Of a stretch of DNA of 64,000 bases, positions 1 through 64,000 are shown piece by piece. Source of the DNA: Dehalococcoides mccartyi (GTDB taxonomy: Bacteria; Chloroflexota; Dehalococcoidia; GIF9; DYGU01). A program made the translations under genes and the position numbers. The DNA is taken from positions 13,210-77,209 of the forward strand of contig DYGU01000006.1 in the NCBI GenBank assembly GCA_020724525.1. Reading direction: 5' to 3'. Under the pieces are notes generated by a model that was not told the origin of the DNA, searched no databases, and was given only the letters and a program-made list of their open reading frames with translations. Positions within the stretch are counted from its first letter, which is position 1; each line of letters starts with the position of its first letter.

Positions 1-80
1 GCATTAAGTACGTGGAAGAGAAACTTCGCCTCAAACCCGGTAAAGCAGGTAGGGCTGGTATGAAGAAATAGGCAACAGCA

Positions 81-446
81 ATGGCAAAAACAAATCTGAG
101 ATTAGCTCGGCAACGGCGGCATTTTCGAGTCAGGAAAAAAATAGTTGGCACGCCCCTGCGTCCCAGATTATCTATTTTTCGAAGTCTCCAACACATCTAT
201 GCCCAAATTATAGACGATTCAACCGGAAGTTCTCTGGTTTCAGCCAGTAATCTTTCGCCTGAGATAGTGAATAGGACTAACCAGAAAACAAAGGTAGAGA
301 AAGCCGGATTGGTCGGCAGTTTAGTTGCTCAAAAGGCATTGCGAAAGGGGATTAAGCAAGTAGTTTTTGACCGAGGTGGCTATAAATACCACGGCAGAGT
401 AAAAGCTTTGGCTGAGTCAGCACGCCAGGCTGGTTTAGAATTTTGA
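81..446 (+). CDS. rplR: 50S ribosomal protein L18
   Basis: 121 aa ORF with a basic N-terminus ([20 protein letters not shown]) typical of L18. Its position before S5/L30/L15/secY matches the conserved ribosomal operon order. Confidence 0.9.
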
Positions 447-456
447 GGTTATTTTC

Positions 457-999
457 GTGAAAGCGGTAACAAAGCCATTAGTCCAGAAAGATAAAGTTGA
501 TGCTTCTGAGTTGTCCTTTACAGAAAAGTTGGTGTCTATCGACCGGGTTGCCAAAGTGGTCAAGGGGGGCAAGCGGCTCAACTTTAGAGCTTTAGTGGTA
601 GTTGGCAATGGTGAGGGAATCGTCGGTGCTGGTATAGGCAAAGCCAGAGAAGTACCCGAGGCAGTGCGTAAGGCAGGTGTTGAGGCTCGCAAGAATCTGA
701 TTAAAGTATCCCTTGCTGGAACTACTATCCCCCATGAAGTGCTGACTAAATATGGGGCGACTAAAGTTCTGCTTAAGCCGGCAGTCCCAGGTACCGGGGT
801 TATTGCCGCCGGTGGGACTCGAGCCCTTCTTGAAGTTGCCGGGGTAAAAGACATTCTAACTAAATCTTTAAGCAGCTCAAATTCAGTTAACGTAGTGAAG
901 GCAACTTTACTTGGTTTAGCAAGCCTCAGGGATCCCAAAGAAGCTGTAACCAGGCGCAAAGCGGAACCGGAAGTTGTAGAGGTTGGGAGGAATGGGTAA
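457..999 (+). CDS. rpsE: 30S ribosomal protein S5
   Basis: Contains the [37 protein letters not shown] motif of S5. Operon context supports the call. Confidence 0.9.
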
Positions 1000-1186
1000 A
1001 CTATACATTACCTGGGTCAAAAGTGATATTGGCCATTCCAGAGACCAGCGACAGACTCTGAAGGCTTTGGGCTTCCATCGGCTTGGACAAACGATAGCCA
1101 AAGAAGACTCACCATCCATACGGGGCATGGTGACTAAGGTGAAACATTTGGTTGAAGTTGAGGCAGTTGAAAATGAAGCAAAATGA
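983..1186 (+). CDS. rpmD: 50S ribosomal protein L30
   Basis: 67 aa protein with an L30-like sequence ([27 protein letters not shown]). It overlaps the rpsE stop, which is typical. Confidence 0.85.
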
Positions 1187-1616
1187 ACTAAAACCGGCAC
1201 CTGGAGCTAAACATAAAAGGAAACGGGTTGGGCGGGGAAACAGTAGTGGACACGGAACTTATTCTGGACGGGGCTGTAAGGGGCAGAAGTCTCGCTCTGG
1301 CACTAAAGTCCGGCCTGGTTTTGAGGGTGGACAATTACCGATTATAAAACGCTTGCCTCAAAAACGGGGATTTGTGAATCCATTTAAAACTCGCTATGCC
1401 ATTATTAATGTAAGTAAGCTTAATATTTTCGCCGCTAATAGCGAAGTAACTCCTGAGAAATTATTTCAAATGGGTCTGCTCAAATCATTGAAACAGCCGG
1501 TTAAAATCCTGGGTAATGGCAACATTGCTCGTCCTCTCTTGGTTAGTGCTACCGAGTTCTCTAAGGGAGCTGAAGAAAAAATTGTGACTGCTGGCGGAAA
1601 GGTAAAAAGGATTTAA
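1173..1616 (+). CDS. rplO: 50S ribosomal protein L15
   Basis: The L15 N-terminal consensus [22 protein letters not shown] begins at the second Met of the 1152..1616 track ORF. I place the start at 1173. Confidence 0.85.
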   Translation: MKQNELKPAPGAKHKRKRVGRGNSSGHGTYSGRGCKGQKSRSGTKVRPGFEGGQLPIIKRLPQKRGFVNPFKTRYAIINVSKLNIFAANSEVTPEKLFQMGLLKSLKQPVKILGNGNIARPLLVSATEFSKGAEEKIVTAGGKVKRI

Positions 1617-1617
1617 A

Positions 1618-2934
1618 ATGCGGCAAAGGGAAGGGAGACCACGACTTCTTCAGGCGATGTTGGATGCCTTTACTCTACCTGATTTAAGGCGCAGATTTCT
1701 TATCACACTGGGTATTTTGGTAATCTTTCGCTTTGTAGCTCATGTGCCGTTACCCGGTGTTGACCTGGCTGCATTGCGAGACCTTTTTGAGCGAAATCAA
1801 CTTTTAGGTATGCTTGACCTGTTTAGCGGTGGTGCTATGAGGAATTTTGGCATTGCGGCTATGGGTGTTTTTCCTTATATAACGGCTTCTATTATCATGC
1901 AACTACTGATACCAGTTATTCCTCGCCTCCGGGCTCTTGCCCAGGAGGGAGAGGCTGGTAGACATAGGATTAACCTGATTACCCATTGGCTAACAGCACC
2001 CTTGGCAGCTCTTCAGGGCTATGCCCAAATCACCTTACTCAGGGGAGAGGGTATTATTGCTGACACCGAATTGTTACCAACCGTAGCTATGGTTCTCACC
2101 CTAACTGCCGGCACTATTTTTTGCGTCTGGCTTGGTGAACTCATCACTGAGCGTGGCATTGGTAATGGGATTTCTCTAATAATTTTTGCTGGTATTGTGG
2201 CTGGACTACCAGAAATGATCGGGCGAGGTTATCTGGCTAAAGAGAACTTTAGCGGTTTATTTGTTTTTATCATTCTGGGATTAGCCCTGGCTGTTGTTAT
2301 TGTTATATTCACTGAAGCTCACCGGCGTATTCCAGTCCAATATTCTCGAAGCGTTATGCGAGGGGGTCGGATGTATCGGCAGTCCGGGTCGACTCACATT
2401 CCATTGCGAGTAAACTCTGCTGGTATGATACCCCTCATTTTTGCTATGTCAGTAATGATTTTCCCCAGCACCATAGCCAGTTATCTGGCTCGCCCTCCCG
2501 GGCAAGACCCAAACTGGGCTAATAGAATTATGGAAATCTTTAGCCCTGAAGCTGCCCTTCCCTTAGGTCTCCTTTACTGGGGGTTATATTTTCTGTTTGT
2601 GATTGCTTTCGCCTTTTTCTATACCATGGTAATTTTCCAGCAGATGAATCTGGCACAAACTTTGCAGCGTCAAGGTGGTTTTATCCCTGGTATCCGTCCT
2701 GGGCGTCTTACGGACAATTACCTTAACCAGGTTATTACCCGGATTACCTGGGGAGGTGCTCTCTTCCTAGCAATGGTGGCAATTATGCCTTTTGTGGCTC
2801 GGGAAATTACTGATGTCGGAGCTTTAACCCTTGACAGCATCGGCTTGCTTATTGCGGTTGGTGTTGCTTTGGATACTATGAAACAAATAGAAGCTCAGCT
2901 CCTGATGCGCCGCTATGAAGGTTTCCTGAGATAG
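1618..2934 (+). CDS. secY: preprotein translocase subunit SecY
   Basis: 438 aa polytopic membrane protein with the conserved SecY plug and TM segments. Its position after rplO matches the operon. Confidence 0.9.
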   Translation: MRQREGRPRLLQAMLDAFTLPDLRRRFLITLGILVIFRFVAHVPLPGVDLAALRDLFERNQLLGMLDLFSGGAMRNFGIAAMGVFPYITASIIMQLLIPVIPRLRALAQEGEAGRHRINLITHWLTAPLAALQGYAQITLLRGEGIIADTELLPTVAMVLTLTAGTIFCVWLGELITERGIGNGISLIIFAGIVAGLPEMIGRGYLAKENFSGLFVFIILGLALAVVIVIFTEAHRRIPVQYSRSVMRGGRMYRQSGSTHIPLRVNSAGMIPLIFAMSVMIFPSTIASYLARPPGQDPNWANRIMEIFSPEAALPLGLLYWGLYFLFVIAFAFFYTMVIFQQMNLAQTLQRQGGFIPGIRPGRLTDNYLNQVITRITWGGALFLAMVAIMPFVAREITDVGALTLDSIGLLIAVGVALDTMKQIEAQLLMRRYEGFLR

Positions 2935-2940
2935 ATTTGA

Positions 2941-3630
2941 ATGTATCTGATTTTACTGGGAGCTCCTGGAGCTGGAAAGGGAACACAAGCCGAGTTCCTG
3001 TCCCGCAAATTAGGAATAGCCCATATAGCCTCAGGTAATCTCTTCCGTCAGGAAGTGGCAAAGGGAACAAGTCTCGGTCTTTTAGCCAAGTCTTATATGG
3101 AAAGAGGGGCATTGGTTCCTGACGAAGTTACTATAAAGATGATTTTGGAGCGGCTTAATTCTAAAAATTGTAGTTTAGGTTGCCTTCTTGATGGATTTCC
3201 TCGAACTTTAGCGCAGGCTCAAGCTTTGGACAAGGCACTGGCTGGTATGAGCAAAGTTGTAGACAAGGTGATATATATTAAGGTATCTGAGGAGGAACTT
3301 CTCCGGCGGATTAGTGGACGCTGGTTGTGCCGTAATTGTGAAACTCCCTATCACTCGATAACCTCTCCGCCAAAAACAACTGGCAAGTGTGATGAGTGTG
3401 GCGGTGAGCTGTATCAGCGTCCTGATGATACCGAAGACACAGTAAAGGGAAGATTAAAAGTATATTTTGCCCAAACATTGCCTCTTCTTGACTATTATCA
3501 GGCGCAAGGCAAATTGATTGAAGTAGATGGCGAGGCCGGGGTTGAAACGGTAACTGAAAATATACTAAAAGCTCTCGCTATGAACAAGCCAAACGATAAG
3601 AGAGTGTTGAGTAATTACTGCGTGTCATGA
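2941..3630 (+). CDS. adk: adenylate kinase with Zn-binding lid
   Basis: P-loop GAPGAGKGTQ at the N-terminus and a CxxC...CxxC lid motif (CRNC...CDEC). Sits after secY. Confidence 0.9.
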   Translation: MYLILLGAPGAGKGTQAEFLSRKLGIAHIASGNLFRQEVAKGTSLGLLAKSYMERGALVPDEVTIKMILERLNSKNCSLGCLLDGFPRTLAQAQALDKALAGMSKVVDKVIYIKVSEEELLRRISGRWLCRNCETPYHSITSPPKTTGKCDECGGELYQRPDDTEDTVKGRLKVYFAQTLPLLDYYQAQGKLIEVDGEAGVETVTENILKALAMNKPNDKRVLSNYCVS

Positions 3631-3656
3631 CAGAATGGGGGTTGGTAAACAGTCTC

Positions 3657-4403
3657 ATGGTAATTATTAAATCCGGGTCAGAGATTGCAGCTATGCGACA
3701 GGCGGGGAAGTTTGTAGCCTCAATTTTAGAGAAGTTAAAGGAGGAGATAAAACCGGGAATAAAAACGGCTCATCTGGAAATGGTTACTGTCCACGAATTA
3801 GAAAAAGGAGGGGTTAAGTCTTCTTTTAAGGGTTACCATGGTTTTCCAGCCCATTTGTGTGTTTCAGTAAATAACGAAGTGGTGCATGGCATTCCTGGTG
3901 ACCGCGTTTTAGAGGAGGGGGATATTGTTTCCTTGGATGTCGGGGGAATCTATAAAGGTTTTCATGCTGATGCGGCAATAACGGTAGGAGTAGGCAAGGT
4001 CAGTCCTCAAGCTGAAAAACTTATTTCTGTAACTAAAGCCGCTTTAGTAGCTGGCATTACTGCGGCTCATCCTGGTGCCCATTTGGGTGATATTTCGGCT
4101 ACTATTCAGTGCTATGTAGAGTCTAAGGGTTTTTCTGTGGTTCGGGAGTATTCGGGTCATGGTATTGGCAGGCAACTCCATGAGGAACCGCAAGTGCCGA
4201 ACTTCGGCTTTTTTGGCGAGGGTCATCTCTTGAAAGAAGGGACAACCTTAGCCCTTGAGCCTATGGTAACTGCCGGTGGCTGGCGCACCAAGCTTGCTGA
4301 TAATCAATGGACAGTTCTTACGGCGGATGACAGTCTGGCAGCCCATTTTGAACATACTATTATTATTGCTCGTAATGAGGCTGAAATTCTGACAATACTT
4401 TAA
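3657..4403 (+). CDS. map: methionine aminopeptidase type I
   Basis: Pita-bread fold with conserved metal ligands (D...D...H...E...E pattern). The start is placed at the internal Met (MVIIKSGSEIAAMR) that matches the MAP N-terminal consensus. The track ORF begins 30 nt upstream. Confidence 0.85.
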   Translation: MVIIKSGSEIAAMRQAGKFVASILEKLKEEIKPGIKTAHLEMVTVHELEKGGVKSSFKGYHGFPAHLCVSVNNEVVHGIPGDRVLEEGDIVSLDVGGIYKGFHADAAITVGVGKVSPQAEKLISVTKAALVAGITAAHPGAHLGDISATIQCYVESKGFSVVREYSGHGIGRQLHEEPQVPNFGFFGEGHLLKEGTTLALEPMVTAGGWRTKLADNQWTVLTADDSLAAHFEHTIIIARNEAEILTIL

Positions 4404-4413
4404 ATAAAGGAAT

Positions 4414-4632
4414 ATGCCTAAGAAGGAAACAATAGAGGTTGAAGGGACGGTGATTGAGTCTTTGCCTAATGCGATGTTCCGTGTGGAATTACCCAACGGG
4501 CATAAAGTGTTAGCTCATATTTCAGGGAAAATAAGAGTTCATTATATTAGAATTTTGCCCGGAGACAAAGTGCTGGTAGAACTTTCGCCCTATGACTTAA
4601 CTCGGGGACGGATTACTTATCGATTTAAATAA
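4414..4632 (+). CDS. infA: translation initiation factor IF-1
   Basis: 72 aa S1-like OB-fold protein ([41 protein letters not shown]) typical of IF-1. Confidence 0.9.
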
Positions 4633-4640
4633 GAGATTGA

Positions 4641-4700
4641 TTACTAATGCTTATCCACCATTCTGAACAAAGCGGAGAAAACCTTTTTGACAGATAAGCC
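4641..4700 (+). repeat. partial copy (5' half) of the intergenic repeat family A
   Basis: ttactaatgcttatccaccattctgaacaaagcggagaaaacc matches the ttaccaatgcttatccaccatcctg...aacaaggcagagaaaccc segment of repeat copies at 20024, 20766 and 26262 (reverse). It lies in the infA-rpmJ spacer. Confidence 0.5.
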
Positions 4701-4757
4701 AGGAGAATCTATTATCTATGGAGTTTCTAAAAATAAGTAATAGGGAAGTATTGGACA

Positions 4758-4871
4758 ATGAAAGTACGGTCTTCAGTCAAGCGTCGCTGTGAAAAGTGTA
4801 AGATTGTTCGGCGACGCAGAGTAATCAGGGTAATTTGTGAAAACCCAAAACATAAGCAGAGGCAAGGCTGA
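4758..4871 (+). CDS. rpmJ: 50S ribosomal protein L36
   Basis: Hand-translated 37 aa [40 protein letters not shown] with the zinc-ribbon CxxC...C..H of L36. It lies between infA and rpsM. It is absent from the ORF track because it is shorter than 60 aa. Confidence 0.85.
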
Positions 4872-4891
4872 TTTTATCAGCGAGGTAAGAG

Positions 4892-5281
4892 ATGGCACGC
4901 ATTGCTGGTGTTGATATACCTAAAGATAAGAAAGTTGAGGTTTCATTACAGTATCTATACGGGGTTGGACCTACCTTAAGCCGGCGGATTTTGTCTGCCG
5001 CTGGTGTTAATCCTTCAACCAAAGTAAAGGACCTCAAGGAAGGTGAAATCGCTCACATCCGTGAAATTATTGATAGACAGTATAAGGTAGAGGGGGAACT
5101 CAGGAGGGAAGTTAATCTTAATATTAAGCGACTTGTCGAAATTGGCTGTTACCGAGGTCTGAAGCATCGGCGGAATTTGCCGGTTCGAGGACAGCGAACG
5201 CGGACTAATGCCCGAACTAAGCGTGGTCCACGAAAGACAGTAGCCGGTAGAGGACAAAAGCGGGGTATGGCTAAGAAATAA
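4892..5281 (+). CDS. rpsM: 30S ribosomal protein S13
   Basis: [26 protein letters not shown] is the canonical S13 N-terminus. Confidence 0.9.
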
Positions 5282-5293
5282 AGCGAGACTGGA

Positions 5294-5683
5294 ATGCCGA
5301 GAAGGAAAACAGGAGTTAAGAAACGGGAGCGTAAGGGGGTATCTGAAGGGAAAGCTTATATTCAGTCTACTTTCAACAATACTATTGTCACCCTTACTGA
5401 CCCCAAAGGAAATGTGATTGCCTGGGCAAGTGCTGGAACTGCCGGCTTTAAAGGTTCCCGGAAGGGCACTCCTTATGCTGCTCAGTTAGCTGCTCAGGAA
5501 GCTGTGCGCCGAGCTTTAGACCATGGTTTGCGCCGGGTCGAAGTCTATGTTAAAGGTCCTGGAAGTGGGCGCGAGGCAGCTATCCGCTCTCTTCAAGCTT
5601 CAGGGCTTTCGGTTACTGCTATCCGAGACGTAACCCCTATTCCCCATGGTGGCTGCCGCCCACCCAGCCGAAGGCGGGTATAA
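5294..5683 (+). CDS. rpsK: 30S ribosomal protein S11
   Basis: 129 aa. The S11 signature [32 protein letters not shown] is present. Confidence 0.9.
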
Positions 5684-5693
5684 AGGTGAAAAG

Positions 5694-6320
5694 ATGGGAA
5701 GGTATGTAGAGCCTGTTTGCCGCTTGTGTCGTCGAGTCAGCGAAAAGCTGATGCTTAAAGGGGAGAGGTGTCTTACCCCAAAGTGCGCTCTGGAACGACG
5801 CAAAGGTTCTCCAAGGCAACGCTCTGTCAGGCAGCGGAAGATTTCCGACCGGGGGCTACAGTTGCTGGAAAAACAGAAAGCCCGCTATACCTATGGAGTC
5901 CTGGAGCGACAATTCCGCAGGTTTTTTGCCGAAGCCGAACGTCTTCCCGGCATTACTGGGGAAAATCTCATAGTCCTGTTGGAGAGACGCCTTGATAATG
6001 TTATCTATCGGCTGGGTTTTGTTACCTCCCGGTCTCAGGCAAGACAATTAGTTCGGCATGGACACTTTCTGGTGAATGGGCGCAAAACCAACATCCCCTC
6101 CTTTTTAGTGAAACCCGGGGATATTATAGAATGGCGGCAGGGTAGCCAGCAGACGGAATATTATAAAGAATTAGTCCAGGTTATTGGTGATGTTACTGTT
6201 CCCAGCTGGCTGAGTCTGGATAAGGAAAAACTCGTCGGGTATGTTATCAGCTTTCCCACCCGAGATGATATTCAGGTTAAGTTCAACGAGAAAGCTATTG
6301 TTGAATATTATTCCAGGTAA
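5694..6320 (+). CDS. rpsD: 30S ribosomal protein S4
   Basis: The start is placed at the internal [14 protein letters not shown], the S4 zinc-ribbon N-terminus. An S4 RNA-binding domain sits at the C-terminus. The track ORF starts upstream at 5646 and overlaps rpsK. Confidence 0.9.
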
Positions 6321-6335
6321 CGGGTTAACAGTTTT

Positions 6336-7355
6336 TTGATTAGTGAGAGAAAGTTCATGACTCTTTCAACTCCCGCGAAAGTAGACTGTATTGAGGCAAG
6401 TGATACCTATGGGCGCTTTGCTGTAGAGCCCCTGAAGCGGGGTGGGGGCATAACTTTGGGCAATGCTCTGCGTCGGGTACTTCTCAGTTCCCTCCCCGGT
6501 GCTGCCATAACCTGGGTCAAAATTGAGGGCATTCAGCACGAGTTCTCCACCATGCCCTATGTGAAGGAGGACACTATAGACTTTTTATTGAATGTAAAAC
6601 AGATAAGACTCCGTTCTATAACTAACCGACCCGGTAAATTGATTTTGGAAGTAGAGGGTGAAGGTGAGATCCGTGCTGCCGATATTAAGCCATCAGTAGA
6701 TTTTAAAATTGCTAACCCCGAACTTCATCTGGCAACCCTTGATTCCCCAGAGGCTAAACTCTATGTAGAGTTTAATGTGGAATTGGGCAAAGGCTATATT
6801 CCGGCTGGTTCCAGCAGCGGTTTGCCTATTGGGGCGATCCCAGTAGATGCCATTTTTAGTCCCGTATACCGGGTTAATTACTCTATAGAAGCTGTTCACC
6901 CTGGTCAGGAAGGTAGTCAAGAAAGGTTAATTCTGGAAGTTTGGACTGATGGTACTATCTTTCCCGCCGAGGCTGTTGTTAAAGCCTCTGGCATTCTTGT
7001 TGAGCAGTTATCCTTTTTTCGGGAATTGGTTAAGGCTCCAGTCCTGGAAGCAGCTGTATCCTGGCGTCAACTTTTATCTCCAGAACAATATAATATGCCT
7101 TTAGAAGAATTGAATTTATCAACTCGCACCTATAATAGTTTGAAAAGGTATGGCATTACTACCCTTGGGCAATTCTTAGAAAAGAGCCGTGATGAGCTGT
7201 TGGCTCTGCCCGGTTTTGGGGCAAAGTCTCAAGAAGAGTTAGAAAGGGTTTTGAACAACTTAGGTTTACCTTTGCCTATAGAAATAAGGGAAAAGAAAGG
7301 ACAGGCTGCCTCCACTAACATTTTGATGAGGAGGAAGATAGCAGGTGAGACATAA
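6336..7355 (+). CDS. rpoA: DNA-directed RNA polymerase alpha subunit
   Basis: 339 aa with an N-terminal dimerisation domain and a C-terminal alpha-CTD ([19 protein letters not shown]). The start could instead be the Met at 6357. Confidence 0.9.
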
Positions 7356-7698
7356 GATAGCTGGTCGTAAGTTGAGTAGACCTACTGCTCACCGCCGGGC
7401 ATTGTTTCGCAATTTGGTCACGGACCTGTTACGGTATGAGAAGGTTGTCACTACTGAGGCTAAAGCCAAGGAAGTGCACCGTTTAGCTGAAAAGATGATT
7501 ACCCTGGGTAAAGAAGGTAGTCTATCTTCCCGGCGGCAGGCTTTAACCTTCATTACTGATGAAAAGGTGGTCGCTAAAGTCTTTTCTGAGCTTGCTCAAA
7601 GGTATACCGCCCGTTCCGGGGGCTATACCAGACTGACCAAGTTAGGTCCCAGGCTTGGTGATAATGCGTCTATTGTCCAACTGGAACTGGTTGAGTAA
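7345..7698 (+). CDS. rplQ: 50S ribosomal protein L17
   Basis: 117 aa ([24 protein letters not shown]) matching the L17 consensus. Follows rpoA. Confidence 0.9.
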
Positions 7699-7744
7699 GC
7701 ATTTTGTTCCCCGCGAAATTTCCGATTTCGTTGGGTGACAAGAA

Positions 7745-8533
7745 ATGAAACTGTTTGATGATGCCAGTAAAGTTGTTGTAGTTATAGAATACAATGGTGA
7801 GCGTTACTACGGTTTCCAATGGCAAAAAAGTCTGCCTACTATTCAAGGAGAGCTGGAGGCAGCTATTATGAGATTGACTGGAGAAAGTCGCCGGGTGATA
7901 GCTACCAGCAGGACCGATGCTGGAGTGCATGCTAAAGGCCAGGTAATTAGCTTCTGGACAAAGAGTAACTTACCAGCCCAGACTTTAGTTAAAGCCCTTA
8001 ATTATTATTTGCCTCAGGATATCGTGGCTAAAGAAGCCTATAGAGTAGCTGAAAATTTCAATGTAAGACGGGATGCCATGAGCCGGGAGTATGAATACTA
8101 TATCCTGAATCGCCAAGTAAGGTCGCCCTTTGCCAGCCGGTTAGCTTATTTTGTGTCTAATCCCTTAAACTTGTCAGCTATGAATGAAGCCTGTCGATTT
8201 CTCGAAGGCGAGCACAACTTTGTCTCTTTTGCCACCTTTCTGGGTAAAATAACCAATCCAGTGCGAACAGTTTATGAGGCTAAGTTAAGAAAAAAGGGGA
8301 ACTGGGTTGCTTTTCGCATTATAGCCAACTCCTTCCTGCCCCATCAGGTGCGTAATACCGTGGGACTATTGCTTAAAGTTGGCTTAAACAGGATAGGGGT
8401 TGATGATTTCCGTCAGATACTGGATGCTAAAAGACTGGGCCTGGCAGGACCAACGGCGCCGGCTTATGGATTGTGTCTGACCAAAATCAATTATCCTAAA
8501 CCTTTGGCTGATTTTGGAAATGAAAACTTATAG
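7745..8533 (+). CDS. truA: tRNA pseudouridine(38-40) synthase
   Basis: 262 aa. The catalytic Asp motif RTDAGVHA is present. Confidence 0.85.
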
Positions 8534-8981
8534 CACTAAACCCGACGATATTAAGCGCCAGTGGCATCTAATTGATGCTTCTAGCAAGACTCTGGGCAGA
8601 CTATGTTCTCAGATAGCCAAGTTACTTATGGGGAAGCATAAACCCATATATTCCCCCCACCTTGATACCGGAGACTATGTAGTGGTTATTAATGCCGCTA
8701 AAATTAGGGTAACCGGGAAAAAAGCTAAGGAAAAAATTTACTACTCTCATTCCGGCTATCCCGGTGGTTTAAAGAGTGTTACCTTCGAAAACATGCTTCA
8801 GAAGCATCCCACACGGGTGATTGAACATGCTGTTAAAGGGATGCTCCCCCATAATCGTTTAGGTAGAGCTATGTTTAAAAAGCTTAAGATTTATGCTGGA
8901 GATAGCCATCCCCATCAAGCTCAGGTCATTGTGAGCAGGGCGAAGCAATCTCAACAAATATCGGAGCTGAAAGGTAATTAG
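8520..8981 (+). CDS. rplM: 50S ribosomal protein L13
   Basis: [28 protein letters not shown] is the typical L13 start. The start is placed at the second Met of the track ORF. Confidence 0.9.
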
Positions 8982-8983
8982 TT

Positions 8984-9379
8984 ATGGCTAATGGGACTTA
9001 CAATCGGGCAACCGGAAAACGCAAATGTGCTGTAGCCCAGGTAAGACTTCTCTCAGGCAGCGGGATAATCACAGTCAACGGCAAACCTTATGAGGAGGTC
9101 TTCCCTCGCCTGGAACACCGCCGTCTTATTCAACTCCCCCTTTTGGCTACTAATACTGTGGGGAAATTTGATGTTATGGTCAAGGTGAACGGGGGCGGGG
9201 TAAGTGGGCAAGCCGGAGCTATCTGCCATGGAATTGCTCGGTCTCTGGCTCGAATCAGCAAAGGCTTTAAGCCCCTATTGCGTCAGGAAGGACTCCTCAC
9301 CCGAGACCCCCGGGTAAAAGAACGCAAAAAATATGGCCTCAAGCGCGCTCGCAAAGCTCCTCAATACACCAAGCGCTAA
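8984..9379 (+). CDS. rpsI: 30S ribosomal protein S9
   Basis: 131 aa with the C-terminal GLKRARKAPQYTKR S9 signature. Confidence 0.9.
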   Translation: MANGTYNRATGKRKCAVAQVRLLSGSGIITVNGKPYEEVFPRLEHRRLIQLPLLATNTVGKFDVMVKVNGGGVSGQAGAICHGIARSLARISKGFKPLLRQEGLLTRDPRVKERKKYGLKRARKAPQYTKR

Positions 9380-9491
9380 AGCCAAAGGTGGTTGGTTTTA
9401 GTCTCCATTGAAAGAAACTACGGGGCGGAATTTCTAATCCGCCAAGCTTGGCAAAGGTTGAACGGTCCAATAAAGGCTGGTGGCTACTTCG

Positions 9492-10559
9492 CTACTGTGC
9501 AATAATGGAGCGCAGGCGATGTTTTAGGTAGTTAATGGCTCCAACGGGAGTGGGGTCAATTTCATAAAGAATAGACAGGTAATAGCTGACCCAATCACCT
9601 AAAAAAACTAAGCCCATCATCTGACTGAGTTCACTTTCCCCCTGGCTATCAACAATTTTGTGTTTAATATCAAATTTGGTCAGGATTTCGGCGGTGACTT
9701 CATAGCGACGGAGAATTGGTGGGGGAAAGGACGGGGAGCGAAGGAGGACTACATAGACTTGCTTGGCTACTTCTCCCGGGAAGTGATAGCCGACAATGGC
9801 GTTATGGTTTAGCTCAGGGAAAACCTCATAGAAAGCCCAGGCTTTGCTATTTTCGTTAAACTGGGTCTTCCAGCGATGGGCTACTTCTGAGAGAATACCA
9901 GCCCCATAAATAACTACCAGTTTGCCATATAATTCTGTTGCCAACTGCTTGGCCGGATTTGAAGACACGGGCTCAGTTTCCTTTAGTTTTTTCACAAGGG
10001 CTTTTAAGTCTTTAATCATTGGCTCGATGGAGGGCTCGTCTTTAAGGAAGCCCAGTTTGTGGAGAAAAACCAGAAGCGGGATGAAACTATAGCCTAAAGC
10101 AGCCCGAGGGGGTGAGGAGTAGTCTATAATGAAAACGGGTACATTATGTCTTTCGGCTAATTCTTTTAATTTACCCCCGGTGGTAATGGCTAATTTCTTA
10201 GCTTTGGTTTTCAAAGCCTGGTGGAAAGCCGACAGGGTCTCTTCAGTCATCCCAGAATAACTGGAGGCGATAATCAGGGTTCTATCATCTACGAAGGGTG
10301 GAAGGTCACAATCCCGGTGGACGAAGATAATAGGTGTACTTAAGAAATAGGTCAACCCCCGCATAAGGTCGCCACCTATGGCTGAGCCACCCACCCCAAG
10401 AATGACTATTTTGTCAATATGGACATAATCGGAGGGCAAAGGGAAAGCTTTAGCCTTCTGCCAGGCTTGATGACATTGTTCAGGCAAATGGTGAAGATGA
10501 GCCCGCATATTCGCCGGGTCAAGGCGGTTATATATGTCAGGGTTATCAAGATTAAGCAC
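9492..10559 (-). CDS. bifunctional phosphoglucose/phosphomannose isomerase (SIS-domain, archaeal-type PGI/PMI)
   Basis: 355 aa with two SIS-like segments (ILGVGGSAIGGDL ... IASSYSGMTEET). Adjacent to a PGM/PMM gene. Confidence 0.7.
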   Translation of the reverse strand: MLNLDNPDIYNRLDPANMRAHLHHLPEQCHQAWQKAKAFPLPSDYVHIDKIVILGVGGSAIGGDLMRGLTYFLSTPIIFVHRDCDLPPFVDDRTLIIASSYSGMTEETLSAFHQALKTKAKKLAITTGGKLKELAERHNVPVFIIDYSSPPRAALGYSFIPLLVFLHKLGFLKDEPSIEPMIKDLKALVKKLKETEPVSSNPAKQLATELYGKLVVIYGAGILSEVAHRWKTQFNENSKAWAFYEVFPELNHNAIVGYHFPGEVAKQVYVVLLRSPSFPPPILRRYEVTAEILTKFDIKHKIVDSQGESELSQMMGLVFLGDWVSYYLSILYEIDPTPVGAINYLKHRLRSIIAQ

Positions 10560-11980
10560 TATAAACCTAAAAATTTCTTACCGCTTTGCAGTATTTTGGC
10601 GACTTTTTCTTTAGTGCTACTTTCGGCATAAAGCCGGACTAAGGGCTCGGTGCCAGAAAAGCGAATAAGGAGCCAGGAGCCATCAGCTAACACGAAGCGG
10701 AAACCGTCAGTGGTGTCCACCTGGGTTACTTTAACACCAGCAATGTATTCGGGGGAGGTCTGGGCTCGGTCAATAATTGTTGGACGCTTATGAGAAGGCA
10801 GAGGGAAATCAAGACGGTCATAGTAATGAGGTCCGGTTTTTGCGTAAAGGTAGTCTATTAGCTGGGATGGACCTTTACCCGTTTTAACCATAAAGTCAAG
10901 AAAGTAAAGGGCAGCAAGAATGCCATCCCGCTCCGGGACATGTCCCCTAAAGGCATAGCCACCACTTTCTTCTCCACCGATGAGGGCGTTTTTCTCCAGC
11001 ATTAATGGAGCTACATAAGGAAAACCTACAGGTGTCTCATAGACGTTAACCTGGAAAAGCTCTCCTAACCGATAAAGCATGTCAGTAGAACTTACGGTTT
11101 TAATTATGGGTCCCCTCTCCCCCCGCACTTCTAAGAAATAAAGGCTGAGTAACGCAAAGACCTGGTGGGGGTTAAGGAATTCCCCCTTTTCATCAATAAT
11201 GCCAATGCGGTCGGCATCGCCATCATTAGCCAGCCCCACATTGGCTTTTTGCTCCTTGACTAAGTTAGACAGCTTAATCAGGTTTTTGGCAATAGGCTCA
11301 GGCTGGATTCCGGGAAAGAGAGGGTTACGCTCGCTATTTATTTCTGTAATTTGCATTTTGCCACCCTGAAGGAGGGCCTGAAGATAACCAGCCCCAGTCC
11401 CATACATAACATCAATAATTACCTTCAATTGGCTTCGGCGCAGAGGCGTAAGGTCAATCAGTGACTTCAAGTGCTTCATATAAGACGGAGCTGGATCCCA
11501 GTAGTCCACAAGTCCCTTTTTAACAGCAGAGGCAAGAGGCAGTTGCTCTCGTTTGCCGGTAGATATAATGCGGGCAATTTGTTTTTCTACCTGGTTGATG
11601 ATGGGATGGGGAGCACTGGTTCCGTCTAAGGACTTGAATTTAAAACCGTTCCATAAAGCTGGGTTGTGGCTGGCGGTAATGATAATAGCGCCGTCAGCTT
11701 TAGCTGCGACCACGGCATAGCTTATTACAGGTGTTGGTGTTGGCTTAGGACAAAGGTGGACTTTAATTCCATTTCCAGCGACGACCTCTGCGGCTGCCGC
11801 GGCAAATTCCTCTGAAGCAAAACGAGTATCATAGCCAATGATAAGTCCCCCTTCGGGAGTGCCAGTTTCTTTCAGATAATTAGCCACACCCTGGGCGCAG
11901 ATACGCACATTATCAAAGGTGAAGTCTTCACCAATAATTCCCCGCCAGCCATCGGTGCCAAATTTGATTTTGGTGCTCAT
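10559..11980 (-). CDS. phosphoglucomutase/phosphomannomutase family protein
   Basis: 473 aa. The active-site serine loop TASHNPALWNGFKF and the Mg-binding DGDADR motif are present. Confidence 0.8.
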   Translation of the reverse strand: MSTKIKFGTDGWRGIIGEDFTFDNVRICAQGVANYLKETGTPEGGLIIGYDTRFASEEFAAAAAEVVAGNGIKVHLCPKPTPTPVISYAVVAAKADGAIIITASHNPALWNGFKFKSLDGTSAPHPIINQVEKQIARIISTGKREQLPLASAVKKGLVDYWDPAPSYMKHLKSLIDLTPLRRSQLKVIIDVMYGTGAGYLQALLQGGKMQITEINSERNPLFPGIQPEPIAKNLIKLSNLVKEQKANVGLANDGDADRIGIIDEKGEFLNPHQVFALLSLYFLEVRGERGPIIKTVSSTDMLYRLGELFQVNVYETPVGFPYVAPLMLEKNALIGGEESGGYAFRGHVPERDGILAALYFLDFMVKTGKGPSQLIDYLYAKTGPHYYDRLDFPLPSHKRPTIIDRAQTSPEYIAGVKVTQVDTTDGFRFVLADGSWLLIRFSGTEPLVRLYAESSTKEKVAKILQSGKKFLGL

Positions 11981-11997
11981 GTTTTTGGCGTCAAGCT

Positions 11998-13212
11998 CTA
12001 GGACAATCCTGCCTCTTTTCTCAAGATTTCAGCTTTATCAGTCTTTTCCCAGGGGAGGTCGAGGTCATCTCGTCCAAAGTGTCCGTAGACAGCGGTAGGG
12101 CGGTAGATGGGGCGGCGGAGGTTAAGCATCCTGATTATAGCTTCGGGGCGGAGGTCAAAGTGCTTTTTAATCAAGTCTAAGATAATCTCGTCAGACACTT
12201 TCCCGGTGCCAAAGGTCTCAATAGATAAGGAAAGAGGATGAGCCACGCCGATAGAATAAGCCACCTGCACCTCCAAGCGGTCGGCTAAACCAGCAGCGAC
12301 CAGGTTCTTGGCAATATACCGGGTCATATAACCAGCGGAGCGGTCAACTTTGGTGGGGTCTTTTCCGGAAAAGCAGCCGCCACCATGACGACAGGCTCCT
12401 CCATAGGTATCGACAAGGATTTTGCGACCAGTAAAACCAGTGTCAGAGACAGGTCCACCAATCACGAAACGCCCAGCAGAATTGATATAATATTTAGTTT
12501 TACTATCCAGCAAATCAGAGGAAATAACGGCTTTGATTACATTTTGTATCAAGTCACGCTTAATAGTATCGTGGTCAACTTCATCATCATGCTGAGCACC
12601 TAAGACAACACAGTCTACCCGTTTTGGTCTACCGTGATTATATTCTACAGTTACCTGGGATTTGCCATCGGGTCGCAAATAGGGGAGGACTTTCTCTTTT
12701 CTGACCCGAGCCAGCTGTCGGCACAGTTTGTGGGCTAAAGAAATAGGTAATGGCATAAGTTCTGGCGTCTCGGTGCAGGCAAAGCCAATCATCATTCCCT
12801 GGTCGCCAGCACCGGTCTTATCCAAAATCTCGTCGGTAACCTCACCTCCCCTTATCTCCAGGGACTTATCCACTCCGGCGGCAATATCCGGAGATTGTCC
12901 TTTAATGGAAACAACTACCCCACAGGTACGGTATTCAAAACCATACTCAGGACGAGTGTAGCCGGCTTCTTTAATCACCTGACGGACAATATCCGGAATT
13001 TCCACATAGCAATCGGTGGTAATTTCGCCCAGAACCATGATTAGTCCCATAGCCACAGCCGTTTCACAGGCAACTCGAGCCATAGGGTCTTTGGCTAAAA
13101 TGGCATCAAGAATAGCATCTGAAATCTGGTCGCAGAGTTTATCTGGATGCCCTTCGGTAACGGATTCTGAAGTGAAAAAGTAGGAATCAGCTTGGGCAAA
13201 AGTATTCAGCAT
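11998..13212 (-). CDS. metK: S-adenosylmethionine synthetase
   Basis: 404 aa. The [18 protein letters not shown]-terminal motif and the GGGAFSGKD loop are present. Confidence 0.9.
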
Positions 13213-13266
13213 TTTTTCCTTTAATACGAACTGGAAGCCCGCCTCTAATCTTTCGGGCTAATTTTT

Positions 13267-13539
13267 TTATTTCAACTTCTCCTCAATTTTAGTTAATCTT
13301 TCACCCATCCATTTTTGCCCTTCTCTCAGTTCCTTTAATTCGTCGCCCATCCTTCTCTGTTCATCACCCATCCTTCTTTGTTCCTCTTTCAGTTCTTTTA
13401 ATTCATCGTTTATCCGTCCTTGCCCCTCTATCAATCTCCCTAAAAGAAGAGAACCTCGAATCACAAAACCGAGAAGCACCCCGAGCAAAATAGCAATAAG
13501 ATTGAGTATACCCACTATAACCCACAAAACCAGTTCCAT
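13267..13539 (-). CDS. small single-pass membrane protein with a repetitive coiled-coil tail (paralog 1 of 4)
   Basis: 90 aa with an N-terminal hydrophobic helix (LVLWVIVGILNLIAILLGVLLGFVI). It is followed by decapeptide-like repeats (DELKELKEEQRRMGDEQRRMGDELKELREGQKWMGERL). Similar architecture occurs at 25879, 35515 and 56549. Confidence 0.5.
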   Translation of the reverse strand: MELVLWVIVGILNLIAILLGVLLGFVIRGSLLLGRLIEGQGRINDELKELKEEQRRMGDEQRRMGDELKELREGQKWMGERLTKIEEKLK

Positions 13540-13731
13540 TCTTTATAATCACCTCCAAATCTGTTCGTGGGGGGAACCTAAAAGTATTTCCCTCCTTCAG
13601 GAATAATCACGCTTTTCAAATGTTAGCGTGAAATCTTCAGTCAAAAACATGTCTTTTCCTGACTTTCCTATCTTTGATTTTCCCTCCTCAGTGATTATTT
13701 TATCGCAACTATCAAAAATAATTCTTTTAAA

Positions 13732-14988
13732 CTAAGTCCCTGCCTCCCAGCTCTGGAGGTATTTTTTCTGCTCATCAGTTAAAGAATCAATAGTTATATT
13801 CATGCTCATAAGCTTAAGCCTGCCTACTTCTGTGTCAATTTCCTCCGGCACCGGGTAGACTTTTGGCTCAAGCCTTTGTTGCCTTTTAGCCAGATATTCT
13901 ATACATAGAGCCTGGTTGGCAAAGCTCATATCCATAACACTCGCCGGGTGCCCTTCGGCAACAGCTAAATTGACAACCCTGCCTTCAGCTAAGAGATAAA
14001 GGCGTCGTTCATCTTCCAAAGTGTATTCGTCAACAAAGGGTCGTATTTGCCTTTTACTCTGTGCCAATTGCTCTAAACCCGGGATGTTTATTTCCACATT
14101 AAAGTGACCGGCATTTGCCAGAATAGCCCCGTCTTTCATTTCTCTAAGATGCTGTCCATCAATAACATTGGTATTGCCAGTAGCGGTGATGAAGACATCA
14201 CCCATTTTAGCTGCTTCTAACAGGGGCATAACCTGATAGCCATCCATTATAGCTTCCAGAGCGGCTATCGAGTTAACCTCAGCTATGATTACTCGCGCTC
14301 CTAAGCCTTGAGCCCGACGAGCCACACCCTTGCCGCACCAGCCATAGCCACAGACTACCACTTTCTTCCCTGCCCAGAGGATATTGGTTGCCCGAGTAAT
14401 GCCGTCTATAGTACTCTGACCGGTACCATAACGGTTATCGAAGAACCTCTTGGTGCGTGCCTCGTTTACGGCAATAATAGGATACTTTAATTTTCCATCT
14501 CTTTCCATATTCTTAAGCCGGATAACACCGGTTGTTGTTTCTTCTGTACCACCAATAACATTAGTTACAAGTTTGGGATGCTCCTTATGGAGGGTAGTCA
14601 CCAGGTCAGCACCATCATCCATAGTCAATCGGGGGTGATGCTTGAGAGTGGCTAAAATATGCTGATAATAGGTCTTACTGTCCTCACCTTTAGTGGCATA
14701 AGTAGGTATGCCATATTCCACTAAAGCTGAGGCAACATCATCCTTGGTACTCAAGGGATTTGCTGCGCACAGAACTACTTGAGCCCCCCCTTCTTTCAAG
14801 GTTAAGACCAGATTGGCGGTTTCAGTGGTAACGTGGAGACAAGCTGAAACAGGAATTCCTTTTAATGGTTTTTCTTGGGCAAAACGCTCCCTGATTCTAT
14901 TCAGGACAGGCATTTCCTGACTTGCCCAATCTATGCGAAGTTTGCCCTGGGGTGATAAGGACGGGTCTTTGATATCATAATTTGCCAT
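13732..14988 (-). CDS. ahcY: adenosylhomocysteinase
   Basis: 418 aa. A Rossmann NAD-binding GYGWCGKG motif is present, together with SAH hydrolase substrate-domain motifs. Confidence 0.9.
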
Positions 14989-16541
14989 TATTCCACCTTC
15001 TTTAAGATTAGCCCAATGATCTTAGACAATGACTGGGCAGTATCCACTATTATATGGCTTTCTGGGGGAAATTCTACCACCCGCTCAAAGTCTTGTTTCT
15101 GTGGCTCAAAAATCTCCCAGCGTCCATCAGAAATAGTTCCCTCCTTAAGTCTCTGTTCCAGACGCTTTTTAGCTATTTCTTCATCAAGAATACATTCAAT
15201 AACTAAAAAATCAGCGCCTATTTTATCAGCTATCTTCCTGGCTTGTAATCTGTCAGTCCTTTTCTTGAAGGAAGCATCCAGAATCACCGACTGCCCTTGA
15301 GACAGAAGTTTTTCAGCTTCAGCGAGCATCGCATCGTAAGTCCGGCGAGAAAAGTCTTCAGAATAGATGCCAGTCTTGAATTCATCAAAGCGATGTTCTG
15401 TTAAAGGAATACCGGCTAATTTTTTCCGTGTAACATCTGAGGAAATGATTACCAGTCCTAATCTCTGGCTTAAAGCTTGAGCCAGAGTGGTTTTACCTGT
15501 GCCCAAAAGTCCGGTAGTTATAAAAAGAAGCGGTCTTTGCCGTGTATAATGGTAAGCCAGGCCAAAATAGCCCTGGGCGACAGCTAATATTCTCTCCTTT
15601 TCCGTAGTTAGAATATAGGGGTCGTCCAGTTTAAAACTTTCTACCTTACCCCGGACATAGGCTCGATAACATTTATAGAAATTGAGGAGCTGAGTAAGCC
15701 CTTTATCCTGGCTCAATTGAATATAAGCGGTAATGAAGTGGTAGGATAGGTCAGCCCGAGCGTAATGGTCTAAGTCCATAGCCAAAAAAGCGATTTCAGA
15801 AGCTACGTCGCAGTACCGGAAGCGGTCGTTAAACTCAATGCAGTCATAAATAAAGATGCCGTTAGTAAAGCAGATATGAGCAGCATGAAGATCACCATGG
15901 CAGTCTCTTATTCGCTTTTGCTTGATCCGTTCCAGAAACAGAGAAGCATTTTTCTCCAGAAAGTTATCAGTATAGTGCTTAATATGGTGATATTTCTGAG
16001 GAGAAATAGAAATACCGATATACTTTTCCGTTTGGGTGAAGTTCTCATCGGTATTTTTCCTGACGGTGCTAACTTCGCCGAAAGCACTGACCTCCAGATT
16101 TGTTTTAGCTTTCTTATGGAAGATGGCTAATTTTTCGGCTACTTTGGTTACCATCTCTGGTGTTACCTGGCTAGCTTGAAGCAAGACATTCATCATCCTT
16201 TCTTGAGGTAACTGGCGCATCTTTATGGCATATTCTATGGCTTTTCCTTTACCCTCAAGGCAAATTTGCCCTTTTCCCTTAACAATGGGCACTACAGATA
16301 GATAAATTTCGGGACAAAGACGCCGATTTAACTTCACTTCTTGATGGCAGAAAAATCGGCGCTTTCCCAGGGTAGTGTAGTCCAGGTATCCAAGGTTGAC
16401 CGGTTTTTTCACCTTGTATACATAATCACCAGTCAGCAGAAGAAAGGACATTTGAGTTTGTATCAGGTCTACTTTTTTGGGGGTGTGGGGATAAGCCTGG
16501 GGATTGAGCAGGGCTTTGATTAAAGTGGGTAGCTCAGCCAT
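14988..16541 (-). CDS. bifunctional aminoglycoside-phosphotransferase-like kinase / P-loop ATPase fusion protein
   Basis: 517 aa. The N-terminal ~330 aa carry an APH-type catalytic loop ([12 protein letters not shown]). The C-terminal ~170 aa carry a Walker A motif ([14 protein letters not shown]). It shares one nucleotide with ahcY, suggesting translational coupling. Confidence 0.6.
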
Positions 16542-16556
16542 TGAAAGTTGTCTTTT

Positions 16557-17081
16557 TTAAATTGGCAGTCTGGGGCGACATTGACTGCAGAAAGTAGCTT
16601 GTTTCCAGTCAGTGTCAGCTAAGCAATTAGAAAAGCGCATAACACATTTTGAGTTGGAACAGTGGCGTAGACCAAAAGTGTGTCCCAGTTCATGCACCAT
16701 TTCCTTAAGGGCTCTTTCCAAAAATAAAGCCTTATCTGGTGGCAAGCCATAGAATTCCTGGCGCAAGCGACACAAGGAAATGATAGCCACCCCGGAATTA
16801 ATATCAGCTTCGCCAAAGACAAAATTAAGTCCCGGAGCATAGAGGTCAACATCGGCTATTCCGAGGAGCTTTTCTTCCTTTTCTTTACCCAGGGCATTAA
16901 GAGAAGACAAGAGAAATGAAGACTGATATTGCTTTCGCTTCGGGTCATAAGCTCGGTCAAGGTCACCAATTCCCGGCTTCATCTCCACCGGACAGCCAAA
17001 AACCGGCGCCAGTTTCTCCTTCAACTCCTCAAGGGGGTGATTATCAATAGTGCCCACAGGTCTAAGGGTTATTTTCATCAC
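16557..17081 (-). CDS. amzA: archaemetzincin-family zinc metallopeptidase
   Basis: 174 aa. The HELGHTFGLRHC...C...C..C zinc-binding signature defines archaemetzincins. Confidence 0.75.
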   Translation of the reverse strand: MMKITLRPVGTIDNHPLEELKEKLAPVFGCPVEMKPGIGDLDRAYDPKRKQYQSSFLLSSLNALGKEKEEKLLGIADVDLYAPGLNFVFGEADINSGVAIISLCRLRQEFYGLPPDKALFLERALKEMVHELGHTFGLRHCSNSKCVMRFSNCLADTDWKQATFCSQCRPRLPI

Positions 17082-18057
17082 TTAGCCAACGTCGCCTCGC
17101 TTCTAATAGACGCAAGCTCGCTATCTCTTTGTTAGATTTTCTCGAATAGTTAGCTTTCTTGGCTACTACAGACCTTTGTTTGGCTATTTTCTCCTTTAGC
17201 CAGGTTCTCAATTTACGAGCGTCTTCTCTAACGATAAACTCGATTTTATCCCCAGCCAAGGTAATTTGGTCATAATTTAGTTTTCTTTTTATGATGTCCA
17301 TTAATTCAACATCTATCTCATAGCCATAGCTGTTTCTGCCCAATATTCGTGCCATTTTGGTAGTAGTCCCCGAACCTAAAAAGGGATCAATCACTGTCTC
17401 TCCTACAAAGGAAAAAAGCTTTATTAGGCGATAGGGTATTTCCTCAGGGAAGGCTGCTATCCCTTCTTCAATCCTGCCTGGAATAGGTAACACGTTGGTA
17501 ATATCCCAAACAGTTAAATACCATTTATTCCCCTGATATTCGCCGACATCAAGACGAGAAGATTGCTTTACGTTCATATTAAGTTGCTTCAAGTAGTTGT
17601 AGTCGAATTTGCCCTTTTGGAAGATTAAGATGCTCTCCTGGATATTATCTGGGTAAAAATACATAGGGTAGGGGTGTTGAAGAACCACGCCACTTCTACG
17701 GCTTATTCGAGTATATCCTTCGGGCTTTCGCCAGACTATCTTGTCCCGGTATCGAAACCCGGCATCGATCATTATCCTCGTTATATCAGCCACCACAGGA
17801 TACTTTTCACCATTCACCAGCATATCATCAGTAACATAAGCTGCTACCCTACCAGGAGCCAACACCCTGTGAAGTTCTTTAGCCAAGGCTTTCAGTAAAT
17901 GAAGAAAATCTGCATAATCCATGAACAGGCCTGGATAATCAAAAGGGGCGTTATAGTAAGGTGGTGAAGTCACCATCAGATGCACAGTTTCATCCTCGAT
18001 TTCTTTCATACTCCGGCTGTCCCCGAAAATTAACTTATGCCATGAATTGACCATCAT
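17062..18057 (-). CDS. DNA methyltransferase, beta-class amino-MTase (SPPY motif IV suggests N4-cytosine)
   Basis: Motif IV VTSPPY lies upstream of motif I VIDPFLGSGTT. The start is placed at MMVNSWHKLIFGDS, which has a GGGGGT Shine-Dalgarno-like sequence 4 nt upstream. The track ORF extends to 18141. Confidence 0.75.
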   Translation of the reverse strand: MMVNSWHKLIFGDSRSMKEIEDETVHLMVTSPPYYNAPFDYPGLFMDYADFLHLLKALAKELHRVLAPGRVAAYVTDDMLVNGEKYPVVADITRIMIDAGFRYRDKIVWRKPEGYTRISRRSGVVLQHPYPMYFYPDNIQESILIFQKGKFDYNYLKQLNMNVKQSSRLDVGEYQGNKWYLTVWDITNVLPIPGRIEEGIAAFPEEIPYRLIKLFSFVGETVIDPFLGSGTTTKMARILGRNSYGYEIDVELMDIIKRKLNYDQITLAGDKIEFIVREDARKLRTWLKEKIAKQRSVVAKKANYSRKSNKEIASLRLLEARRRWLSDENNP

Positions 18058-18077
18058 TTTACCCCCATTATATTTTG

Positions 18078-18425
18078 TTAGTAGGCTCTCCATGTCAAAT
18101 TCCGCTTGCAATTTTTGCTTAATATACAATAACCTGAGCAACCGATTGGACTAGCAATTTCACAGTGCTCAATCTTTTCACATGAGTCACAGCTAATACC
18201 CATAAGGTTGTCCGGGCAACAACTGAAGCCGATGCGAAACGCACCGTGGTCAACCATTATGCAATCTTTACTCAACTTGCTTACTACATCTTGAATTAGT
18301 GGTCTCATATCTACGGCACTAATAACATTCCATCCTTCACCTTTGCCTTGTTTCCGTTCGTGAATTATCTCGGGAACCATACCTGTCCTTGAAAAAATCT
18401 TTCCTACGTGCCCATCTATGGGCAT
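18078..18425 (-). CDS. hypothetical Cys-rich protein (possible C-terminal half of a disrupted restriction-enzyme-like gene)
   Basis: 115 aa with a CC...C..C...C...C..C cluster. Its reading frame stays open upstream to 18470 in frame +1 relative to ORF 18464..19027. This suggests one gene broken by a frameshift. Confidence 0.3.
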   Translation of the reverse strand: MPIDGHVGKIFSRTGMVPEIIHERKQGKGEGWNVISAVDMRPLIQDVVSKLSKDCIMVDHGAFRIGFSCCPDNLMGISCDSCEKIEHCEIASPIGCSGYCILSKNCKRNLTWRAY

Positions 18426-18463
18426 TTTAAAACTCGACTTGCTCCATTTCCCTTCAGAGACAT

Positions 18464-19027
18464 CTACACCAAGGGCTGGATGTCCACCCAGGAGATGAAT
18501 AGTCTTGCTGCCTTGTCTCGTAATACCGCTTCCAGAACTGGATTACTCTGCAATGAATTAAGCGCTTCATTGGGTGAGGCACGCTCGCCAAGCGTTGTTG
18601 AGAGTCTTTTGTTGTTTAGGAACATTTCATATATCAGAAATGCACCTACTCTCAAGACCATCCAGCCAAAGCGAGGTAAGACCCTTCCTATAGCCGGAGA
18701 TATTTTATAATCCTCTTTTAGAGGGACTAACCTGTCCATCCGACGAAGGACATTTTGTGGCTTCATGAAAAGGTCGTCACCGAAGGTTTTGTATATTTTA
18801 ACAGCAGTCAAACGAACTGAAGCAGATTTTGCTTGCTGGTCTAAAATAGCAAGTAAAAGCAAGAAACGCGTAGTCTTCTCTTTGTTGGTAGCAACCTCCT
18901 CGGGAAGTGCAGATAGAAGGGCTTTAAGTAAATCTGGTTGAAGAATTCTGCCAACTTGCTCCAATAAAGCAGTCATTAATTTAGTCTCAATCTCGGAAGC
19001 TTCAAGACCGACATGAGATTTAGCCAA
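18464..19027 (-). CDS. hypothetical protein (possible N-terminal half of a disrupted gene next to the MTase)
   Basis: 187 aa with no recognisable motif. It sits between the NTPase and the MTase. Confidence 0.3.
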   Translation of the reverse strand: MAKSHVGLEASEIETKLMTALLEQVGRILQPDLLKALLSALPEEVATNKEKTTRFLLLLAILDQQAKSASVRLTAVKIYKTFGDDLFMKPQNVLRRMDRLVPLKEDYKISPAIGRVLPRFGWMVLRVGAFLIYEMFLNNKRLSTTLGERASPNEALNSLQSNPVLEAVLRDKAARLFISWVDIQPLV

Positions 19028-19029
19028 GT

Positions 19030-19557
19030 TTATTCCTCACTTTTTTGCTCCAACCACCTCACCACCTCTTCCAGCACCTCCTCCCGGTTGGCTCTGGTCA
19101 CAATAAGCACCTTGACTTGGGGGTGGTGTTTGAGTTCATCAGCGAAGGGGTTGGGGGGAAGCATAATAGTGCCGAGGACTTTTTTGCCGCTGTTTATGGC
19201 TTCAAGAACAGCTTTTTTAAACTGGGGGCAGAAAAGCTCCATCTTGCCAATTTCGTCAATAATTATTAAGTCGTCTTCTTTAATGGCTCGGTGAAGGGCA
19301 GAAACACCAACTCGCTCCAGATTCTTAATATCGACCCCATATTTGCTGACGCGGTAAGGAGTAGGAATGTTAACGTGAGCCAGGATAGCTTCTTGTCCAT
19401 CTAAAGTGACAATCTTAAACCCTTGCCTTACCCTGCCTTGGCGAATTTCTTCAGTATAGAATCCACCAGCTTTGACTTTTAGTCTGCCAATAGTTTCTCG
19501 GATGAGGGTAGTTTTCCCTGTCCCTGGTTCACCCGTAAGCAGATAAACTTTCTTCAC
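19030..19557 (-). CDS. nucleoside-triphosphatase THEP1 family (COG1618)
   Basis: 175 aa. Walker A GEPGTGKTTL and a DEIGKMEL Walker B motif are present. Confidence 0.75.
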   Translation of the reverse strand: MKKVYLLTGEPGTGKTTLIRETIGRLKVKAGGFYTEEIRQGRVRQGFKIVTLDGQEAILAHVNIPTPYRVSKYGVDIKNLERVGVSALHRAIKEDDLIIIDEIGKMELFCPQFKKAVLEAINSGKKVLGTIMLPPNPFADELKHHPQVKVLIVTRANREEVLEEVVRWLEQKSEE

Positions 19558-19838
19558 TCACTGTCTGGTTTAGTCGAAACTTCCTTTTTTGGTCTGCCTC
19601 TCTTCTTTGGAGCTGGTGGTGCTTCAGCGGCGCTAACCCCGGCCAATGGCTTAGCGGCTGGAGCTTTGGGTTTTCTTCGGACAACTCTCTTCTTCGGAGG
19701 TGCTTCAGCAACAGCCTCTGCTACTGGTGCGGCAGTTACCGCAGCCAGGCTGGCTAAAGCCTGGGCTCGCCTTCTTTCCTTGAGCTTTCTCAAGCGCCGG
19801 CGGTGTTTTAAGGCTGCCATGCGTTTACGCTTGTTCAT
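19554..19838 (-). CDS. highly basic Ala/Lys/Pro-rich protein with AT-hook (KKRGRPKK), histone-H1-like
   Basis: MNKRKRMAALKHRRRLRKLKERRR...APPKKRVVRRKPKAPAAKPLAGV...PKKRGRPKKEV. The sequence is low complexity with a GRP AT-hook core. It overlaps the NTPase gene by 4 nt. The start is placed at an internal Met. Confidence 0.5.
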   Translation of the reverse strand: MNKRKRMAALKHRRRLRKLKERRRAQALASLAAVTAAPVAEAVAEAPPKKRVVRRKPKAPAAKPLAGVSAAEAPPAPKKRGRPKKEVSTKPDSE

Positions 19839-20023
19839 AGCTATCTTTAATAATACTACAATTTTGTGGAGACTGGCAAAGGAGCCCCAGGTCTTCAGGC
19901 AATAAATTAAGGTAGTCAAGTGGTAATAAGAAAGATTGTTTATAAACTCCAACTTTTATATCTGAAGTTCATTTTACCTAAATACAAAATAAGGCATTGC
20001 TCAACACTCTCGTAGTAATAAGA

Positions 20024-20132
20024 GGTTGTTTACCAACGCTTGTCCACCACCCTGAACAAGGCAGAGAAACCCTCACCTACCCTCTCCCTTGAAGGGAGAG
20101 GGATAAGGTGAGGGTGACAAAATAAACACTCT
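20024..20132 (+). repeat. intergenic repeat family A, full copy (~110 bp) with a central 10-bp-stem hairpin
   Basis: The left part is gttgtttaccaacgcttgtccaccaccctgaacaaggcagagaaaccc. The centre is cctctcccttGaagggagagg, a perfect 10+10 palindrome. The right part is ataaggtgagggtgacaaaataaacactctc. Related copies lie at 20766, 26262 (reverse), 34267 (reverse), 4641 and 38270. Confidence 0.7.
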
Positions 20133-20530
20133 CAATAAACCGTTTTTAGCTGTCTTTTGAGTCCTTCCTGGCATTCGCGGCGAGATAGACTGGGAGTCCA
20201 GTTGCGACAGGCTGCCGGTCGGAAAGGATAAATGGTGCGTACGGCCTTTTCCTCCTGGTATTTCAGGAAAACACAGGCGTCACCCTGGCGACGTAAGAGA
20301 TAAGTCCCTGGCTTCAGGGGATATTCCTGGATATATTTCTGGTAGAATTCAAGTACAGGCATATTTAAGGCTCGGGCTATAGTGGCAATTTCACCTTCAT
20401 CAATGGGTGGTTGCCATTTAGTGCAGCAAGTGCCGCAGCAAAGGCAGGGAATAACTTGAGGCTCAATTCCCCCACGCTGCAAATCATATTCTATTTCTTT
20501 CCAGCTTATAGTGCGTAAAATTACTTTCAT
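20132..20530 (-). CDS. YkgJ-family Fe-S/zinc-chelating protein (CxxCxxCC motif)
   Basis: CLCCGTCC...C motif. The start is placed at the internal Met MKVILRT. Confidence 0.55.
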   Translation of the reverse strand: MKVILRTISWKEIEYDLQRGGIEPQVIPCLCCGTCCTKWQPPIDEGEIATIARALNMPVLEFYQKYIQEYPLKPGTYLLRRQGDACVFLKYQEEKAVRTIYPFRPAACRNWTPSLSRRECQEGLKRQLKTVY

Positions 20531-20543
20531 GGCTTTTGAGTGG

Positions 20544-20741
20544 TTAACTTTTTCTGTAAACCTCCACAAATCTCTTTAGGGAGCGGTCATAAGTCCTTTC
20601 TATTTCCGGAGGGAATAAGCAGCCGGGTAGTTGATTATATTTCCAGTGGTAAGAGAGACAGTCGCAGCACTTTCCCTTTCGTTCACAGGGCTCGTAAGTG
20701 CAGGTGCATTTAGCCTTGTTTATTTCCAACTGGCATTCCAT
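20544..20741 (-). CDS. small cysteine-rich protein (8 Cys in 65 aa)
   Basis: MECQLEINKAKCTCTYEPCERKGKCCDCLSYHWKY. It sits immediately upstream of, and is co-oriented with, the YkgJ-like gene. Confidence 0.4.
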   Translation of the reverse strand: MECQLEINKAKCTCTYEPCERKGKCCDCLSYHWKYNQLPGCLFPPEIERTYDRSLKRFVEVYRKS

Positions 20742-20765
20742 ACTTAACCTCCTGTATGAGCGATT

Positions 20766-20906
20766 GATTACCAATGCTTATCCACCATCCTGGGGGGTCA
20801 CCCTCCCTCTGACTCCCTCCCTTGACGGGAGGGAGTATCATTCCCCCCTACCCTCTCCCTTGAAGGGAGAGGAATAAGGTGAGGATGACAAAATAAAGAC
20901 TCTCAA
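20766..20906 (+). repeat. intergenic repeat family A copy with a duplicated hairpin module
   Basis: ttaccaatgcttatccaccatcctg is followed by ctccctcccttgacgggagggag, a second hairpin. That is followed by ccctctcccttgaagggagaggaataaggtgaggatgacaaaataaagactctc. Confidence 0.7.
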
Positions 20907-21934
20907 GTTACGTACTTCTTGCGGATTTGCTCAGAAAGCTCGGATAATAGCTCCAGAGCTTGAATAGCTGCTTCTGGTGACAGGAGTCCAAGTCCGCAAG
21001 AAGGGGTGAGTAGTCCCTGCCTGATGAGTTGCCGAAAAGAAATGCCGTTCCGGGCAAAGAGTACCATAGTCTCTTCAAGGCGGTCACGGAGACTGGCTAC
21101 TGATTCTTTAGCCAGGGCTTCTTCATGATTGGGCACAATCCCCCAGGCTATAGTGCCACCTCGCTTCAGAAAGGATTTTACTTCTGCCGGGTAAAGACTG
21201 AGAGACTCTCCATAGTTATAGGCATCAAAGCTTAATATATCTGTGGTAGTGCCTAAAAGGAGCGACCAGTCAGCACCACCACAACAATGGACGCCTTTAA
21301 GTCCAGATATTCCTGAGAAGACTTCTTCCAGCAAAGTGGTTACTTGCTCATTGGTCACAGCAACAAAAGCTGACCCCAGGGAAGCTAAATAGGGCTCGTC
21401 GACAAAAATAATAGTCTCAACACCAAGCCGTCTCAAACCCTTTTCTTGCCACATGGCTTTTAATTTGAGAAATTTAGCAATGATGTCCGATAAAACATCA
21501 TCATAAAGGACTGCCCGTCGCTCCCGATCAGTAACTGATAGTCCCCAGCTAATGGGTCCGGTAATTTGTCCCTTAACCATTGTCGCTCCTGGAGGTTTTA
21601 TGGTGAGGAAGGCATGGAGTCCAGCAGCATATTCGGCACTTATGGCATACCTTTCAGCATTGTTGTCCAGGTAATCTGTGTACAATTGCTCCAGAGCCTG
21701 GTCGAAATTTGGGGAGCGGTCAACATAGATTTTGTCTTCCTCTACGACTGTACCGGGAAAGCCTTCGCTAAATTGAAGGTACATAATCTCTTTAGGCGAA
21801 CGCTTGGGTAACTGAGCCCAGTGGGGAAGAGCCGGCAAATACTTCATAATTACGGAGTATGCTTCCGCAGGGTCAATATGAGGCATGCTGCCAATACCGG
21901 TAGCTAAGCAACTAAATTCAATTCTTGCTGCCAT
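20903..21934 (-). CDS. MetE-C-terminal-domain-like methyltransferase (core methionine synthase candidate)
   Basis: 343 aa UroD/MetE-fold protein. It sits in a block with metK, ahcY, mtnP and mtnA. The functional call rests on size, fold-level similarity and context. Confidence 0.55.
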   Translation of the reverse strand: MAARIEFSCLATGIGSMPHIDPAEAYSVIMKYLPALPHWAQLPKRSPKEIMYLQFSEGFPGTVVEEDKIYVDRSPNFDQALEQLYTDYLDNNAERYAISAEYAAGLHAFLTIKPPGATMVKGQITGPISWGLSVTDRERRAVLYDDVLSDIIAKFLKLKAMWQEKGLRRLGVETIIFVDEPYLASLGSAFVAVTNEQVTTLLEEVFSGISGLKGVHCCGGADWSLLLGTTTDILSFDAYNYGESLSLYPAEVKSFLKRGGTIAWGIVPNHEEALAKESVASLRDRLEETMVLFARNGISFRQLIRQGLLTPSCGLGLLSPEAAIQALELLSELSEQIRKKYVT

Positions 21935-21940
21935 TCTCTC

Positions 21941-22804
21941 TTATTTAATATATTTCCCAATGAGCAGTGCTAAATCTTTCTTAGCTTTTTCTGGAATAAG
22001 TTTAGGAGAGGTAACAATTGCCTCCTTAAGAGCCGTAGGGCAGGGGCAATTCCGAGGCTCCCCAATTCGTCCTATAGCTCCCCTTAACACCTTTTTGGCA
22101 GCATCCGTGGATTTTTGTAAATTAGCAATAATCATGTCGACAGTCACTGGCTCATAGACATCATACCAGGCATCATAATCGGTAACACAAGCCAAAGTGG
22201 AATAGCAAATTTCAGCTTCGCGAGCCAGCTTAGCTTCAGGTAAAGATGTCATATTAATGATGTCGGCATCCCAGGAACGATGTAGACGTGATTCAGCCCT
22301 TGTCGAGAACTGAGGACCTTCCATAACTACAAGAGTTCCATTTTTGTGTACCTGAACACCGGCTTCTTTGGCTGATTCGTAAAGTATCTGGTTCAGGTCA
22401 GGGCAGAAAGGCTCGGCAAAAGCGACGTGAACCACAAGCCCACCACCGAAGAAGGTGCTGACGCGGTTACGGGTGCGGTCAATAAGCTGGTCTGGAATAA
22501 CCAAGTCTATTGGTCTGAGCTCCTCTTTAAAACTACCTACTGCTGTCACCGAGATAATTCTTTCCACCCCCAGGGATTTTAAGGCATAAATATTAGCCCG
22601 GGACGGTATCTTAGAGGGCAGAATTCTATGTCCCACACCGTGCCGGGGTACAAAGGCTACCCTCACTCCCTCCAGAGTACCAGTCAGTATAACATCGCTC
22701 GGCTCGCCAAAGGGGGTCTTTACTTTCACTTCCTTTGTCTCTGTCAGCCCTTCCATCTGGTAAAGCCCGGTGCCACCGATAATACCAATTTTAGCTTCAG
22801 CCAT
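21941..22804 (-). CDS. mtnP: 5'-methylthioadenosine phosphorylase
   Basis: 287 aa PNP/MTAP family protein (KIGIIGGTGLYQMEGL, phosphate-binding region). Adjacent to mtnA. Confidence 0.85.
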   Translation of the reverse strand: MAEAKIGIIGGTGLYQMEGLTETKEVKVKTPFGEPSDVILTGTLEGVRVAFVPRHGVGHRILPSKIPSRANIYALKSLGVERIISVTAVGSFKEELRPIDLVIPDQLIDRTRNRVSTFFGGGLVVHVAFAEPFCPDLNQILYESAKEAGVQVHKNGTLVVMEGPQFSTRAESRLHRSWDADIINMTSLPEAKLAREAEICYSTLACVTDYDAWYDVYEPVTVDMIIANLQKSTDAAKKVLRGAIGRIGEPRNCPCPTALKEAIVTSPKLIPEKAKKDLALLIGKYIK

Positions 22805-23862
22805 TAAGTTACCTCCTCAACAAGTTTTCTCAATTTGAACTCATAAGGTTCAGTCACTATTCCTTTTTCGGTGATGATAGCCGTTATGTAAAGGTGGGGG
22901 GTTATATCAAAAGCTGGATTAGCTGTTTTTACCCCCTCCGGAGCAATAGGCTTATCCTCAATGTGAGTTACTTCTTTAAAATCCCTTTCTTCAATAGGGA
23001 TTTCATCCCCAGAAGCTATAGAAAGGTCGATAGTACTGGTAGGAGCAGCAACATAGAAGGGGATGCCGTTTTCGGTAGCCAGAACCGCTAAAGTATAAGT
23101 GCCAATCTTATTAGCTACATCGCCATTAGCAGCAATACGGTCAGCTCCGAGGATAACGCAGTTTACTTTGCCTTGGCTCATTAGATAGCCGGCCGCGGAA
23201 TCAACAATTAGGGTCGCTGGAATACCCTCCTGAATAAGTTCCCAGGTAGTAAGGCGGGCTCCCTGGAGGAGAGGGCGGGTCTCGGTAGCTATGACATTAA
23301 TTTTTTTGCCTTGCTTCCAGGCAGCTTTAATTATGCCTAAAGCAGTGCCATAGCTGGCGGTGGCTAAGGAGCCGGTGTTACAATGGGTAAGAATAGTGAA
23401 ACCATTCTCCACTAATTGACTGCCAATCTGGCTCAGGGCTTCACTGGCGGTTTCTTCTTCCCGGTGAATTCTCCTGGCTTCAGCCTGGAGAGCTGTTTTT
23501 ATTAGGTCAATGTCAGTATTTCTTTGGGCTATTTGCTTCATCCTGTTTACAGCTCGGAAAAGGTTAACGGCAGTGGGTCGGGTAGCTTGGAATGTGCTCA
23601 GGATATGATTTAGTTGGCTGTGAAAGTCATCTTTGTTTTTGGTGATAATTTTTTGGGCTCCCAGGGCAATTCCATAGGCAGCGGTAACACCAATAGCTGG
23701 TGCCCCCCGAATTTTCATTTCCTTAATAGCCCGAACCACATCCTCATAGTTACCCAGTTTCAGGAAAACTACTTTTTGAGGTAGTTTGGTCTGGTCGAGG
23801 ATTATAACCTTATCCTTGACGAATTCAATGGGTTTTAGGATCACTTTGTGTTGGCTCCACAA
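22804..23862 (-). CDS. mtnA: methylthioribose-1-phosphate isomerase (eIF-2B alpha/beta/delta family)
   Basis: 352 aa. The ILTHCNTGSLATASYGTALG and VILGADRIAANGDVANKIGTY motifs of the eIF-2B family are present. Confidence 0.8.
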   Translation of the reverse strand: MWSQHKVILKPIEFVKDKVIILDQTKLPQKVVFLKLGNYEDVVRAIKEMKIRGAPAIGVTAAYGIALGAQKIITKNKDDFHSQLNHILSTFQATRPTAVNLFRAVNRMKQIAQRNTDIDLIKTALQAEARRIHREEETASEALSQIGSQLVENGFTILTHCNTGSLATASYGTALGIIKAAWKQGKKINVIATETRPLLQGARLTTWELIQEGIPATLIVDSAAGYLMSQGKVNCVILGADRIAANGDVANKIGTYTLAVLATENGIPFYVAAPTSTIDLSIASGDEIPIEERDFKEVTHIEDKPIAPEGVKTANPAFDITPHLYITAIITEKGIVTEPYEFKLRKLVEEVT

Positions 23863-23881
23863 TTAATTACCCCAAGGTTAA

Positions 23882-25699
23882 TCAATCATTTTTTGGATCT
23901 GGGTCCCCACATCGAAGATTTGGTGCGGTGATAATTAAGCTAACAATTTTATTCTCCCGAATATCTACCAGTCCTGACTCGCAGATACGGAGAAAAGGTA
24001 TTGCAGCAGTGGTTAGGATAGTTAAAGTCAGGTGAGCATCGGGAAAAGGCATACTTAAATCCCTGGCTTTTTGCTGTATTTCAGCCATTTTGTCAACGAT
24101 TGCTTCCATGGGTAAATCTGATACCCCCCCACCTATAGGTAAAGGCAATTCTGCCAGGATTTTCCCCTCGGCATATATTACTATCCCACCTTGTAACTCG
24201 AAAATCCTATTTACGGCTTGTGCCATGTCCCCCTCATTGGTGCCGACAACAATTATTCCGGGTAGATCCCAGGTAGCACTGGAGGCAAAGGCACCTTTAG
24301 TCATTTTAAACCCTTTGATAAAACCGGTAAACATCTTTCCCCGTCCATCAAATCGGTCAATAACGGCTACTTTGATGAGGTCCCGTCTAATGTCCGACTC
24401 CAGCCGACTTTGCCGGGGGACAATAGTTACTTGTTCTTCCCTGGTTACTAAGTCGGTTACTTGATTTATAACTCTTACTGTAACTGGTGTCTCCTTTTCT
24501 TGGGTAAGGATAGTGAAATCGGCTGGTTCGAGCTTTCTGAGGAGGCGAATAGTCTGTCTAAAGCTTCTGGGAAAGGCGATTTTTTGGGGAGGGACTAAGG
24601 TTTTTTGATTTTGAGCCACAATTTTGCCGTTACTGATGACTAATTCGGGACGGATAGTTTTCAGATTAGGAATAATGACTATATCAGCCAGTTTGCCGGG
24701 AGCGATCCCCCCCACAAGGGTATCCAGAGAGAAATGTTCGGCGGCATTTATAGTCACCATTTGTATAGCTATAAGGGGGTCAAAGCCGAGGTCAATGGCT
24801 TTCTGGACAATTTGGTCCATATATCCTTCCTTTAGTAGGGCTCCAGGGCTAATGCCGTCACTAACTAATATGAGACGCCTAAAATCTATGGGTTCTTTTT
24901 TTATTTTAGCGATGGTTGACAGGTCCTTACGGACAGCTCCTTCCCTGACCATAACATAAATCCCCAGCCTCAGTCTGTCTATAACTTCGTCGGCGGTTAT
25001 TGGCTCGTGACAAGATGATACCCCAGTAGCCAGGTAGGATATGAGCTTGTCGTTTCTGGCACCGGCGGTGTGTCCTTCGGCTATTTTCCCAATAGCTAAC
25101 GTCTCGACTATGAGGCTTATTACTCTTTCCTCTTTTTTCACCACCGACAGCCAATAACTTTCTCCCAAACCGACAACCCTGTCTTTTTTGAGAAATTTTC
25201 GCAAAGCCTGAGGTGATAAAGCATATTTACCTGTCTCTGGGCTGATAGTAACCGCAGGCGGCACAGTAACAAAGATTTTCACAGGTTGGTTGTCAAAAGC
25301 TTTAAGATAAGGTAGTAAGGCGGAATAGCCCAGGACGGTGACTGGTTCTATGCCTTCAGTGATTACTGTAGTAGTGCCGGTTTTCAGGGCATGTTTCACA
25401 AATTCAGCTACATTAAATAACCAGAGGATGTGAGTGTGGGCATCGATAAGACCGGGAATAATTGTTTTTCCTTGAGCCTCAATAATTTTAGTTTCTGGTC
25501 CGATAGTATGGGACACATCCTTACCTACATAGGCTATCCTTTCCCCCTTAGTAGCTATGGAGTAGCCGGGCATTATTTCTCGGGCATACACATTAACCAC
25601 ATCCCCACCCAGAACCACCATATCGGCTTTTATTTCGCCTAAAGCTGTGTCCATTAACCTTTTTATCTGCTCCGAGTTCATAGAGTAAGGTAGAGCCAT
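23882..25699 (-). CDS. ade: adenine deaminase
   Basis: 605 aa amidohydrolase. The GLIDAHTHI metal-binding motif is present and the length fits Ade. Confidence 0.8.
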   Translation of the reverse strand: MALPYSMNSEQIKRLMDTALGEIKADMVVLGGDVVNVYAREIMPGYSIATKGERIAYVGKDVSHTIGPETKIIEAQGKTIIPGLIDAHTHILWLFNVAEFVKHALKTGTTTVITEGIEPVTVLGYSALLPYLKAFDNQPVKIFVTVPPAVTISPETGKYALSPQALRKFLKKDRVVGLGESYWLSVVKKEERVISLIVETLAIGKIAEGHTAGARNDKLISYLATGVSSCHEPITADEVIDRLRLGIYVMVREGAVRKDLSTIAKIKKEPIDFRRLILVSDGISPGALLKEGYMDQIVQKAIDLGFDPLIAIQMVTINAAEHFSLDTLVGGIAPGKLADIVIIPNLKTIRPELVISNGKIVAQNQKTLVPPQKIAFPRSFRQTIRLLRKLEPADFTILTQEKETPVTVRVINQVTDLVTREEQVTIVPRQSRLESDIRRDLIKVAVIDRFDGRGKMFTGFIKGFKMTKGAFASSATWDLPGIIVVGTNEGDMAQAVNRIFELQGGIVIYAEGKILAELPLPIGGGVSDLPMEAIVDKMAEIQQKARDLSMPFPDAHLTLTILTTAAIPFLRICESGLVDIRENKIVSLIITAPNLRCGDPDPKND

Positions 25700-25769
25700 T
25701 CAAAACCTCCTCGTCTTGTAATTAAGCACGCTTACTCAACAAGATATTGTTCAGCAATTGTCCAGTTGT

Positions 25770-25850
25770 CATTGCGAGCGAAGGACACCCCACAAAAGTC
25801 GAAACCTTCCCTGCGGGTTGACGAGAGTGAATACATCAATGGAGAGAACA
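25770..25850. repeat. partial copy of intergenic repeat family B (gtcattgcgag... element)
   Basis: tgtcattgcgagcgaaggacaccccacaaaagtcgaaacc shares the gtcattgcgag and ccacaaaa modules with the 38118..38300 element. Confidence 0.45.
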
Positions 25851-25878
25851 GTGAAAAATTGGTTTAGCTACCAAAGTT

Positions 25879-26163
25879 TTAGCTCTTTTGGCTCATATTT
25901 GAAACAATCCTGGCTGTCTTTTCTGGGATTCTTTCAATCAGCTCGGCAATTTTGGCAGTCCTTTCATCCATTCTTTCAAGCAGTTTTACTACTTCCTGAT
26001 GTCTCAATTCTGCTCTTTCATCCATTTTGGCAATTCTTTCATCCAGGTGTAACATCCTTTCATCCATTTTGGCAATAGCTTGCCTCATCAATTTTCCATT
26101 ATTCCAGGCTAAATAAGCAATCACAATTGAAAGCAAGGTAATAGCAAACCCGAAGATTTCCAT
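25879..26163 (-). CDS. small single-pass membrane protein with coiled-coil repeats (paralog 2 of 4)
   Basis: 94 aa with an N-terminal TM helix (FGFAITLLSIVIAYLAW). It is followed by AKMDER-type repeats (QAIAKMDERMLHLDERIAKMDERAELRHQEVVKLLERMDERTAKIAELIERI). Confidence 0.5.
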   Translation of the reverse strand: MEIFGFAITLLSIVIAYLAWNNGKLMRQAIAKMDERMLHLDERIAKMDERAELRHQEVVKLLERMDERTAKIAELIERIPEKTARIVSNMSQKS

Positions 26164-26261
26164 TACATCCCCCTTTGTCTCTAATGTTAAATTTTTAGCT
26201 CCTATATCTTAACAATATCTTTATTTCAAGATTTGGTCAAGAGCCGAGGACATATTGAAAG

Positions 26262-26340
26262 ATTGTTTATTTTGTCACCCTTCCTCAGGAAGGGTTTCTC
26301 CGCCTTGTTCAGGATGGTGGATAAGCATTGGTAAACAACC
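26262..26340 (-). repeat. intergenic repeat family A copy (reverse orientation, variant hairpin ccttcctcaggaagg)
   Basis: ttgtttattttgtcaccc...gggtttctccgccttgttcaggatggtggataagcattggtaaacaa is the reverse complement of the 20024 copy, with a substituted palindrome. Confidence 0.65.
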
Positions 26341-26737
26341 GAGCCTTGTGGGCGAAGAATCTCTATAATTGAATTCCACGACGAAGATAGACTAATACCA
26401 CCTGAAAATTGTATTATAAATTTTGGGTCACTTGAAAACGGAGTTTTATACAGAATCAAAAGGGTTAGTTTAAAAATGTCGTCGCGAGGCTAAAGCCTCG
26501 CCCGAAGCGACCCTAAAGGGTTGCGCTACAAAAACTTGGGGGTGAAAGGCGTTTAGGGTGCTTAAAAATAAACCTGAAATCAAGATTAAACAACCCGCAG
26601 ATATTAAGGGGATTAGCTCCAACTCAGCTAACCCCCTTGGTAGGTTATTCTCCTAATATTTCAAGAAGCACCCTTTTTGCGCAGGGCTTGGCGCCGAGCT
26701 GATAACTTTGCCAGTTTCTGCTTGATAGAGTCTTCCA

Positions 26738-27343
26738 TTATTTGGTGGAACTCACCTCAGCCAGGGCATAATGAGGAGGAAGTATCCCTGTAGGACATAG
26801 AGAGAAGCACTCCCTACACCCAGTGCATTCCTTGCGGGCAATTTTGGGGAAAAACACTACCTCCCGTTGTGTTCCTCTTCCAATGAAACCAATAGCGTGC
26901 TTCTTCTTTATCTCAGCGCAGTAACGCACACATAACCCGCAAAGAATGCAGAAAGTTGGCTCCGTCTCAAACCTTGTTTTTATTTCATATCCTATTACAA
27001 ATTCCCTAATTGTTCGGACGCCAGTTATATCATACCTCATCCCGTACTCCCTTAAGGGTGCGATTCCAGGAGCACGAGCCCACATTAGCTCTAAAAGTAT
27101 CTTACGAATCTTGCTTAATCGATTAGTTTCTGTCTTTACTACAAGCCCATCTTCAGCTGGATAACAGTAAGAAGCTACTAATCGGGAGTGTTGTTCCCGA
27201 ACTATTTCCACAGTGCACAATCGGCACGCACCATAGGGAGCCAATTTTTCATGATGGCAGAGGGTAGGAATGTCAATTCCAACAGTTCGTGCTGCCTCAA
27301 GAAGAGTCATCCCTTCCTTAGCTTTGACTTTTTTTCCTGTCAA
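26738..27343 (-). CDS. 2Fe-2S plus multi-4Fe-4S ferredoxin-domain protein (NuoG/HndC N-terminal-module-like, no catalytic domain)
   Basis: 201 aa. It carries the Cys cluster C-x10-C-x2-C (2Fe-2S), a HxxxC..C His-ligated 4Fe-4S, and the CILCGLCVRYC and CTGCRECFSLCP ferredoxin motifs. It is the last gene of the NuoE/NuoF-like operon. Confidence 0.7.
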   Translation of the reverse strand: MTGKKVKAKEGMTLLEAARTVGIDIPTLCHHEKLAPYGACRLCTVEIVREQHSRLVASYCYPAEDGLVVKTETNRLSKIRKILLELMWARAPGIAPLREYGMRYDITGVRTIREFVIGYEIKTRFETEPTFCILCGLCVRYCAEIKKKHAIGFIGRGTQREVVFFPKIARKECTGCRECFSLCPTGILPPHYALAEVSSTK

Positions 27344-27369
27344 TAATTAAATTGATTGTGCTCATTTTT

Positions 27370-29290
27370 CTACCCTCGCTTTCGTATTACTTGTGTGCCT
27401 AATGGAACTGGCTCAGGTATTTTTGTACTTGGAAGCTTAACTACGGCACCAAAGCGGGGAGGACAAACTTCAAGGCAGGTACCACAGTTGGTACATTTAT
27501 TCTGGTCTATAATATGGACTAAGCTCTTACCACCATTAATAGCCTCCACTGGACAGTCCCGGAAGCAAATAAGGCAAGCCTGGCACTGGCTGGGTTCAAT
27601 ATAGTAGGCTATCAACCCTTTACAAACGCCAGCTGGACAATACTTTTCTCTTATGTGTGCTTCATACTCGTCTCTAAAGTATTTAATTGAAGTCAGCACA
27701 GGATTAGCGGCTGTAGTCCCTAAAGCGCAAAGGGAAGCGTCGGTGAGCACCTCGGCAATCTCTTCCAGTAAACCAATATCTTCTTCTTTCCCTTCTCCCC
27801 GGCGAATCCTATCTAAAACTTTGAGCATCTGGTATATTCCTTCCCGACAGGGGACACACTTACCACAAGACTCCTCGGTAAGAAAATTTAAGAAGTAACG
27901 TGCCGTATCCACCATGCAAGTGTCCTCATCCATTACTATCATCCCACCAGAACCCGTCATGGAGCCGAGTTTGGAGAGTTCATCAAAGTCAACCGGGGTA
28001 TCCAGGAATTGTTCTGGGATTACTCCACCGGAAGGTCCACCTGTTTGAACTGCTTTAAACTTTTTGCCTTCACGAATTCCGCCACCGATTTTGTAAATGA
28101 TATCTCTCAGGGTTATCCCCATCGGCACTTCTACAAGTCCGGTATTATTTACTTTGCCTACAAGTGAGAATATCTTTGTTCCTTTACTTCCCTCGGTGCC
28201 AAGGGACCTAAACCAATCAGCACCGTTGTTAATAATCAGCGGGACATTTGCCCAGGTTTCCACATTATTGAGGTTGGAAGGCTTTTCCCAAATTCCCTTG
28301 ACTTGCAGTGCGGATGTATTTTGGTCTCGGCTCGCCTACTTTTCCTTCTATCGCTGTCATGAGTGCGCTTGATTCACCAGAGACAAAGGCTCCAGCACCC
28401 CGATGAATAGTGACCTTAAAGTTAAAGCCGGAGCCGAGAATATCTTCTCCTAAAAACCCATATTCTTCAGCTTGCTTTAGGGCAATTTCTAAGTTTTCCA
28501 CAGCCAGAGGATACTCTTGCCGCACATAAACGAATCCCTGGTGCGAACCAATAGCATAAGCTCCGATGATTAAGCCCTCAAGCACACTGTGTGGGTTTTC
28601 CTCCATAAGGCCCCGATCCATATAAGCACCAGGGTCTCCTTCATCACAGTTAACAATAACATATTTAGGTTCTCCTGGAGCCTTGCGGCAGGTTTTCCAT
28701 TTCCTTCCGGCAGGGAACCCTCCGCCACCTCTACCCCTAAGGTCCGCCCTGTCCACTTCGGCTAAAACCTCCTCCGGGGTCATCTCAAAGAGGGCTTTGG
28801 TTAATGCCCGATATCCTCCAAGAGCAATGTAGTCCTCTATACTCTTCGGATTAAGTTTAGAATTATTAGCAAAAATAATCTGGGTCTGATATTTATAAAA
28901 GGGGATTTCGTGTTTATAAACTATCTTTTCGCCCGTGGTAGGGTCAATATAAAGCAGTCTGTCACTAACCTCCTCTTTAGCTGTCCTGTCCACGATTTCT
29001 GGTATATCCTCTGGTTTCACATTGCAGTAACCTGTCCCTTTGGGGGAAACTACGACTATCGGTTCTTTTTCACAAAATCCATGGCAGCCAGTGCTCCTAA
29101 AATCTATCTTTTACTCCAAGCCTTTCTTTGTGAGTTCTTCTATAAAAGCAGCGGCAACTTCCTGGCTCCCATAGGCAAGGCAACCAGTGCCACTACAGAG
29201 GGAAATGCAAAGTTTGTTCGGGTCCCTTTTTAATAAAATATCCTTTCTAAATTCTTCAAGCTCTTTTGGTGATGAAAACCGCTTAGTCAC
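27370..29290 (-). pseudogene. NuoF/HymB-like NAD(P)H-binding 51-kDa-type subunit, interrupted by an in-frame TAA and a +1 frameshift
   Basis: Hand translation from GTG 29290 gives a thioredoxin-like 2Fe-2S domain (CISLCSGTGCLAYGS ... TGCHGFCEKEP). An in-frame TAA splits it at 29111..29113. The FMN/NADH domain follows (GRGGGGFPAGRKWK). The reading frame then shifts by +1 near 28285..28300: ...[12 protein letters not shown] is in one frame and [18 protein letters not shown] in the next. It continues to the [10 protein letters not shown] and [12 protein letters not shown] Fe-S motifs. The track shows this as two ORFs, 28265..29020 and 27370..28263. Confidence 0.7.
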
Positions 29291-29767
29291 TTATTCCTCC
29301 TGACCATAGCTTTGGAGAATCTCTCCTACTTTGGAAACCGAGAGTTTGCCGTGATACTTCCTACCCACCACCATCACCGGTCCCAAAGCACAACAACCAA
29401 GACAATTGACGCTTTTCAAACTGAATTTCAGGTCCGGTGTTGTACCACCTGGAGATATGCCAAGAAATTGCTGGGCTCGTTCCAGTATATGCGGCGAACC
29501 ACGAACATGACACGCGGTACCCAAGCAGACAGTAACTTGATGGCGCCCTCGTGGTATCAGGCTAAAAGCTTTGTAGAAGGTAGCTATATGATAAATTTGG
29601 GTCAGAGGAACACTAAGCCTCTCGCTGAAGTGTATTAGAGCATCTTTAGACAACCACCGGTTTTCTCGTTGAACATGGAGGAGCACTTGAATTAGGAACG
29701 CCTTGTCAGCTCCATATTTATTTATAATTTCATCAATTTTGGTAAGCTCTAACACCATTTCCATCAC
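29291..29767 (-). CDS. NuoE/HymA-like thioredoxin-fold 2Fe-2S subunit (24-kDa-type)
   Basis: 158 aa with the CLGTACHVRG...CLGCCALGP Cys pattern of NuoE. It sits directly upstream of the nuoF-like gene. Confidence 0.85.
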   Translation of the reverse strand: MMEMVLELTKIDEIINKYGADKAFLIQVLLHVQRENRWLSKDALIHFSERLSVPLTQIYHIATFYKAFSLIPRGRHQVTVCLGTACHVRGSPHILERAQQFLGISPGGTTPDLKFSLKSVNCLGCCALGPVMVVGRKYHGKLSVSKVGEILQSYGQEE

Positions 29768-29779
29768 CTCTTTAGCTCT

Positions 29780-30766
29780 TTAAAACCCTTTCTGTCCAGT
29801 AACTCCACCACCAGCTTTGCCCCTTTTTTTGGCTAAAGCCTCATGTCTGGCAACTAACTTGGCTTGGCGTTTAGCTAACTTCACCCAAAAAGCATCTTCC
29901 ATCGTTTGACCGAATTCGCAGTTGGCACAGTGGAAAGCTCGGGAGCAGAGACGGTAAGAGATGTCACCTTTAAGAGCATAGCGGCAAAGTCTCTGGTTTC
30001 CGGGCAATGCCTTTAGCCTTTCTAAGGCAGCGGCAATTTCTGGTGACTCACCGGCAGTCTGCATCTGCTGGTCAAATTCGCAGGTAAGACAATCGTAATC
30101 CTTAGTGCATACCCGGTAAGAAACAACACCCATCTTCATCCAGACGCAGGGCTTAGCGACTTCCGTAGCCGTTACTTCAATTGCTGGTGCTGCCGCTTCT
30201 GTTTTTGCCTTCCGGATCCAGACCCTCGCCGCCAGGTTACCTGGTGCCATCTCCAGTATCCTCTCAAATTCCGCTATTGCTGCCGAATAGTCCCCCTCCT
30301 TGAAGAAGTCCTGACCTAAGGACAGGTACGTGGCAATCTCCTCTTCCAGTTTGCTCACTTCATCTTTCTTCTCCTCCATAATCACTTCTGGGGCAGCCAT
30401 TGGCTTAGCTTCAAGGACTTCCCTGATTAGTTGCTCCAGAGACTCAGGGGCAAATGGTTTAACCAGATAATCTATAGCTCCAGCTTTGGCGGCTTCTACC
30501 GCTGTTTCCACAGACGGATAAGCAGTAATAATGATTGCCTTTAAGGTTGGAATTTGCTCTTTAGCTTCCTTTAAGACCTGGATACCGTCTTTGCCAGGAA
30601 GTTTAAGGTCAAGGACGGCAACACCGCACTCCTGTTTTTTAATTATTTCCAGAGCCTGTTCTCCATCCTCAACAGCAACCACTTCCTGCCCCTCACTCGT
30701 TAGCCAGTCTCTTAATGACTCCCTGACGATGGTTTCATCTTCCACTAACAAAATGGGTTTTGTCAT
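29780..30766 (-). CDS. response regulator: REC domain + helical/TPR-like linker + tandem C-x5-C-x2-C Cys-rich output domain
   Basis: The N-terminal REC has the phospho-acceptor context (VLDLKLPGKDG). The C-terminal half contains two repeats: YRVCTKDYDCLTCEFDQQMQ and YRLCSRAFHCANCEFGQTMED. There is no HTH. It is the first gene of the operon with the nuoE/nuoF-like genes, downstream of a sigma-54-type promoter. Confidence 0.7.
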   Translation of the reverse strand: MTKPILLVEDETIVRESLRDWLTSEGQEVVAVEDGEQALEIIKKQECGVAVLDLKLPGKDGIQVLKEAKEQIPTLKAIIITAYPSVETAVEAAKAGAIDYLVKPFAPESLEQLIREVLEAKPMAAPEVIMEEKKDEVSKLEEEIATYLSLGQDFFKEGDYSAAIAEFERILEMAPGNLAARVWIRKAKTEAAAPAIEVTATEVAKPCVWMKMGVVSYRVCTKDYDCLTCEFDQQMQTAGESPEIAAALERLKALPGNQRLCRYALKGDISYRLCSRAFHCANCEFGQTMEDAFWVKLAKRQAKLVARHEALAKKRGKAGGGVTGQKGF

Positions 30767-30805
30767 TTCTATTACCTCCTCCTTTTTGTCTTCACCTTGA
30801 ATAGT

Positions 30806-30821
30806 CGCAATTTTCGTGCCA
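30806..30821 (-). promoter_or_regulatory. candidate sigma-54 (-24/-12) promoter TGGCAC-N5-TTGC
   Basis: The minus strand reads TTGGCACGAAAATTGCG. It has GG at -24, GC at -12 and an exact 5-nt spacer. The Cys-rich response regulator start codon lies ~40 nt downstream. rpoN and an NtrC-type activator are encoded immediately upstream. Confidence 0.5.
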
Positions 30822-30825
30822 AAAC

Positions 30826-30860
30826 AAGAAACTACCCTGATAACTTCAGGGTAGTTTCTT
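30826..30860 (-). terminator. perfect 15-bp inverted repeat (terminator of the NtrC-type gene and/or activator binding site)
   Basis: aagaaactaccctga-taact-tcagggtagtttctt. On the minus strand it is followed by GTTTT, which runs into the -24 element. Confidence 0.45.
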
Positions 30861-30924
30861 GTTTGTGTCGATTCGCTTTTATGGCTGATGAAGACTACAT
30901 CATAAGTATAAAGAAATTAAACAG

Positions 30925-32286
30925 TCATTTGTCTATTTTATTTACAACAAGGTCATGTGTTTTTACCTTGTTATAGAGGGTCATTCGAGTGATGCCTAAT
31001 ATTTTTGCCGCCTGGCTCAGGTTTCCTTTAGTTTGTCTAAGTACACTCAGGATGTGGCTCTTTTCCAATTCTTTGAGGCTCTTGTCACTGCTCACAGGAG
31101 CTAAAGGTAGATTTTGGTAAGCCAGGTCAGCTAAAGTTACCAGGCTATCTTTAGCTAAAATAACAGCTCTTTCAATGGCATTTTCCAATTCTCGGACATT
31201 GCCCGGCCAGTGGTATTTCAGAAGGAATTCTTTAGCTTCGGGGGCAAAGCCAGCTATTTCTTTTTGATTTTCCAGAGAGAACTTTTTTAGAAAGTGCTCC
31301 GCCAGAAGGGGAATATCTTCCCTTCTTTCTCTTAAAGGTGGTAAATCTATAGTTACCACATTCAGCCGATAATAAAGGTCTTCTCGGAATTGACCTTGCG
31401 CCACCGCTTTTTTCAAGTCTTTGTTAGTAGCTGAGATAATACGCACATTTACTTTTATAGGCTCATTGCCACCCACCCGAGTGAATTCTTTTTCCTCAGT
31501 GACTCTCAGTAAATGAACCTGGGTGTTAGGGCTTATGTCTCCTATTTCGTCGAGAAACAAAGTGCCCTTATTAGCATATTCAAACTTACCCTTTTTTTGG
31601 GCAATAGCACCAGTGAAAGAACCTTTTTCGTGCCCAAAAAGCTCACTTCCTAAAAGAGTCTCTGAAAGAGCGGCACAGCTTATGGCAACAAAAGGCTTGT
31701 CCTTGCGGGGACTCAAATTATGGACCGCTCGAGCAATAAGTTCCTTACCACTGCCGCTTTCTCCAGTAATCAAGACAGTAGCGTTGCTCTTAGCTATTAC
31801 CTTCACCATTTCAAAAATTTGTTGCATTCGATTACTTTTGGCGATGATATTTTCAAAACGATAGCGGTCTTCCAGTTTCTGGCGCAAGGAGATATTTTCC
31901 TTTATTAGCTTCTGGTGCTCCACCAATTTTTTGATGACCAATTCTACTCTCTCGGGACAGAAAGGCTTCTCAATATAGTCGTAAGCACCCTCTTTGATAG
32001 CAGCAATAGCTGTAGCTATACTGCCATAAGCGGTAATGATAATTATTGGAATATCAGGTGAGAGTTCCTTTACTCTTTTGGTTAACTCGATTCCGTCCAT
32101 CCCCGGCATTACCAAGTCAGCAATAATAATGTCTGGAGTTTCTCTTTGAGCCAGTTGTAAGGCTTCACTCCCATTAGAAGCCGTGGAGACGCTGTAGCCG
32201 ATGTCTTTCAGCCACTCCCAGAGGGACTCGCGGATACTGGCTTCGTCATCAACGATTAAAATCCTGGCTGTTTCCTTCAATGGCAA
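30925..32286 (-). CDS. sigma-54-dependent transcriptional response regulator (NtrC family: REC + AAA+ + Fis-type HTH)
   Basis: 453 aa. The REC domain has DDEASIRESL...D. The AAA+ domain has Walker A GESGSGKE, the GAFTGA-type motif GSFTGA, and an ESELFGHEKG loop. The C-terminal HTH is QAAKILGITRMTLYNKVK. Confidence 0.85.
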   Translation of the reverse strand: MPLKETARILIVDDEASIRESLWEWLKDIGYSVSTASNGSEALQLAQRETPDIIIADLVMPGMDGIELTKRVKELSPDIPIIIITAYGSIATAIAAIKEGAYDYIEKPFCPERVELVIKKLVEHQKLIKENISLRQKLEDRYRFENIIAKSNRMQQIFEMVKVIAKSNATVLITGESGSGKELIARAVHNLSPRKDKPFVAISCAALSETLLGSELFGHEKGSFTGAIAQKKGKFEYANKGTLFLDEIGDISPNTQVHLLRVTEEKEFTRVGGNEPIKVNVRIISATNKDLKKAVAQGQFREDLYYRLNVVTIDLPPLRERREDIPLLAEHFLKKFSLENQKEIAGFAPEAKEFLLKYHWPGNVRELENAIERAVILAKDSLVTLADLAYQNLPLAPVSSDKSLKELEKSHILSVLRQTKGNLSQAAKILGITRMTLYNKVKTHDLVVNKIDK

Positions 32287-34238
32287 GCCTCCAGATAAAC
32301 AGTGAAAGTGGTTCCCTTACCTACCTCGCTATCAACCTTGATTCTACCCTTGTGCCTTTGGATAATGCCATGCACTACTGCCAGCCCCAAGCCAACCCCT
32401 TTCTCCCTCTCTTTGGTAGTGAAAAAAGGAGTGAACAATCGGCGCCTATTTTCTTTAGGGATACCACAGCCAGTGTCGGCTACATCTACTTTAACCCACT
32501 CTTGCTTCTTGCCACCGACTCCCTCTTCAGATATTATCTCTGTCTGCAAGGTTAATCTCCCCCCTTGAGGCATAGCCTGGACAGCATTAAGGATGAGATT
32601 GGTAAAAACCTGACAGAGCTGGTCAAAATCAGCCGTGACCAGACAGCCCTCACCACGGAATTTCTTAACTATTTCCACATTTTGCAATTGAGCTTGATGG
32701 CTGACCAAAGACAAAGCTTGGTCAATAACTTGGTTAGCATCAACTACTTTCAATCTTGGCTCAGACTGTCGGGCAAAATCGAGCAGATTTCGAATTATTC
32801 CGGAACTGCGGCTGACTTCAGCTTCTATTTTTGATAGATAACTCAAGGCTTCTTCTTTAGGTAATCCATCACCACCTAATCTTTTAGACAGGAGTCGGGC
32901 ATAAACTAAAACCCCAGTTAAGGGATTATTTAGTTCGTGAGCAATAGCTGCGGCTAATTGTCCCAGAGAAGTTAATTTTTCCGCCTGAATAAGCTGTTCC
33001 TGAGTTGCCTTTAGGCGCTTGACGACAAAGGGCCAGCACATTTCATTCTCGGCTAAGCCGCGGTAGATAGCAATAGCTTTTTCCCGGCAGGTTTTATAGC
33101 CGCAGGCACCACAGTTGAGTTCATCCTCGGGCTTGGTCTTGTCGGTCAAACTCAAAACACCTCGGATTTCTTCTTCAGTGGGGTAGGGGAGGGAGATATA
33201 GCGATTGGTAAACCGTCGCCTTAAATTTAGATCGCCATATCTTATTAAGTCTTTTTCCGTCTGCTCTGGGTCGGTTTCTTTCAAGGTGTATTCAGTAATA
33301 ATTTGTTTTTTCTTAAAATAATTTAATTCGCTTCTAATTGACGGACCGCTGACACAACCTTCACACATAAAAAGCTCAGCGAAGTTAACTCTAATGTCCC
33401 CTTTGTCAATCTCGTGAATAATTTCCAGCACCCTTTCGGCACCTTCCCCCACTACAGCCTCTTTATCCAAAGGATCGGTGGAAACTCCGATTGCTTTACA
33501 AAATCCACCAGAAATAGCACATAATCGCCCCAAATTTGGTTTGGGACCGAAAAAGGGAGTCTCCCCTAAACTGGCCGGGTCGATAGCTTTTTGGGCAAGA
33601 AGTTCTTCAAGTTCATCAAAGGTTAAAACAGCGTCAATTACACCACCTACCTTCTCATCATCCCGCTCTGCCCTCTTGGCAACACTGGGGGCGATAAAGA
33701 CCACCTTTGTCTCAGGTGGGTAGTATTTCTTAATCAACCTACCCATAGCAATCATGGGGGGCACAATAGGCGCTAAGTTATCAATTAACTGGGGGTAATA
33801 TTTCTCAATATAATAGACTACAGCCGGACATTGAGCGCTAATAATTGGTTTTTGCTTGCTTGTCTTTATTAGTTTTCGGTATTCCTGAATAATGAGGTCA
33901 GCACCAAAGGCTCCTTCTACTACTTGGTTGAACCCCAGTTCTAAGAGAGCAGTTACCAGTTGCCTTGGGCGGATTTCGGGAAAGGCTACCGGGAAGGAAT
34001 AATCAAGGCAAGCGATAGGTGCCGGGGATTTACTCAGTAAAACCCTTGTCGCTCCGATATCGCTTTCTATTTGCTTGGCTTTCTGGCTACAGACTCGGAC
34101 ACAGTTACCACAAGCAATACACCGTTCCTTCATCACTTCAGCCAAGCCCTCTTCCACTTTAATGGCATTAGCTGGACAGCTACGGATACAAGCATAGCAA
34201 CCCTTGCAATTGTCTTTATTAGTGAAGATGACCGCCAT
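32277..34238 (-). CDS. sensor histidine kinase with N-terminal 2x[4Fe-4S] ferredoxin + degenerate [FeFe]-hydrogenase H-cluster-like domain (HydS-like sensory module)
   Basis: 653 aa. The N-terminus has CKGCYACIRSCP and CIACGNCVRVC ferredoxin motifs. A ~300 aa region follows with hydrogenase-like L1/L2/L3 remnants (SAQCPAVV, IAPSVAKRAE with Cys replaced by Ser, ELFMCEGCVSGP). HisKA (AAAIAHELNNPLT) and HATPase_c (GCGIPKENRRRLFTPFFTTK...GLGL) domains follow. It overlaps the NtrC-type gene by 10 nt. Confidence 0.8.
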   Translation of the reverse strand: MAVIFTNKDNCKGCYACIRSCPANAIKVEEGLAEVMKERCIACGNCVRVCSQKAKQIESDIGATRVLLSKSPAPIACLDYSFPVAFPEIRPRQLVTALLELGFNQVVEGAFGADLIIQEYRKLIKTSKQKPIISAQCPAVVYYIEKYYPQLIDNLAPIVPPMIAMGRLIKKYYPPETKVVFIAPSVAKRAERDDEKVGGVIDAVLTFDELEELLAQKAIDPASLGETPFFGPKPNLGRLCAISGGFCKAIGVSTDPLDKEAVVGEGAERVLEIIHEIDKGDIRVNFAELFMCEGCVSGPSIRSELNYFKKKQIITEYTLKETDPEQTEKDLIRYGDLNLRRRFTNRYISLPYPTEEEIRGVLSLTDKTKPEDELNCGACGYKTCREKAIAIYRGLAENEMCWPFVVKRLKATQEQLIQAEKLTSLGQLAAAIAHELNNPLTGVLVYARLLSKRLGGDGLPKEEALSYLSKIEAEVSRSSGIIRNLLDFARQSEPRLKVVDANQVIDQALSLVSHQAQLQNVEIVKKFRGEGCLVTADFDQLCQVFTNLILNAVQAMPQGGRLTLQTEIISEEGVGGKKQEWVKVDVADTGCGIPKENRRRLFTPFFTTKEREKGVGLGLAVVHGIIQRHKGRIKVDSEVGKGTTFTVYLEACH

Positions 34239-34266
34239 TTTCGCTAACCTTTCTAAAGTTATTAAA

Positions 34267-34340
34267 GAGAGTGTTTATTTTGTCACCCTCACCTTATTCC
34301 TCTCCCTTCAAGGGAGAGGGTAGGTGAGCGTTTCTCCACT
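34267..34340 (-). repeat. intergenic repeat family A copy (reverse orientation, truncated)
   Basis: gagagtgtttattttgtcaccctcaccttattcctctcccttcaagggagagggtaggtgagcg is the reverse complement of the hairpin core of the 20024 and 20766 copies. It lies between rpoN and the kinase gene. Confidence 0.65.
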
Positions 34341-34345
34341 TAAGA

Positions 34346-35443
34346 TTATTTATTTGTCATTGCCAAGAGTCTCCTTTGTCGTGAGGATGGGATTTTTAGC
34401 TCTTTCCTGAGACTGGCTATAGTACGTCGGGACAGATATACGCCAAATTTCCTCTCCAGACTAACCTTTATTTTCTGGTCACTAAGAGGTTTTGCCTCTT
34501 GTTCAAGAATTTGCTTGAGCAACTCCTTTCGGAACTTCTTAGGGTTTGGGAAAAAGTCTTTAAGTGCTCTTTCGCCCCAGGGAGTTTCAAGACTTTTATT
34601 AGCGATAACTCGGCTGATAGTGCTTGGGGTTAAGCCAATTTTGGATGCCAGTTCCTTTTGACTGAAAGGCAACAACGCTTTTGGGTTGCCCGATTCAAAA
34701 AATGGAGTTTGCTTTTCAACAATGTTCTGTATTACCTGGTGTAAACTATTTTTCCGGCTATTTATTAACTCTAACTTTCGTAAGAGCTGCCTTATCTCTT
34801 TGACTTCGGTATTGTTGAAAACTCCGTCGTGGAGTAACTGTTCCAGCTTCATATAATCAACAACAAATTTACCTCGGGCATAAGCTGGGGAGAAGTAAGC
34901 AACAGATAACCCCTCAGTTCCCCTTTCTATTGCGGCAACTTTGGAATAATGTTTTCCTTTGTCTGAGATAGAAGAAGGGTGGTAGAACTCGGTGGCAATG
35001 GAAAATTCGTCAATAAGACTGTTTATTTTAGACACTTCTGAAACTTCCAGCTGACACTGGTGGGCAATTTCCTCAACAGTAATCCCGGGCTCCGGGTATA
35101 AGAAATATTGTTTGAAATTGTCTATACCCAGATTTCTGATTAGACCAACCAGTTCCTCTTTATTGGCGATCAAAGATTCCACATCAACCGAGCTTGGGGC
35201 GGCGACAATTTCCTCTTTAAGTTCATAAAAACGGCGAGAAAGATTGGCTTTTGGGAATCGTTGATAGTGAATTACCTTCTCTTGTTCCCGGAGGCGCTTA
35301 AATAGTGAGCTCTTTTCTACCCCAAAAATTAAATACTGGAACTCCACTTCCGACATTTCCAGCAAATTGGCCTGCTCTATTCGGAGAAAAAGTTTGAGTT
35401 CTTGTCTTGTTTCCAGAGATTGGGTTATGTTTGGATTTACCAC
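34346..35443 (-). CDS. rpoN: RNA polymerase sigma-54 factor (short form)
   Basis: 365 aa. The C-terminal RpoN box (YLSRRTIASLRKELKIPSSRQRR) and the HTH (ASKIGLTPSTISRVIANKS) are present. The Leu/Gln-rich N-terminal region I is short. The protein is shorter than typical RpoN (450-500 aa). Confidence 0.8.
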   Translation of the reverse strand: MVNPNITQSLETRQELKLFLRIEQANLLEMSEVEFQYLIFGVEKSSLFKRLREQEKVIHYQRFPKANLSRRFYELKEEIVAAPSSVDVESLIANKEELVGLIRNLGIDNFKQYFLYPEPGITVEEIAHQCQLEVSEVSKINSLIDEFSIATEFYHPSSISDKGKHYSKVAAIERGTEGLSVAYFSPAYARGKFVVDYMKLEQLLHDGVFNNTEVKEIRQLLRKLELINSRKNSLHQVIQNIVEKQTPFFESGNPKALLPFSQKELASKIGLTPSTISRVIANKSLETPWGERALKDFFPNPKKFRKELLKQILEQEAKPLSDQKIKVSLERKFGVYLSRRTIASLRKELKIPSSRQRRLLAMTNK

Positions 35444-35514
35444 TGTAAAAATATTTTACTACTCCTGGGCGAATGGGGCAAACTGACGGGGACAGAATTT
35501 TCCCCCGGGCCTCA

Positions 35515-35817
35515 CTATCCCCTCTGCAAGGATCGAGCTATCATCTCCTGACCTTCCTGGAGCCTTGTAAATCCTTCCTTGAGGTGCCTGGCTATTGACT
35601 GTTGCCCCTCACTAATCTCTTTTAGCCCGTCCATAAGCACTTTCTGTCCTTCCCTAATCTCTCTTAGCCCGTCCATAAGCGCTCTTTGCCCGTCAACAAG
35701 CGCTTTTTGCCCGTCCATAAGCAACCTCATATTGCGTCCATTTGCTCTCCAGATATAAGCAAGGATTACACCGAGAAAAGCCAGGGCTGCTCCTATCATT
35801 CCTGTGGCTATTTCCAT
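35515..35817 (-). CDS. small single-pass membrane protein with coiled-coil repeats (paralog 3 of 4)
   Basis: 100 aa with the TM helix MIGAALAFLGVILAYIW. It carries LMDGQ-type decapeptide repeats (LLMDGQKALVDGQRALMDGLREIREGQKVLMDGLKEISEGQQ). Confidence 0.5.
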   Translation of the reverse strand: MEIATGMIGAALAFLGVILAYIWRANGRNMRLLMDGQKALVDGQRALMDGLREIREGQKVLMDGLKEISEGQQSIARHLKEGFTRLQEGQEMIARSLQRG

Positions 35818-36006
35818 TTATGGTCTCCTTCTGATTTTTTCAAACTTCTCACCTGATAATATCCCCGTTTCCGATTTTAGTCAAGGAAGAATTTGAGATT
35901 GATTATTGCTGCCTGGTCAGTGGGCTCGGTCTCGTTATAACAGCCGGGGAGAGAGAAACATCCGAGTAATCGGTTCGGCAGACCCAGGCGGAAACGATTT
36001 TTATCC

Positions 36007-36408
36007 TTAACCCTTTAAAGGACCAAGGGCTCTCACCTTTTCCGTCATTTCATTTACGACAGAGACAAAGCGGTCACCTTCTGAAGCTGACACCCAGTCC
36101 AATCTCAGTCTTTCCTCTTCAATCCCCATCTGGACTAACATTTTCTTTAGTAATGGTATACGCCGTATAGTCTTATAATTACCTTCGGTATAATGACAAT
36201 CTCCGGGGTGACAACCAAGAGCCAAAACTCCATTAGCACCCAACTAGAAAGCCTTAAGGATAAAGGTAAGCTCCACTCTGCCACTACACATTACTCTTAT
36301 TGTTCTGACATTATGGGCACACTTCATCCTGGCTGTCCCAGCCAGGTCTGCTCCCCGGTAGGAACACCAGTTACACAGGGAACCGATAATCTTAGGTTTA
36401 AAGCTCAT
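36007..36408 (-). pseudogene. MvhD-like hydrogenase/heterodisulfide-reductase-associated Fe-S subunit with an in-frame TAG
   Basis: Hand translation from ATG 36408 gives [54 protein letters not shown]. An in-frame TAG (36244..36246) follows. It then continues LGANGVLALGCHPGDCHYTEGNYKTIRR..., which is the MvhD signature. The track shows only the distal 78 aa. Confidence 0.65.
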
Positions 36409-36431
36409 ACTAATACCCCCCTATTCTAATT

Positions 36432-36790
36432 CCTAAATCTTTTCAATATATGACCTCAGGTCACCCAGATACCCCTCCATTTCGTCGAAGCTTAAAGTGC
36501 CATCGTAGTAACCTTGTATGTGAAAGACATCTCTGAGAAATAAATAATGCCATCTAAGCTCTCTGTCAGCATATTTGAAAACCAAGTATCTTCTCCCCCT
36601 ATCGCCTGAGGTAGCTGCTCTTCTTTGATTCCCTTCTTAATCAAAAGACTATGAGTAGCTTCTATGGTGGAGAACCAACTTTTGGCACAAGCATCCCTTA
36701 AAAGTGTGCCGTCATTTTTCTGTCTTGCCCTGTCAAACTCCTCAAATGCCTTTTCGTAGAGCCTTCTTGCTTCTTTCAGATGATTTTCTG
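36432..36790 (-). pseudogene. small helical (HEPN-like?) gene remnant with a frameshift and no canonical start
   Basis: The minus strand reads ...LSSENHLKEARRLYEKAFEEFDRARQKNDGTLLRDACAKSWFSTIEATHSLLIKKGIKEEQLPQAIGG. It then continues in the +1 frame (RRYLVFKYADRELRWHYLFLRDVFHIQGYYDGTLSFDEMEGYLGDLRSYIEKI). A strong AAGGAGAT Shine-Dalgarno-like sequence lies upstream but no ATG/GTG/TTG start follows. The family assignment is uncertain. Confidence 0.3.
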
Positions 36791-36793
36791 AAC

Positions 36794-37933
36794 TCAGATT
36801 ATCTCCTTAACATCTTTAATTTCAATAACATCAGCTTTATCCATAGTAAGCACGCTGTCATCAAAATTGAGGATACAGTAAGGGTAGGCTGTGGCTAAAA
36901 CTTCAGCTCCAACATCTATTGCCTGCTCTAACCTTATGTCCGAAAATCTTTCACCTTTTTTGGTTTCCTGCCAGATTCTGCCGCCACCACCACAGCAAAG
37001 GCTATTTTCTCGGCTATCCGGCATTTCCAGAAAATCCAGACCTAGAATGCTCTGTAGCAATTGCCGCGGGGTGTCGTATATATTGTTATGCCGCCCTAAG
37101 TAGCACGGGTCATGATAAGCTACCTTTTTCTTAATTTCCTTCCTAAACTTTAATCTTCCTTCTTCAAGTAGTTGCCTCAGGTACTGAGTGTAATGAAGGG
37201 TCTCAAAATTACTGCCAAGCTTAGGGTATTCATTTTTGAAGGTATGATAGCAATGGGGAAAGCTAACCACGACTGTCTTCATACCTTTTCCCCTAAAAGT
37301 AACGATGTTGCTCCTGGCTAACTTCTCAAAAAGCTCTTCATTCCCAGCTTTCCTAACGCTTTCGCCACAGCAGAGCTCTTCCGAGCCTAAAATACCAAAA
37401 TCTACCTCGGCTTTCTTAAAGATGTTAGCTAAAGAATGAGACATTCTTTTTACCTTAGGGTCATAAGCAGACACACAGCACGAAAAATATAAAAGCTCCT
37501 TATCTGGAGAAAACCTTTCTACACCCAAATCTTTCGCCCAATCGGCTCGCCTTTCGGCGGCTTCTCCCATAGGATTGCCCACAGCAGAGATATTTTCCAT
37601 AGTAAGTCTCAGTGAATCAGGCACATAACCTACCCCAAATCCTACTGGAATTCTACGCACAGCCCTCATGACATCTATTATCTCCACCCCTCGGGGACAC
37701 CGTTCAACACAAGCCCGACAGGTGACACAGAGCCACCAGATTTCGTCTTCAAAGTTAACCAGCCCTAATTATGTCTGACGCACCATCCGGCGAACAATGA
37801 AACTTCTCACCTGATTCCAGGGACAAATCCCACTACAGAGACCACATTGATAACACAGTTTAAAAGCTTCACCACCGGCTTCTTTTATGAAATCCAGAGT
37901 TTCTCGAGATGGGCTTACTGCCTGTACAGCCAT
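36794..37933 (-). pseudogene. HdrD/GlcF-like Fe-S oxidoreductase (4Fe-4S ferredoxin + two CCG domains) with an in-frame TAA
   Basis: Hand translation from ATG 37933 gives MAVQAVSPSRETLDFIKEAGGEAFKLCYQCGLCSGICPWNQVRSFIVRRMVRQT. An in-frame TAA (37769..37771) follows, then LGLVNFEDEIWWLCVTCRACVERCPRGVEIIDVMRAVRR... The 297 aa track ORF follows, carrying CCG motifs (FSCCVSAYDPKV, LCCGES, HDPCYLGRHN, LCCGGGG). Confidence 0.65.
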
Positions 37934-38117
37934 AATGTTTCTCCTTTTTTAGCCTATTATTTTTCTTCAGACAAACAAAAAAGGTAGTTATTTAGCCAAG
38001 TATTAGCGACATAACTACCGGGAAACAAAAGATAAATTTGAGCCAACATTACGCGGGTATTCTAAAACAGTTTTCAGCCTTTTGACAATGCCTTTTGTAA
38101 AAGAGTATTTATCAACC

Positions 38118-38300
38118 CCATTCTGTCATTGCGAGAGGCGTTAGCCCCGAAGCAATCCCAAGAGATTGCCGCGCTTCTTACACCCAGCCGAATCCTAGAT
38201 TCGGCTGGGAACCCGGTGTCGCCACAAAATCATAGATTTTGTGGGGTGTTCTTCGCTCGCAATGACGGGTAAGCATTAGTAAACATCTCTCTTGCAATGA
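38118..38300. repeat. intergenic repeat family B: MITE-like element with terminal inverted repeats (gtcattgcgag / ctcgcaatgac) and two internal hairpins
   Basis: gtcattgcgagaggcg...cagccgaatcCTAgattcggctg...ccacaaaatcATAgattttgtgg...ctcgcaatgac is followed by taagcattagtaaaca, a family A fragment. Partial relatives lie at 25770 and 26475. Confidence 0.6.
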
Positions 38301-38381
38301 TTTTTTAAAATGTAATCTCCTTTAATAGAGGGAGTAGGGTGAACTTTTATATGATAAAATAGCTGCTATTGATACTTATTC

Positions 38382-40121
38382 GTGGAAACTATGCTCCAAT
38401 TAGGTCAAGCAGTTGATTTAGTCATTATATTAGCCGCGGCTTTGGTGGGAGGAATGATAGCCCACCGACTGAGGCAGCCGGTAATTTTGGGTTACCTATT
38501 TGTCGGAATTGTAGTCGGTCCACACGCTCTTGGTTTGGTAAGTGATTTAGCCCTGATTGAAGTTGCCGCTACTATAGGTGTGGCTTTGCTGATGTTCACT
38601 CTGGGATTAGAGGTCTCTATTGGGCAACTAAGACAGATGGGTGGGGTGGGGTTGTATAGCGGCATAAGTCAGATTTTGGTTACCTTTATCATCGGATTAA
38701 CGGTGGGCAGGGTCTTATTCCACTGGTCTGTGTCTGAAGCTGTTTTGTTTGGTTTGATTATCTCTCTTAGCAGTACTATGGTTTGTCTCAAAATATTGAT
38801 GGAGCGAGGCGAACTTGATTCAGTTCACGGGCGGATTATGATTGCCATTCTTATCCTCCAGGATATCAGTGTAGTTCTTATGATGGTTATTGTTCCTCTT
38901 TTAGGTGGACATTGGGGGAATTTACTATTTGCTTTAGGTATAATTACCGGAAAGGTAATCCTTTTCATCGGCATAGCTATTGTTTCAGGTATCTGGGTAC
39001 TTCCGTGGCTGATGAGCAGAATCGGGGGGGTCCCGTCGCGAGAGTTGTTTTTGCTAATAGTTTTAGTTTTGTGTTTGGGGGCAGCTTTGGGCACTTACAT
39101 TTTTGGGCTCTCTGTAGTTTTTGGTGCCTTTTTGGTCGGTCTGGTTCTTCGGGAGTCAAGATTTGCCCACCAGGCTCTTGCTGAGATTACTCCTTTACGA
39201 GACGTTTTTGCCACTTTGTTTTTTGTTTCTTTGGGCATGCTTCTTAATCCGCAATTTGTGGTTAATAATTGGTTATTAGTAGTCATAACTGTGCTTACTA
39301 TAATTTTCTTAAAGATGGTGGTTGTTTCCGGCACCGTTTGGCTTTTCGGCTATAGCGGAGGGATAGCTCTTTTAGCTGGTGCCGGTCTTTTTCAAATTGG
39401 GGAATTCAGCTTTATCCTGGCACGAGCCGGAGTTGATATGCGCCTTGTTTCTGACCAATTTTATTCTTTAATTCTTGCCACTGCTATTATCACTATGTTG
39501 TTGACTCCTCTATCTGTGAGCCTGGCATCCTGGCTGTCTCCCAAATTAGCTGCGGTTGTTACGGGCAATCTACTGATGAGAAAGCCGGCGACGCCACTGC
39601 CGGCGACCGAAGCACTGGAGACAGGAAACCCAGTAATTATTGCTGGCTATGGGAGAATCGGGCAAAATATTGCCCGGGGTCTTGAGGATGTTGGCATCCC
39701 TTACACTATCATTGAAATTGACCCTGAGCTTATTTTCGAGCTCAGGTGCCAAAGGAAAGCCTGTATCTACGGGGATGCCAGCAATCTCCGTGTACTTTCC
39801 CAGGTTAATTTAACTAAAGCTCAAATACTAGTGGTAACCTTTCCTGACCCTTTAGCGGTGGTAACTACAGTCCAGAATGCTTTAAGGATTAACCCTAAGC
39901 TTAAAATCATAGCCCGAGTCCATAGAACGAGAGAAGCTAATTTGCTCCAAAATTTGGGCGTTGTGGAGTTAATAAATCTGGAGTATGAAGCCAGTTTTGA
40001 GTTCATCAGGCGAGTTTTCTCTATTTCTGGCTGGGAAGAAACTGATGTAGAAAGAACTTTGGCTGGTTTGCGCCAGGATAAGGAGATTATTGAATTTAGT
40101 CGGGATGATGAGGAGGAATAA
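38382..40121 (+). CDS. monovalent cation:proton antiporter (CPA2/Kef-type) with C-terminal RCK/TrkA-N domain
   Basis: 579 aa. It has ~12 TM helices followed by a Rossmann GYGRIGQNIARGL TrkA-N domain. Confidence 0.8.
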   Translation: METMLQLGQAVDLVIILAAALVGGMIAHRLRQPVILGYLFVGIVVGPHALGLVSDLALIEVAATIGVALLMFTLGLEVSIGQLRQMGGVGLYSGISQILVTFIIGLTVGRVLFHWSVSEAVLFGLIISLSSTMVCLKILMERGELDSVHGRIMIAILILQDISVVLMMVIVPLLGGHWGNLLFALGIITGKVILFIGIAIVSGIWVLPWLMSRIGGVPSRELFLLIVLVLCLGAALGTYIFGLSVVFGAFLVGLVLRESRFAHQALAEITPLRDVFATLFFVSLGMLLNPQFVVNNWLLVVITVLTIIFLKMVVVSGTVWLFGYSGGIALLAGAGLFQIGEFSFILARAGVDMRLVSDQFYSLILATAIITMLLTPLSVSLASWLSPKLAAVVTGNLLMRKPATPLPATEALETGNPVIIAGYGRIGQNIARGLEDVGIPYTIIEIDPELIFELRCQRKACIYGDASNLRVLSQVNLTKAQILVVTFPDPLAVVTTVQNALRINPKLKIIARVHRTREANLLQNLGVVELINLEYEASFEFIRRVFSISGWEETDVERTLAGLRQDKEIIEFSRDDEEE

Positions 40122-40242
40122 GGGGCTGTTACCAAAGGCTGGTCTGGGACGCTTTTCGTAGTTTAACCAGGGTAATCGGAAGACAGGATAAGGAATAAAC
40201 CGAAAATTATAATAATACTACCGGCTATTTTGGGCAGCAAGT

Positions 40243-40572
40243 TTATCTAACCAGAACAGAGTCGATGAGTTTCTTAAGCTCGGTCTTTGGTCTGTAACCA
40301 ACCACCTGTTTTGCAGGTTTACCATTATTAAAGATAATGAGAGTTGGTATACTCATAACACCGTAGCTTGAGGCTAAAAAGGGATTTTCATCTACATTTA
40401 CTTTAGTAAAACTGACTTTGCCCTCATACTCATCAGCTAATTCGGCGACTACGGGGGCGACAGCACGGCAGGGTCCACACCAGGGTGCCCAGAAATCTAC
40501 CAGGACTGGTTGTTTGGCTTTAAGCACCTTTTCTTGAAAATTACTCTGGTCAACAGTTGCTGGTTCAGCCAT
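40243..40572 (-). CDS. trxA: thioredoxin
   Basis: 109 aa with the WCGPC active site. Confidence 0.85.
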   Translation of the reverse strand: MAEPATVDQSNFQEKVLKAKQPVLVDFWAPWCGPCRAVAPVVAELADEYEGKVSFTKVNVDENPFLASSYGVMSIPTLIIFNNGKPAKQVVGYRPKTELKKLIDSVLVR

Positions 40573-40626
40573 TTTTCTCCTTTACCAGGCATTATTGATT
40601 AAGCAGTTATATTTTACCAAGATAGT

Positions 40627-41739
40627 CTACCCCCGGCAATGGCAGCCCTTCGCCTTATTTTTTAGTGCCAGGGGGAGTCCAGCGAAACTTATGACTGTGG
40701 CAAAGAGCATTACGGCTTTAAAGCCCATTATCTGAGAAAGGAAACCACCCAGAAAGGGACCAATGCCACTACAAAAGCTGATGGTAGAGAAAAGAAGTCC
40801 GGCGCTGGTGCCGTGCTCTTCGCCACTTCGCATCAGGAGAAGGAGACAACCCACATAGAGGCATGACCAGCCGAGGGCGAGAATAACCTGGACTGGCAGT
40901 AGCTGAAGGTAGTGAGTCGACAGGGCATAGGACAGGAAGACGACACCAGACAGCACTAAGCCTAAGGAAAACATTTTAGCTTCGTGGAATTTTTCCACAT
41001 AACGCATGGCGATAAATTGCCCGAGAAAGTTGACTGTCCACAGGAGGCTAATCCACAACTTGGTAGCGCCTATGCTGACTAAGAAAAGGGGCAGGATAAT
41101 CCAGACGGCGTTGGCGCCTAAGTGGCGCAGGAAGAAGGGTAAATAAACCTTCCAGTTCCGGATAATCACTTGTCCTGGGTGAGCCAGCATTGGTTTTCTC
41201 TCTGAGCTTGATTCTTTAAGTTGTAAGGTTAGCAAAAAAGCAACCAGACACGAAAGGGAACTGAGGGTAAACAAACTGTTATATTCTTTGATAATGGCGG
41301 CGGCAGACGCACCAGCTACCCACCCCAACGAGCCATAGGAGCTGTATTTGCCAATATTACCCTCTACTTCAAAGGCATAGGCAAGCAGGACAGCCGAAGA
41401 TATCCCGAGGCAAAACCCGGTAATGCCTCTGACTATAACTAAAGTTAGGAGATTGTAAGCTAATGTCTGGAGAAAAAAGGCAATAGAGCTTAGACCGAGC
41501 CCTATTCTTATGAACTTAACCCGCCCTTTTTTATCAGACTGCCAGCTAAAGAAAAGGGAAGAGGCAAAATATGCCATCCCGTAGCTGACACCAACGATAC
41601 CCACATCAAAGCGGGAAGCTCCCAGCTCAGTGGCGAAGAGGGGAATAAAAATAATAGAGGCTTCTATAGCTGAATTTACTAATAAAGCAATAACGCCTAA
41701 AGGTAATTGCATCAGTTTTGTCATGGAATTAGAGCGCAA
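40627..41739 (-). CDS. MFS transporter
   Basis: 370 aa with ~12 predicted TM helices and MFS-type loop motifs. Confidence 0.7.
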   Translation of the reverse strand: MRSNSMTKLMQLPLGVIALLVNSAIEASIIFIPLFATELGASRFDVGIVGVSYGMAYFASSLFFSWQSDKKGRVKFIRIGLGLSSIAFFLQTLAYNLLTLVIVRGITGFCLGISSAVLLAYAFEVEGNIGKYSSYGSLGWVAGASAAAIIKEYNSLFTLSSLSCLVAFLLTLQLKESSSERKPMLAHPGQVIIRNWKVYLPFFLRHLGANAVWIILPLFLVSIGATKLWISLLWTVNFLGQFIAMRYVEKFHEAKMFSLGLVLSGVVFLSYALSTHYLQLLPVQVILALGWSCLYVGCLLLLMRSGEEHGTSAGLLFSTISFCSGIGPFLGGFLSQIMGFKAVMLFATVISFAGLPLALKNKAKGCHCRG

Positions 41740-41770
41740 TTATAACGCCTGTACTTAGGGATTACCACTG

Positions 41771-42524
41771 TTAAATAGTTACCTTGAGTCCGAATAAGTC
41801 TACAGCATTTTTAGTAGTCTGCTGGCTAACAGAAGCTTCGTCAGCTCCCTTTATGGCAGCCACAGCGGTCAAAGTCCTCACAATATTAGCGGGCTGGGAG
41901 GAATACTTTGTCTCCCTACCACAAACAACGGGACAATCTGATTCCGGAAGTAGCCTGTTTAAGGGTACTTCTTTAATGGCTCGGCGGTGCTCCTGGTGGT
42001 ACTCTGCTGCTGGAGTAGCCGAAATAAAGTAGCCAGTGCTGAGAATGTCTTTGAGAACACTGGAGAAGCCGGTAAACCAGTGGAAAACAGCTTTTTCCAC
42101 CCTTGTCTGAGCAGTTACTTCATAGGCGTCCTGCCACGCGTAACGACTATGGATTATCACCGGTTTTTGATAAAGTTTAGCTAAGGTAAGGAGACGGTGA
42201 AAGACTTCCTTCTGGGGTTCTTTAGGGGTGGTTTTAATTACTCTTTTATCATAGTCCAGACCAATTTCACCGATAGCCACAATGTCAAAAATCTTGACTT
42301 CAATAAAGTGGAGATTAGCCTCAATTTAGGAAGGGGTGAAGACCTAAGGAAGGGTAAACAAATTCGGGATAGCTCTGGCAGATTTCCAGGGTTTTCAGAT
42401 TTGACGAGTAATCCGAGCCAACAGCAATAATAGCCACCACACCTATCTCCTTAGCTCTGTCCACAGCTGAAGACAGATTTTCCAGCTCATCCAGGTGAGT
42501 ATGAGTGTCGATAAGGCAATACAA
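41771..42524 (-). pseudogene. tatD: TatD-family metal-dependent hydrolase split by a -1 frameshift
   Basis: The N-terminal part (LYCLIDTHTHLD...LGLHPF) starts at a TTG preceded by AAAGGAAAT. It ends at a TGA. The +1 frame continues IEANLHFIEVKIFDIVAIGEIGLDY... to 41771. The break is at ~42285..42330. The track shows two ORFs, 42321..42581 and 41771..42280. Confidence 0.65.
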
Positions 42525-42614
42525 ATTATTTCCTTTAGGAACCAATGTGCCCGAAGATAGTCTGGCAGATAACGGTCTCAAGCCCCGTTTCTTTCAGAAT
42601 CTGGTGAACCATTT

Positions 42615-43157
42615 TCATCTCAGAGTAAGTGGGATGGGGGATACGGCTCCTGAATTCAGGTCGGTAATCAAGAAGGCAAACCTGAACTTTAGAGTCAAGT
42701 TCACAGATTCTTTCTGCCCCACGAACCCTTGGACAATTCTTTTTGGAATATACTCCTTGGGCAATTCAGTTTTGATTTTCATCCCCTCTCTTACTGGGGT
42801 GATACAAGCTGGTCTTACTTGGTTATCAATTTCTATAGCGCAACTCCAGCAACCACCAACTTGGCATGGAGCGAAAAAGTCCGGCTTGTTCGGAGCCTCT
42901 GAGATAGCCCACCCCGCTTCTATCAGGGCTTCTTTGACACTGATGCGTTCCGGCACCCTTATACTTTGACCATCAATCTCAATAGTCACTTCTCTATCTC
43001 TGGGCTCCTCAATCATGTCTATGGCTTGGTTAGGGCAAGCTAAGGCGCAGGCACCACAGCCAATACAGCCATTTTCTTTGCCCGAGCAAGCTACTATTTC
43101 CCGGCAAGTACCACAGTCAAGACATTTTTTTAACTTATACTCAGCTATATAAGACAC
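42615..43157 (-). CDS. ferredoxin-like protein: 2x[4Fe-4S] + plant-type [2Fe-2S] domain
   Basis: CLDCGTCREIVAC and CIGCGACALACP motifs are followed by C-x4-C-x2-C...C (APCQVGGCWSCA...ACITP). The C-terminal 35 aa look non-protein-like, so the 3' end is uncertain. Confidence 0.6.
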   Translation of the reverse strand: MSYIAEYKLKKCLDCGTCREIVACSGKENGCIGCGACALACPNQAIDMIEEPRDREVTIEIDGQSIRVPERISVKEALIEAGWAISEAPNKPDFFAPCQVGGCWSCAIEIDNQVRPACITPVREGMKIKTELPKEYIPKRIVQGFVGQKESVNLTLKFRFAFLITDLNSGAVSPIPLTLR

Positions 43158-43220
43158 AAAATTCCTCCTCCTTTAGATTACTTTACTACTATTATCGCTG
43201 TAAAATTAGAACTGAAAAGT

Positions 43221-43868
43221 ATGGAAAAGAGAAACAAAATTGAAAAGCTTGTTAGTCTCTTTCCTCTTTATTCCGAGGAATTAGGCATAGACCTAATCCA
43301 ACCCCGGGGCAGGTTTAAGTGGTTTTTGGCATCTATCCTTTTCGGGGCTCGAATTAGTGAGCAGATTGCGGCTAATACTTATGGCTGCTTTAAAAACTCA
43401 GGGTTAGATACACCAGACAAAATATTAGCTGCCGGCTGGGACAGGTTAGTGGAAATTCTTGATTCCGGGGGTTATGTCCGCTACGACTTTTCTACAGCTA
43501 CAAAGCTACTGGGGATAATGACCGATTTGAAGGCAAGATATGGCTCATTAGAAGAACTTTACCATCAATCCTCAGGCTCACCAGATTTGATAAGGCGCCT
43601 TCAGGAATTCAAGGGTGTTGGTCCAACGACAACCCAAATTTTCCTCAGGGAATTACGGGGTATCTGGGGAATAGAATGTCCAGTGTCAACTATAGCTAAA
43701 GATGTAGCCGTGAAATTAAACATAAATTTAGATGACTTTAAGGGAAGTGAACTGGCTCGAGTAGAAACAGCCCTGGTCAAGCTCAGTCTGAGATACTGCA
43801 AAAGGCAAAAGTGCCACGAGTGCGGCATGAATGAATTTTGTTTAACCAAGAAAAACAAAAACTATTAG
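43221..43868 (+). CDS. HhH-GPD superfamily DNA glycosylase (MagIII/Nth-like)
   Basis: 215 aa. It has a helix-hairpin-helix motif with a Gly/Pro-rich loop (FKGVGPTTTQIF) and a C-terminal Cys cluster (CKRQKCHECGMNEFC). Confidence 0.55.
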   Translation: MEKRNKIEKLVSLFPLYSEELGIDLIQPRGRFKWFLASILFGARISEQIAANTYGCFKNSGLDTPDKILAAGWDRLVEILDSGGYVRYDFSTATKLLGIMTDLKARYGSLEELYHQSSGSPDLIRRLQEFKGVGPTTTQIFLRELRGIWGIECPVSTIAKDVAVKLNINLDDFKGSELARVETALVKLSLRYCKRQKCHECGMNEFCLTKKNKNY

Positions 43869-44008
43869 CCGTTAGGTATTACTTAAAGCCTGTGCCGGCA
43901 TGTTACGGGATGTTTTCTCGGCACAACGATTTGACGAAGTGTGCAATTGCGGAGCTTTTCTTAAACGATGGCTAACCAGCACACTAACTTTAAGTCTTCT
44001 TTACGTAG

Positions 44009-44694
44009 CTACTCAGCAGGACTCGGGGGCCGGTGGCAGTACTTCCCACTTCCTCCTGAAATCGAAGGATGCCTCCGGGTGTGTAGTAATAGGGCATAAA
44101 CCATTCCGGGGGTGAAGCTTGGGATAATTTTAGTGCTTGAAGCACCTTTTCGTAAATAGTCTGTGGGGTGGTATCGGAAATAGTCGAGGCTGAGCCAGTT
44201 AAGGACTATGATATCGTTCTCTGTTGGGGCATGACGGTTTATCAGGAGATAAAAATAGTATGGCTTTAGCCAGAAGGGCCACACGAGACGACCAGGAGAA
44301 GGCTTCCGCTCTCGGCTCCACTCAATAGCCATGAAGACGAGATAACTATAGTCCTTTGTGAAGATGAAAAGATAATACCCGGGATGTCTGCGAGCAAAGG
44401 ATATAGCAATATGTCGACACGGATAAACAGTTAGTTCTTTTATTTGAACTAAATGGACTTGAGAAGGCGAGGGACTGAGGTAGTGGCTTATAAGCCACCA
44501 AGTCACGATTTATCTCGCCAGGCACGATAGAATTCCAAAGTCGGTAGCCTCATAGCGTACGAGGTTTGTTCTGTATCCCAGTTCGTTCTGAAAAACTGGA
44601 CAAGAGCATCCTTATCTTTGAGACCCAAGGTAATTCGAGTTAATTGCGAGCGATACGCAACCTGCTTACCCATAAATTTCTCTTCGGTGTCCAA
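44009..44694 (-). CDS. hypothetical protein, probably frameshifted (two adjacent ORFs in different frames)
   Basis: ORFs 44503..44694 and 44009..44506 abut in different frames. There is no recognisable domain. The region is Trp/Tyr-rich. Confidence 0.2.
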
Positions 44695-44933
44695 TAAGGT
44701 GAATCAGAAGAAGTTTCAGATCCTGGTTAGTAGAGTAGATGACCCGATAATCCCTGATGCGAAGCTTATAATAACCTTTAAATTCAGCAGAAAGAGGCTT
44801 TGGAGTAATGCTTTCAAAGTTTTCTAAAAGCCATTTTATTTTACCGAAGATGCGTTCCCTCACCGTTGAATCCAGCCTTGTCAGGTCGGCTTCAGCCTCG
44901 GCAAGGAACTCTACCTGGTACCCCGTCACTAGA
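44666..44933 (-). CDS. RelE/ParE-family type II toxin
   Basis: The GTG start gives MTGYQVEFLAEAEADLTRLD...YKLRIRDYRVIYSTNQDLKLLLIHLIGHRREIYG, the classic RelE/ParE C-terminus. The track ORF extends upstream in a basic, low-complexity frame. Confidence 0.7.
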
Positions 44934-45129
44934 CCAGTCCTAACCTTTTGCCGATTTCTGAAGCTGGGATGCCCCTCTCCACTCCTGAGGTCTTCCTGAG
45001 CCTTTCTTTGATTTCTTCCTTTAGCTCCATGCCCCAATCCGGATCCCCCAGAAGTTCCTCAAGCTTTTGTTCAACTATCTGGGTAATAAGGTGCTTAAGT
45101 TCTTCTACCGACATTTCTGAGACTTTCAT
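44929..45129 (-). CDS. putative antitoxin partner of RelE/ParE
   Basis: 66 aa acidic helical protein (MKVSEMSVEELKHLITQIVEQKLEELLGDPDW). It overlaps the toxin start by 5 nt. Confidence 0.5.
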   Translation of the reverse strand: MKVSEMSVEELKHLITQIVEQKLEELLGDPDWGMELKEEIKERLRKTSGVERGIPASEIGKRLGLV

Positions 45130-45149
45130 AAGATTTGCCTCCCCAAATA

Positions 45150-45347
45150 TTATACACTTTTTGCCTTAGCCAAGCGGTTCTTCACCAGCTCTACCACCGC
45201 CTGGTAGACTTGAAGTTGCTCCTCTTCGGTAAGCCCCAAAGCTTCAAAGACAACTTTATCCAGCTGCCTCCGGTCTGACAACACAATGCACAAGCAAGAA
45301 AACTGAACGAAGTAGCGGAGTGTTCGGGGTGGGGAAGATGTAGGCAT
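45150..45347 (-). pseudogene. C-terminal remnant of an N6-adenine DNA methyltransferase-like gene
   Basis: ...VVFEALGLTEEEQLQVYQAVVELVKNRLAKAKSV resembles the C-terminal helix of type IIG/type I MTases. There is no upstream catalytic domain. Confidence 0.25.
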
Positions 45348-45439
45348 AGTTTTGTCTTCAGGAATAGATTAGAGTTGAGAGGGACGTTATACTTTTTAGT
45401 GGGAAAGGTGAAGAACGTATGAATGAGGTATAATGGTTA

Positions 45440-45560
45440 ATAGATGTTTACTTTGACGGCAAATTCTGGTGCGCCCGCAGCATTGAGGTAATGTGTGATA
45501 GGGAGACATATTATGGACTTGAAACAGGTCAATTATTCTTTTCATTGCTCGGAGAAGTTG
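45440..45560 (+). pseudogene. degenerate duplicate of the hicB 5' region
   Basis: atgaatgaggtataatggttaatagatgtttactttgacggcaaattctggtgcgcccgcagcattgag parallels atgaataaggtataatggtttaaggaggttagctatgctggttaagatagaggtttactttgatggtgaattctggtgtggtcgtggcataggcgaagat at 47600 (VYFDG.FWC..G). Confidence 0.4.
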
Positions 45561-45869
45561 AAGTCTAATTTTTTTCTGGTAGCTGGTGTAATGGACAGGC
45601 TGGTCAGTCTGGAGGGGGAGAGGTGGCAAGGGGGAAAAGAAGTGGCTCGGAGTGTCCTGGGGCGTTAAGGAGGGAGTTGAATTTGAGTAAGCAGCAATTG
45701 CCGGTGGAAGAAGTCGGTTTCATTGAGGGTAAAGTGATGGAAGCTTCAGGGGAAATGGAGTTGCGGAATTATGACGAAGCGAGGGAGAGATTAGCTGAGG
45801 CTCTATCTCGTATTACTACCCTCAGTGATAGATATATGCAGACGCTGAGAGAAAATGGCTGGATTTAAC

Positions 45870-46523
45870 CTCTTGGCAATATAACCTTTAATGTCTTCAG
45901 GCTTTATCATACCCAGTTCGGTGATTCTTCCGGTTATGAGCTGGGGTGGGATTTGGTCAAAGCCGGGTTCTAATTCGGGGGATTTACCCTGGTAGCTCTG
46001 AGTATTTAGTTTAGCTGTTTCACAGAGGCAGTAGACAGGGATGGAAGCCCTTCTGGCGGCTGAGGCGAGGATATAAGTGGGGATGCCGTTAATAATAGAG
46101 CCATCACTGAGGATGCTATCGGCACCAACCAGGACTCTGGTTGTTTGAAGATATGTTTTCCTATATAGTTATCTTCGATGAGTTCAGAGCTGATAGTGTG
46201 CCGGACTAATTCTTCAGTAGTTAATTTGCCGTAGACTATGCCTTGGGAGACCTGGACTGGGCAACAATAACCTGGAATTCTTTACCTTCCTGTTTGGCTA
46301 TCTAGAGAGCCTGGCAGACGGGGGAACTGTAGCTGCAGGTCATTAGAATGTCGGATGGCTGGACAATGCTGGCACCGTGTTGAGCTACTTTCAGATGAGC
46401 TTCTGTTGATGAGTTAATAATCTCTTTGCCTTTAGTCTGGGCGAAGACTTTCAGGGAATTAAGGTCAGGCGACTCTTGGGAATAGGTGATAGCCTTGATT
46501 CTTGTGGTGATTTTGTGGTTCAT
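45870..46523 (-). pseudogene. eIF-2B alpha/beta/delta-family (MtnA/R15P-isomerase paralog) pseudogene, N-terminally truncated with an in-frame TAG and two frameshifts
   Basis: Hand translation gives ...ILMTCSYSSPVCQAL, then a TAG, then IAKQEGKEFQVIVAQSRSPKA. A frame change follows (QGIVYGKLTTEELVRHTISSELIEDNYIGKHIF). Another frame change follows (VLVGADSILSDGSIINGIPTYILASAARRASIPVYCLCETAKL...ITELGMIKPEDI). All conserved eIF-2B-family blocks are present but they fall in three frames. Confidence 0.6.
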
Positions 46524-46530
46524 AAGGTGG

Positions 46531-47526
46531 CTAAATGTGAAATTCGATAATGTCACCGTCCTGGAGGATATGGTCTCTTTTAGCTCTTTGTCCGTCAAAC
46601 TTGCCTGAGCCCCAGACAAGGGCATATTTTAATTTAGCTTTGAAATCCTTATGAATAGCCTCAGCGGCATCTTCAACAACACTGTCTTTCTTTAGAACTA
46701 TGGGCTCGGTTAAGTCTGGTTTCCCGCCGGGGGTTTTAGTATAGACGCGGATAATGTCCAAGGCTTTGTAGACCTCTCTTTTAAACTCTTCCAAGCCAGC
46801 ACCATTTTGGGCAGCAATAGGGATGAGGGGGAATTGCTTCTGATAACGCTCGGTCAGTTTCGTCCAGTTCCGGCTGGAATTGTCCAGGTCGCTTTTATTA
46901 CCTACAATTACGGCTTTTTTCCAGTATCTCACTTGAGACTCGCCATCCTCACTGCCGATAAGCCCTATGCCGAGTTTTCTTAGTTCTCGGGTGACAACTT
47001 CCACCTGAGTAATAGGCTCGAGGCTTAAGTCTATCAGAATAGCGAGAAGGTCAGCATTTCTAAGGAGGTTGGTGAGCCATAAAGGCGGTCCTCGGTCGGT
47101 GATGGGTGGGGTATCAACGAGCTGTATTTGAATATTTTCAAAGTCCATCATTCCGGGATTAGGCATCTTGGTGGTAAAGGGATAGTCAGCTATTTCTGGA
47201 GAGGCTTCGGTGACCGCTGCCAGAAGCTGGGACTTTCCCACATTTGGTAAGCCAATAATTACTATCTGCCCGGCGCCTTCCTTCTTGATATGGTGGATAC
47301 CCCGTCTGCCCGGGGCAGCCTTTTTTTCGGCTTCTTCAGAGAATTTGGCAATTTTTCGCCTGAGTTCGGCACGGAGTTTGTCGGTGCCTTTGTGTTTGGG
47401 CATGATGGCCAGCATTGCCTCTAAGGCTTCGATTTTTTCCTCAGGACTTTTGGCGATTCGGAAGCGCTTTTCGGCTTCAAAATATTGTGGTGGTAGATTT
47501 GCTGGCATAGGTAAATATTTTAGCAC
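46531..47526 (-). CDS. Obg-related GTPase of the DRG/Rbg type with C-terminal TGS domain
   Basis: 331 aa with G1 [11 protein letters not shown]3 DTPP and G4 NKSD. A C-terminal TGS-like segment is present. Confidence 0.75.
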
Positions 47527-47635
47527 AAATTTGATTTAGGATTGCCACACTGGCACGGATGTGTGAGCTGATCAGAATAGGCTACCTAAGGCTAAGAATG
47601 TATGAATAAGGTATAATGGTTTAAGGAGGTTAGCT

Positions 47636-47848
47636 ATGCTGGTTAAGATAGAGGTTTACTTTGATGGTGAATTCTGGTGTGGTCGTGGCATAGGCGAAGA
47701 TATCTTTACCCAAGGCAAAAGTTTAGATGAATTACATGAGAACATCAAAGAAGCAGTAGCTGTCCATTATGGAGAACTGGACGAGCCTATTACCATCCTT
47801 ACGCTATCTGAGGTGAAACTGACCGGTGCCAAAGCTACCTCAGGTTAG
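47636..47848 (+). CDS. hicB: HicB-family antitoxin
   Basis: 70 aa protein MLVKIEVYFDGEFWCGRGIGEDIFTQGKSLDELHENIKEAVAVHYGE with the UPF0150/HicB fold signature. Confidence 0.7.
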   Translation: MLVKIEVYFDGEFWCGRGIGEDIFTQGKSLDELHENIKEAVAVHYGELDEPITILTLSEVKLTGAKATSG

Positions 47849-48068
47849 TGGCGAAGATGTCATCAGGCTTCTTCAAACCCTGGGCTATGAGGTCGTAAGA
47901 CAACGAGGAAGCCATGTAAGGCTGCGAAAGATTACACTTCCGGGTGAGCATAACATCACTGTTCCTGTCCATAAAGTGCTGGCTAAAGGAACGTTAAGTG
48001 ATATTCTTGGTAAGGTAGCTTTGTGGAACAACATTACCAAAGAAGAGCTTATTAGGAAGCTGAGGTAA
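47826..48068 (+). CDS. hicA: HicA-family mRNA interferase toxin
   Basis: 80 aa protein with LPKVSGEDVIRLLQTLGYEVVRQRGSHVRL, the HicA/YcfA motif. It overlaps hicB. Confidence 0.75.
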   Translation: MPKLPQVSGEDVIRLLQTLGYEVVRQRGSHVRLRKITLPGEHNITVPVHKVLAKGTLSDILGKVALWNNITKEELIRKLR

Positions 48069-48169
48069 TGTGGTTGGAGGCGTATTTGGTCACACAAATA
48101 CCATAGCGCCCGAATTTGTGAACATTGACTTTCACCCTGTTATCTGGTAATTTAGCCACAAAGTAAATA

Positions 48170-48333
48170 ATGTTGTTGGGGTGCCCGAGGGTGACTGAGG
48201 GCTTAATTTGGTAGCAAGCCGGTGGGATTCCGGCGCAGTTCCGCTTGCTGTAACAGCCAGAACGCCAGCCCCGATAAACAAGACTGCCTCCGCGGAGTAA
48301 GGGGGTAGAGCTTATTTTTAAAAAGGCTCTTAA
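48170..48333 (+). promoter_or_regulatory. cobalamin (B12) riboswitch
   Basis: ggtgcccgagggtgactgagggcttaatttggtagcaagccggtgggattccggcgcagttccgcttgctgtaacagccagaacgccagcccc carries the conserved GGTGGAATTCC-like loop and GCGCAGTTCCGCTTGCTGTAA. The B12-box AGCCAGAACGCC is present. The region is nearly identical in core to the element at 57160. Confidence 0.75.
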
Positions 48334-48366
48334 ATCTCCTTGTTCCAAGGACAAGGAGATTTTTGT
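48334..48366 (+). terminator. intrinsic terminator (riboswitch expression platform)
   Basis: atctccttgt-tccaagg-acaaggagat has a 10-bp perfect stem followed by TTTTG. It lies just upstream of the btuC start. Confidence 0.55.
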
Positions 48367-48381
48367 TTAGTAATCGCCAAA

Positions 48382-49464
48382 ATGGCATTAAGCTTGTTCA
48401 AAAGTCTGATGATACCCAAAACCGCTTCGGTTTACCCCCTTAAGTGGCGAAATCGTCTCTATGCCTTAGTTGCTCTGGTATTTCTATCTGTTATCATCAT
48501 AGTCTTAGCTTCCAGTATAGGTAGCACCCAAGTTCCCTTCTCCACTGTCTGGGGCATTTTGCTTGACAGATTACCTTTGGTGAATCTAAACCCTGCCCGG
48601 GAGTCAGTTACAGAAACCATAGTGGCTGATATCCGTCTGCCCAGGGTAATTCTGGCAAGCCTTGTTGGCGCGGCTTTAGCTGTAGCTGGAGCTACCTATC
48701 AAGGATTATTTCGTAATCCTCTGGCTGACCCTTATCTTATCGGGGTAGCCCAGGGAGCCGCCCTGGGAGCTACTATCGGCTTTTTATTACCCTTGAGGGT
48801 AACCAGCTTAGAAGTTGTTCCGGTGTTTGCCTTCTGCGGCGCTCTTCTTGCCGTGGCTATTGTCTACAGCATTGCTCGGGTGGGCAAGACTTTACCCATC
48901 ACTACCCTTATTTTAGCTGGCGTGGCTCTGGGGGCTTTTTTAGCCTCCATTACTTCCTACCTGATAATCGCTTCAGGCGATAGACTACACGGCATAATCT
49001 CCTGGCTTTTGGGCAGGTTCTCTTTGAGCAACTGGGGGCAAGTAACAGCAGTAACACCTTATATTTTAATGGGTGTAGCCGTCATCTGGCTTTATGCTCG
49101 ACCTTTGAATATTATACAACTTGACGAAGAGCAAGCCCAGCAATTAGGAATAGATGTAGAAAGGGTCAAACTAATGTTACTGGTGGCAGCTACTTTGATT
49201 ACGGCTGCCGCGGTGTCTTTCTGTGGTACCATTGGCTTTGTCGGTATCATTGTGCCCCATGCCATTCGCCTCCTCTGGGGACCTGACTATCGCTTTCTAT
49301 TACCTCTATCTACCTTCGCCGGAGCTATCCTTCTGGTATTAGCCGATACCACAGCTCGAACTATCCTGGCACCGGCTGAGATTCCGGTAGGAGTGATTAC
49401 CGCTTTTTTAGGTGCTCCCTTCTTTCTCTACCTCCTGCGACAAAAGAAACGAGCTATATTTTAG
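48382..49464 (+). CDS. btuC: ABC transporter permease, FecCD/BtuC family (corrinoid/iron-siderophore type)
   Basis: 360 aa with ~9-10 TM helices. The start is moved to MALSLFKSL because the track start at 48340 lies inside the terminator hairpin. The gene sits downstream of the B12 riboswitch. Confidence 0.8.
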   Translation: MALSLFKSLMIPKTASVYPLKWRNRLYALVALVFLSVIIIVLASSIGSTQVPFSTVWGILLDRLPLVNLNPARESVTETIVADIRLPRVILASLVGAALAVAGATYQGLFRNPLADPYLIGVAQGAALGATIGFLLPLRVTSLEVVPVFAFCGALLAVAIVYSIARVGKTLPITTLILAGVALGAFLASITSYLIIASGDRLHGIISWLLGRFSLSNWGQVTAVTPYILMGVAVIWLYARPLNIIQLDEEQAQQLGIDVERVKLMLLVAATLITAAAVSFCGTIGFVGIIVPHAIRLLWGPDYRFLLPLSTFAGAILLVLADTTARTILAPAEIPVGVITAFLGAPFFLYLLRQKKRAIF

Positions 49465-49476
49465 AAAGGACTGTAG

Positions 49477-50295
49477 TTGTTTAACCTGAGATTAGACAAA
49501 ATTAGCCTTGGCTACGGCGACCGGACAGTGCTAAAAAATATTAGCTTAGAAGTTGAGCCCAGGCAGATGGTAGGTATTATTGGTCCCAACGGCTGTGGTA
49601 AGTCCACCCTGATTAAAGGGATAACCCGCTTGATATCCTGGCGCTCTGGAAACATATTTGCTGATGGTAAGAGCATTGCCAGGCTAAGCCGTAGCGATTT
49701 AGCCCGGCTTATAGCCGTAGTCCCTCAGAATGCTTTTCTGCCTGACTTATTTACCGCTTTTGAGGTAGTCTTAATGGGGCGAACGCCTCACCTCGGTTAT
49801 TTCCGCTATGAGAGCCATAAGGATATAACCATTACCAAAAGAGCTATGGAGGTTACTCAGACTATTGCCTTAGCTGAAAGAAGGATTGGTGAACTTTCTG
49901 GTGGCGAGAAACAGCGAGTCACCATTGCCCGGGCTTTAGCTCAAGAGCCAAAAGTTATTCTCCTTGATGAACCCACAGCCCATCTGGATATCAACTACCA
50001 GATAGAAATCCTTGACCTTGTTCGCAACCTATGCCAGGAGCGAGGACTGGTAACAATAATTGCTCTCCATGACCTTAATCTGGCTGCCCAATATTGTGGC
50101 CGCCTGATTCTGCTTCATAAAGGTAGGGTCTATCGTCAGGGTACCCCCCAAGAAGTAATTGATGCTCAAACCATTAAAGAGGTCTATGGAGCCCAGGTCA
50201 TGGTTTGTCCCCATCCCATTAATGAATTGCCAGCTACTTTTGTTGTGCCCGGGGGTCTGACAAGGACTAAAGAAGAAGTTAAGCCGATTGGATAA
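49477..50295 (+). CDS. btuD: ABC transporter ATP-binding protein (BtuD/FecE type)
   Basis: Walker A GPNGCGKST, signature LSGGEKQRV and Walker B ILLDEPT. Confidence 0.8.
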   Translation: MFNLRLDKISLGYGDRTVLKNISLEVEPRQMVGIIGPNGCGKSTLIKGITRLISWRSGNIFADGKSIARLSRSDLARLIAVVPQNAFLPDLFTAFEVVLMGRTPHLGYFRYESHKDITITKRAMEVTQTIALAERRIGELSGGEKQRVTIARALAQEPKVILLDEPTAHLDINYQIEILDLVRNLCQERGLVTIIALHDLNLAAQYCGRLILLHKGRVYRQGTPQEVIDAQTIKEVYGAQVMVCPHPINELPATFVVPGGLTRTKEEVKPIG

Positions 50296-51217
50296 TGCCT
50301 TAATTGTTCTTATCGCCTTGGTCATTGATATTAGCTTTGGCGAGCCACCCAACCGATGGCATCCAGTAGCCAGGCTGGGAAAGGCTATCTCATTAGAAAT
50401 GAAGCGGGCTCCGAAAGGGTCTAAAGCTCAATTAATCTATGGGATAGGCATGGTGATGATAACTTTAGTGGTCATTCTGGTACCAGTCTATTTTCTCCTT
50501 GTTTATCTGAAGCAAATGAGTTCAATAGCTTATGTTCTAATTGCGGCTATTCTGTTGAAGTTTACCTTCTCGTTTCGGGGGTTAGGACAGGCTGCACTAT
50601 ATGTCCGAAAACTATTGGCTCATGATAATCTGGAGCAAGCCCGAAGCCATTTATGCTCTTTGGTCAGTCGGGATACTACCTTTCTCAATAAGCAGCAAGT
50701 AGTATCAGCTACGGTGGAGTCAGTAGCTGAGAATACTTGTGATAGTTTTGTAGCTCCCCTTTTTTATTTCGTTTTCTTTGGCATTCCCGGAGCTGTGGCC
50801 TACCGTATAGTCAATACTTTTGATGCTATGATAGGTTATCACGGAAAATGGGAATATTTAGGGAAGTTTGCTGCTAAACTTGATGATCTCCTGAACTTTA
50901 TACCTGCTCGTTTAGCTGCCTCATATATAGTTATGTCTACCTGGGTGCAAGGTAATAACGCCTCACGAGCCTGGCGGATTATGTGGCGTGACCATGAGTT
51001 AACGGAAAGCCCTAATGCTGGTTGGACGATGGGTGCTGCTGCCGGCGCTTTGGCTGTCCAGCTGGAGAAGTTAGGATACTATCGTCTGGGTGATGACCAT
51101 AATCCCCTGACGGAGGAGACAATAGATTTCTCCCTCCATATTCTAACACTAGTGACTATTATGTGGAGCCTAACATGTTTATTAGCGGAGGTGGTACCGC
51201 TTGTCCTCGCCCCTTAA
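50288..51217 (+). CDS. cbiB: adenosylcobinamide-phosphate synthase (CbiB/CobD membrane protein)
   Basis: 309 aa integral membrane protein with the CbiB-family NRWHPVARLGK N-terminus. Confidence 0.8.
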   Translation: MDNALIVLIALVIDISFGEPPNRWHPVARLGKAISLEMKRAPKGSKAQLIYGIGMVMITLVVILVPVYFLLVYLKQMSSIAYVLIAAILLKFTFSFRGLGQAALYVRKLLAHDNLEQARSHLCSLVSRDTTFLNKQQVVSATVESVAENTCDSFVAPLFYFVFFGIPGAVAYRIVNTFDAMIGYHGKWEYLGKFAAKLDDLLNFIPARLAASYIVMSTWVQGNNASRAWRIMWRDHELTESPNAGWTMGAAAGALAVQLEKLGYYRLGDDHNPLTEETIDFSLHILTLVTIMWSLTCLLAEVVPLVLAP

Positions 51218-52310
51218 ACCAAAAATAACAGGGCTTAGGCCATGTCCTCATGGCGGCATTGACTATTTGGAGCTGGAGAGGTTAAAGATTTCTCCCGAAT
51301 CTGTAATTGATTTCAGCGTTAATTCAAATCCTTTTGGACCACCACCAGCAGTGACAAAGGCTTTAGCCGAAGTGGCTATTGACCGTTATCCTGATTCTGA
51401 GGCTATTGAACTGAGGCGAGCCTTAGCCACTAAATTAGGAGTGACTACAAACAATATCTTAGTAGGTAACGGCTCCATTGAGCTGGTCAGACTTGTGGCT
51501 CTGGCTTATCTCGAAAAAGGAGACTTAGTTCTTATTCCCCAACCTACCTTTGGCGAATATGAAGTTGCCTGCCGCCTTGCCGGTGCTCGATTGCTGAAAC
51601 CCTGGGCTGAGAGAGAGGTAAATTTTCGAATAAGGGTAGCTGGCCTTATTCACTTAATAAGACAGCATCAGCCTAAGGCTATTTTTTTAAGCAATCCCAA
51701 TAATCCTACCGGACAGTATCTCAGTAAAGAAGAGGTTGAGGAGCTGATCGACACAGCTAAAGACAGTCTGGTGGTAATAGACGAGGCTTATATAAACTTT
51801 GTGGATGATGGCTGGTGTTCTATAAATTTGATAAAGAAAGGTAATTTGCTTCTGTTACGGTCTATGACCAAGGACTATGCCCTGGCTGGGCTGCGTTTAG
51901 GTTATGTAGTAGCTGAAGAATCCATAATTTCCAGCTTGCGCCAAGTCCAATCTCCGTGGAGTGTCAATGTAGTAGCCCAGAGAGCGGGGCTTTTAGCTTT
52001 AAAGGAGGAAAGATATTTTGAGGCGTGCCGGAATGGAATCTGCGAAGCCCGGAATTTTCTGGTAACGGGGCTGACTTCCTTGGGTCTGCATCCATTACCG
52101 TCACAGTGTAATTTCTTTCTACTTGAAGTTGGTGGAGCTAAACAATTTCGGCAAGCGCTCTTGGAAAAAGGGATTCTGGTTCGTGATTGTACCTCTTTTG
52201 GTTTGCCTGAATACATTCGGTTAGCAGTGCAGACTTTGCCCCGGTGCCAGCGGCTGATTACGGTTATAAAGGAGTGTGGAATTTTATATAAATGTTGGCT
52301 AAGACATTAA
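51201..52310 (+). CDS. cobD: L-threonine-O-3-phosphate decarboxylase (class I/II aminotransferase fold, CobD/CobC type)
   Basis: 369 aa PLP-enzyme fold. The SMTKDYALAGLRLGY region provides the PLP lysine. It sits between cbiB and cobQ. Confidence 0.7.
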   Translation: MSSPLKPKITGLRPCPHGGIDYLELERLKISPESVIDFSVNSNPFGPPPAVTKALAEVAIDRYPDSEAIELRRALATKLGVTTNNILVGNGSIELVRLVALAYLEKGDLVLIPQPTFGEYEVACRLAGARLLKPWAEREVNFRIRVAGLIHLIRQHQPKAIFLSNPNNPTGQYLSKEEVEELIDTAKDSLVVIDEAYINFVDDGWCSINLIKKGNLLLLRSMTKDYALAGLRLGYVVAEESIISSLRQVQSPWSVNVVAQRAGLLALKEERYFEACRNGICEARNFLVTGLTSLGLHPLPSQCNFFLLEVGGAKQFRQALLEKGILVRDCTSFGLPEYIRLAVQTLPRCQRLITVIKECGILYKCWLRH

Positions 52311-53812
52311 TGGTCCAGGGCACGGCTTCGTTTGTGGGTAAAAGTGTTATAGTTGCCGCCTTATGTCGTATTTTTCGTCAGGATGGCTTTCGGGTTGCCC
52401 CATTTAAAGCCCAAAACATGGCTCTTAATTCTTATGTAACCAGGGAGGGTGGTGAAATCGGACGAGCCCAGGCAGTCCAGGCAGAAGCAGCCGGTATTGA
52501 GCCGACAGTGGATATGAACCCCATCCTCCTTAAACCTGAGACTGACTCCCGGTCACAGGTAGTTATTTTGGGTAAGGTAGCTAATAACCTCAAGGCTGAA
52601 GACTATTATCAATATACCCCCTACCTTCTAAAAATAGTTGAGGATTCCTTAGGCAGGTTACGGGCTAATTATGATATTGTGGTCATTGAAGGTGCCGGCA
52701 GCCCTGCCGAGATTAACTTAAAGAGACGGGAGATAGTCAATATGCGTCTTGCCCGCAGAGTCAGTGCCCCCGTTCTTCTGATAGGAGATATTGACCGAGG
52801 TGGTGTCTTTGCCTCCCTTGTGGGCACTCTCCGCTTACTCACCCCCAAGGAACGACGTTTAGTCAGGGGGCTCATTATTAATAAGTTTCGGGGCGACCCT
52901 AAATTGCTCAAACCAGGTCTAGAACTTCTGGAAAAATATACTGATAAACCGGTATTGGGAGTAATCCCTTATTTTCGCGGTATTACCATCGCCCAGGAGG
53001 ATTCCGTTTATTTAGAAGACAAAAACCAGGAATTCTTAATAAAAAAAGACGACTTGAATATAGCTATTATCCACTTGCCCCATATTTCTAATTATGATGA
53101 TTTCGACCCCCTTGAGGCTGAAGGTTGCCAAGTCAACTATATAAACAGTCCCCATCAGTTGATTAACCCGGATTTGATTATTTTACCGGGAACAAAGAGC
53201 ACTATTGCTGACCTGACTTTTCTGAAAGAGTCGGGCTTAGCCCAAGCTATTTTGGACTGTATAAAGGCGGGAACCCCAATGATAGGTATCTGTGGCGGCT
53301 ATCAAATGTTAGGAAAAAGCATCGCTGACCCTTATCATATAGGATCCCAATTGGAGGTAGCCTCCGGTTTAGGGATTCTTGAGGTCAATACTATTTTTGA
53401 CCGGAGAAAAAGAACAGTACAGGTAAAAGCTCAAGTAATTGGCGACAGTGGCTTACTCTCAGGATTGAAGGGTATGGAGGTCAGTGGCTATGAAATCTAT
53501 AAGGGGCAGACTATGTGGCAGGACTGTCCCCCAGCTTTCCAAGTTCTGGAAACACCCCAGGGAAAGGTAGACTATTTTGATGGGGCGATTGGTAACGACG
53601 GTTGGGTAATGGGTAGTTATCTTCATGGCTTATTCCATAATACTAATTTCACCCGAGGGTTATTGAATAAGTTACGACAAAGGCGGGGGCTGTCCCAAAG
53701 GACAGGAAGCTCATCCCTTAGCCGAGACGAGGAATATAATAGGTTAGCCCAAATAGTAAGACAGAATATTGATTTACCCCAAATTTACAGTATAGTTTTT
53801 GGAGGAGATTAA
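52292..53812 (+). CDS. cobQ: cobyric acid synthase
   Basis: 506 aa. The N-terminal DTB-synthetase-like P-loop domain is GTASFVGKS. The C-terminal GATase-1 domain is GICGGYQMLG...H. Confidence 0.85.
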   Translation: MLAKTLMVQGTASFVGKSVIVAALCRIFRQDGFRVAPFKAQNMALNSYVTREGGEIGRAQAVQAEAAGIEPTVDMNPILLKPETDSRSQVVILGKVANNLKAEDYYQYTPYLLKIVEDSLGRLRANYDIVVIEGAGSPAEINLKRREIVNMRLARRVSAPVLLIGDIDRGGVFASLVGTLRLLTPKERRLVRGLIINKFRGDPKLLKPGLELLEKYTDKPVLGVIPYFRGITIAQEDSVYLEDKNQEFLIKKDDLNIAIIHLPHISNYDDFDPLEAEGCQVNYINSPHQLINPDLIILPGTKSTIADLTFLKESGLAQAILDCIKAGTPMIGICGGYQMLGKSIADPYHIGSQLEVASGLGILEVNTIFDRRKRTVQVKAQVIGDSGLLSGLKGMEVSGYEIYKGQTMWQDCPPAFQVLETPQGKVDYFDGAIGNDGWVMGSYLHGLFHNTNFTRGLLNKLRQRRGLSQRTGSSSLSRDEEYNRLAQIVRQNIDLPQIYSIVFGGD

Positions 53813-54926
53813 CATGTCTGATTCTCTGGAGCGAATAATTAAGGCAATAAAGCCTCTTGATGAAGTTGCTATGGAAGCAGCCCGAAAACGCCAGGATAGC
53901 CTAACTAAGCCTCAGGGAAGTCTGGGTCGGCTGGAAGAACTATCTATCAAGACTGCTGGCATTAAAGCTGACCCTCTGCCTAAGCTCAAGCACAAGGCTA
54001 TCATTATCATGGTAGCCGACCATGGTGTGGTCGCTGAGAGCGTGAGTCTTTACCCCCAGGAGGTTACCCGACAGATGGTCCTTAATTTTCTTGAGGGTGG
54101 GGCGGGCATAAATGTTCTGGCAAGCCATGTCGGAGCTCGGGTAGTTATTGTGGATATGGGAGTAATTGGAGGTTTTCCACCACTCCCCGGGCTTGTATGT
54201 AAAATGATTGACTTTGGCACTAAAAATATGGCTAATGGACCAGCTATGTCCCGGGAACAAGCTTTAGACGCCCTTGAAGCTGGAATTAAAGTAGTTGAAG
54301 CTGAGATGGGCAAGGGACTTGATATTGTTGGTACTGGGGATATGGGCATCGGCAATACTACTGCCGCCAGTACTATTTGTGCTGCAATCACCGGGGAGCC
54401 AATAAAGAAGGTTACTGGACGGGGCACTGGCATTGGTGATAAACAGTTAGCCCATAAAATTGAAGTCATTAAGCGAGCTTTAGCCGTTAACCATCCTTCA
54501 GCCAGAGACCCCGTAGATGTTTTAGCCAAAGTTGGCGGCTTTGAAATTGGTGGTTTAGCCGGTGTCATTTTAGCCGCGGCTGCTTACCGCATTCCAGTAG
54601 TTATAGATGGCTTTATTTCCGGGGCTGCGGCTCTCATTGCTTCAGGACTATCACCCCGGGTAAAAGACTACCTCATTGCTGCCCACGTTTCGGCAGAGCC
54701 AGGACACGCCTTGCTCCTTAATTTCCTCGGCTTAAGACCTTTACTTAATCTGGAGATGCGTCTGGGGGAAGGGACTGGAGCTGCTTTAGGCATCTTCTTA
54801 GCTGAAGCCGCCACCAGGATTCTTACCGAAATGGCTACTTTTGCCGAAGCTGGTGTCTCAGAAGCCCAGCCAATTCCAGAAGATACTATCAAGAAATGGG
54901 GTCACCAAAAATCGCCGATTTTTTAG
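53799..54926 (+). CDS. cobT: nicotinate-nucleotide--dimethylbenzimidazole phosphoribosyltransferase
   Basis: 375 aa with CobT family motifs (GDMGIGNTTAASTI, GGFEIGGLAG). The start could be the Met at 53814. Confidence 0.85.
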   Translation: MEEINMSDSLERIIKAIKPLDEVAMEAARKRQDSLTKPQGSLGRLEELSIKTAGIKADPLPKLKHKAIIIMVADHGVVAESVSLYPQEVTRQMVLNFLEGGAGINVLASHVGARVVIVDMGVIGGFPPLPGLVCKMIDFGTKNMANGPAMSREQALDALEAGIKVVEAEMGKGLDIVGTGDMGIGNTTAASTICAAITGEPIKKVTGRGTGIGDKQLAHKIEVIKRALAVNHPSARDPVDVLAKVGGFEIGGLAGVILAAAAYRIPVVIDGFISGAAALIASGLSPRVKDYLIAAHVSAEPGHALLLNFLGLRPLLNLEMRLGEGTGAALGIFLAEAATRILTEMATFAEAGVSEAQPIPEDTIKKWGHQKSPIF

Positions 54927-54952
54927 GGGTAAAAGAAAGGTAGTAAGTAGTC

Positions 54953-55693
54953 TTGGGCTTTTGGGCTGCTGTCCGGTTTCTAACTATTTTCCCTACCCCA
55001 AAACGCTACAAAATAGAAGACAGGGAAATAGGTGCCTCCCTGACCTACTTTCCCCTAATAGGTTTAGGAATAGGAGCCATTCTAACAGGCTTGGACTATG
55101 GGTTAGGGTTATTGCTGCCCATGGCAGTGGTAAACGCCTTACTTATTTTAGTTCTGGCTATTGTCACCGGGGCTCTTCATCTTGACGGCTTCGTTGATAC
55201 CTGTGATGGTGTCATTAGCGGTAAAACGCCAGAAGAAAGGCTAACCATAATGAGAGACAGTCGCACTGGAGCCTTTGGAGTTATCGGAGCTTTTCTACTG
55301 CTACTGGTCAAATATGCTGCTTTAGTTTCTATCTCTGGGAAGTTAAGAATGCCTGCCCTCTTCCTTATGCCAGCTTTAGCCCGCTGGACTTTAGTTGGTG
55401 CTATTTTCTTTTTTCCTTATGCCAGAAGTTCAGGCATGGGGCTCCCTTTCAAACAAGGTGCTAGGAGAGTAAGGCTTATTCTGGCTACTGTCATAACTTT
55501 AGCTGCCTCCCTGGTTCTGCTAAAAGGGCTTGGACTGGTAATAATAATGTCTTTGGGGCTTATAATTTTGGGTATAGCCACCTACCTTCGTTCCCGGTTG
55601 GGAGGACTTACCGGCGATAGTTATGGGGCTATTAATGAAGCCTCCGAAGTAACCTTCTTAGTTTTACTAATCCTTTTTAGTCAGTGGCTATAA
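54953..55693 (+). CDS. cobS: cobalamin 5'-phosphate synthase (cobalamin synthase)
   Basis: 246 aa membrane protein with CobS motifs (LTIFP...DG.VD..DG). Confidence 0.85.
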   Translation: MGFWAAVRFLTIFPTPKRYKIEDREIGASLTYFPLIGLGIGAILTGLDYGLGLLLPMAVVNALLILVLAIVTGALHLDGFVDTCDGVISGKTPEERLTIMRDSRTGAFGVIGAFLLLLVKYAALVSISGKLRMPALFLMPALARWTLVGAIFFFPYARSSGMGLPFKQGARRVRLILATVITLAASLVLLKGLGLVIIMSLGLIILGIATYLRSRLGGLTGDSYGAINEASEVTFLVLLILFSQWL

Positions 55694-56265
55694 TGACTGA
55701 ACAGTTATTCTCTAAAAAGGTTACTTTTGTTCTCGGTGGGGCTCGCAGTGGCAAAAGTTATTTTGCCCAAAAGTTAGCCAGGAAACTGGGAAAAAAGGTG
55801 CTCTTTGTGGCTACCGCTGAGCCTCTGGATAAAGAGATGCAAGCCCGTATTGAGGAGCATAAGAAGTTGCGTCCTTCTTACTGGCGAACCCTTGAAATAG
55901 CCAGTGGCATAGCCGGGGAAATAGAGACTCAGTCTGGCGATGCCGAAGTAGTGGTTGTGGACTGCCTGACTCTGCTTGTTTCCAATATCGTGACCAAAAA
56001 CTCTGACTATAACCAGGCAGAAAAACGGGTGATAGCCGAAATTAATGAGCTCATTAACTGCCTGGACAGACTCAATGCCAGCTTTATTATTGTTTCCAAT
56101 GAAGTGGGGCTGGGCATAGTGCCCGAAAACGAGCTGGCACGCTTTTACCGCGACCTCTTAGGTAAAGTCAACCAGCTTATCAGCCAGAAAGCCGATGAAG
56201 TCTATTTCATGGTTGCCGGCATTCCACTGAAAATAAAAGGGGAGCCCTCACCAACCAAAAGTTGA
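55684..56265 (+). CDS. cobU: bifunctional adenosylcobinamide kinase / adenosylcobinamide-phosphate guanylyltransferase
   Basis: 193 aa. The P-loop GGARSGKS and the CobU family length are present. Confidence 0.85.
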   Translation: MAIMTEQLFSKKVTFVLGGARSGKSYFAQKLARKLGKKVLFVATAEPLDKEMQARIEEHKKLRPSYWRTLEIASGIAGEIETQSGDAEVVVVDCLTLLVSNIVTKNSDYNQAEKRVIAEINELINCLDRLNASFIIVSNEVGLGIVPENELARFYRDLLGKVNQLISQKADEVYFMVAGIPLKIKGEPSPTKS

Positions 56266-56289
56266 CAGTTACCTTCCTGGGCCTATAAT

Positions 56290-56441
56290 CACCCCTCTGC
56301 CTTTCGTAAATACAGTCTGTCTCTTCAATGAACCACTGCCGACCGACCTTTGTTCCTTTAATTCGACCTTTCCTGAGTAATCGCTGAAGCCATTGTTTGA
56401 CTTATCCCAAATCTTTTGGCTGCCTCTTTAGCGGTTATCAT
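56290..56441 (-). pseudogene. excisionase/HTH_17-family DNA-binding gene remnant with a 1-nt frameshift
   Basis: The minus strand reads ATG MITAKEAAKRFGISQT. The next frame continues WLQRLLRKGRIKGTKVGRQWFIEETDCIYERQRG. This is the typical excisionase motif (..VKEAA..LGVS..TIYRL...G.I...K.GR.W.I). Confidence 0.4.
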
Positions 56442-56548
56442 CTCACCCCGACCCTAATTATAACAAGACGCAAATATAAATAATCAATAGGATTTAAGAA
56501 AAAAGCCAACCTTAATCAGGTTGGCTCCAGAGCAAACCACAGTGTTAT

Positions 56549-56833
56549 TTAAGGTTGAGCTTTAAGGACTTGCCTTGTCTTTTCTGATTCTGAGACAACT
56601 AGCTGGGCCAGGTATTTTATAGCCTCAGCCATTTCTTTTCTTGCCTCACTCTGTCCTTGTTCTATTCTAATGAGTATTTCTCTTAGCTCTTTTCTTGTCT
56701 CGATATGTCCCTCTTCCATTCTGGTGAGAATTTTTCTTGTGTTTCTTCCATTTATTATGGCATAAACTGTAATGAATGCACCTAAAATGGTTGACATAGT
56801 CCCGGCTAAAGCCAATAGTTCCCAGAGACTCAT
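56549..56833 (-). CDS. small single-pass membrane protein with coiled-coil repeats (paralog 4 of 4)
   Basis: 94 aa with the TM helix LWELLALAGTMSTILGAFITVYAII. The helical repeats are TRMEEGHIETRKELREILIRIEQGQSEARKEMAEAIKYL. A bidirectional hairpin, agccaaccttaatcaggttggct, lies downstream. Confidence 0.5.
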   Translation of the reverse strand: MSLWELLALAGTMSTILGAFITVYAIINGRNTRKILTRMEEGHIETRKELREILIRIEQGQSEARKEMAEAIKYLAQLVVSESEKTRQVLKAQP

Positions 56834-57159
56834 CTCACACCTCCATTTCCGTTTCCTGCTTCTATCAACCCTTATATCTTTTTAATCTGCTACCTCCAGT
56901 TTAGGAAACTGAATAGGGGCTGTCAAGGCAGTAGCTTTAATAAATTTGTCTACGCACGTTCTCAGGCTCCTTTTGGGCTGAAGTATATTGACTTTAGTAA
57001 TACTCGGTCTTCCCATGGGTAAAAAGGGCATAGATTAAAAAGCTTAATTTGAGGTCTAGCCTTATAAGTTCCCTTAAAGTCAACGCCTGCTTCAACAGGG
57101 CTTGACTTTTTCACTGGTTCTGCTATACTAACCACAAAATAAAATAAATTGTTTAGGTT

Positions 57160-57312
57160 GAGGTGCCCGAGGGCAATCGAGGGCTTAATGGGAAAGCAAG
57201 CTGGTGGAATTCCGGCGCAGTCCCGCTTGCTGTAACAGCCAGAACGCCTGCCTCAACAACAATAACCACCTCCGCGGAGTCAGGGGGCAGGGTTTTTTAG
57301 TTAGCTTCTAAA
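57160..57312 (+). promoter_or_regulatory. cobalamin (B12) riboswitch
   Basis: ggttgaggtgcccgagggcaatcgagggcttaatgggaaagcaagctggtggaattccggcgcagtcccgcttgctgtaacagccagaacgcctgcctcaac has a closed P1 stem (ggttgagg...cctcaac). The AATGGGAA, GGTGGAATTCC and GCAGTCCCGC motifs are present. The B12 box AGCCAGAACGCCTGCC is present. Confidence 0.8.
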
Positions 57313-57346
57313 ATCCCTCTACCGCTGTGGTGGAGGGATTTTTTAA
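57313..57346 (+). terminator. intrinsic terminator (riboswitch expression platform)
   Basis: aatccctctacc-gctgt-ggtggagggatt followed by TTTTTA. It lies 24 nt before the btuF start. Confidence 0.5.
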
Positions 57347-57369
57347 TGCCAAAAAGAAGGAGATTATTA

Positions 57370-58376
57370 TGAAACAGTACCTTAGAATCTTCTTGACTCT
57401 ACTAATAACAGTGGGGCTAATATTCTCTTCAGTCATTTCCTGTGCCCCAGCCCCACCAGAAATTAAACCACCACCGCCACCCCCCATAGAAAAACCAAAG
57501 CCACCGGAACCGGAAAAACCGCTACCCCCACCTATGTTCCCGGTGACCGTCACCGATGACCTGGGCAAAAAGATAACCCTGGAGAAACCACCCCAGCGAA
57601 TAGTCTCCCTGTCTCCAAGTAATACCGAAATCCTTTTTGCCTTAGGTCTCGGGAATAAAATAGTTGGTGTTACCTCTTTCTGCAATTATCCCGATGAAGC
57701 CAGAACCAAGCCAAGGATAGGTGGTTTTCACCCTCCTGATATTGAAAGGGTGGTTGCTCAGAAACCAGATTTGATATTGGCTGCTAAAATCCATGAAAAG
57801 ACAGTCGTCCCCCCGTTAGAAAGATTAGGCTTGACCGTTTTAACTATGTCTCCCAAGACCCTTGAGGGAATACTTAAAAATATTACCCTGATAGGAGATG
57901 TCACCGGCAAAAGTCAGGAAGCGGCTGCTTTGGTGGCTAAGCTAAACGAGAGAATTAAAGTTGTTACTACCAAAACAGAAAAGCTAACCAGCGAGCAATA
58001 CCTCCGAGTCCTTTATGTTATCTGGCATGACCCAATATGGACAATGGGACGAGATAACTTCCAGAATGATTTAATTCAAAAAGCTGGTGGCAGAAATATC
58101 TTTGCCCCAGATTTCCCCGAGTGGCGCATTGTTTCCCTGGAAGAAATCCTTACCCGAAATCCTCAGATAATCATTGTCAGCGGCATGGGAGCGACACGGG
58201 GGCTTATTTTTAGCTCCATAAAGAATGAGCCAAGATTAGCCGCCACTGAAGCCCTGACTAAGGGGAAAATTTATGAAATTGAGGGCGACCTTATTGAACG
58301 GCCTGGACCAAGGATAGTAGAAGCTTTAGAACAATTAGCCGGGTTTATCCATCCGGAAATATTTGGCTCTCAATGA
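57370..58376 (+). CDS. btuF: periplasmic/surface-anchored substrate-binding lipoprotein, BtuF/FhuD-type (corrinoid-binding)
   Basis: The start is moved to MKQYLRIFLTLLITVGLIFSSVISCA, a signal peptide plus lipobox Cys. The AAGGAGA Shine-Dalgarno-like sequence lies 8 nt upstream. The signal peptide is followed by a Pro-rich linker PPEIKPPPPPPIEKPKPPEPEKPLPPP. A class III periplasmic-binding-protein fold follows. Confidence 0.8.
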
Positions 58377-61300
58377 AGCTAAAACTCTGGCAATATTGTC
58401 TCATCACCATATTTTTCTTCACCTCTATTATTATTGCCGCCAGCCCATCAGGGCACTCCCAGCTGGTGGCAGCCGATAGCCCAGCCCTCCAGTGGCTCCG
58501 CCTTAACACACCACAAAATGGTGCTCCCGGGCACTATGTTTTAATGAATAACTCTGAGGTTAGTCGTATTGCTGTCAGCAATGATAACAAGACCATTTAT
58601 GCCTTGGATAACTGGAACACACGGCTCTATAAATCTAACGATGCTGGCTATACTTGGCAAGACTTGACCACACGTCTTAATGCTGCTCCCGGGCTTCCCG
58701 GTGCCTACACTGCTTTAGTCGCATTAGCTACCCCGCCTGATGACCCCAATTTTGTGGCTGTCGCCGGGACCGCTGGCGGTATTAAAGCTGTCTCTATCTC
58801 CGCTGACGGTGGCATTAACTGGGGCTACACTGGTCCCCTCCCCACGACTGTTCTAGGCACTATCAGGTCCCTTGATGTGGCTAAAGCCATCCCTGGTGGT
58901 CTTGGCATCATTCGCAACATAGCTGTCAGCACTGCTAATGATATTGCTGGTGGCACCGTTGCCCGACTTGAGTTCGGTAGCATTGGTGGCTGGGTGGATA
59001 CCTTTGTTGCTTACCCTGGGGCTACAGCCTCCGATGTCACCGCTATAAAGTTCTCGCCCAACTTCCTCATTGACCGGACACTCTTAGCCGTCTGTCAGAC
59101 AGCTACCCGAAGTATCTTGCAAGCGGCTAACTTTGGTGCTGCTCCCATCTGGAACACTACTTACACAGGCTATCCCATTAACATTGATTATCCACCAGGC
59201 ACGGCTACCCCCAATGCTACTCAGATAATAACTTCAGATATGGCTTTGCCTTCTGATTATATAGGGACTAACCCGTCCCGGCGCCGCGTCTATATCGGTT
59301 TTAATGCTACAGGTGGTATCAGAGATGCCTTCCGTATTGATAATACCAGCGTTTTCCGCCTCAATGTTCTTGATGGTGCTAATATTGACTTGACCAGCAT
59401 TGCTTATTATGGCACCTATGATTCAGGCAAGCTTTTAGCCGGAAGAACTGATGGTATAGGTATAGAAACTCAGGTATACCGCACTTTTAACCCCCAGTCC
59501 CGCCTCCCAGACTGGAAAACCTCGGCTAAGCCACCCACTGGTCCCGGGAAAGCTTTCGTCCGCTGGGCACCAGATGGCAAGAGCGCTTTTTGCGGCACCA
59601 GCGGTGTTGGCGCTAATGATGAATCGGCTTTTTCCCGAAGCATTGATGCTGGTCTTAGCTGGAACCAGACTGGAATTATTGATACTGTCATTAACCGGAT
59701 TAATCACCTGGAACCATCGCCTAATGGCGACACCTTATTTATGACCACCATTAATGTTGGGGCAGCTAATGCCGATAGTCTATGGCGAAGTATCAATCCA
59801 ATAATGGGTAAATGGGAGCGAGTCCTGGCTCGCAGTAGCACCGGTACTGGTGACAATCCCCGGGCAAAAGTAGCACCGGATTATGCCGATACCAAGATCG
59901 TCTGGTTTATCAGCTTTGATATTTCCCTGAGTACCCAGCAATTACTCGTTTCCTATGATGGCGGTAATACCTTTGAAGCTCGGGCAAGCAATATCGTTCT
60001 AATTGACCTGGCGGTAGAAGACAAGAATACTCTTTACGGTCTTAACGCCTCTGGTGCTGTCAGCAAAAGTGTTGATGGTGGCTGGACCTGGCAGACACCA
60101 GTCATGACTGGACTTGACAATGGTTATAGTATTACTACCGCCTACACTGGTTCCACACCTGACAATGATAAAGGCAAGGTTATAGTTGGCGGCACCGGCA
60201 CTGGCAACTACGATGTTGCTTACTCTATTGATGGAGGTGCCACTTTTACCTCTATCCCCCTGCCCCTGCCAGCTCCTCGAGGCAATACCTTAGTCCTTGC
60301 CAGTTCGGGCTACAAGATGGATGGTACCATTTTAGCCATGACTGCCGATGGGATCTATGCCTGGGGAATTTATGCCGGGAAAAATGTCTGGGAACAATGG
60401 GGATTCACTTCCTGGGGAGGCTGGGATTACGGATTTAGATTTACTGGGATAGTAATCTTCCGCAATTATACTGCTTATGCTTCTACCCTTCGGACATTAC
60501 CCTGGGGCACCAATGGTGTCGGACGCTGGTTCTATCCCAACCTCCTGGCTAACCTTGACCCTGACGTTTCATTCCAGGCACAACCTCGAGGGCTTAAGCT
60601 TTCTGGTGGGCTGGAAGCTAATCAGCCGGTAGTTTTATGGGCAGCCGACACCCGTGCCTACAACCCACCTCAAGGTGGTGTCTGGTATTATGCCGATACC
60701 CTTATCTGGCTCGGTCCACCTCCCGCTGAGCCGGTAAGTCAAGCTATAATTGAATATGACCCGGTAACAGGAAGGGCTGGAGGAATTTTTCTCAAATGGC
60801 AGCCCCGCTCCTTAGCCGATGGCTATCAAATTCAAATCGCTGTAGACGAAGATTTCGCCGCTCTAATTACTGATATTGGTCGCTTTCCCTACTACTATCC
60901 CCACGACCCATTACAGCCAACTTTGCTTTTGCCGGCTGGTGGGGGCACCATCACTGACAGGAAAGGTAATTCCTGGGCAATCCCCGCCTTACCAGCGGGC
61001 AAGACTTACTACTGGCGAGTTCGAGTCCGGAGTACCATTTATGGTGATTCCCTGATGAGCCCCTGGTCCTGGCGGGAAAGCCTCGCCGTCAAGACCGGGG
61101 TGCCAGTAAGGTCTCCCTCACCCGGTTTACTTATTCTTAGCCCCAAAATCGGCGCCACTGATGTCCCTCCCACCCCTGCCTTCTCTTGGATACCTTCCCC
61201 CGGGACTACTAAATATGAGTTTGTCCTATACCGGGATGCAGCTCTAACTGATATTATAGTTAAAGCCATCATCCCCACCTCAGCCTGGCTTTACCCCGGC

Positions 61301-61540
61301 AAGCTTGAGCCGGGTAAAACTTACTTCTGGCAGGTAAGAGCCATAGAACCAGCTTTTAGTGATTGGAGTGCCATCGGCGTTTTTACCACTACCGAGGAGG
61401 CCACATCTAAAGCAACTCAACCTTTACCCACACCACAGCAACCTAAAATACCTCCCTGGATATGGCTAACTATAGTACTCTTCGGGCTAACCTGGGGCCT
61501 CGTGCTCATTTTGTTCCTCAAATCCCGCCATTGGCTATAA
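58373..61540 (+). CDS. large secreted BNR/Asp-box beta-propeller protein with FN3-like modules and a C-terminal TM anchor
   Basis: 1055 aa with an N-terminal signal peptide. At least six Asp-box repeats are present (SNDAGYTWQDL, SADGGINWGY, SIDAGLSWNQ, SYDGGNTFEA, SVDGGWTWQT, SIDGGATFTS). C-terminal GKTYYWRVRVRS and GKTYFWQVRA motifs are typical of FN3-like domains. The final helix is IWLTIVLFGLTWGLVLILFL. Its start overlaps the btuF stop by 4 nt. Confidence 0.7.
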   Translation: MKLKLWQYCLITIFFFTSIIIAASPSGHSQLVAADSPALQWLRLNTPQNGAPGHYVLMNNSEVSRIAVSNDNKTIYALDNWNTRLYKSNDAGYTWQDLTTRLNAAPGLPGAYTALVALATPPDDPNFVAVAGTAGGIKAVSISADGGINWGYTGPLPTTVLGTIRSLDVAKAIPGGLGIIRNIAVSTANDIAGGTVARLEFGSIGGWVDTFVAYPGATASDVTAIKFSPNFLIDRTLLAVCQTATRSILQAANFGAAPIWNTTYTGYPINIDYPPGTATPNATQIITSDMALPSDYIGTNPSRRRVYIGFNATGGIRDAFRIDNTSVFRLNVLDGANIDLTSIAYYGTYDSGKLLAGRTDGIGIETQVYRTFNPQSRLPDWKTSAKPPTGPGKAFVRWAPDGKSAFCGTSGVGANDESAFSRSIDAGLSWNQTGIIDTVINRINHLEPSPNGDTLFMTTINVGAANADSLWRSINPIMGKWERVLARSSTGTGDNPRAKVAPDYADTKIVWFISFDISLSTQQLLVSYDGGNTFEARASNIVLIDLAVEDKNTLYGLNASGAVSKSVDGGWTWQTPVMTGLDNGYSITTAYTGSTPDNDKGKVIVGGTGTGNYDVAYSIDGGATFTSIPLPLPAPRGNTLVLASSGYKMDGTILAMTADGIYAWGIYAGKNVWEQWGFTSWGGWDYGFRFTGIVIFRNYTAYASTLRTLPWGTNGVGRWFYPNLLANLDPDVSFQAQPRGLKLSGGLEANQPVVLWAADTRAYNPPQGGVWYYADTLIWLGPPPAEPVSQAIIEYDPVTGRAGGIFLKWQPRSLADGYQIQIAVDEDFAALITDIGRFPYYYPHDPLQPTLLLPAGGGTITDRKGNSWAIPALPAGKTYYWRVRVRSTIYGDSLMSPWSWRESLAVKTGVPVRSPSPGLLILSPKIGATDVPPTPAFSWIPSPGTTKYEFVLYRDAALTDIIVKAIIPTSAWLYPGKLEPGKTYFWQVRAIEPAFSDWSAIGVFTTTEEATSKATQPLPTPQQPKIPPWIWLTIVLFGLTWGLVLILFLKSRHWL

Positions 61541-61689
61541 GAATAGCATTATTACCGGTCTTGAGCGCTTTCTCACCGACCTGTATAAAGTCCATTCTGG
61601 TAAAGAGGCTGAACCCCGTCAGGCTATTGATGACTTTTATCTCAGTAAAAAGCATATAGACTGTGCCTCAGAACTGGAAGCTCGCTATT

Positions 61690-61800
61690 TGAAGGTGTGG
61701 CTTATAGACTGCTGAAAAAGTCCTTCGGACATTTTTCAGCAGCTTTTGATCTGCCCCAATGGGGAAAAGAGGGTTACCCGCTGAAAAACGCAGTTTTTCA
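61690..61800. terminator. two strong hairpins (bidirectional terminator region)
   Basis: ctgctgaaaaagtccttcggacatttttcagcag is followed by cttttg. ccgctgaaaaacGCAgtttttcagcgg is a perfect 12-bp stem. Confidence 0.45.
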
Positions 61801-61814
61801 GCGGTCTCCTTAAT

Positions 61815-62162
61815 TCAATACTTTGTCTCTTTATTGAGAATTTCTTCAATTTGTGGTATGAGTTCTGGCAATTCTTGTTTAACTTGCCAGATAACATCAT
61901 ATTTAATGCCAAAATAGTGGTGGATTAGTTTATCCCGTAATCCGGCAAGTTCCTTCCACGGAATTTGTGGATATTTCTTTTTTCAATTGGCAGATATGCT
62001 TTTTGTAGCCTCTCCCACAACTTCAAGGTTTCGAATCATAGCATCTTGAGTTTTTCTGTCTTGCATAAACCCCTCATAAGTTAATCCCTCAGTGTAAATA
62101 ATTATTCTCTCTATAGCCTCTTTAATGTCACCAAGGTAGTCTTTGTCTCTTCTTTTAGACAT
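61815..62162 (-). pseudogene. hepT: HepT/DUF86 HEPN-family toxin with an in-frame TGA
   Basis: Hand translation gives MSKRRDKDYLGDIKEAIERIIIYTEGLTYEGFMQDRKTQDAMIRNLEVVGEATKSISAN. A TGA follows at 61983..61985. It then reads KKKYPQIPWKELAGLRDKLIHHYFGIKYDVIWQVKQELPELIPQIEEILNKETKY. This is collinear with the intact paralog at 62627..62974. The ATGTCTAA overlap with the upstream MNT gene is typical. Confidence 0.6.
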
Positions 62163-62508
62163 AAATCAAACTCTTTTTGATATCCTCGGCAATATGCTTA
62201 TATCTTGGATTGCTAAAACTTCTTTCCAAGCACTCAAAGGTGGCAACATCCACTTTTCTGCCCAGTGATTCTTCAAGGTAATATGCCAGTTTTACAAATC
62301 CAAGACCTAAAGGTTTTTTGAGTTCTATAAGAATGTCTATATCACTTCTTCCCCTTTGTAAACCCCTGGCAAAGGAGCCGAAGATACATATTCTTTCTAC
62401 TCCATATTCATCCCTTAAATAGGGGAGCTCTTTCCTGAGAGCTTCGATAACACTTTCTTTTGTAAGTATTCTTTTCATAGCTACCATTATCCCCAACCTT
62501 AAAACCAT
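62155..62508 (-). CDS. mntA: MNT-type minimal nucleotidyltransferase antitoxin
   Basis: 117 aa. The ICIFGSFARGLQRGRSDIDILIE motif matches GS..RG....SD.D. Confidence 0.75.
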   Translation of the reverse strand: MVLRLGIMVAMKRILTKESVIEALRKELPYLRDEYGVERICIFGSFARGLQRGRSDIDILIELKKPLGLGFVKLAYYLEESLGRKVDVATFECLERSFSNPRYKHIAEDIKKSLIYV

Positions 62509-62626
62509 TATAACATGTTGAGGAACTCAAGCAATTTATCGCGGGAGTCGTAGAGCACAAGTTCGGGGAATTTCTCGGACCCCGTGATTTGGGGATATAG
62601 CTAACAGAGGAAATCAAAGGGAGGAC

Positions 62627-62974
62627 TTATTTCTCGTGCAGGTCTTCTAATACTTTTTGCATTAGTGGTTTCAGTGCCGGAATATCTTGCTTGATGGTAT
62701 CCCAAACTACCTTCAAATTGATACCAAAGTATTCGTGAATTAATTTATCTCTCATACCTGCGGCATCTTTCCAGGGTATTTGGGGATAACGATTCTTTAC
62801 CGAGCGAGATATTCTTTTGGCTGCTTCCCCAATAACTTCTAAAGCCCTTACCACCGCAAAGATAGTTTTATCATCTTTTATGAAATCGTTGTATTCCATA
62901 CCTTGTGTAAACTGTTGTATCTTTGATAGAGCGTCTATTACGTCTTCGATATAATCTAAGGACTCTCGCTTCAA
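62627..62974 (-). CDS. hepT: HepT/DUF86 HEPN-family toxin
   Basis: 115 aa. The R.KLIHEY(H) HEPN Rx4-6H-like motif is present (MRDKLIHEYFG). Confidence 0.75.
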   Translation of the reverse strand: MKRESLDYIEDVIDALSKIQQFTQGMEYNDFIKDDKTIFAVVRALEVIGEAAKRISRSVKNRYPQIPWKDAAGMRDKLIHEYFGINLKVVWDTIKQDIPALKPLMQKVLEDLHEK

Positions 62975-63351
62975 ATATTTATTACCTCGGTCAAAATGCG
63001 TTGTCCTATCCTTGGCTTTAAAGCGTCTTTCATAACTAAGTCAACTTTAATGCCTATAATTTCGCTCAGGTAATTTTCCAAATTAATAAACTTAAGAAGG
63101 CTTATTGGTTCATCAAACTCCACTAAAATATCTAAATCACTTCTCCTTTTAGGCTCACCCCTAACATAAGAACCAAATATTCCAATCTCCCTAACTTTGT
63201 ACCTCTGTCTCAATACTTCCTTAGACTCGGCTAAGATACTTTTTATTTCTTCAAGGGTCTTCATATTTCTGACCACCAAATTAAGGTTCTTCCTTAGACC
63301 CATTATAACATTCTCTTTGTGGTAGGAATATAGACAAAAAGGGAAAGGCAA
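62971..63351 (-). CDS. mntA: MNT-type minimal nucleotidyltransferase antitoxin
   Basis: 126 aa. The IGIFGSYVRGEPKRRSDLDILVEF motif is present. It overlaps the downstream hepT by 4 nt. Confidence 0.75.
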   Translation of the reverse strand: MPFPFCLYSYHKENVIMGLRKNLNLVVRNMKTLEEIKSILAESKEVLRQRYKVREIGIFGSYVRGEPKRRSDLDILVEFDEPISLLKFINLENYLSEIIGIKVDLVMKDALKPRIGQRILTEVINI

Positions 63352-63412
63352 AGCTATAATCAGTCTGTGGTTTCACTACCTCAGCCTCAAGTCCTTTTTA
63401 CTCAGGAAGAAA

Positions 63413-63916
63413 TTAAGAAAGCTGTCCAGCGGCTGGCTTTGGATTATTCGTGGCAAGCCAAGAAATGGGAACGACAGAAGCCATTTCGAGTTGGATAAGC
63501 TCTGGGTCACCTGTTACAATAGTTGCTCCTTTAAGTTTAGCCAAAGCTACAGCAAAGCAGTCCGCATAAGCTACAGACCAGTGTGCCTTAATATGGGCAG
63601 CAGCTAAGGTCTGGGCTCGGTTAGCGTCAACGATTTCAACCGGGAGTTCGTCAATGCGGGCTAAAGCTTCTTGGGCTTTTGGTAGTCCCCGCTCCCGTTC
63701 CGTTATGTATAAAACCTCCCCCAGGTTAACAATGCTCATAAACAAACGGCAGTGTCCGTGAAAAGCTTCCTCCAAGAGCTGCCTTACCCTCTCCTGCCCA
63801 GCTTCGTCACCAAAAAAGGCGAGAAGGGCATAGCTATCAAGAACAAAGCGCTCTGGCTCTAATTTATTTCCCTTTACTAAGGTCTTCTTTTCGGGACTGA
63901 AGAAGCGCCTGGACAA
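63413..63916 (-). CDS. vapC: PIN-domain (VapC-type) toxin
   Basis: The PIN N-terminal acidic motif is FVLDSYALLAFF. A D/E-containing conserved core follows. The annotated TTG start at 63916 probably over-extends into the upstream antitoxin. The true start is likely closer to 63840. Confidence 0.6.
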   Translation of the reverse strand: MSRRFFSPEKKTLVKGNKLEPERFVLDSYALLAFFGDEAGQERVRQLLEEAFHGHCRLFMSIVNLGEVLYITERERGLPKAQEALARIDELPVEIVDANRAQTLAAAHIKAHWSVAYADCFAVALAKLKGATIVTGDPELIQLEMASVVPISWLATNNPKPAAGQLS

Positions 63917-63918
63917 GA

Positions 63919-64000
63919 GAAGTATTGCCCTTCAGCATACCTGCCGCGGCATCTAAAGGGCTTTTGGAAACAGGTACAATAGCTATTACCCCACCATAAT
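63919..64000 (-). CDS. partial VapB-like antitoxin (5' end outside window)
   Basis: The minus-strand frame reads ...IAIVPVSKSPLDAAAGMLKGNTSLVQALLQSRKEDLSKGK*. It ends 2 nt before the vapC region. Confidence 0.35.

Follow-up and report, generated by a model that had tools for sequence, protein, structure and literature searches.

Architecture of the regulator

A response regulator with an unusual output region is encoded at 29780..30766 on the minus strand, the strand of all genes and elements of the cluster described here. Within the window, by which we mean the whole 64,000-nucleotide stretch of DNA analysed, the gene is an open reading frame for 328 amino acids, the stop codon being included in the coordinates. 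A Shine-Dalgarno sequence read from the DNA (GGAGGAGG, 30775..30783) stands 8-9 nt 5' of the ATG. The identical protein is present in three other assemblies, and the gene is a single open reading frame of 317-412 amino acids in 29 orthologous loci. The protein consists of a receiver (REC) domain, a TPR-like unit, two cysteine-rich repeats of four cysteines each (Cys4) and a basic helix.

The REC domain (residues 5-114; 30425..30754) matches Pfam PF00072 with an E-value of 4.5e-29 and a score of 101 bits, the cut-off being 30.2. It carries the phospho-acceptor D53, the acid pocket E9/D10, T81 and K103; D10, D53, T81 and K103 do not vary across 30 orthologs. The domain is thus canonical, as an earlier note on this DNA had described it, and it looks functional from its sequence, with every residue for phosphorylation present. 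The helical, TPR-like linker proposed in that note is also found, as a single unit at residues ~146-188 (30203..30331). TPR proteins usually have three or more tandem motifs; here Pfam TPR_14 finds one unit only, at threshold (24.8 bits vs a cut-off of 23.5). AF2 models this region as three high-confidence helices with a pLDDT above 90, and TPR proteins were the sole matches in a PDB profile search with the regulator. The C-terminal helix (29819..29893), rich in Lys and Arg, is long and has a pLDDT of ~90 in both AF2 models.

Pfam and NCBIfam scans found no DNA-binding domain in the regulator, in agreement with the earlier reading. The AtoC and NtrC models of NCBIfam align only with the REC part (residues 3-125). 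Assignment as an NtrC-type enhancer-binding protein was rejected, the regulator having no AAA+ sigma-54 interaction domain with HTH.

The Cys4 module

The first repeat (30059..30148) reads C207-x12-C220-x5-C226-x2-C229-EFDQQMQ and the second (29894..29986) C261-x12-C274-x5-C280-x2-C283-EFGQTMED. Both of the repeats first noticed as YR(V/L)C-x5-C-x2-CEF-x-Q-x-M are therefore present, but each has four cysteines and not three, with the additional one 12 residues upstream. All eight cysteines are invariant in the 30 orthologs, so the conservation on which the earlier proposal depended is borne out.

The profile search for known Cys-rich domains suggested for residues ~200-328 returned nothing from Pfam, NCBIfam or PDB. 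Even with E-values as high as 10 admitted, Pfam and NCBIfam offered no significant family for the Cys-rich part; the weak Pfam matches were zinc fingers only (zf-CXXC, E 0.078) and are not significant. Sequence and profile searches of PDB gave no relatives beyond the TPR matches. A known Cys-rich, zinc-finger or Fe-S family was consequently rejected for residues ~200-300, no profile or structure match being significant. The first AF2 model, which covered the TPR, both Cys repeats and the helix, is unusable for the Cys region because the pLDDT there is ~40. The second, of the Cys domain alone, is usable, and no structural neighbour of it was found. A literature search found no description of the module or of the gene cluster. 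We regard C-x12-C-x5-C-x2-C as an uncatalogued module and, from its sequence, a putative metal binder.

Most response regulators are transcription factors, and the regulator might be one with a new DNA-binding domain, its Cys4 modules resembling zinc fingers and its basic helix contacting DNA. The confidently helical, Lys/Arg-rich C-terminus and the zinc-finger nature of the weak Pfam matches would fit. The lack of significance of those matches argues against it, as does the company that the module keeps elsewhere: it is fused to Fe-S subunits and to GcvH-like domains, and in one homolog (P0340) a single Cys repeat is joined to a separate HTH_8 domain. That last fusion suggests a sensor or dimerisation role for the repeat. 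A search beside the promoter described below, itself a weak one, also gave no recurring operator-like motif. We consider a new class of DNA binder very unlikely.

Upstream signalling genes

Three genes that could form a signalling pathway precede the regulator. An NtrC-type enhancer-binding response regulator with REC, sigma-54 AAA+ and HTH_8 domains (30925..32286; Pfam Sigma54_activat, E 4.4e-73) is encoded directly upstream of the REC-Cys gene, and so it is in most orthologous loci. Before it lies a histidine kinase (32277..34238) identified by Pfam and motif alignment, with an N-terminal sensory-type [FeFe]-hydrogenase domain. Its layout is two Fer4 domains, the H-domain and a Cx2Cx4Cx16C motif, followed by HisKA and HATPase_c. 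In the motif alignment, the P2 cysteine of the H-cluster is Ser in the window. The third gene (34346..35443) encodes a short, divergent sigma-54-like protein of 365 amino acids that matches Pfam Sigma54_DBD (E 1e-30) and RpoN entries in PDB. It covers only profile positions 192-434 of TIGR02395, with 119 bits vs a cut-off of 277. Since the gene is short and its score is below the NCBIfam cut-off, a sigma-54-like function is probable rather than established by these matches. The gene is conserved at the head of the cluster.

The order sigma-54-like gene, hydrogenase-like kinase, NtrC and REC-TPR-Cys2 recurs in the large majority of the 55 genome loci, and many metagenome loci show it too. The regulator had been called an orphan; it is not one, because a kinase and an NtrC-type gene immediately precede it, both in this window and at most of the 55 REC-fused loci.

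These constant neighbours raise the alternative that the regulator is a feedback modulator whose target is the kinase or the NtrC-type activator. It would either take phosphoryl groups in competition with them or attach to the activator by means of its TPR and Cys2 parts, much as PspA acts on PspF. The kinase and NtrC, not NuoEF, are its most tightly conserved neighbours, and its REC domain is 42-50% identical to that of the adjacent NtrC. Outside Dehalococcoidia, the Cys-module gene comes right after NtrC in 14 of the 16 loci with upstream sequence, and at one locus (L110) the regulated unit contains no other gene. First place in the target operon would by itself explain adjacency to NtrC, though, and fusions of the Cys repeat to HoxU- and GcvH-like proteins, together with REC-Cys genes within nuoEF operons, point to an enzyme as target. 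Feedback on the pathway is on balance unlikely, if still a reading of some weight.

Predicted promoter and terminator

A predicted -24/-12 promoter of the sigma-54 type, TTGGCAC-N5-TTGCG, lies at 30806..30822 (TTGGCACGAAAATTGCG), with a predicted start near 30795. The element TGGCACGAAAATTGCG agrees with the consensus TGGCAC-N5-TTGCW at 10 of 11 positions, its GG and GC doublets being 10 nt apart. One such match in 64 kb is not significant alone, as 2 were seen in the window vs 0.62 expected. The second (TGGCA-N6-TTGC, 2651) was rejected; it lies inside a long open reading frame (1618..2934) that reads like secY. Across orthologs the picture is different. Of 55 Dehalococcoidia loci, 50 have TGGC-N7-TTGC ahead of the ortholog. 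Chance would give ~0.005 matches per 320-nt upstream region, and this conservation of the predicted promoter is far beyond chance. Across the loci scanned, the TGGCA-type match that recurs is the one upstream of a REC gene in each REC-fused locus, other matches being scattered and non-recurrent. Equivalent sigma-54 elements occur in three loci of other phyla (L086, L088 and L092). The textbook minus-strand element reported earlier is thus real and widely kept. Candidates for a sigma-70 promoter were rejected, the scan having given only a chance level of matches (17 vs 13.4 expected). The genome has both an enhancer-binding protein and a sigma-54-like gene, those at 30925..32286 and 34346..35443. 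The regulator is the first gene behind this conserved, predicted sigma-54 promoter.

Directly 5' of the promoter lies an inverted repeat (30822..30864). A perfect repeat had been noted here, with 15 bp; its stem is in fact a perfect 19 bp, with a 5-nt loop and a T run. The hairpin has a dG of -29.7 kcal/mol (z = -7.4) and lies 58 nt past the stop codon of the ntrC-like gene. The T tail that follows is only TTTT in the window, but in most orthologs T fills 6-7 of its 8 positions. Hairpins with a dG of -10 kcal/mol or lower immediately precede the promoter in 39 of 50 loci. Compensatory substitutions are seen on both sides of 10 of 10 consensus stem pairs, and several G-U pairs are present. Rfam gave no match in the region, and a simple terminator scan did not list the hairpin.

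The repeat is most likely an intrinsic terminator of the ntrC-like gene and not an activator site. A binding site for the activator (UAS) would account for the dyad with its partly conserved core, GCTA(C/T)CC...GG(G/A)TAGC, and for the similar-looking half-sites (GTAGC/GCTAC) that precede the L086 and L088 promoters. The repeat abuts the -24 element, however, with its centre near -45, too close for the usual looping geometry. G-U wobble pairs on the transcribed strand, compensatory changes at all ten pairs and the T-rich tail in most loci speak for an RNA hairpin over a protein site, and the repeat is missing from ~10 loci that retain the promoter. An activator site is for these reasons improbable. 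A k-mer search 5' of the promoter for such a site, the weak search mentioned above, is uninformative because it mostly picked up coding sequence from the 3' end of the ntrC-like gene.

Downstream genes in the window

The gene that follows the regulator (29291..29767) encodes a NuoE/HoxE-like [2Fe-2S] subunit (Pfam PF01257, E 1.1e-47). From the regulator stop codon (29780-29782) to the NuoE-like start at 29767 or 29758 there are 12-21 nt. The translational coupling claimed earlier does not follow from this spacing, as stop and start are close and do not overlap. A NuoF/HymB-like flavoprotein gene comes next (27370..29290), whose product has a Trx-like 2Fe-2S domain at its N-terminus and a 2x[4Fe-4S] domain at its C-terminus. 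The gene is broken twice, by an in-frame stop (TAA, 29111-29113) and by a 1-nt frameshift at ~28295. Orthologs in L012, L057, L076 and L079 are intact, at ~640 amino acids. As judged from the sequence, the NuoF-like gene in the window is a pseudogene and the regulator is intact. The last of these genes (26738..27343) encodes a HoxU-like [2Fe-2S]/[4Fe-4S] subunit of 201 amino acids that contains Fer2_4 and Fer4 (Pfam), matches NCBIfam HoxU (E 2.5e-33) and has no catalytic domain.

The broken gene could mean that the cluster is decaying in the source genome and that the regulator no longer works with the enzyme genes beside it. An MvhD-like gene in the cluster likewise has an in-frame TAG (~36245), the P2 cysteine of the kinase is replaced, and the same broken NuoF pattern appears in two separate assemblies (L007 and L008). 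Those assemblies may sample one population, however, and sequencing error is possible; the regulator, NtrC-type, kinase, NuoE-like and HoxU-like genes are intact, as are the predicted promoter and terminator. Decay thus seems scarcely probable.

Gene neighbourhoods across Dehalococcoidia and other phyla

The regulator does head a NuoE/NuoF-like operon in the window, as first proposed, albeit with NuoF broken; as a general arrangement this does not hold, since NuoE/NuoF/HoxU-like genes stand behind the regulator in only about one fifth of Dehalococcoidia loci. The loci with NuoE-NuoF-HoxU immediately behind the regulator are that of the window and L012, L051 (to the contig end), L052, L057, L066, L076 and L079. 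A single-domain REC gene is inserted between nuoF and hoxU in L052, L066 and L079, and in L078 the three genes follow a TPR-Cys2 gene with no REC match. Other downstream genes encode an HdrD-like protein, an HdrA-like fusion, MvhD, the hydrogenase maturation protease HycI and NiFe hydrogenase, all of them tied to hydrogen or electron bifurcation, and some Dehalococcoidia loci have a second REC-Cys gene or unrelated genes behind the regulator. A REC-less paralog has a NarL-type two-component system, ThiL and TsaE as its neighbours, with no redox genes nearby.

In other phyla the Cys module occurs without REC. It is either a small protein encoded at the start of a NuoE-NuoF-HoxU operon, under kinase/NtrC/sigma-54 control of the kind described here, or part of a fusion with a HoxU-like or GcvH-like domain. 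A CPFL-Cys2 protein followed by NuoE, NuoF and a HoxU-Cys1-GcvH fusion is found in L088, L089, L097, L098 and L099; L092 and L096 start like this CPFL-Cys2/NuoE operon and stop at the contig edge. Altogether, the Cys-module gene is adjacent to NuoE/NuoF/HoxU-type genes in 7 loci from other phyla. L099 also has a gene for REC with a single Cys repeat between nuoE and nuoF. Neither the window nor the Dehalococcoidia loci yielded a GcvH-like or CPFL domain. From these gene orders and fusions, the link of the Cys module to NuoE/NuoF/HoxU-type genes appears genuine.

Proposed role of the regulator

The reading that we favour is that the regulator is a phospho-controlled, metal-binding adaptor on Fe-S flavoprotein modules and not a DNA binder; we hold it to be plausible, at slightly less than even chances. 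It is favoured by the invariant REC residues and eight cysteines, the lack of a DNA-binding domain, the conserved gene order and the promoter. The NuoE-NuoF-HoxU adjacency, the HoxU and GcvH fusions, the REC-Cys gene within the operon of L099, the single-domain REC genes between nuoF and hoxU and the hydrogen or electron-bifurcation genes downstream in other Dehalococcoidia loci argue in the same direction. It is weakened by the constancy of the kinase and NtrC as neighbours, which a purely regulatory role fits equally well, and by the REC-less paralog in a non-redox context, the NuoF-like pseudogene, the HTH_8 fusion of P0340 and the unfolded Cys region of the first AF2 model. The earlier suggestion of a phospho-regulated accessory subunit rather than a transcription factor keeps its basis in the REC domain and in a Cys output without a DNA-binding domain, and the same constant neighbours qualify it.

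In mechanistic terms, the regulator would be an auxiliary response regulator of a hydrogen- or redox-sensing circuit. Its predicted promoter stands directly past the probable terminator of an operon for the short sigma-54-like factor, the [FeFe]-hydrogenase-domain kinase and the NtrC-type activator. The kinase would phosphorylate NtrC, switching the promoter on, and may phosphorylate the regulator as well. Each Cys4 module may be a metal site, for Zn or for an Fe-S cluster. Together, the TPR unit and the Cys4 modules would dock on Fe-S flavoprotein modules, NuoE/NuoF/HoxU-like here and Hdr/Mvh-like elsewhere. If it docks in this way, phosphorylation would act after translation, controlling the activity or assembly of the enzyme and not DNA binding.

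A broader proposal is possible but more doubtful. C-x12-C-x5-C-x2-C may be an undescribed metal or Fe-S domain that serves as a dedicated output or partner of [FeFe]-hydrogenase-kinase/NtrC/sigma-54 circuits across several phyla, linking H2 sensing to a NuoE-NuoF-HoxU-GcvH-like redox complex, with the REC-TPR fusion adding phospho-control in Dehalococcoidia. If true, it would represent a new class of response-regulator output that acts on an enzyme complex. The window locus and ~100 related loci offer a complete chain open to test, from the sensor to a conserved first target. Its parts are the fusion of H-domain and kinase, the NtrC-type activator, a dedicated sigma-54-like factor, a sharp promoter and a first target that bears Cys4 modules, a type of module linked to NADH-linked Fe-S flavoproteins and to GcvH-like domains. 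The chain suggests sigma-54 regulation of hydrogen and electron-bifurcation genes in uncultured Dehalococcoidia; our literature search found no paper on such control in this group.

Comparison with known systems

HoxBC-HoxJ-HoxA of Cupriavidus necator and HupUV-HupT-HupR of Rhodobacter are H2-sensing systems, and the Hox target promoters of C. necator are sigma-54 dependent. The cluster resembles them in pairing a hydrogenase-type sensor and histidine kinase with an NtrC-family regulator that acts on hydrogenase or diaphorase genes. In contrast to their separate [NiFe] regulatory hydrogenase, an [FeFe]-type H-domain is here fused to the kinase. A dedicated short sigma-54-like gene and a second regulator with a Cys4 output, as the first target gene, are further differences; we know of no such second regulator in the Hox and Hup systems.

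The sensor domain resembles the putative sensory [FeFe]-hydrogenases of groups C and D, such as HydS of Thermotoga maritima and Thermoanaerobacter mathranii, whose signalling route is stated to be unknown and whose targets are an open question (PMC8163306). It shares with HydS an N-terminal domain for two [4Fe-4S] clusters, a C-terminal Cx2Cx4Cx16C motif and an H-domain without the proton-transfer cysteine, SAQCP replacing TSCCP (PMC8163306). The sensor here is fused to HisKA and HATPase_c and not to a PAS domain (PMC8163306), and it differs further in the P2 substitution in the window.

Response regulators with protein-interaction outputs exist, among them REC-TPR and stand-alone CheY-like proteins. 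The regulator is like these in having a canonical REC domain ahead of a region with a TPR and no known DNA-binding domain, and unlike them in its two uncatalogued Cys4 modules, which elsewhere are fused to Fe-S and GcvH-like proteins. PspA, which acts on PspF, is a case of feedback in a sigma-54 operon. There, too, the first gene of an operon dependent on sigma-54 and an activator encodes a regulatory protein that does not bind DNA. The two proteins have no sequence relationship, and a receiver domain and a putative metal-binding module are present only here.

The downstream NuoE-like, NuoF-like and HoxU-like genes are of the NADH-linked diaphorase type seen in HoxEFU, HydBC and HymAB. The operon here differs in having no catalytic subunit of a hydrogenase or formate dehydrogenase and in its NuoF-like pseudogene; the HoxU-like subunit of other phyla is extended by a Cys repeat and a GcvH-like domain.

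The regulator and its cysteine-rich output module

The regulator gene (29780..30766, minus strand) encodes a protein of 328 aa and has a strong Shine-Dalgarno sequence 8-9 nt 5' of its ATG. Residues 5-114 form a receiver (REC) domain (PF00072, E 4.5e-29), and a single TPR-like unit at residues ~146-188 scores at the Pfam threshold. Pfam and NCBIfam scans recognised no domain past residue ~195. This part holds two Cys4 repeats, C207-x12-C220-x5-C226-x2-C229 and C261-x12-C274-x5-C280-x2-C283. The earlier note had counted the two copies correctly but had overlooked the fourth cysteine of each, 12 residues upstream of its three. Residues D10, D53, T81 and K103, like all eight cysteines, are invariant in 30/30 proteins of the REC-fused paralog group (group B). 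The regulator is a true receiver-family member and belongs neither to the NtrC activators nor to any known Cys-rich family. A Lys/Arg-rich helix follows the Cys repeats in the C-terminal part; that the protein carries a new DNA-binding domain is nevertheless quite improbable.

The Cys module has no relatives in Pfam, NCBIfam or PDB at any useful threshold. In AF2 modelling of the Cys domain alone (best model pLDDT 79, pTM 0.62; the other four 59-65), the first two cysteines are predicted to flank a short beta-hairpin, and a helix to begin at C-x2-C. The eight invariant cysteines, spread over two homologous units, point to two putative Cys4 metal sites, for which Zn and Fe-S are both candidates. 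Proteins with a REC domain and one repeat have His in place of the first Cys, and their vestigial second repeat retains its first Cys, which hints that the ligands may be interleaved.

A conserved sigma-54-type promoter and a probable terminator

A -24/-12 element, TTGGCACGAAAATTGCG, is read from the upstream sequence at 30806..30822 on the minus strand. The 64 kb contain 2 matches against 0.62 expected, and a lone match is not significant by itself; the promoter question is settled by ortholog comparison. TGGC-N7-TTGC lies within 320 nt upstream in 50/55 loci with the same REC-fused gene, most commonly as TGGCAAGAAAATTGCA, 30-150 nt 5' of the start codon. In the loci scanned, the recurring TGGCA-type match of each REC-fused locus is placed 5' of a REC gene, and the remaining matches are dispersed and non-recurring. 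In a few loci the element is present twice, each time 5' of a REC gene. Other phyla also have the element 5' of the Cys-module gene (TGGCATAATTTTTGCT in L088, TGGCACGCCCATTGCT in L086 and AGGCACGAAGCTTGCA in L092; L numbers denote compared loci), and it is weaker in L089 (TGGCATGTTCTTTGAT). The promoter proposed from the sequence alone is supported by this conservation. Just upstream of it lie an NtrC-type AAA+ activator gene (30925..32286) and a sigma-54-like gene (34346..35443). The second exact TGGCA-N6-TTGC match in the window (2651..2665, plus strand) falls inside a long secY-like ORF (1618..2934) and is a chance occurrence.

Directly 5' of the promoter is a perfect inverted repeat (30822..30864; dG -29.7 kcal/mol, z -7.4), as had been noted, with a 5-nt loop and a stem of 19 bp rather than 15 bp. 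It starts 58 nt 3' of the ntrC-like stop codon. Hairpins at least as stable as -10 kcal/mol occupy the same place in 39/50 loci, usually with 6-7 T per 8 bases on their 3' side. Alignment of 28 hairpins gives a consensus stem of 10 pairs, with two-sided changes at every pair and several G-U pairs on the transcribed strand. The hairpin probably serves the regulatory operon as its intrinsic terminator, and would shield the sigma-54 promoter from read-through. It is less likely to be an activator site, which would be centred near -45; a k-mer search upstream of the promoter, dominated by the coding 3' end of the ntrC-like gene, identified no separate activator site.

Homologs and gene neighborhoods in Dehalococcoidia

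The TPR-Cys2 part, with its two repeats, has >100 homologs, nearly all in Dehalococcoidia. None of the sources names them informatively; they are labeled 'response regulator', 'hypothetical protein' or 'TPR repeat protein', or are evidently mis-annotated. The family consists of two paralog groups. Group A (about 20 loci) comprises proteins of ~208 aa without REC; their gene is divergent from those of a NarL-type regulator and of a HisKA_3 kinase, ThiL and TsaE come after it, and the sigma-54 element is absent. Group B (55 genome loci and many metagenome loci) is REC-fused like the window regulator, in one ORF 317-412 aa long. Its order is conserved: a short sigma-54-like gene, a hydrogenase-domain kinase, NtrC and REC-TPR-Cys2. 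The kinase lacks the H-domain in some of these loci. Both paralog contexts are joined in one cluster in L052 and L066 (about 11100..13600), in the order sigma-54-like, kinase, NtrC, REC-TPR-Cys2, NuoE, NuoF, REC, HoxU, NarL-type regulator, stand-alone TPR-Cys2 and kinase.

The genes downstream of the regulator vary. NuoE-NuoF-HoxU-like genes follow it in about one in five loci (the window, L012, L052, L057, L066, L076, L079 and several metagenome loci). They run to the contig end in L051, and in L078 they follow a TPR-Cys2 gene without a REC match. In L052, L066 and L079, nuoF and hoxU are separated by a single-domain REC gene. In the window, 12-21 nt separate the regulator stop codon from the NuoE-like start; the genes are near each other without overlap, so the translational coupling suggested from the sequence is not supported. 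About 11 loci have HdrD-like, ~1130-aa HdrA-like fusion, MvhD and HdrD-like genes instead. Others have a HycI-type hydrogenase maturation protease (L010, L011, L026), convergent NiFe hydrogenase and formate-dehydrogenase-like genes (L020, L025, L035), or a second gene for REC and one Cys repeat (about 12 loci). Kinase and NtrC are thus the partners that stay with the regulator gene; those that vary are all hydrogen or electron-bifurcation genes.

The Cys module in other phyla

Profile searches and a metagenome scan found the Cys module outside Dehalococcoidia, where it lacks REC and TPR. A different, Cys-rich N-terminus (M-x-CPFLEE...YC..., 'CPFL') precedes it; this module is uncatalogued (L086, L088, L089, L092, L096-L111). 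One arrangement comprises kinase, NtrC, sigma-54 promoter, CPFL-Cys2 (116-185 aa), NuoE, NuoF and a HoxU-like protein to which one Cys repeat and a GcvH-like domain are fused. It is complete in L088, L089, L097, L098 and L099; L092 and L096 begin alike and then reach the contig edge. The other consists of kinase, NtrC and a CPFL-Cys2-GcvH fusion (GCV_H E 2.7e-26; L086, L100-L111). The Cys-module gene is directly 3' of NtrC in 14/16 non-Dehalococcoidia loci having upstream sequence. To judge from its genes, the NuoEF-type complex of CPFL loci is without an obvious catalytic subunit. In L089, hydE, hydG and hydF precede the kinase, which speaks for a real H-cluster in its H-domain. L099 has a gene for REC and one Cys repeat between nuoE and nuoF. 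Among homologous proteins, P0333 is a lone Cys repeat of about 90 aa, and P0340 joins a Cys repeat to HTH_8. In clusters outside Dehalococcoidia, the genes for the hydrogenase-domain kinase and the NtrC-type protein are separated by one for an archaemetzincin-like Peptidase_M54 (L089 4998..5525; L092 4480..5097).

A possible regulatory circuit

At the sequence level, the locus combines a set gene order, a conserved promoter and terminator, an intact receiver and a conserved output of two Cys4 units. Across phyla, the Cys module is tied to NuoE/NuoF/HoxU(-GcvH) genes, with the same regulators. The hydrogenase-like kinase could sense H2 or redox state and phosphorylate both NtrC and the regulator. 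NtrC, with the sigma-54-like factor, would fire the promoter. Through its TPR and Cys4 part, the regulator would bind to Fe-S flavoprotein modules and modulate these depending on its own phosphorylation state. We regard this scheme as tentative, with a chance somewhat short of even. The main rival, that the regulator feeds back on NtrC or the kinase, much as PspA does on PspF, is rather unlikely; it fits the tighter synteny with kinase and NtrC, but leaves unexplained the HoxU-like and GcvH-like fusions and the REC-Cys genes inside nuoEF operons.

HoxJ/HoxA and HupT/HupR are H2-sensing systems, and the proposed circuit would resemble them in logic. In architecture, the kinase sensor matches the group C/D sensory [FeFe]-hydrogenases (PMC8163306). 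Neither the Cys4 output module nor its conserved position as first target of the circuit appears to have been described.

Sigma-54-like protein, putative sensor and interrupted genes in the window

The sigma-54-like protein (34346..35443, minus strand; 365 aa) is short and divergent. It matches the rpoN model only at profile positions 192-434 (119 bits against a cut-off of 277), and retains a region-I-like N-terminus, HTH and RpoN box. Since its gene is conserved at the cluster head in most REC-fused Dehalococcoidia loci, it may be a dedicated sigma factor.

The NuoF/HymB-like gene (27370..29290, minus strand) is a pseudogene: its N-terminal Trx-like 2Fe-2S domain contains an in-frame TAA (29111-29113), and a 1-nt frameshift is located near a GGG run (28295-28297). 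Orthologs of about 640 aa are intact in L012, L057, L076 and L079; the broken pattern recurs in one JGI and one Logan assembly. In the kinase (32277..34238, minus strand; residues ~180-192), the P2 motif GPC(V/I)AKK.E reads APSVAKRAE, with Cys changed to Ser. This H-cluster cysteine position is Asp in the closest relative, L012, and Cys is kept in nine other orthologs, one of them encoded beside hydE, hydG and hydF. The sensor of the window lineage may not bind a standard H-cluster. Another redox gene close to the cluster is also interrupted: the upstream MvhD/FlpD-like gene (~36007..36408, minus strand) has an in-frame TAG at about 36244-36246 (ILKAF*LGANGV), and gene calling splits its JGI copy (L007) into ORFs of 54 and 78 aa. 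The lesions reflect either ongoing loss of the pathway in the window population or shared errors; regulator, promoter and terminator show no damage. On either side of the cluster is a small ORF, the two being paralogous (35515..35817 and 25879..26163, both minus strand; 100 and 94 aa), each encoding an N-terminal hydrophobic helix and then short repeated helical units (MDG..EGQ and MDER..).

Follow-up and report, generated by a model that had tools for sequence, protein, structure and literature searches.

Sigma-54 is commonly regarded as serving the whole genome, with a gene that stands apart from those of its many activators; the rpoN gene of model bacteria is found between its usual neighbours, as lptB-rpoN-hpf. 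The locus analysed here raises the question of whether a sigma-54 factor can also be packaged with a sensor, an activator and a promoter of its own, and of what such a circuit would sense. On the minus strand of a 64-kb window (the whole stretch of DNA that was analysed), a gene for a 365-aa sigma-54-like protein is followed by genes for a 653-aa histidine kinase and an NtrC-type activator. Downstream of the activator gene come a terminator hairpin, a perfect TGGCACGAAAATTGC promoter, a REC-TPR-Cys gene and NuoE/NuoF/small Fe-S genes. We found no description of sigma-54 in the Dehalococcoidia group in the literature. The features, in the direction of transcription, are:

35515..35817, minus strand: 100-aa open reading frame preceding the sigma-54-like gene; transmembrane segment, coiled-coil repeat
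34346..35443, minus strand: short sigma-54-like factor, 365 aa (open reading frame list; Pfam Sigma54_DBD)
34267..34325, minus strand: hairpin-containing copy of the 'family A' repeat, in the spacer between the sigma-54-like and kinase genes
32277..34238, minus strand: cytoplasmic histidine kinase, 653 aa (Pfam domains, PDB matches, AF2, Foldseek)
30925..32286, minus strand: NtrC-type bacterial enhancer-binding protein, 453 aa (Pfam, motif positions)
30906..30946, minus strand: candidate enhancer (UAS), an imperfect copy of the TGTAAAGAAA-N19-TTTCTTTACA palindrome, straddling the activator stop codon
30826..30860, minus strand: hairpin of 15 bp with a 5-nt loop, then a T-run, probably a terminator (sequence; equivalent in most related loci)
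30807..30821, minus strand: sigma-54 (-24/-12) promoter TGGCACGAAAATTGC, 55 nt upstream of the REC-TPR gene ATG
29780..30766, minus strand: REC-TPR-Cys response regulator, 328 aa, first gene behind the promoter (Pfam REC and TPR only)
29291..29767, minus strand: NuoE/HydC-like [2Fe-2S] thioredoxin-like ferredoxin, 158 aa (Pfam 2Fe-2S_thioredx, E 1.1e-47)
27370..29281, minus strand: NuoF/HydB-like gene, disrupted (Pfam matches on two pieces)
26738..27366, minus strand: small [2Fe-2S] plus 2x[4Fe-4S] protein resembling the NuoG/HydA N-terminus, without an H-domain (Pfam Fer2_4, Fer4)

An earlier note on this DNA had proposed that the rpoN, kinase and regulator genes are co-oriented and form a signalling unit. 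All the elements that it listed were found, on the same strand. The kinase and regulator genes overlap by ~10 nt, in keeping with its description of overlapping or abutting genes, but the sigma-54-like and kinase genes are 107 nt apart; and the range that it assigned to the unit, 32277-35443, contains only these last two genes, the regulator and the promoter lying outside. The unit itself stood up in a comparison of 78 genome loci, most of them from Dehalococcoidia MAGs, among which 43 full-length kinases of the hydrogenase type were counted: the order sigma-54-like gene, kinase, NtrC-type activator, REC-TPR is conserved in most Dehalococcoidia-type loci. Since both gene order and promoter are conserved in the comparative loci, the cassette is a real unit. 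In ~10 Dehalococcoidia loci, a membrane-sensor kinase replaces the hydrogenase-type kinase, and the hydrogenase input is therefore exchangeable. On balance, we think it fairly probable that the cassette is a complete, self-contained sigma-54 circuit of uncultured Dehalococcoidia, working as proposed below.

The 107-nt spacer holds a copy of the dispersed family A repeat, as had been reported, with the element GGTGAGGGTGACAAAATAAACACTCT at 34293..34268; in orthologous loci, the sigma-54 and kinase matches are mostly separated by ~20-50 nt. Other copies lie at 20076-20135(+), 20847-20906(+) and ~26265-26330(-), with elements at 20107, 20878 and 26265; the copy near 26265 is more diverged, and no copy is expected by chance. 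It is doubtful that the 100-aa open reading frame, which contains a 21-nt tandem repeat (D1), belongs to the cassette.

The activator has the parts of an NtrC-type enhancer-binding protein: a REC domain with Asp57 (Response_reg, E 3.3e-33), an AAA+ domain (Sigma54_activat, E 4.4e-73) with Walker A at residues 175-182 and a GAFTGA-type loop, an AAA lid, and a Fis-type HTH (HTH_8, E 2.5e-13). The loop reads GSFTGA (residues 222-227), a variant singled out before; it is present but ordinary, the orthologues having GSFTGA 38 times and GAFTGA 18 times. NCBIfam returned AtoC/NtrC/ZraR-like matches, all below the equivalog cut-offs, so that none of these specific names is given to the protein. It is the sole sigma-54 activator in the window, which also holds a single sigma-54 gene and a single intergenic -24/-12 site.

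This site, at 30821..30807, is the TGGCAC-N5-TTGC promoter that had been placed directly downstream of the regulator. It had been thought to front a NuoE/NuoF-like operon; the REC-TPR-Cys response regulator comes first, and NuoE is indeed next. In 39/41 related loci, the stretch that separates the activator gene from the REC-TPR gene contains a TGGCA[A/C]GAAAATTGCA element (consensus TGGCAAGAAAATTGCA). This element is always ahead of the REC-TPR gene, or ahead of NuoE where REC-TPR is absent, and in one locus (L001) where the REC-TPR gene is elsewhere the element moves along with it. Within the window alone the motif is not above chance (three matches at <=1 mismatch versus 3.9 expected); its significance therefore comes from its conservation in related loci. 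Across ~0.9 Mb of flanking sequence, a strict match recurs as an evident promoter only behind the activator gene.

The hairpin that abuts the promoter is probably the terminator of the regulatory operon; a hairpin and T-run directly precede the -24 element in most related loci. It was missed by a simple terminator scan because its tail has four T and the scan needs five. The palindromic candidate enhancer lies ~90 bp upstream of the promoter; in its strict form, TGTAAAGAAA-N19-TTTCTTTACA, the palindrome occurs in 24/41 related loci. Its centre is 81-104 bp from the -24 element in most carriers, a usual enhancer distance, and 156-179 bp in the rest. The activator may bind this palindrome.

Behind the promoter, the first gene is syntenic in most loci and encodes a REC domain (Asp53), TPR and two C-x12-C-x5-C-x2-C-E-F repeats, this Cys-rich part having no significant Pfam match and no PDB match. 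Several of the genes that follow are damaged in the window contig. NuoF carries a TAA stop at ~29113..29111 and a frameshift near 28300, NuoF orthologues being single open reading frames of 639-656 aa; the NuoG-like gene has its 5′ end frameshifted in a run of seven A; and MvhD also has a stop or frameshift lesion. A close relative (L082) has the same cassette with intact NuoE/F/G-like genes, including a NuoF of 642 aa and a NuoG-like protein called at 211 aa; stop-to-stop frames of the latter gene are 218 aa in L040 and 225 aa in L037. In other genomes, the operon continues with HdrA/MvhD/CCG genes instead of the NuoE/NuoF/small Fe-S genes. With no catalytic hydrogenase among the targets, H2 is less convincing as the signal; the sole H-domain of the locus sits on the kinase.

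What, then, is this H-domain? From its N-terminus, the kinase consists of two [4Fe-4S] ferredoxin motifs, an [FeFe]-hydrogenase H-domain, a Cx2Cx4Cx16C motif, HisKA and HATPase. Pfam detects two Fer4 motifs (residues 6-54, with the motifs at 11-21 and 40-50), as had been noted for the kinase input, followed by Fe_hyd_lg_C at 66-299 (E 1.7e-48), PF04060 FeS at 374-402, HisKA and HATPase_c. Cys376/379/384/401 form an exact Cx2Cx4Cx16C, and the HisKA histidine is His434. The sensor matches HDCR HydA2, TmHydA and CpI among PDB sequences. An AF2 model of residues 1-413 (pLDDT 79, pTM 0.78) gave query-normalised TM scores of 0.66-0.71 versus CbA5H, TkHydA1 and CpI in Foldseek (E ~1e-18). By sequence and predicted fold (TM ~0.7), the middle domain is thus a true [FeFe]-hydrogenase H-domain, and the hydrogenase likeness on which the earlier note had staked its proposal holds.

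The H-cluster motifs read as previously described: L1 ISAQCPAVV (one Cys), L2 APSVAKRAE (Ser) and L3 LFMCEGCVSGP (two Cys). The full set of four Cys ligands (one each in L1 and L2 and a pair in L3) is not present in the window kinase, where Ser185 (codon AGT) occupies the expected Cys position of L2. Calling the domain degenerate is correct locally, but it is not a one-off remnant: the L2 Cys is kept in 108/120 close cluster representatives, and its loss is specific to a small subclade of the window kinase (Ser in the window, Gly in P0122, Asp in P0124). The L3 CxxC and the C-terminal Cx2Cx4Cx16C are found in 120/120 relatives. In L1, the window kinase has S-A-Q-C-P and its relatives have S-[TNSQ]-C-P; CCP does not occur, and the proton-transfer Cys299 of group A is absent from the window kinase and its relatives alike. 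Together with the lost L2 ligand, the disrupted NuoF, NuoG-like and MvhD genes make the circuit look partly eroded in the window contig. Given the L2 Ser and the broken target genes, it may be non-functional there.

This architecture is that of putative sensory group C/D [FeFe] hydrogenases, which have two N-terminal [4Fe-4S] motifs, have lost Cys299 (a loss stated for the M2e/M2f subclasses) and carry a C-terminal Cx2Cx4Cx16C (PMC8163306). HydDB already includes a kinase-linked class, C1 (PMC5037454). Because of this match, the sensor is assigned by its sequence to a known, uncharacterised class, HydDB C1. The domain had been called HydS/Narf-like: its architecture equals that of TmHydS and TamHydS, including the link to a signalling protein and, as in TmHydS, Gly in place of Met353, but it is not Narf-like. 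The module differs from those of the putative sensory group C/D hydrogenases in being joined straight to HisKA-HATPase without a PAS domain, in its CxxC at L3 (CxxxC in group A) and, in the window copy, in the Ser that replaces the L2 Cys. The partners also differ from the PP2C phosphatase, Rex and AraC-type proteins described for other members, being here an NtrC-type activator and a dedicated short sigma-54.

One alternative keeps the same wiring, but has the kinase sense redox state alone and not H2. The H-domain would hold a [4Fe-4S] cluster or nothing, without the [2Fe] subsite, whose assembly needs HydE/F/G. The kinase would then report the reduction of the ferredoxin/NADH pool, possibly by docking on the NuoE/NuoF/small Fe-S proteins and so rebuilding a HydABC-type subunit layout. 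We regard this as possible, if on the unlikely side. It fits a target operon whose proteins lack an H-domain, and a division in which the NuoG-like protein matches the N-terminal Fe-S part of HydA/NuoG and the kinase matches the F-cluster and H-domain part. It also agrees with the variation at L2 within the window subclade (Ser, Gly, Asp, Cys) while the cassette is intact in a relative, with the invariant L3 CxxC against the CxxxC of group A enzymes and with the ever-missing proton-transfer Cys. However, most family members have all four Cys ligands together with Lys358 and Glu361 (AKKAE motif), residues that serve the [2Fe] subsite in real hydrogenases such as CpI. Moreover, characterised group C/D enzymes with the same substitutions bind the H-cluster and react with H2 (PMC8163306).

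Turning to the sigma-54-like protein, the open reading frame 35443..34346, which had been read as a short RpoN, has a single Pfam match, Sigma54_DBD (residues 211-358, E 1e-30). It has the C-terminal DNA-binding domain of the sigma-54 family, with an HTH (PSTISRV, 273-279) and an RpoN box (SRRTIASLR, 338-346). In hhalign, it aligned to E. coli sigma-54 with a probability of 98% and 38% identity over 143 columns, STISR and RRT(I/V)A being kept in both; the retention of these HTH and RpoN box residues is in line with the canonical promoter sequence. The profile of the short family matched PDB sigma-54 chains (E 1.5e-18), and the best 30 Foldseek matches of the AF2 model were all sigma-54/SigN. 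TIGR02395 aligns residues 125-358 to profile positions 192-434, at 119.1 bits versus an equivalog cut-off of 277.35. Being below curated RpoN thresholds, such proteins would be missed or misnamed by annotation, and some copies are labelled 'transposase'. The subfamily is unnamed and has >650 close members and ~277 clusters at 50% identity.

The N-terminal half is more divergent. A search that admitted E values as high as 10 gave no Pfam Sigma54_AID or Sigma54_CBD match for any of 25 members of the family. Conservation within the family is strong over the first 210 residues, and a conserved motif, QSLQxRQEFKLxxRLEQANLLEMPEEEF, resembles region I (candidate position ~residues 8-50). In one member, residues 2-61 align weakly but in register with positions 5-60 of the sigma-54 model NF004596 (E 0.013), and a non-significant HMMER stretch places profile positions 11-52 in register on E. 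coli sigma-54 residues 6-49. The TIGR02395 alignment begins at residue 125, before the Pfam DNA-binding match, and reaches into the presumed core-binding region. With sigma-54 structures, the Foldseek alignments run to ~380-440 columns, that is, full length, with a model that is weak in this half (pLDDT mostly <50 at residues 1-30 and 63-94). Core binding and activator contact are consequently putative. The short protein is a likely sigma factor, and RNA polymerase containing it would work at -24/-12 promoters by means of an AAA+ activator; a conserved TGGCA-N6-TTGCA element and an NtrC-type activator adjoin its gene in most loci.

If so, the short protein might be the general sigma-54 of these lineages, with many activators and promoters elsewhere and a cassette position that implies no functional exclusivity. 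The subfamily is large and diverse, and relatives in Elusimicrobia, Clostridia and Planctomycetia adjoin other kinases, activators and targets, or have no activator within ~8 kb. In the Dehalococcoidia loci, however, linkage to the kinase/activator pair and the promoter is nearly invariant, and the recurrence of an evident strict promoter only behind the activator gene in the ~0.9 Mb of flanks likewise makes a general role unlikely. The sporadic occurrence of sigma-54, present in only some Chloroflexi, points the same way (Francke et al. 2011, PMC3162934). That the 365-aa protein is instead a promoter-binding decoy or repressor retaining only the DNA-binding half of sigma-54 is very improbable: although Pfam finds this domain alone, the scores fall far short of the curated RpoN cut-offs and the domain is reused in another protein (a neighbour in L026, with a weak GIY-YIG match), the conserved N-terminus has a region-I-like pattern, TIGR02395 extends into the presumed core-binding region, the Foldseek alignments are full length, and the GAFTGA-type activator and canonical promoter, beside which the short gene is always encoded, need a sigma-54.

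Returning to the self-contained circuit, we propose that it works as follows. The regulatory genes would be co-transcribed, probably by the housekeeping sigma factor (sigma-70-like matches at 35884..35856 and 35481..35453 are consensus matches only, their number not above chance), giving the short sigma-54, the soluble kinase and the activator. Input to the kinase would come through the two F-cluster motifs, the H-domain without its proton-transfer Cys and the C-terminal [4Fe-4S] motif beside the kinase core. The redox state of this Fe-S chain would set autophosphorylation at His434, and would itself be set by H2 if the kinase carries an assembled H-cluster, or failing that by the ferredoxin/NADH pool. 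The phosphoryl group would pass to Asp57 of the activator, which would bind the palindrome around its own stop codon and remodel RNA polymerase with the short sigma-54 at the promoter just downstream. The operon thereby switched on would supply the REC-TPR-Cys response regulator and then NuoE/NuoF/small Fe-S proteins (elsewhere HdrA/MvhD/CCG), presumably parts of an electron-bifurcating NADH/ferredoxin complex.

A bolder version, which we consider doubtful, would make the short protein the only sigma-54 of these Dehalococcoidia, a portable one-promoter regulon with its own kinase, activator, enhancer and promoter, used like an ECF sigma. In addition, the hydrogenase module of the kinase would be the missing H-domain subunit of the induced NuoE/NuoF/small Fe-S complex, a split HydABC whose 'catalytic' subunit has turned into the kinase input.

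The logic of the circuit has a counterpart in Cupriavidus necator, where HoxBC-HoxJ-HoxA senses H2 through a regulatory [NiFe] hydrogenase and a kinase, with an NtrC-type activator that acts on sigma-54 promoters. In both, a sensor of hydrogenase type is coupled to a histidine kinase and an NtrC-family activator, and redox-enzyme genes stand behind a -24/-12 promoter; here, in contrast, the sensor is [FeFe]-type and fused to the kinase, the sigma gene is in the cassette and the targets include no catalytic hydrogenase subunit. The sigma-54 likewise shares with canonical RpoN (TIGR02395, with short forms such as Aquifex aeolicus sigma-N) the C-terminal domain, the TGGCA-N6-TTGC promoter and perhaps, to judge from its region-I-like pattern, the N-terminus, but differs in its 365-aa length, its want of Pfam AID/CBD matches, its score (119 bits versus 277) and its place next to a specific two-component system. 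Function-dedicated extra rpoN copies occur in the nif cluster of Rhodobacter capsulatus and among the RpoN paralogues of Cereibacter sphaeroides and Ralstonia. There too the sigma-54 gene has its own activator and targets as neighbours; those are proteobacterial paralogues of canonical rpoN, whereas the present gene has a Chloroflexota host and is far more divergent, and no second rpoN is known here.

If the short protein is the sole sigma-54 of these genomes, sigma-54 can be given over to one circuit, some phyla scored as lacking sigma-54 may be false negatives, and the cassette would offer a minimal natural system for the study of sigma-54 activation. Autophosphorylation of the kinase provides a direct, testable output for the sensing proposed, but so far unproven, for group C [FeFe] hydrogenases, and the kinase links such sensing to electron-bifurcating Nuo/Hdr modules of Dehalococcoidia that are abundant in the subsurface.

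The cassette in this window consists of a short sigma-54-like gene, a hydrogenase-type kinase gene and an NtrC-type activator gene, transcribed in that order, followed by a -24/-12 promoter and a gene for a REC-TPR response regulator. All of its genes lie on the minus strand and the four regulatory ORFs are intact.

Features of the cassette in the window
35443..34346, minus strand: short sigma-54-like ORF, 365 aa; sole Pfam match, the sigma-54 DNA-binding domain (residues 211-358, E 1e-30)
34238..32277, minus strand: histidine kinase, 653 aa; Pfam matches to two ferredoxin-type 4Fe-4S motifs, Fe_hyd_lg_C (66-299, E 1.7e-48), PF04060, HisKA and HATPase_c
32286..30925, minus strand: NtrC-type activator, 453 aa; Pfam matches to REC, sigma-54 interaction AAA+, AAA lid and Fis-type HTH
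3' of the activator gene and directly ahead of the promoter, minus strand: 15-bp hairpin and T-run, read from the sequence
30821..30807, minus strand: -24/-12 promoter TGGCACGAAAATTGC, from the motif scan
start codon 55 nt past the promoter, minus strand: response regulator, 328 aa, with TPR and a Cys-rich tail; first promoter-driven gene
after the response-regulator gene, minus strand: genes for NuoE, NuoF and a small [2Fe-2S]/2x[4Fe-4S] protein, in that order (Pfam)

The earlier note had placed three overlapping or abutting genes at 32277-35443, with a promoter in front of a NuoE/NuoF operon. The three genes are present, but this span leaves out the activator gene and the promoter, and the first two genes are separated by a 107-nt spacer, which does hold the inserted repeat that had been described. 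NuoE and NuoF are indeed downstream of the promoter, although the first gene behind it encodes the response regulator, not NuoE. For the Cys-rich C-terminus of this regulator, Pfam returned nothing significant and the PDB no match.

The C-terminal half of the short protein is clearly that of a sigma-54 by sequence: hhalign aligned it to Escherichia coli sigma-54 with a probability of 98%, the helix-turn-helix (STISR) and the RpoN box (RRTxA) are kept, and the family profile matched PDB sigma-54 chains at E 1.5e-18. These two elements fit the canonical promoter nearby. For the N-terminal 210 residues the assignment is less sure. Conservation within the family is high there, with a region-I-like Leu/Gln pattern; Pfam Sigma54_AID and Sigma54_CBD matched no family member checked, even at E up to 10, and the TIGR02395 alignment starts only at residue 125 (119 bits against a cut-off of 277). 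One family member was in register with the N-terminus of a sigma-54 model, weakly (E 0.013). The AF2 model is mediocre (pLDDT 66 overall, residues 1-30 and 63-94 poor), and its 30 best PDB matches were all sigma-54/SigN, with alignments of 380-440 columns. We conclude that the protein is a divergent, compact sigma-54. Its sigma activity we infer mainly from context, since the activator and the -24/-12 promoter need a sigma-54 and the short gene is the one always adjoining both; the 64-kb window has a single sigma-54 gene, a single activator gene and a single -24/-12 site between genes.

The 365-aa protein has over 650 close homologues, 340-390 aa long. Searched with HMMER, 1.84 billion cluster representatives gave 277 clusters (50% identity) at E <=1e-30, and nearly all of the best 150 listed matched over the full length. 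At E 1e-10 the number rose to 5164 clusters, a set taken to include ordinary sigma-54 proteins matched by the DNA-binding domain only. Some family members carry the JGI label 'transposase'. In one Dehalococcoidales MAG (L026, 1053-2402, minus strand) the divergent neighbour of the short sigma-54 gene is a 449-aa ORF with a sigma-54 DNA-binding domain (Pfam E 6.4e-9) and, at its C-terminus, a weak resemblance to GIY-YIG nucleases (E 0.06).

Scanning one genome per species yielded 78 loci with relatives of the short sigma-54 gene, the majority in Dehalococcoidia/Dehalococcoidales MAGs; Elusimicrobia, Clostridia and Planctomycetia contributed more distant relatives, at 31-48% identity. The order in the Dehalococcoidia loci is sigma-54-like gene, kinase, NtrC-type activator and REC-TPR gene, followed on the 3' side by NuoE/NuoF/small Fe-S genes or by CCG/HdrA/MvhD-type genes. 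Among the carriers of the cassette are MAGs that are complete or nearly so, such as CP070842.1 (L049), GCA_964586515.1 and GCA_042408205.1. In Elusimicrobia and Clostridia-like bins (L068, 10589-14951; L063, L064 and L071) a short sigma-54 and activator pair is followed by a -24/-12 site and quite different genes; translations read by eye gave a ketoacyl synthase with two B12-type radical SAM enzymes as one target set, and another target is an XRE-cupin regulator.

The promoter sequence TGGCA[A/C]GAAAATTGCA stands between the activator and REC-TPR genes in 39 of 41 loci, with a hairpin and T-run ahead. Where the REC-TPR gene is located elsewhere (L001) the element goes along with it, and where that gene is missing (L061) the element lies ahead of NuoE. 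It is this conservation across loci that makes the promoter credible, not the motif count in the window, which is not above chance; a second perfect TGGCAC-N5-TTGC at 2651 (plus strand) lies inside an ORF (1618..2934) and was ruled out as a promoter.

The hairpin was weighed as a binding site for the activator. However, it has a T-run behind it, its sequence varies between loci while its structure is kept, and a separate conserved palindrome lies farther upstream, all of which favour a terminator. This palindrome, TGTAAAGAAA-N19-TTTCTTTACA, straddles the activator stop codon. Of 41 loci, 24 have it in strict form and many of the others have a near match. In most strict-form loci its centre precedes the -24 element by 81-104 bp, which is a usual spacing for an enhancer. 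The copy in the window (30946..30906) is imperfect. The GSFTGA loop noted earlier is found in the activator, but GSFTGA and GAFTGA alternate among orthologues, which rules out a co-evolved special loop.

The kinase sensor matches the [FeFe] hydrogenases HDCR HydA2, TmHydA and CpI by sequence, and its predicted structure (pLDDT 79, pTM 0.78) matches CbA5H, TkHydA1, DdH and CpI with a TM of ~0.7 normalised to the query. Together with the Fe_hyd_lg_C match, these results give the middle domain the structural similarity to hydrogenases on which its earlier reading had depended. The putative sensory M2e/M2f enzymes of groups C/D (TmHydS, TamHydS) have two N-terminal [4Fe-4S] motifs, have lost the proton-transfer Cys299, have Met353 replaced and carry a C-terminal Cx2Cx4Cx16C motif (PMC8163306). 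The window kinase resembles them in its two N-terminal [4Fe-4S] motifs, in being without Cys299 and in its Cx2Cx4Cx16C motif (Cys376/379/384/401), and has Gly at the Met353 position, as TmHydS does. With this group C/D sensor architecture, the proposed Narf/Nar1-like assignment was set aside. The kinase lacks a membrane segment and has as many as four Fe-S sites, the last adjoining the DHp helix.

All three H-cluster motifs read as had been described: L1 with a single Cys (SAQCP), L2 with Ser for Cys (APSVAKRAE, codon AGT, 33686-33684, at the expected Cys position) and L3 with two Cys (MCEGC).

H-cluster and C-terminal motifs in 120 close cluster representatives
L1: never CC
L2 Cys: present in 108; 9 unmatched by the search pattern
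L3 CxxC: 120/120
C-terminal Cx2Cx4Cx16C motif: 120/120

Replacement of the L2 Cys is confined to the window protein and two of its nearest relatives (P0122, Gly; P0124, Asp); other near relatives keep it. The term 'degenerate' thus suits a small subclade but not the family. Despite an L2 Asp, the cassette is intact in a relative from this subclade (GCA_042408205.1), with complete genes for NuoE, NuoF (642 aa) and the small Fe-S protein (211 aa), the last followed by ThyX, FolD and formate-tetrahydrofolate ligase.

The full-length hydrogenase-type kinase was found in 43 loci. At ~10 loci (among them L011, L012, L013, L017, L022, L026, L034, L044 and L078) it is replaced by a kinase of ~410 aa with a multi-pass membrane sensor on a nearly identical kinase core, so the input module is exchangeable; L001 has both kinds, the membrane-sensor type at 4755-6066. 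This pattern points to input-domain swapping on one signalling backbone.

Several genes around this copy carry lesions; other genomes have intact orthologues. The window belongs to a 109-kb contig of JGI metagenome 3300029893, and in the JGI gene calls for that contig a TatD gene is split too.

Lesioned genes in the window
27370-29281, minus strand: NuoF gene; TAA stop at ~29113 and frameshift near 28300 (one uninterrupted ORF of 639-656 aa in orthologues)
26738-27366, minus strand: small Fe-S (NuoG-like) gene; frameshift in a run of seven A near 27330
~36010-36410, minus strand: MvhD/FlpD gene; in-frame TAG near 36250, read from the sequence, with which a split JGI gene call agrees

The lesions reflect either decay of the regulon in this population or errors in the assembly; simple homopolymer errors are argued against by the two lesions that are nonsense substitutions. 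HdrA, whose gene in L001 stands between those for CCG and FlpD, is missing from the window. Between CCG and MvhD, the HdrA site of other genomes, a translation read by eye shows a PaREP1/HEPN-like ORF with an apparent frameshift (36430-36785, minus strand). The window CCG protein (297 aa) is without the N-terminal Fer4 part of its 382-aa L001 orthologue, and ~700 nt of non-coding DNA (37688-38381) lie upstream of its gene.

The dispersed ~60-nt repeat occurs at 20076-20135 (plus), 20847-20906 (plus), ~26265-26330 (minus) and 34267-34325 (minus), in both orientations and always intergenic. It comprises a hairpin, CCCTCTCCCTTGAAGGGAGAGG, and a tail, GGTGAGGGTGACAAAATAAACACTCT, accompanied in some copies by a longer shared upstream part, ATGCTTATCCACCATCCTG; it matches no Rfam family, and a similar element is present at a different site in another Dehalococcoidia genome (L030, ~10900-10990). 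Two similar small ORFs (35515-35817 and ~25880-26160, both minus), neither with a Pfam family match, encode an N-terminal transmembrane helix and short coiled-coil repeats (MDGQKAL... and MDERxAKMDER...); the former contains five copies of a 21-nt tandem repeat. An Rfam search of the repeat and the leader regions found no known RNA; its only hits in the window were two cobalamin riboswitches (RF00174) located elsewhere, at 48163-48287 (plus, 31.5 bits) and 57144-57269 (plus, 44 bits), which account for the 142-nt direct repeat D2.

The kinase falls in an already known, uncharacterised class: HydDB lists '[FeFe] C1, histidine kinase-linked (putative)' (PMC5037454), and groundwater Elusimicrobia had already been noted to have a group C hydrogenase fused to a kinase (bioRxiv 10.1101/765248). 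The activator is ordinary. The open-access literature searched held nothing relevant on sigma-54 in Dehalococcoidia or on hydrogenase-like kinases with sigma-54, nor did it describe the subfamily of short sigma-54 proteins or how closely this is packaged in Dehalococcoidia with a single two-component system, a single enhancer and a single promoter. We take the HoxBC-HoxJ-HoxA system of Cupriavidus necator to be the closest functional analogue of the cassette.

In the mechanism we propose, the redox state of the Fe-S chain would gate autophosphorylation of the kinase at His434, and would be set by H2 at an H-cluster if HydEFG is present; if it is absent, reduced ferredoxin or NADH-linked partners would set it instead. 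Transfer of the phosphoryl group would be to the activator at Asp57, and perhaps to the REC-TPR protein at Asp53 as well. At the palindrome, the activator would use ATP to open the closed complex of polymerase and short sigma-54. The genes induced by the cassette look as if they encode parts of a flavin-based electron-bifurcating NADH/ferredoxin complex, with a HydB/HydC-like NuoF/NuoE pair joined by the small Fe-S protein, and with Hdr/Mvh-like proteins in other genomes. The small Fe-S protein resembles HydA in its N-terminal part and the kinase sensor resembles the remainder of HydA; that these two, with NuoE and NuoF, would reproduce a HydABC layout is speculation.

Follow-up and report, generated by a model that had tools for sequence, protein, structure and literature searches.

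In-frame TAG and TAA codons in the mvhD and hdrD-like genes of a Dehalococcoidia-like bacterium very probably reflect recent gene decay

The window analyzed here, by which we mean the whole 64-kb stretch of DNA under study, belongs to an uncultured Chloroflexota/Dehalococcoidia-like bacterium and contains an mvhD gene and an hdrD-like gene, each interrupted by one in-frame stop codon. We conclude that both are very probably recently inactivated pseudogenes, what is left of a flavin-based electron-transfer module of the Hdr/Mvh type. This would be ordinary gene decay and no novel mode of stop-codon decoding. Such decay would mean that one Dehalococcoidia-like lineage is losing its Hdr/Mvh-type module together with a NuoEF-type redox module, with a hydrogenase-like sensor kinase, a sigma54 activator, and response regulators kept beside them. 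Metabolic reconstructions of the metagenome-assembled genome (MAG) should not credit it with Hdr/Mvh-type or NuoEF-type complexes.

The two interrupted genes

MvhD (FlpD) is the [2Fe-2S] subunit that carries electrons from hydrogenase or other donors to HdrA in the electron-bifurcating Hdr-Mvh complexes (PDB 5ODC, 7BKB, and 8RVU). Translation of the mvhD frame (Table 1) revealed a single stop codon, TAG. With X placed at the stop, residues 7-129 match Pfam FlpD (PF02662) over the entire profile (1-123/123, E 1.3e-50), with a score of 171 bits (gathering cut-off 22.3). The MvhD chains 8RVU_F and 5ODC_D also match, and the gene terminates with TAA at the homologs' own end residue. The protein is 87-89% identical to intact 133-aa Dehalococcoidia relatives, and resembles the MvhD/FlpD family in keeping the Cys residues of the LCNWC, VMCSG, and GCHPGDCHY motifs. 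It differs in the TAG at codon 55 and in having neither hdrA upstream nor mvhG and mvhA downstream; gene callers yield 54-aa and 78-aa fragments in place of an uninterrupted ORF.

HdrD-like proteins are fusions of an HdrC-type ferredoxin with an HdrB-type CCG protein (PF13183 + PF02754), and the window protein resembles HdrD-like CCG-domain Fe-S oxidoreductases in domain order and length. Its frame likewise contains one stop, TAA, which in the Pfam match with X at the stop is spanned by Fer4_8 (residues 25-83); the two CCG domains follow, so that a two-[4Fe-4S] ferredoxin N-terminus precedes two CCG domains as in the family. Structures in PDB that match it are HdrC chains for the N-terminus and 9OJN for the body of the protein. 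The protein is 82% identical to an intact 385-aa homolog (P0001) and 65-72% identical to many entries named "(Fe-S)-binding protein"; the gene caller returns only 54-aa and 291-aa fragments. There is no frameshift, and the sole length change inside the frame is the loss of one Gly (GGGGG to GGGG). Apart from the TAA, the GGGG, and the missing hdrA, the window protein differs from its relatives in a C-terminus that is 5-6 residues shorter and was ended as an ATGA overlap with the small gene next to it, and in the replacement C350Y. The residue-350 column is at least 95% Cys among 119 homologs and Cys also in 9OJN, and the window protein thus lacks one Cys of its second CCG motif.

Alignments with 119-120 homologs place the mvhD stop in a column of Q75/E36/K4 and others, and the hdrD-like stop in a column of Q112/R5/E2. 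At these positions the DNA of the closest relatives reads CAA in mvhD, and CAG or CAA in the hdrD-like gene. The preliminary description, in which both codons were said to interrupt positions where homologs carry sense codons and CAA or CAG was proposed as the ancestral codon, was therefore correct on both counts.

Table 1. Features of the decaying region and its surroundings (positions are those of the window).
Feature	Position	Strand	Detail or basis
mvhD (FlpD family), probable pseudogene	36007..36408	minus	133 codons; Pfam FlpD, alignment, PDB matches
In-frame TAG, codon 55 of mvhD	36244..36246	minus	relatives Gln (CAA); TTG directly next
PaREP1/DUF5618-family small helical pseudogene	36421..36797	minus	three-frame translation; full-length homologs
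PaREP1-like premature TAG at conserved Glu	36433-36435	minus	
PaREP1-like 1-nt deletion	near 36603	minus	
PaREP1-like start loss, ATG to CTG	36795-36797	minus	
hdrD-like probable pseudogene (2x[4Fe-4S] ferredoxin domain + two CCG domains)	36794..37933	minus	379 codons; Pfam
C350Y, TAC (Tyr) for first Cys in C-terminal CxxC of second CCG motif	36884..36886	minus	
In-frame TAA, codon 55 of hdrD-like gene, between two CxxCxxCxxxCP motifs	37769..37771	minus	relatives Gln (CAG/CAA)
2Fe-2S/4Fe-4S subunit gene (NuoG/HydA N-terminal type)	26738..27365	minus	1-nt insertion after codon 9 (about 27338)
nuoF/hydB-like flavoprotein pseudogene	27370..29290	minus	tblastn, Pfam on fragments
nuoF-like 1-nt insertion (A)	about 28294	minus	
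nuoF-like TAA	29111-29113	minus	
nuoE/hydC-like 2Fe-2S subunit, intact	29291..29767	minus	Pfam 2Fe-2S_thioredx 1-144/145
Regulatory genes, all intact	29780..35443	minus	Pfam, synteny
Response regulator	29780-30766	minus	
NtrC-type sigma54 activator	30925-32286	minus	
[FeFe]-hydrogenase-like sensor histidine kinase	32277-34238	minus	
sigma54-DBD-only protein	34346-35443	minus	

Neighboring lesions and missing partners

The small gene between the hdrD-like gene and mvhD had been described as frameshifted and without a start codon; it is both, and in addition carries a premature TAG. Full-length homologs (P0241-P0252) align to it at 59-69% identity and 98-100% coverage across the frameshift, and no homolog occurs in 175 related loci. 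Relatives have the gene order hdrD-like-hdrA-mvhD-mvhG-mvhA-hycI or hdrA-hdrC-hdrB-mvhD. In MAGs of Dehalococcoidia and Desulfobacterota the HdrD-like gene stands before hdrA-mvhD-mvhGA, and in relatives whose contig extends upstream, mvhD comes after hdrA or the hdrA-hdrC-hdrB set. The 64-kb window has no HdrA, MvhG, or MvhA match. Remnants of hdrA were sought between the hdrD-like gene and mvhD and none were found, the PaREP1-like pseudogene filling the whole 385-bp gap.

The nuoF-like gene has the lesions ascribed to it earlier, a TAA and a 1-nt insertion; an intact 616-aa homolog from L014 aligns to it in two frames and across the stop (tblastn). Downstream of it, homolog N-termini (MSEILLQIDGKEVKAEEGMT) fit the joined two frames of the Fe-S subunit gene, and tatD is frameshifted as well. 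The three premature stops previously counted in this redox island are real, but the lesions are more numerous than had been noted, with frameshifts also in the Fe-S subunit gene and tatD. The neighbors contribute three lesions in the PaREP1-like gene, two in the nuoF-like gene, and one each in the Fe-S subunit gene and tatD. At least eight independent disabling lesions are present in five linked genes (hdrD-like, PaREP1-like, mvhD, nuoF-like, and the Fe-S subunit gene).

The regulators are intact, as had been stated: they are full-length and syntenic with those of L003/L097 at 61-78% identity, and dN/dS is 0.03-0.05 for the sensor kinase and the NtrC-type activator, the two regulator pairs with estimable dS. 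Also intact are 29 housekeeping genes (1-22 kb) and the cobamide-salvage genes (48-56 kb). With at least eight lesions, hdrA and mvhGA missing, and the regulators preserved, the earlier proposal of a switched-off electron-transfer module in this lineage is well supported.

Two minor observations concern regulation. Rfam identified just two cobalamin riboswitches in the window, none of them in the mvhD/hdrD region. A search for sigma54 boxes gave a site with one mismatch upstream of the response regulator-nuoE operon and none upstream of the hdrD-like gene, the total number of sites being not above chance.

Alternatives to decay

Reading of the stops as sense codons had been raised as a second possibility. 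In-frame stops in MvhD and Hdr genes invite this interpretation, since relatives do use TGA as selenocysteine in the same proteins, and the present case is mainly of value as a warning to annotators. Among 166 MvhD and 118 HdrD-like loci, nearly all other in-frame stops are selenocysteine-type TGA codons at Cys (MvhD Cys15 in 21 loci, Cys66 in 35 loci, and Cys41; HdrD-like Cys353). The likeness to this selenocysteine recoding of MvhD/HdrA-family proteins ends with the presence of an in-frame stop inside an mvhD or hdr gene: TAG and TAA at Gln are restricted to the lineage of the window, whereas the relatives have TGA at Cys. Selenocysteine and pyrrolysine were both rejected, because the window codons are TAG and TAA and the aligned residue is Gln. 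Genome-wide reassignment of TAA and TAG to Gln was rejected on stop-codon usage. The 56 called genes, ribosomal protein genes included, end in TAA (29), TAG (17), or TGA (10), a tally that includes fragment calls ending at premature stops. TAA and TAG are thus normal terminators (46/56 genes, mvhD included), and no stop interrupts any of the intact housekeeping genes.

A narrower version, in which a suppressor tRNA or reassigned code decodes the two stops, or leaky readthrough by a near-cognate tRNA-Gln gives a low level of full-length protein, draws on the fact that both stops replace a conserved Gln and that the two frames are otherwise open and conserved. Under unbiased mutation the chance of both stops falling on Gln codons is about 0.3-2%, against 5-7% when the transition bias seen in the lineage is taken into account. 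The other two in-frame stops of the block are not at Gln: that of the PaREP1-like gene replaces a conserved Glu, that of the nuoF-like gene falls on a variable, non-Gln position, and both genes are also frameshifted. No tRNA gene, and hence no suppressor of the kind that had been suggested, was detected in the window plus ~7.5 kb of the contig beyond its right end (~71 kb scanned). The base after each stop is T (TAGT in mvhD, TAAT in the hdrD-like gene), a context in which bacteria terminate efficiently. The HdrD-like protein also lacks one cluster-ligand Cys, and HdrA is absent. We consider such decoding very unlikely. There is a similarly slim chance that the stops act as a leaky, possibly condition-dependent switch, in which a near-cognate tRNA-Gln, or a suppressor encoded elsewhere in the genome, re-inserts the ancestral Gln and so supplies small amounts of wild-type MvhD and HdrD-like protein under the intact H2-sensing sigma54 cascade, and some room is left for it by the location of both stops on conserved Gln residues in frames that are otherwise well preserved. 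Taken together, the identity of the codons as TAG and TAA, their alignment with Gln, the normal use of both as terminators, and the surrounding frameshifts argue for plain gene decay.

It is also highly improbable that the halves of each gene are translated separately and assemble into a functional protein. The TAG-TTG adjacency in mvhD would allow termination and reinitiation and does create a 78-aa downstream ORF, with a weak AAGG located 8 nt upstream of the TTG, and HdrC and HdrB are separate genes in relatives. Nevertheless, the Pfam coordinates put both breaks within single domains and not at the HdrC/HdrB boundary, and the next in-frame start of the hdrD-like gene (GTG 37687 or ATG 37669) comes only after the second CxxCxxCxxxCP motif, whose cluster a restarted product would lack. 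No related locus is split in this manner, and the partner HdrA is absent. A natural domain boundary, which would have spoken against interrupted genes, was rejected on the same domain coordinates and start codon positions.

Finally, the stops could be artifacts of sequencing or assembly, or minority alleles that the assembler happened to fix, with the real genes intact, given that the source contig is metagenome-assembled and that two neighboring lesions are single A insertions in or beside A runs; this we regard as extremely unlikely, the stop lesions being substitutions and not homopolymer indels, the mvhD TAG differing from the CAA of relatives in two of its bases, and the housekeeping genes on the same contig being error-free. 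JGI contig Ga0246236_1000096 agrees with the window at 100% identity, as does a Logan contig recorded in four samples; GenBank QZGF01002859.1 has the identical mvhD TAG plus one synonymous SNP, and the NCBI MAG GCA_020725225.1 carries matching gene fragments, that of mvhD among them. The mvhD TAG is seen in L096, L002, and L001, and the hdrD-like TAA in L001 and L002, the latter stop being covered only by the JGI assembly and the Logan contig. Erroneous sequence was rejected on this identity to several public assemblies. Other strains had been suggested as a source of intact copies; our search found no intact sister strain, and the nearest intact relatives are those at 82% (HdrD-like) and 87-89% (MvhD) identity.

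Proposed course of the decay

Measured against intact orthologs, then, the two genes carry disabling mutations that recur across assemblies, accompanied by additional lesions, partner loss, and signs of relaxed constraint. In alignment columns with a conservation of at least 95%, MvhD has five deviations against a mean of 0.57, the highest of the set, with changes at otherwise conserved sites (F10S, P32H, P47L, D59N, and V63A). HdrD has 11, the cluster-ligand change C350Y among them, against a mean of 2.0; its score is tied with that of P0004 and similar to the scores of other members of its divergent subclade. Relative-rate counts point the same way (window 8-9 versus 1-5 for MvhD, and 10 versus 2 for HdrD). 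The excess at conserved sites is modest, and that of damaging substitutions only marginally significant (p about 0.02-0.4). The dN/dS of mvhD and hdrD versus their nearest relatives is 0.05-0.11; these values are pairwise and not branch-specific, dS being saturated in the comparisons with most relatives. Such low values point to purifying selection through most of the history of both genes, and consequently to a recent loss; that the frames are open and conserved apart from one stop each likewise means that any decay is recent.

We suggest that hdrA was lost first and that the small PaREP1-like gene was gained in its place, its former ATG presumably overlapping the hdrD TGA stop as ATGA. The HdrD-like protein and MvhD would then have been left without the flavoprotein they serve, and selection on them may have relaxed. 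Point mutation with a transition bias could next have turned CAA/CAG into stops (C>T) and introduced damaging substitutions, C350Y among them; of the lineage-specific replacements (derived by hand), 16/19 are transitions. Judging from the sequence, no functional protein is expected from either gene, and the predicted 54-residue N-terminal products would hold only part of the cluster ligands.

The clustered lesions in linked genes, the deleted partner gene, the transition-biased spectrum, and the intact essential genes nearby are all shared with ordinary bacterial pseudogenes. There is no material difference from these, the one mild oddity being that both nonsense codons are at Gln.

Origin of the two stops and decay of the frames

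The interruption of mvhD, a FlpD-family gene, and of the ferredoxin and CCG-domain hdrD-like gene is, very probably, ordinary pseudogenisation in a metagenome-assembled genome, without any novelty of recoding. Translation of both frames (see table) agreed with the preliminary description as to coordinates and gene content. In alignments with 119-120 homologs, the column occupied by the mvhD stop holds mostly Gln (Q 75, E 36, K 4, plus a few others), as does that of the HdrD stop (Q 112, R 5, E 2). At the DNA level, where CAA, CAG or GAA had been proposed as the ancestral codon, the mvhD position is CAA in 10/10 nearest-relative loci, and the hdrD position is CAG or CAA in 7/8, with CGG (Arg) in related locus L014. 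It follows that both stops arose from Gln codons by C>T at the first codon position, the mvhD TAG additionally requiring a third-position transition.

Features of the redox block, its regulators and gene remnants (window coordinates unless marked L176, a locus with its own numbering)
Feature	Position	Strand	Remark
mvhD	36408..36007	-	133 codons by translation, one internal TAG
mvhD premature TAG	36244-36246	-	translation
hdrD-like	37933..36794	-	379 codons by translation, one internal TAA
hdrD-like premature TAA	37769-37771	-	translation
[FeFe]-hydrogenase large-subunit-like domain fused to HisKA/HATPase histidine kinase	32277-34238	-	
NtrC-type sigma54 activator	30925-32286	-	
Protein with sigma54 DNA-binding domain (DBD) alone	34346-35443	-	
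sigma54-type -24/-12 box TGGCACGAAAATTGCG	30806-30821	-	40 nt 5' of response-regulator/nuoE operon
tatD, frameshifted	41771-42581	-	remnant outside redox block
IF-2B/MtnA-family fragment, 107-aa	46302-46625	-	remnant outside redox block
HepT fragment, 59-aa	L176 13611-13790		remnant outside redox block
NMO fragment, 127-aa	L176 18381-18764		remnant outside redox block

Relaxed constraint shows in departures of both proteins from alignment columns with a conservation of 95% or more. MvhD deviates at five of these, the highest count (mean 0.57, maximum 4), and HdrD at 11 (mean 2.0), a maximum that it shares with one protein of the divergent subclade to which it belongs. C350Y in HdrD, the most telling of these changes, abolishes the first Cys of the CxxC in the second CCG motif; the solved homolog 9OJN has Cys at this residue. 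For MvhD, relative-rate counts against outgroups gave 8-9 changes specific to the window and 1-5 specific to the relative (p 0.02-0.4); for HdrD, at deeply conserved sites, the figures were 10 versus 2 (p 0.04). The 19 lineage-specific replacements, tallied by hand from these lists, comprise 16 transitions, and 11 of the 19 are GC>AT. Against the nearest relatives, pairwise dN/dS comes to 0.05-0.11, so the genes spent most of their history under constraint and the inactivation is recent; hence the frames remain so well preserved over their full length.

Probable loss of hdrA and the broken redox block

MvhD in known Hdr-Mvh electron-bifurcating complexes (PDB 5ODC, 7BKB, and 8RVU were matched) is the [2Fe-2S] adaptor that hands electrons to HdrA, and HdrD-like proteins combine the HdrC ferredoxin with the HdrB CCG domains. 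Chloroflexi are reported to have Hdr/MvhD modules coupled to a variety of donors (PMC5736913). Related loci L010, L105-L110, and L121 have the HdrD-like gene followed by hdrA, mvhD, mvhG, mvhA, and hycI; in two others (L003 and L097) the order is hdrA-fusion, hdrC, hdrB, and then mvhD, which there lies 5' of a sigma54-DBD protein, a hydrogenase-like sensor kinase, and an NtrC-type activator, the set that also flanks mvhD in the window. No match to HdrA, MvhG, or MvhA was found anywhere in the window. At hdrA's place sits a 377-bp pseudogene of the PaREP1/DUF5618 family, a counterpart of which is absent from all 175 related loci. Its former ATG overlapped the hdrD TGA stop, as ATGA, and HdrD falls 5-6 residues short of the length of its homologs. 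Together, these observations suggest that a deletion/insertion event took out hdrA first.

We know of no role for MvhD or the HdrD-like protein without HdrA. On the favoured explanation, loss of this flavoprotein was followed by neutral decay of the two orphaned subunits and, in parallel, by decay of the adjoining NuoE/NuoF/Fe-S module. The PaREP1-like gene has 12 homologs of 124-150 aa (59-69% identity; coverage 98-100%, measured on a reconstruction joining two frames). Its previously noted frameshift and missing start were borne out, as a 1-nt deletion near 36603 and CTG for ATG at 36795-36797, and a premature TAG lies on a nearly invariant Glu (36433-36435). The reported NuoF lesions are likewise real: the nuoF/hydB-like gene is interrupted by a TAA (29111-29113), where the aligned residue is variable and not Gln, and by an insertion of 1 nt at about 28294. 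The 2Fe-2S/4Fe-4S subunit gene 3' of it carries a 1-nt insertion after codon 9, and its two frames, when joined, match the homologs' N-termini, MSEILLQIDGKEVKAEEGMT. With multiple lesions in linked genes and its partners unmatched in the window, the electron-transfer module does appear to have been switched off, as first proposed.

Readthrough, recoding, and error

Leaky readthrough of TAG and TAA that restores Gln has, in our view, a small probability. The sole observation that keeps it alive is that both nonsense codons fall on Gln, of which MvhD holds just two codons; the joint probability of this is 0.3-2% under unbiased or mildly biased mutation, and 5-7% under the strongly transition-biased spectrum seen in this lineage. 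The block's other two in-frame stops (PaREP1-like and nuoF-like) are at non-Gln sites, in genes that are also frameshifted, and the coincidence is therefore treated as unremarkable.

Recoding of the stops, the alternative originally offered, is not supported. TAA and TAG are ordinary terminators here: the 56 called window genes end in TAA (29), TAG (17), or TGA (10), a tally that takes in ribosomal protein genes, secY, adk, and rpoA, but also fragment calls ending at premature stops. The terminal codon of mvhD is itself TAA, at the same residue as in 133-aa homologs. The base after both premature stops is T, and T directly after a stop codon is a strong bacterial termination context. The search for suppressor tRNAs, as suggested, covered the window and the ~7.5 kb that follow its right end on this contig, and found no tRNA gene. 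Among the 166 loci with an MvhD match and the 118 with an HdrD-like match that were translated, TAG at MvhD Gln55 and TAA at HdrD Gln55 were confined to the window and identical copies. Nearly all in-frame stops outside this lineage are instead TGA at Cys (MvhD Cys15 in 21 loci, Cys66 in 35, and Cys41 in 1; HdrD-like Cys353 in 1), the pattern expected of selenocysteine. The exceptions, TAG at Met90 in L024 and TGA at Pro289 in L082, look like more pseudogenes. Relatives with TGA at Cys include L105-L110, L120-L156 (MvhD paralog 5' of the hdrD-like gene), L044-L095, and L054, and would fit candidate selenocysteine-containing MvhD/Hdr proteins of Dehalococcoidia and Desulfobacterota MAGs.

Sequencing error and artificial alteration are ruled out, as far as assemblies can tell, since the stops recur in public contigs: JGI Ga0246236_1000096 (100% identical along 20.9 kb) and a Logan contig of SRR5011275, recorded in four samples (100% along 2.4 kb), whose gene calls are likewise split (54+291-aa and 54+78-aa); GenBank metagenome contig QZGF01002859.1, which spans mvhD, shares its TAG, and departs from the window by a single synonymous SNP (36379); and contig DYFN01000003.1 of NCBI MAG GCA_020725225.1, where the same fragments are recorded. 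Natural domain boundaries are excluded because, with the stops masked, Pfam FlpD matches MvhD across its entire profile (1-123/123, E 1.3e-50), and Fer4_8, a two-cluster ferredoxin domain (residues 25-83), bridges the HdrD-like stop ahead of two CCG domains.

Intact regulators and surrounding genes

The regulators adjoining the broken genes are full length and 61-78% identical to those of L003 (dN/dS 0.03-0.05 where measurable), in accord with the earlier statement that they are intact; their synteny is kept in L003/L097. The NuoE/NuoF/Fe-S module lies downstream of the predicted sigma54-type box, and the regulators may control other targets. Also full length are 29 housekeeping genes at 1-22 kb and the cobamide-salvage/btu genes at 48-58 kb. 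Two cobalamin riboswitches, 48163-48287 (+) and 57144-57269 (+), precede intact genes, namely btuC/D-cobamide salvage (cbiB, cobD, cobQ, cobT, cobS, cobU) and btuF-like, a set typical of corrinoid-scavenging Dehalococcoidia.

The accessory portion of the contig is generally pseudogene-rich. A toxin-antitoxin-type cluster comprises two HepT/MNT pairs and a PIN/MazE-antitoxin (62155-63916 (-) and L176 13611-15728), with which ParE at 44666-45037 is grouped; small helical accessory genes of this broad class also include the PaREP1/DUF5618 pseudogene between hdrD and mvhD. An intergenic repeat of 60-70 nt, carrying the perfect hairpin CCCTCTCCCTTGAAGGGAGAGGG, occurs at 20076-20135 and 20847-20906 and, inverted, at about 34267-34336, between the sigma54-DBD and sensor-kinase genes (copies 95-97% identical). 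Two small proteins, 35515-35817 (-) and 25879-26163 (-), carry heptad tandem repeats behind a hydrophobic segment at the N-terminus. The former, with LMDGQKA-type repeats, five 21-nt DNA repeats, and no Pfam match, occupies the position of a cNMP-binding protein gene in relatives, and the latter has repeats of the MDERxAK type.
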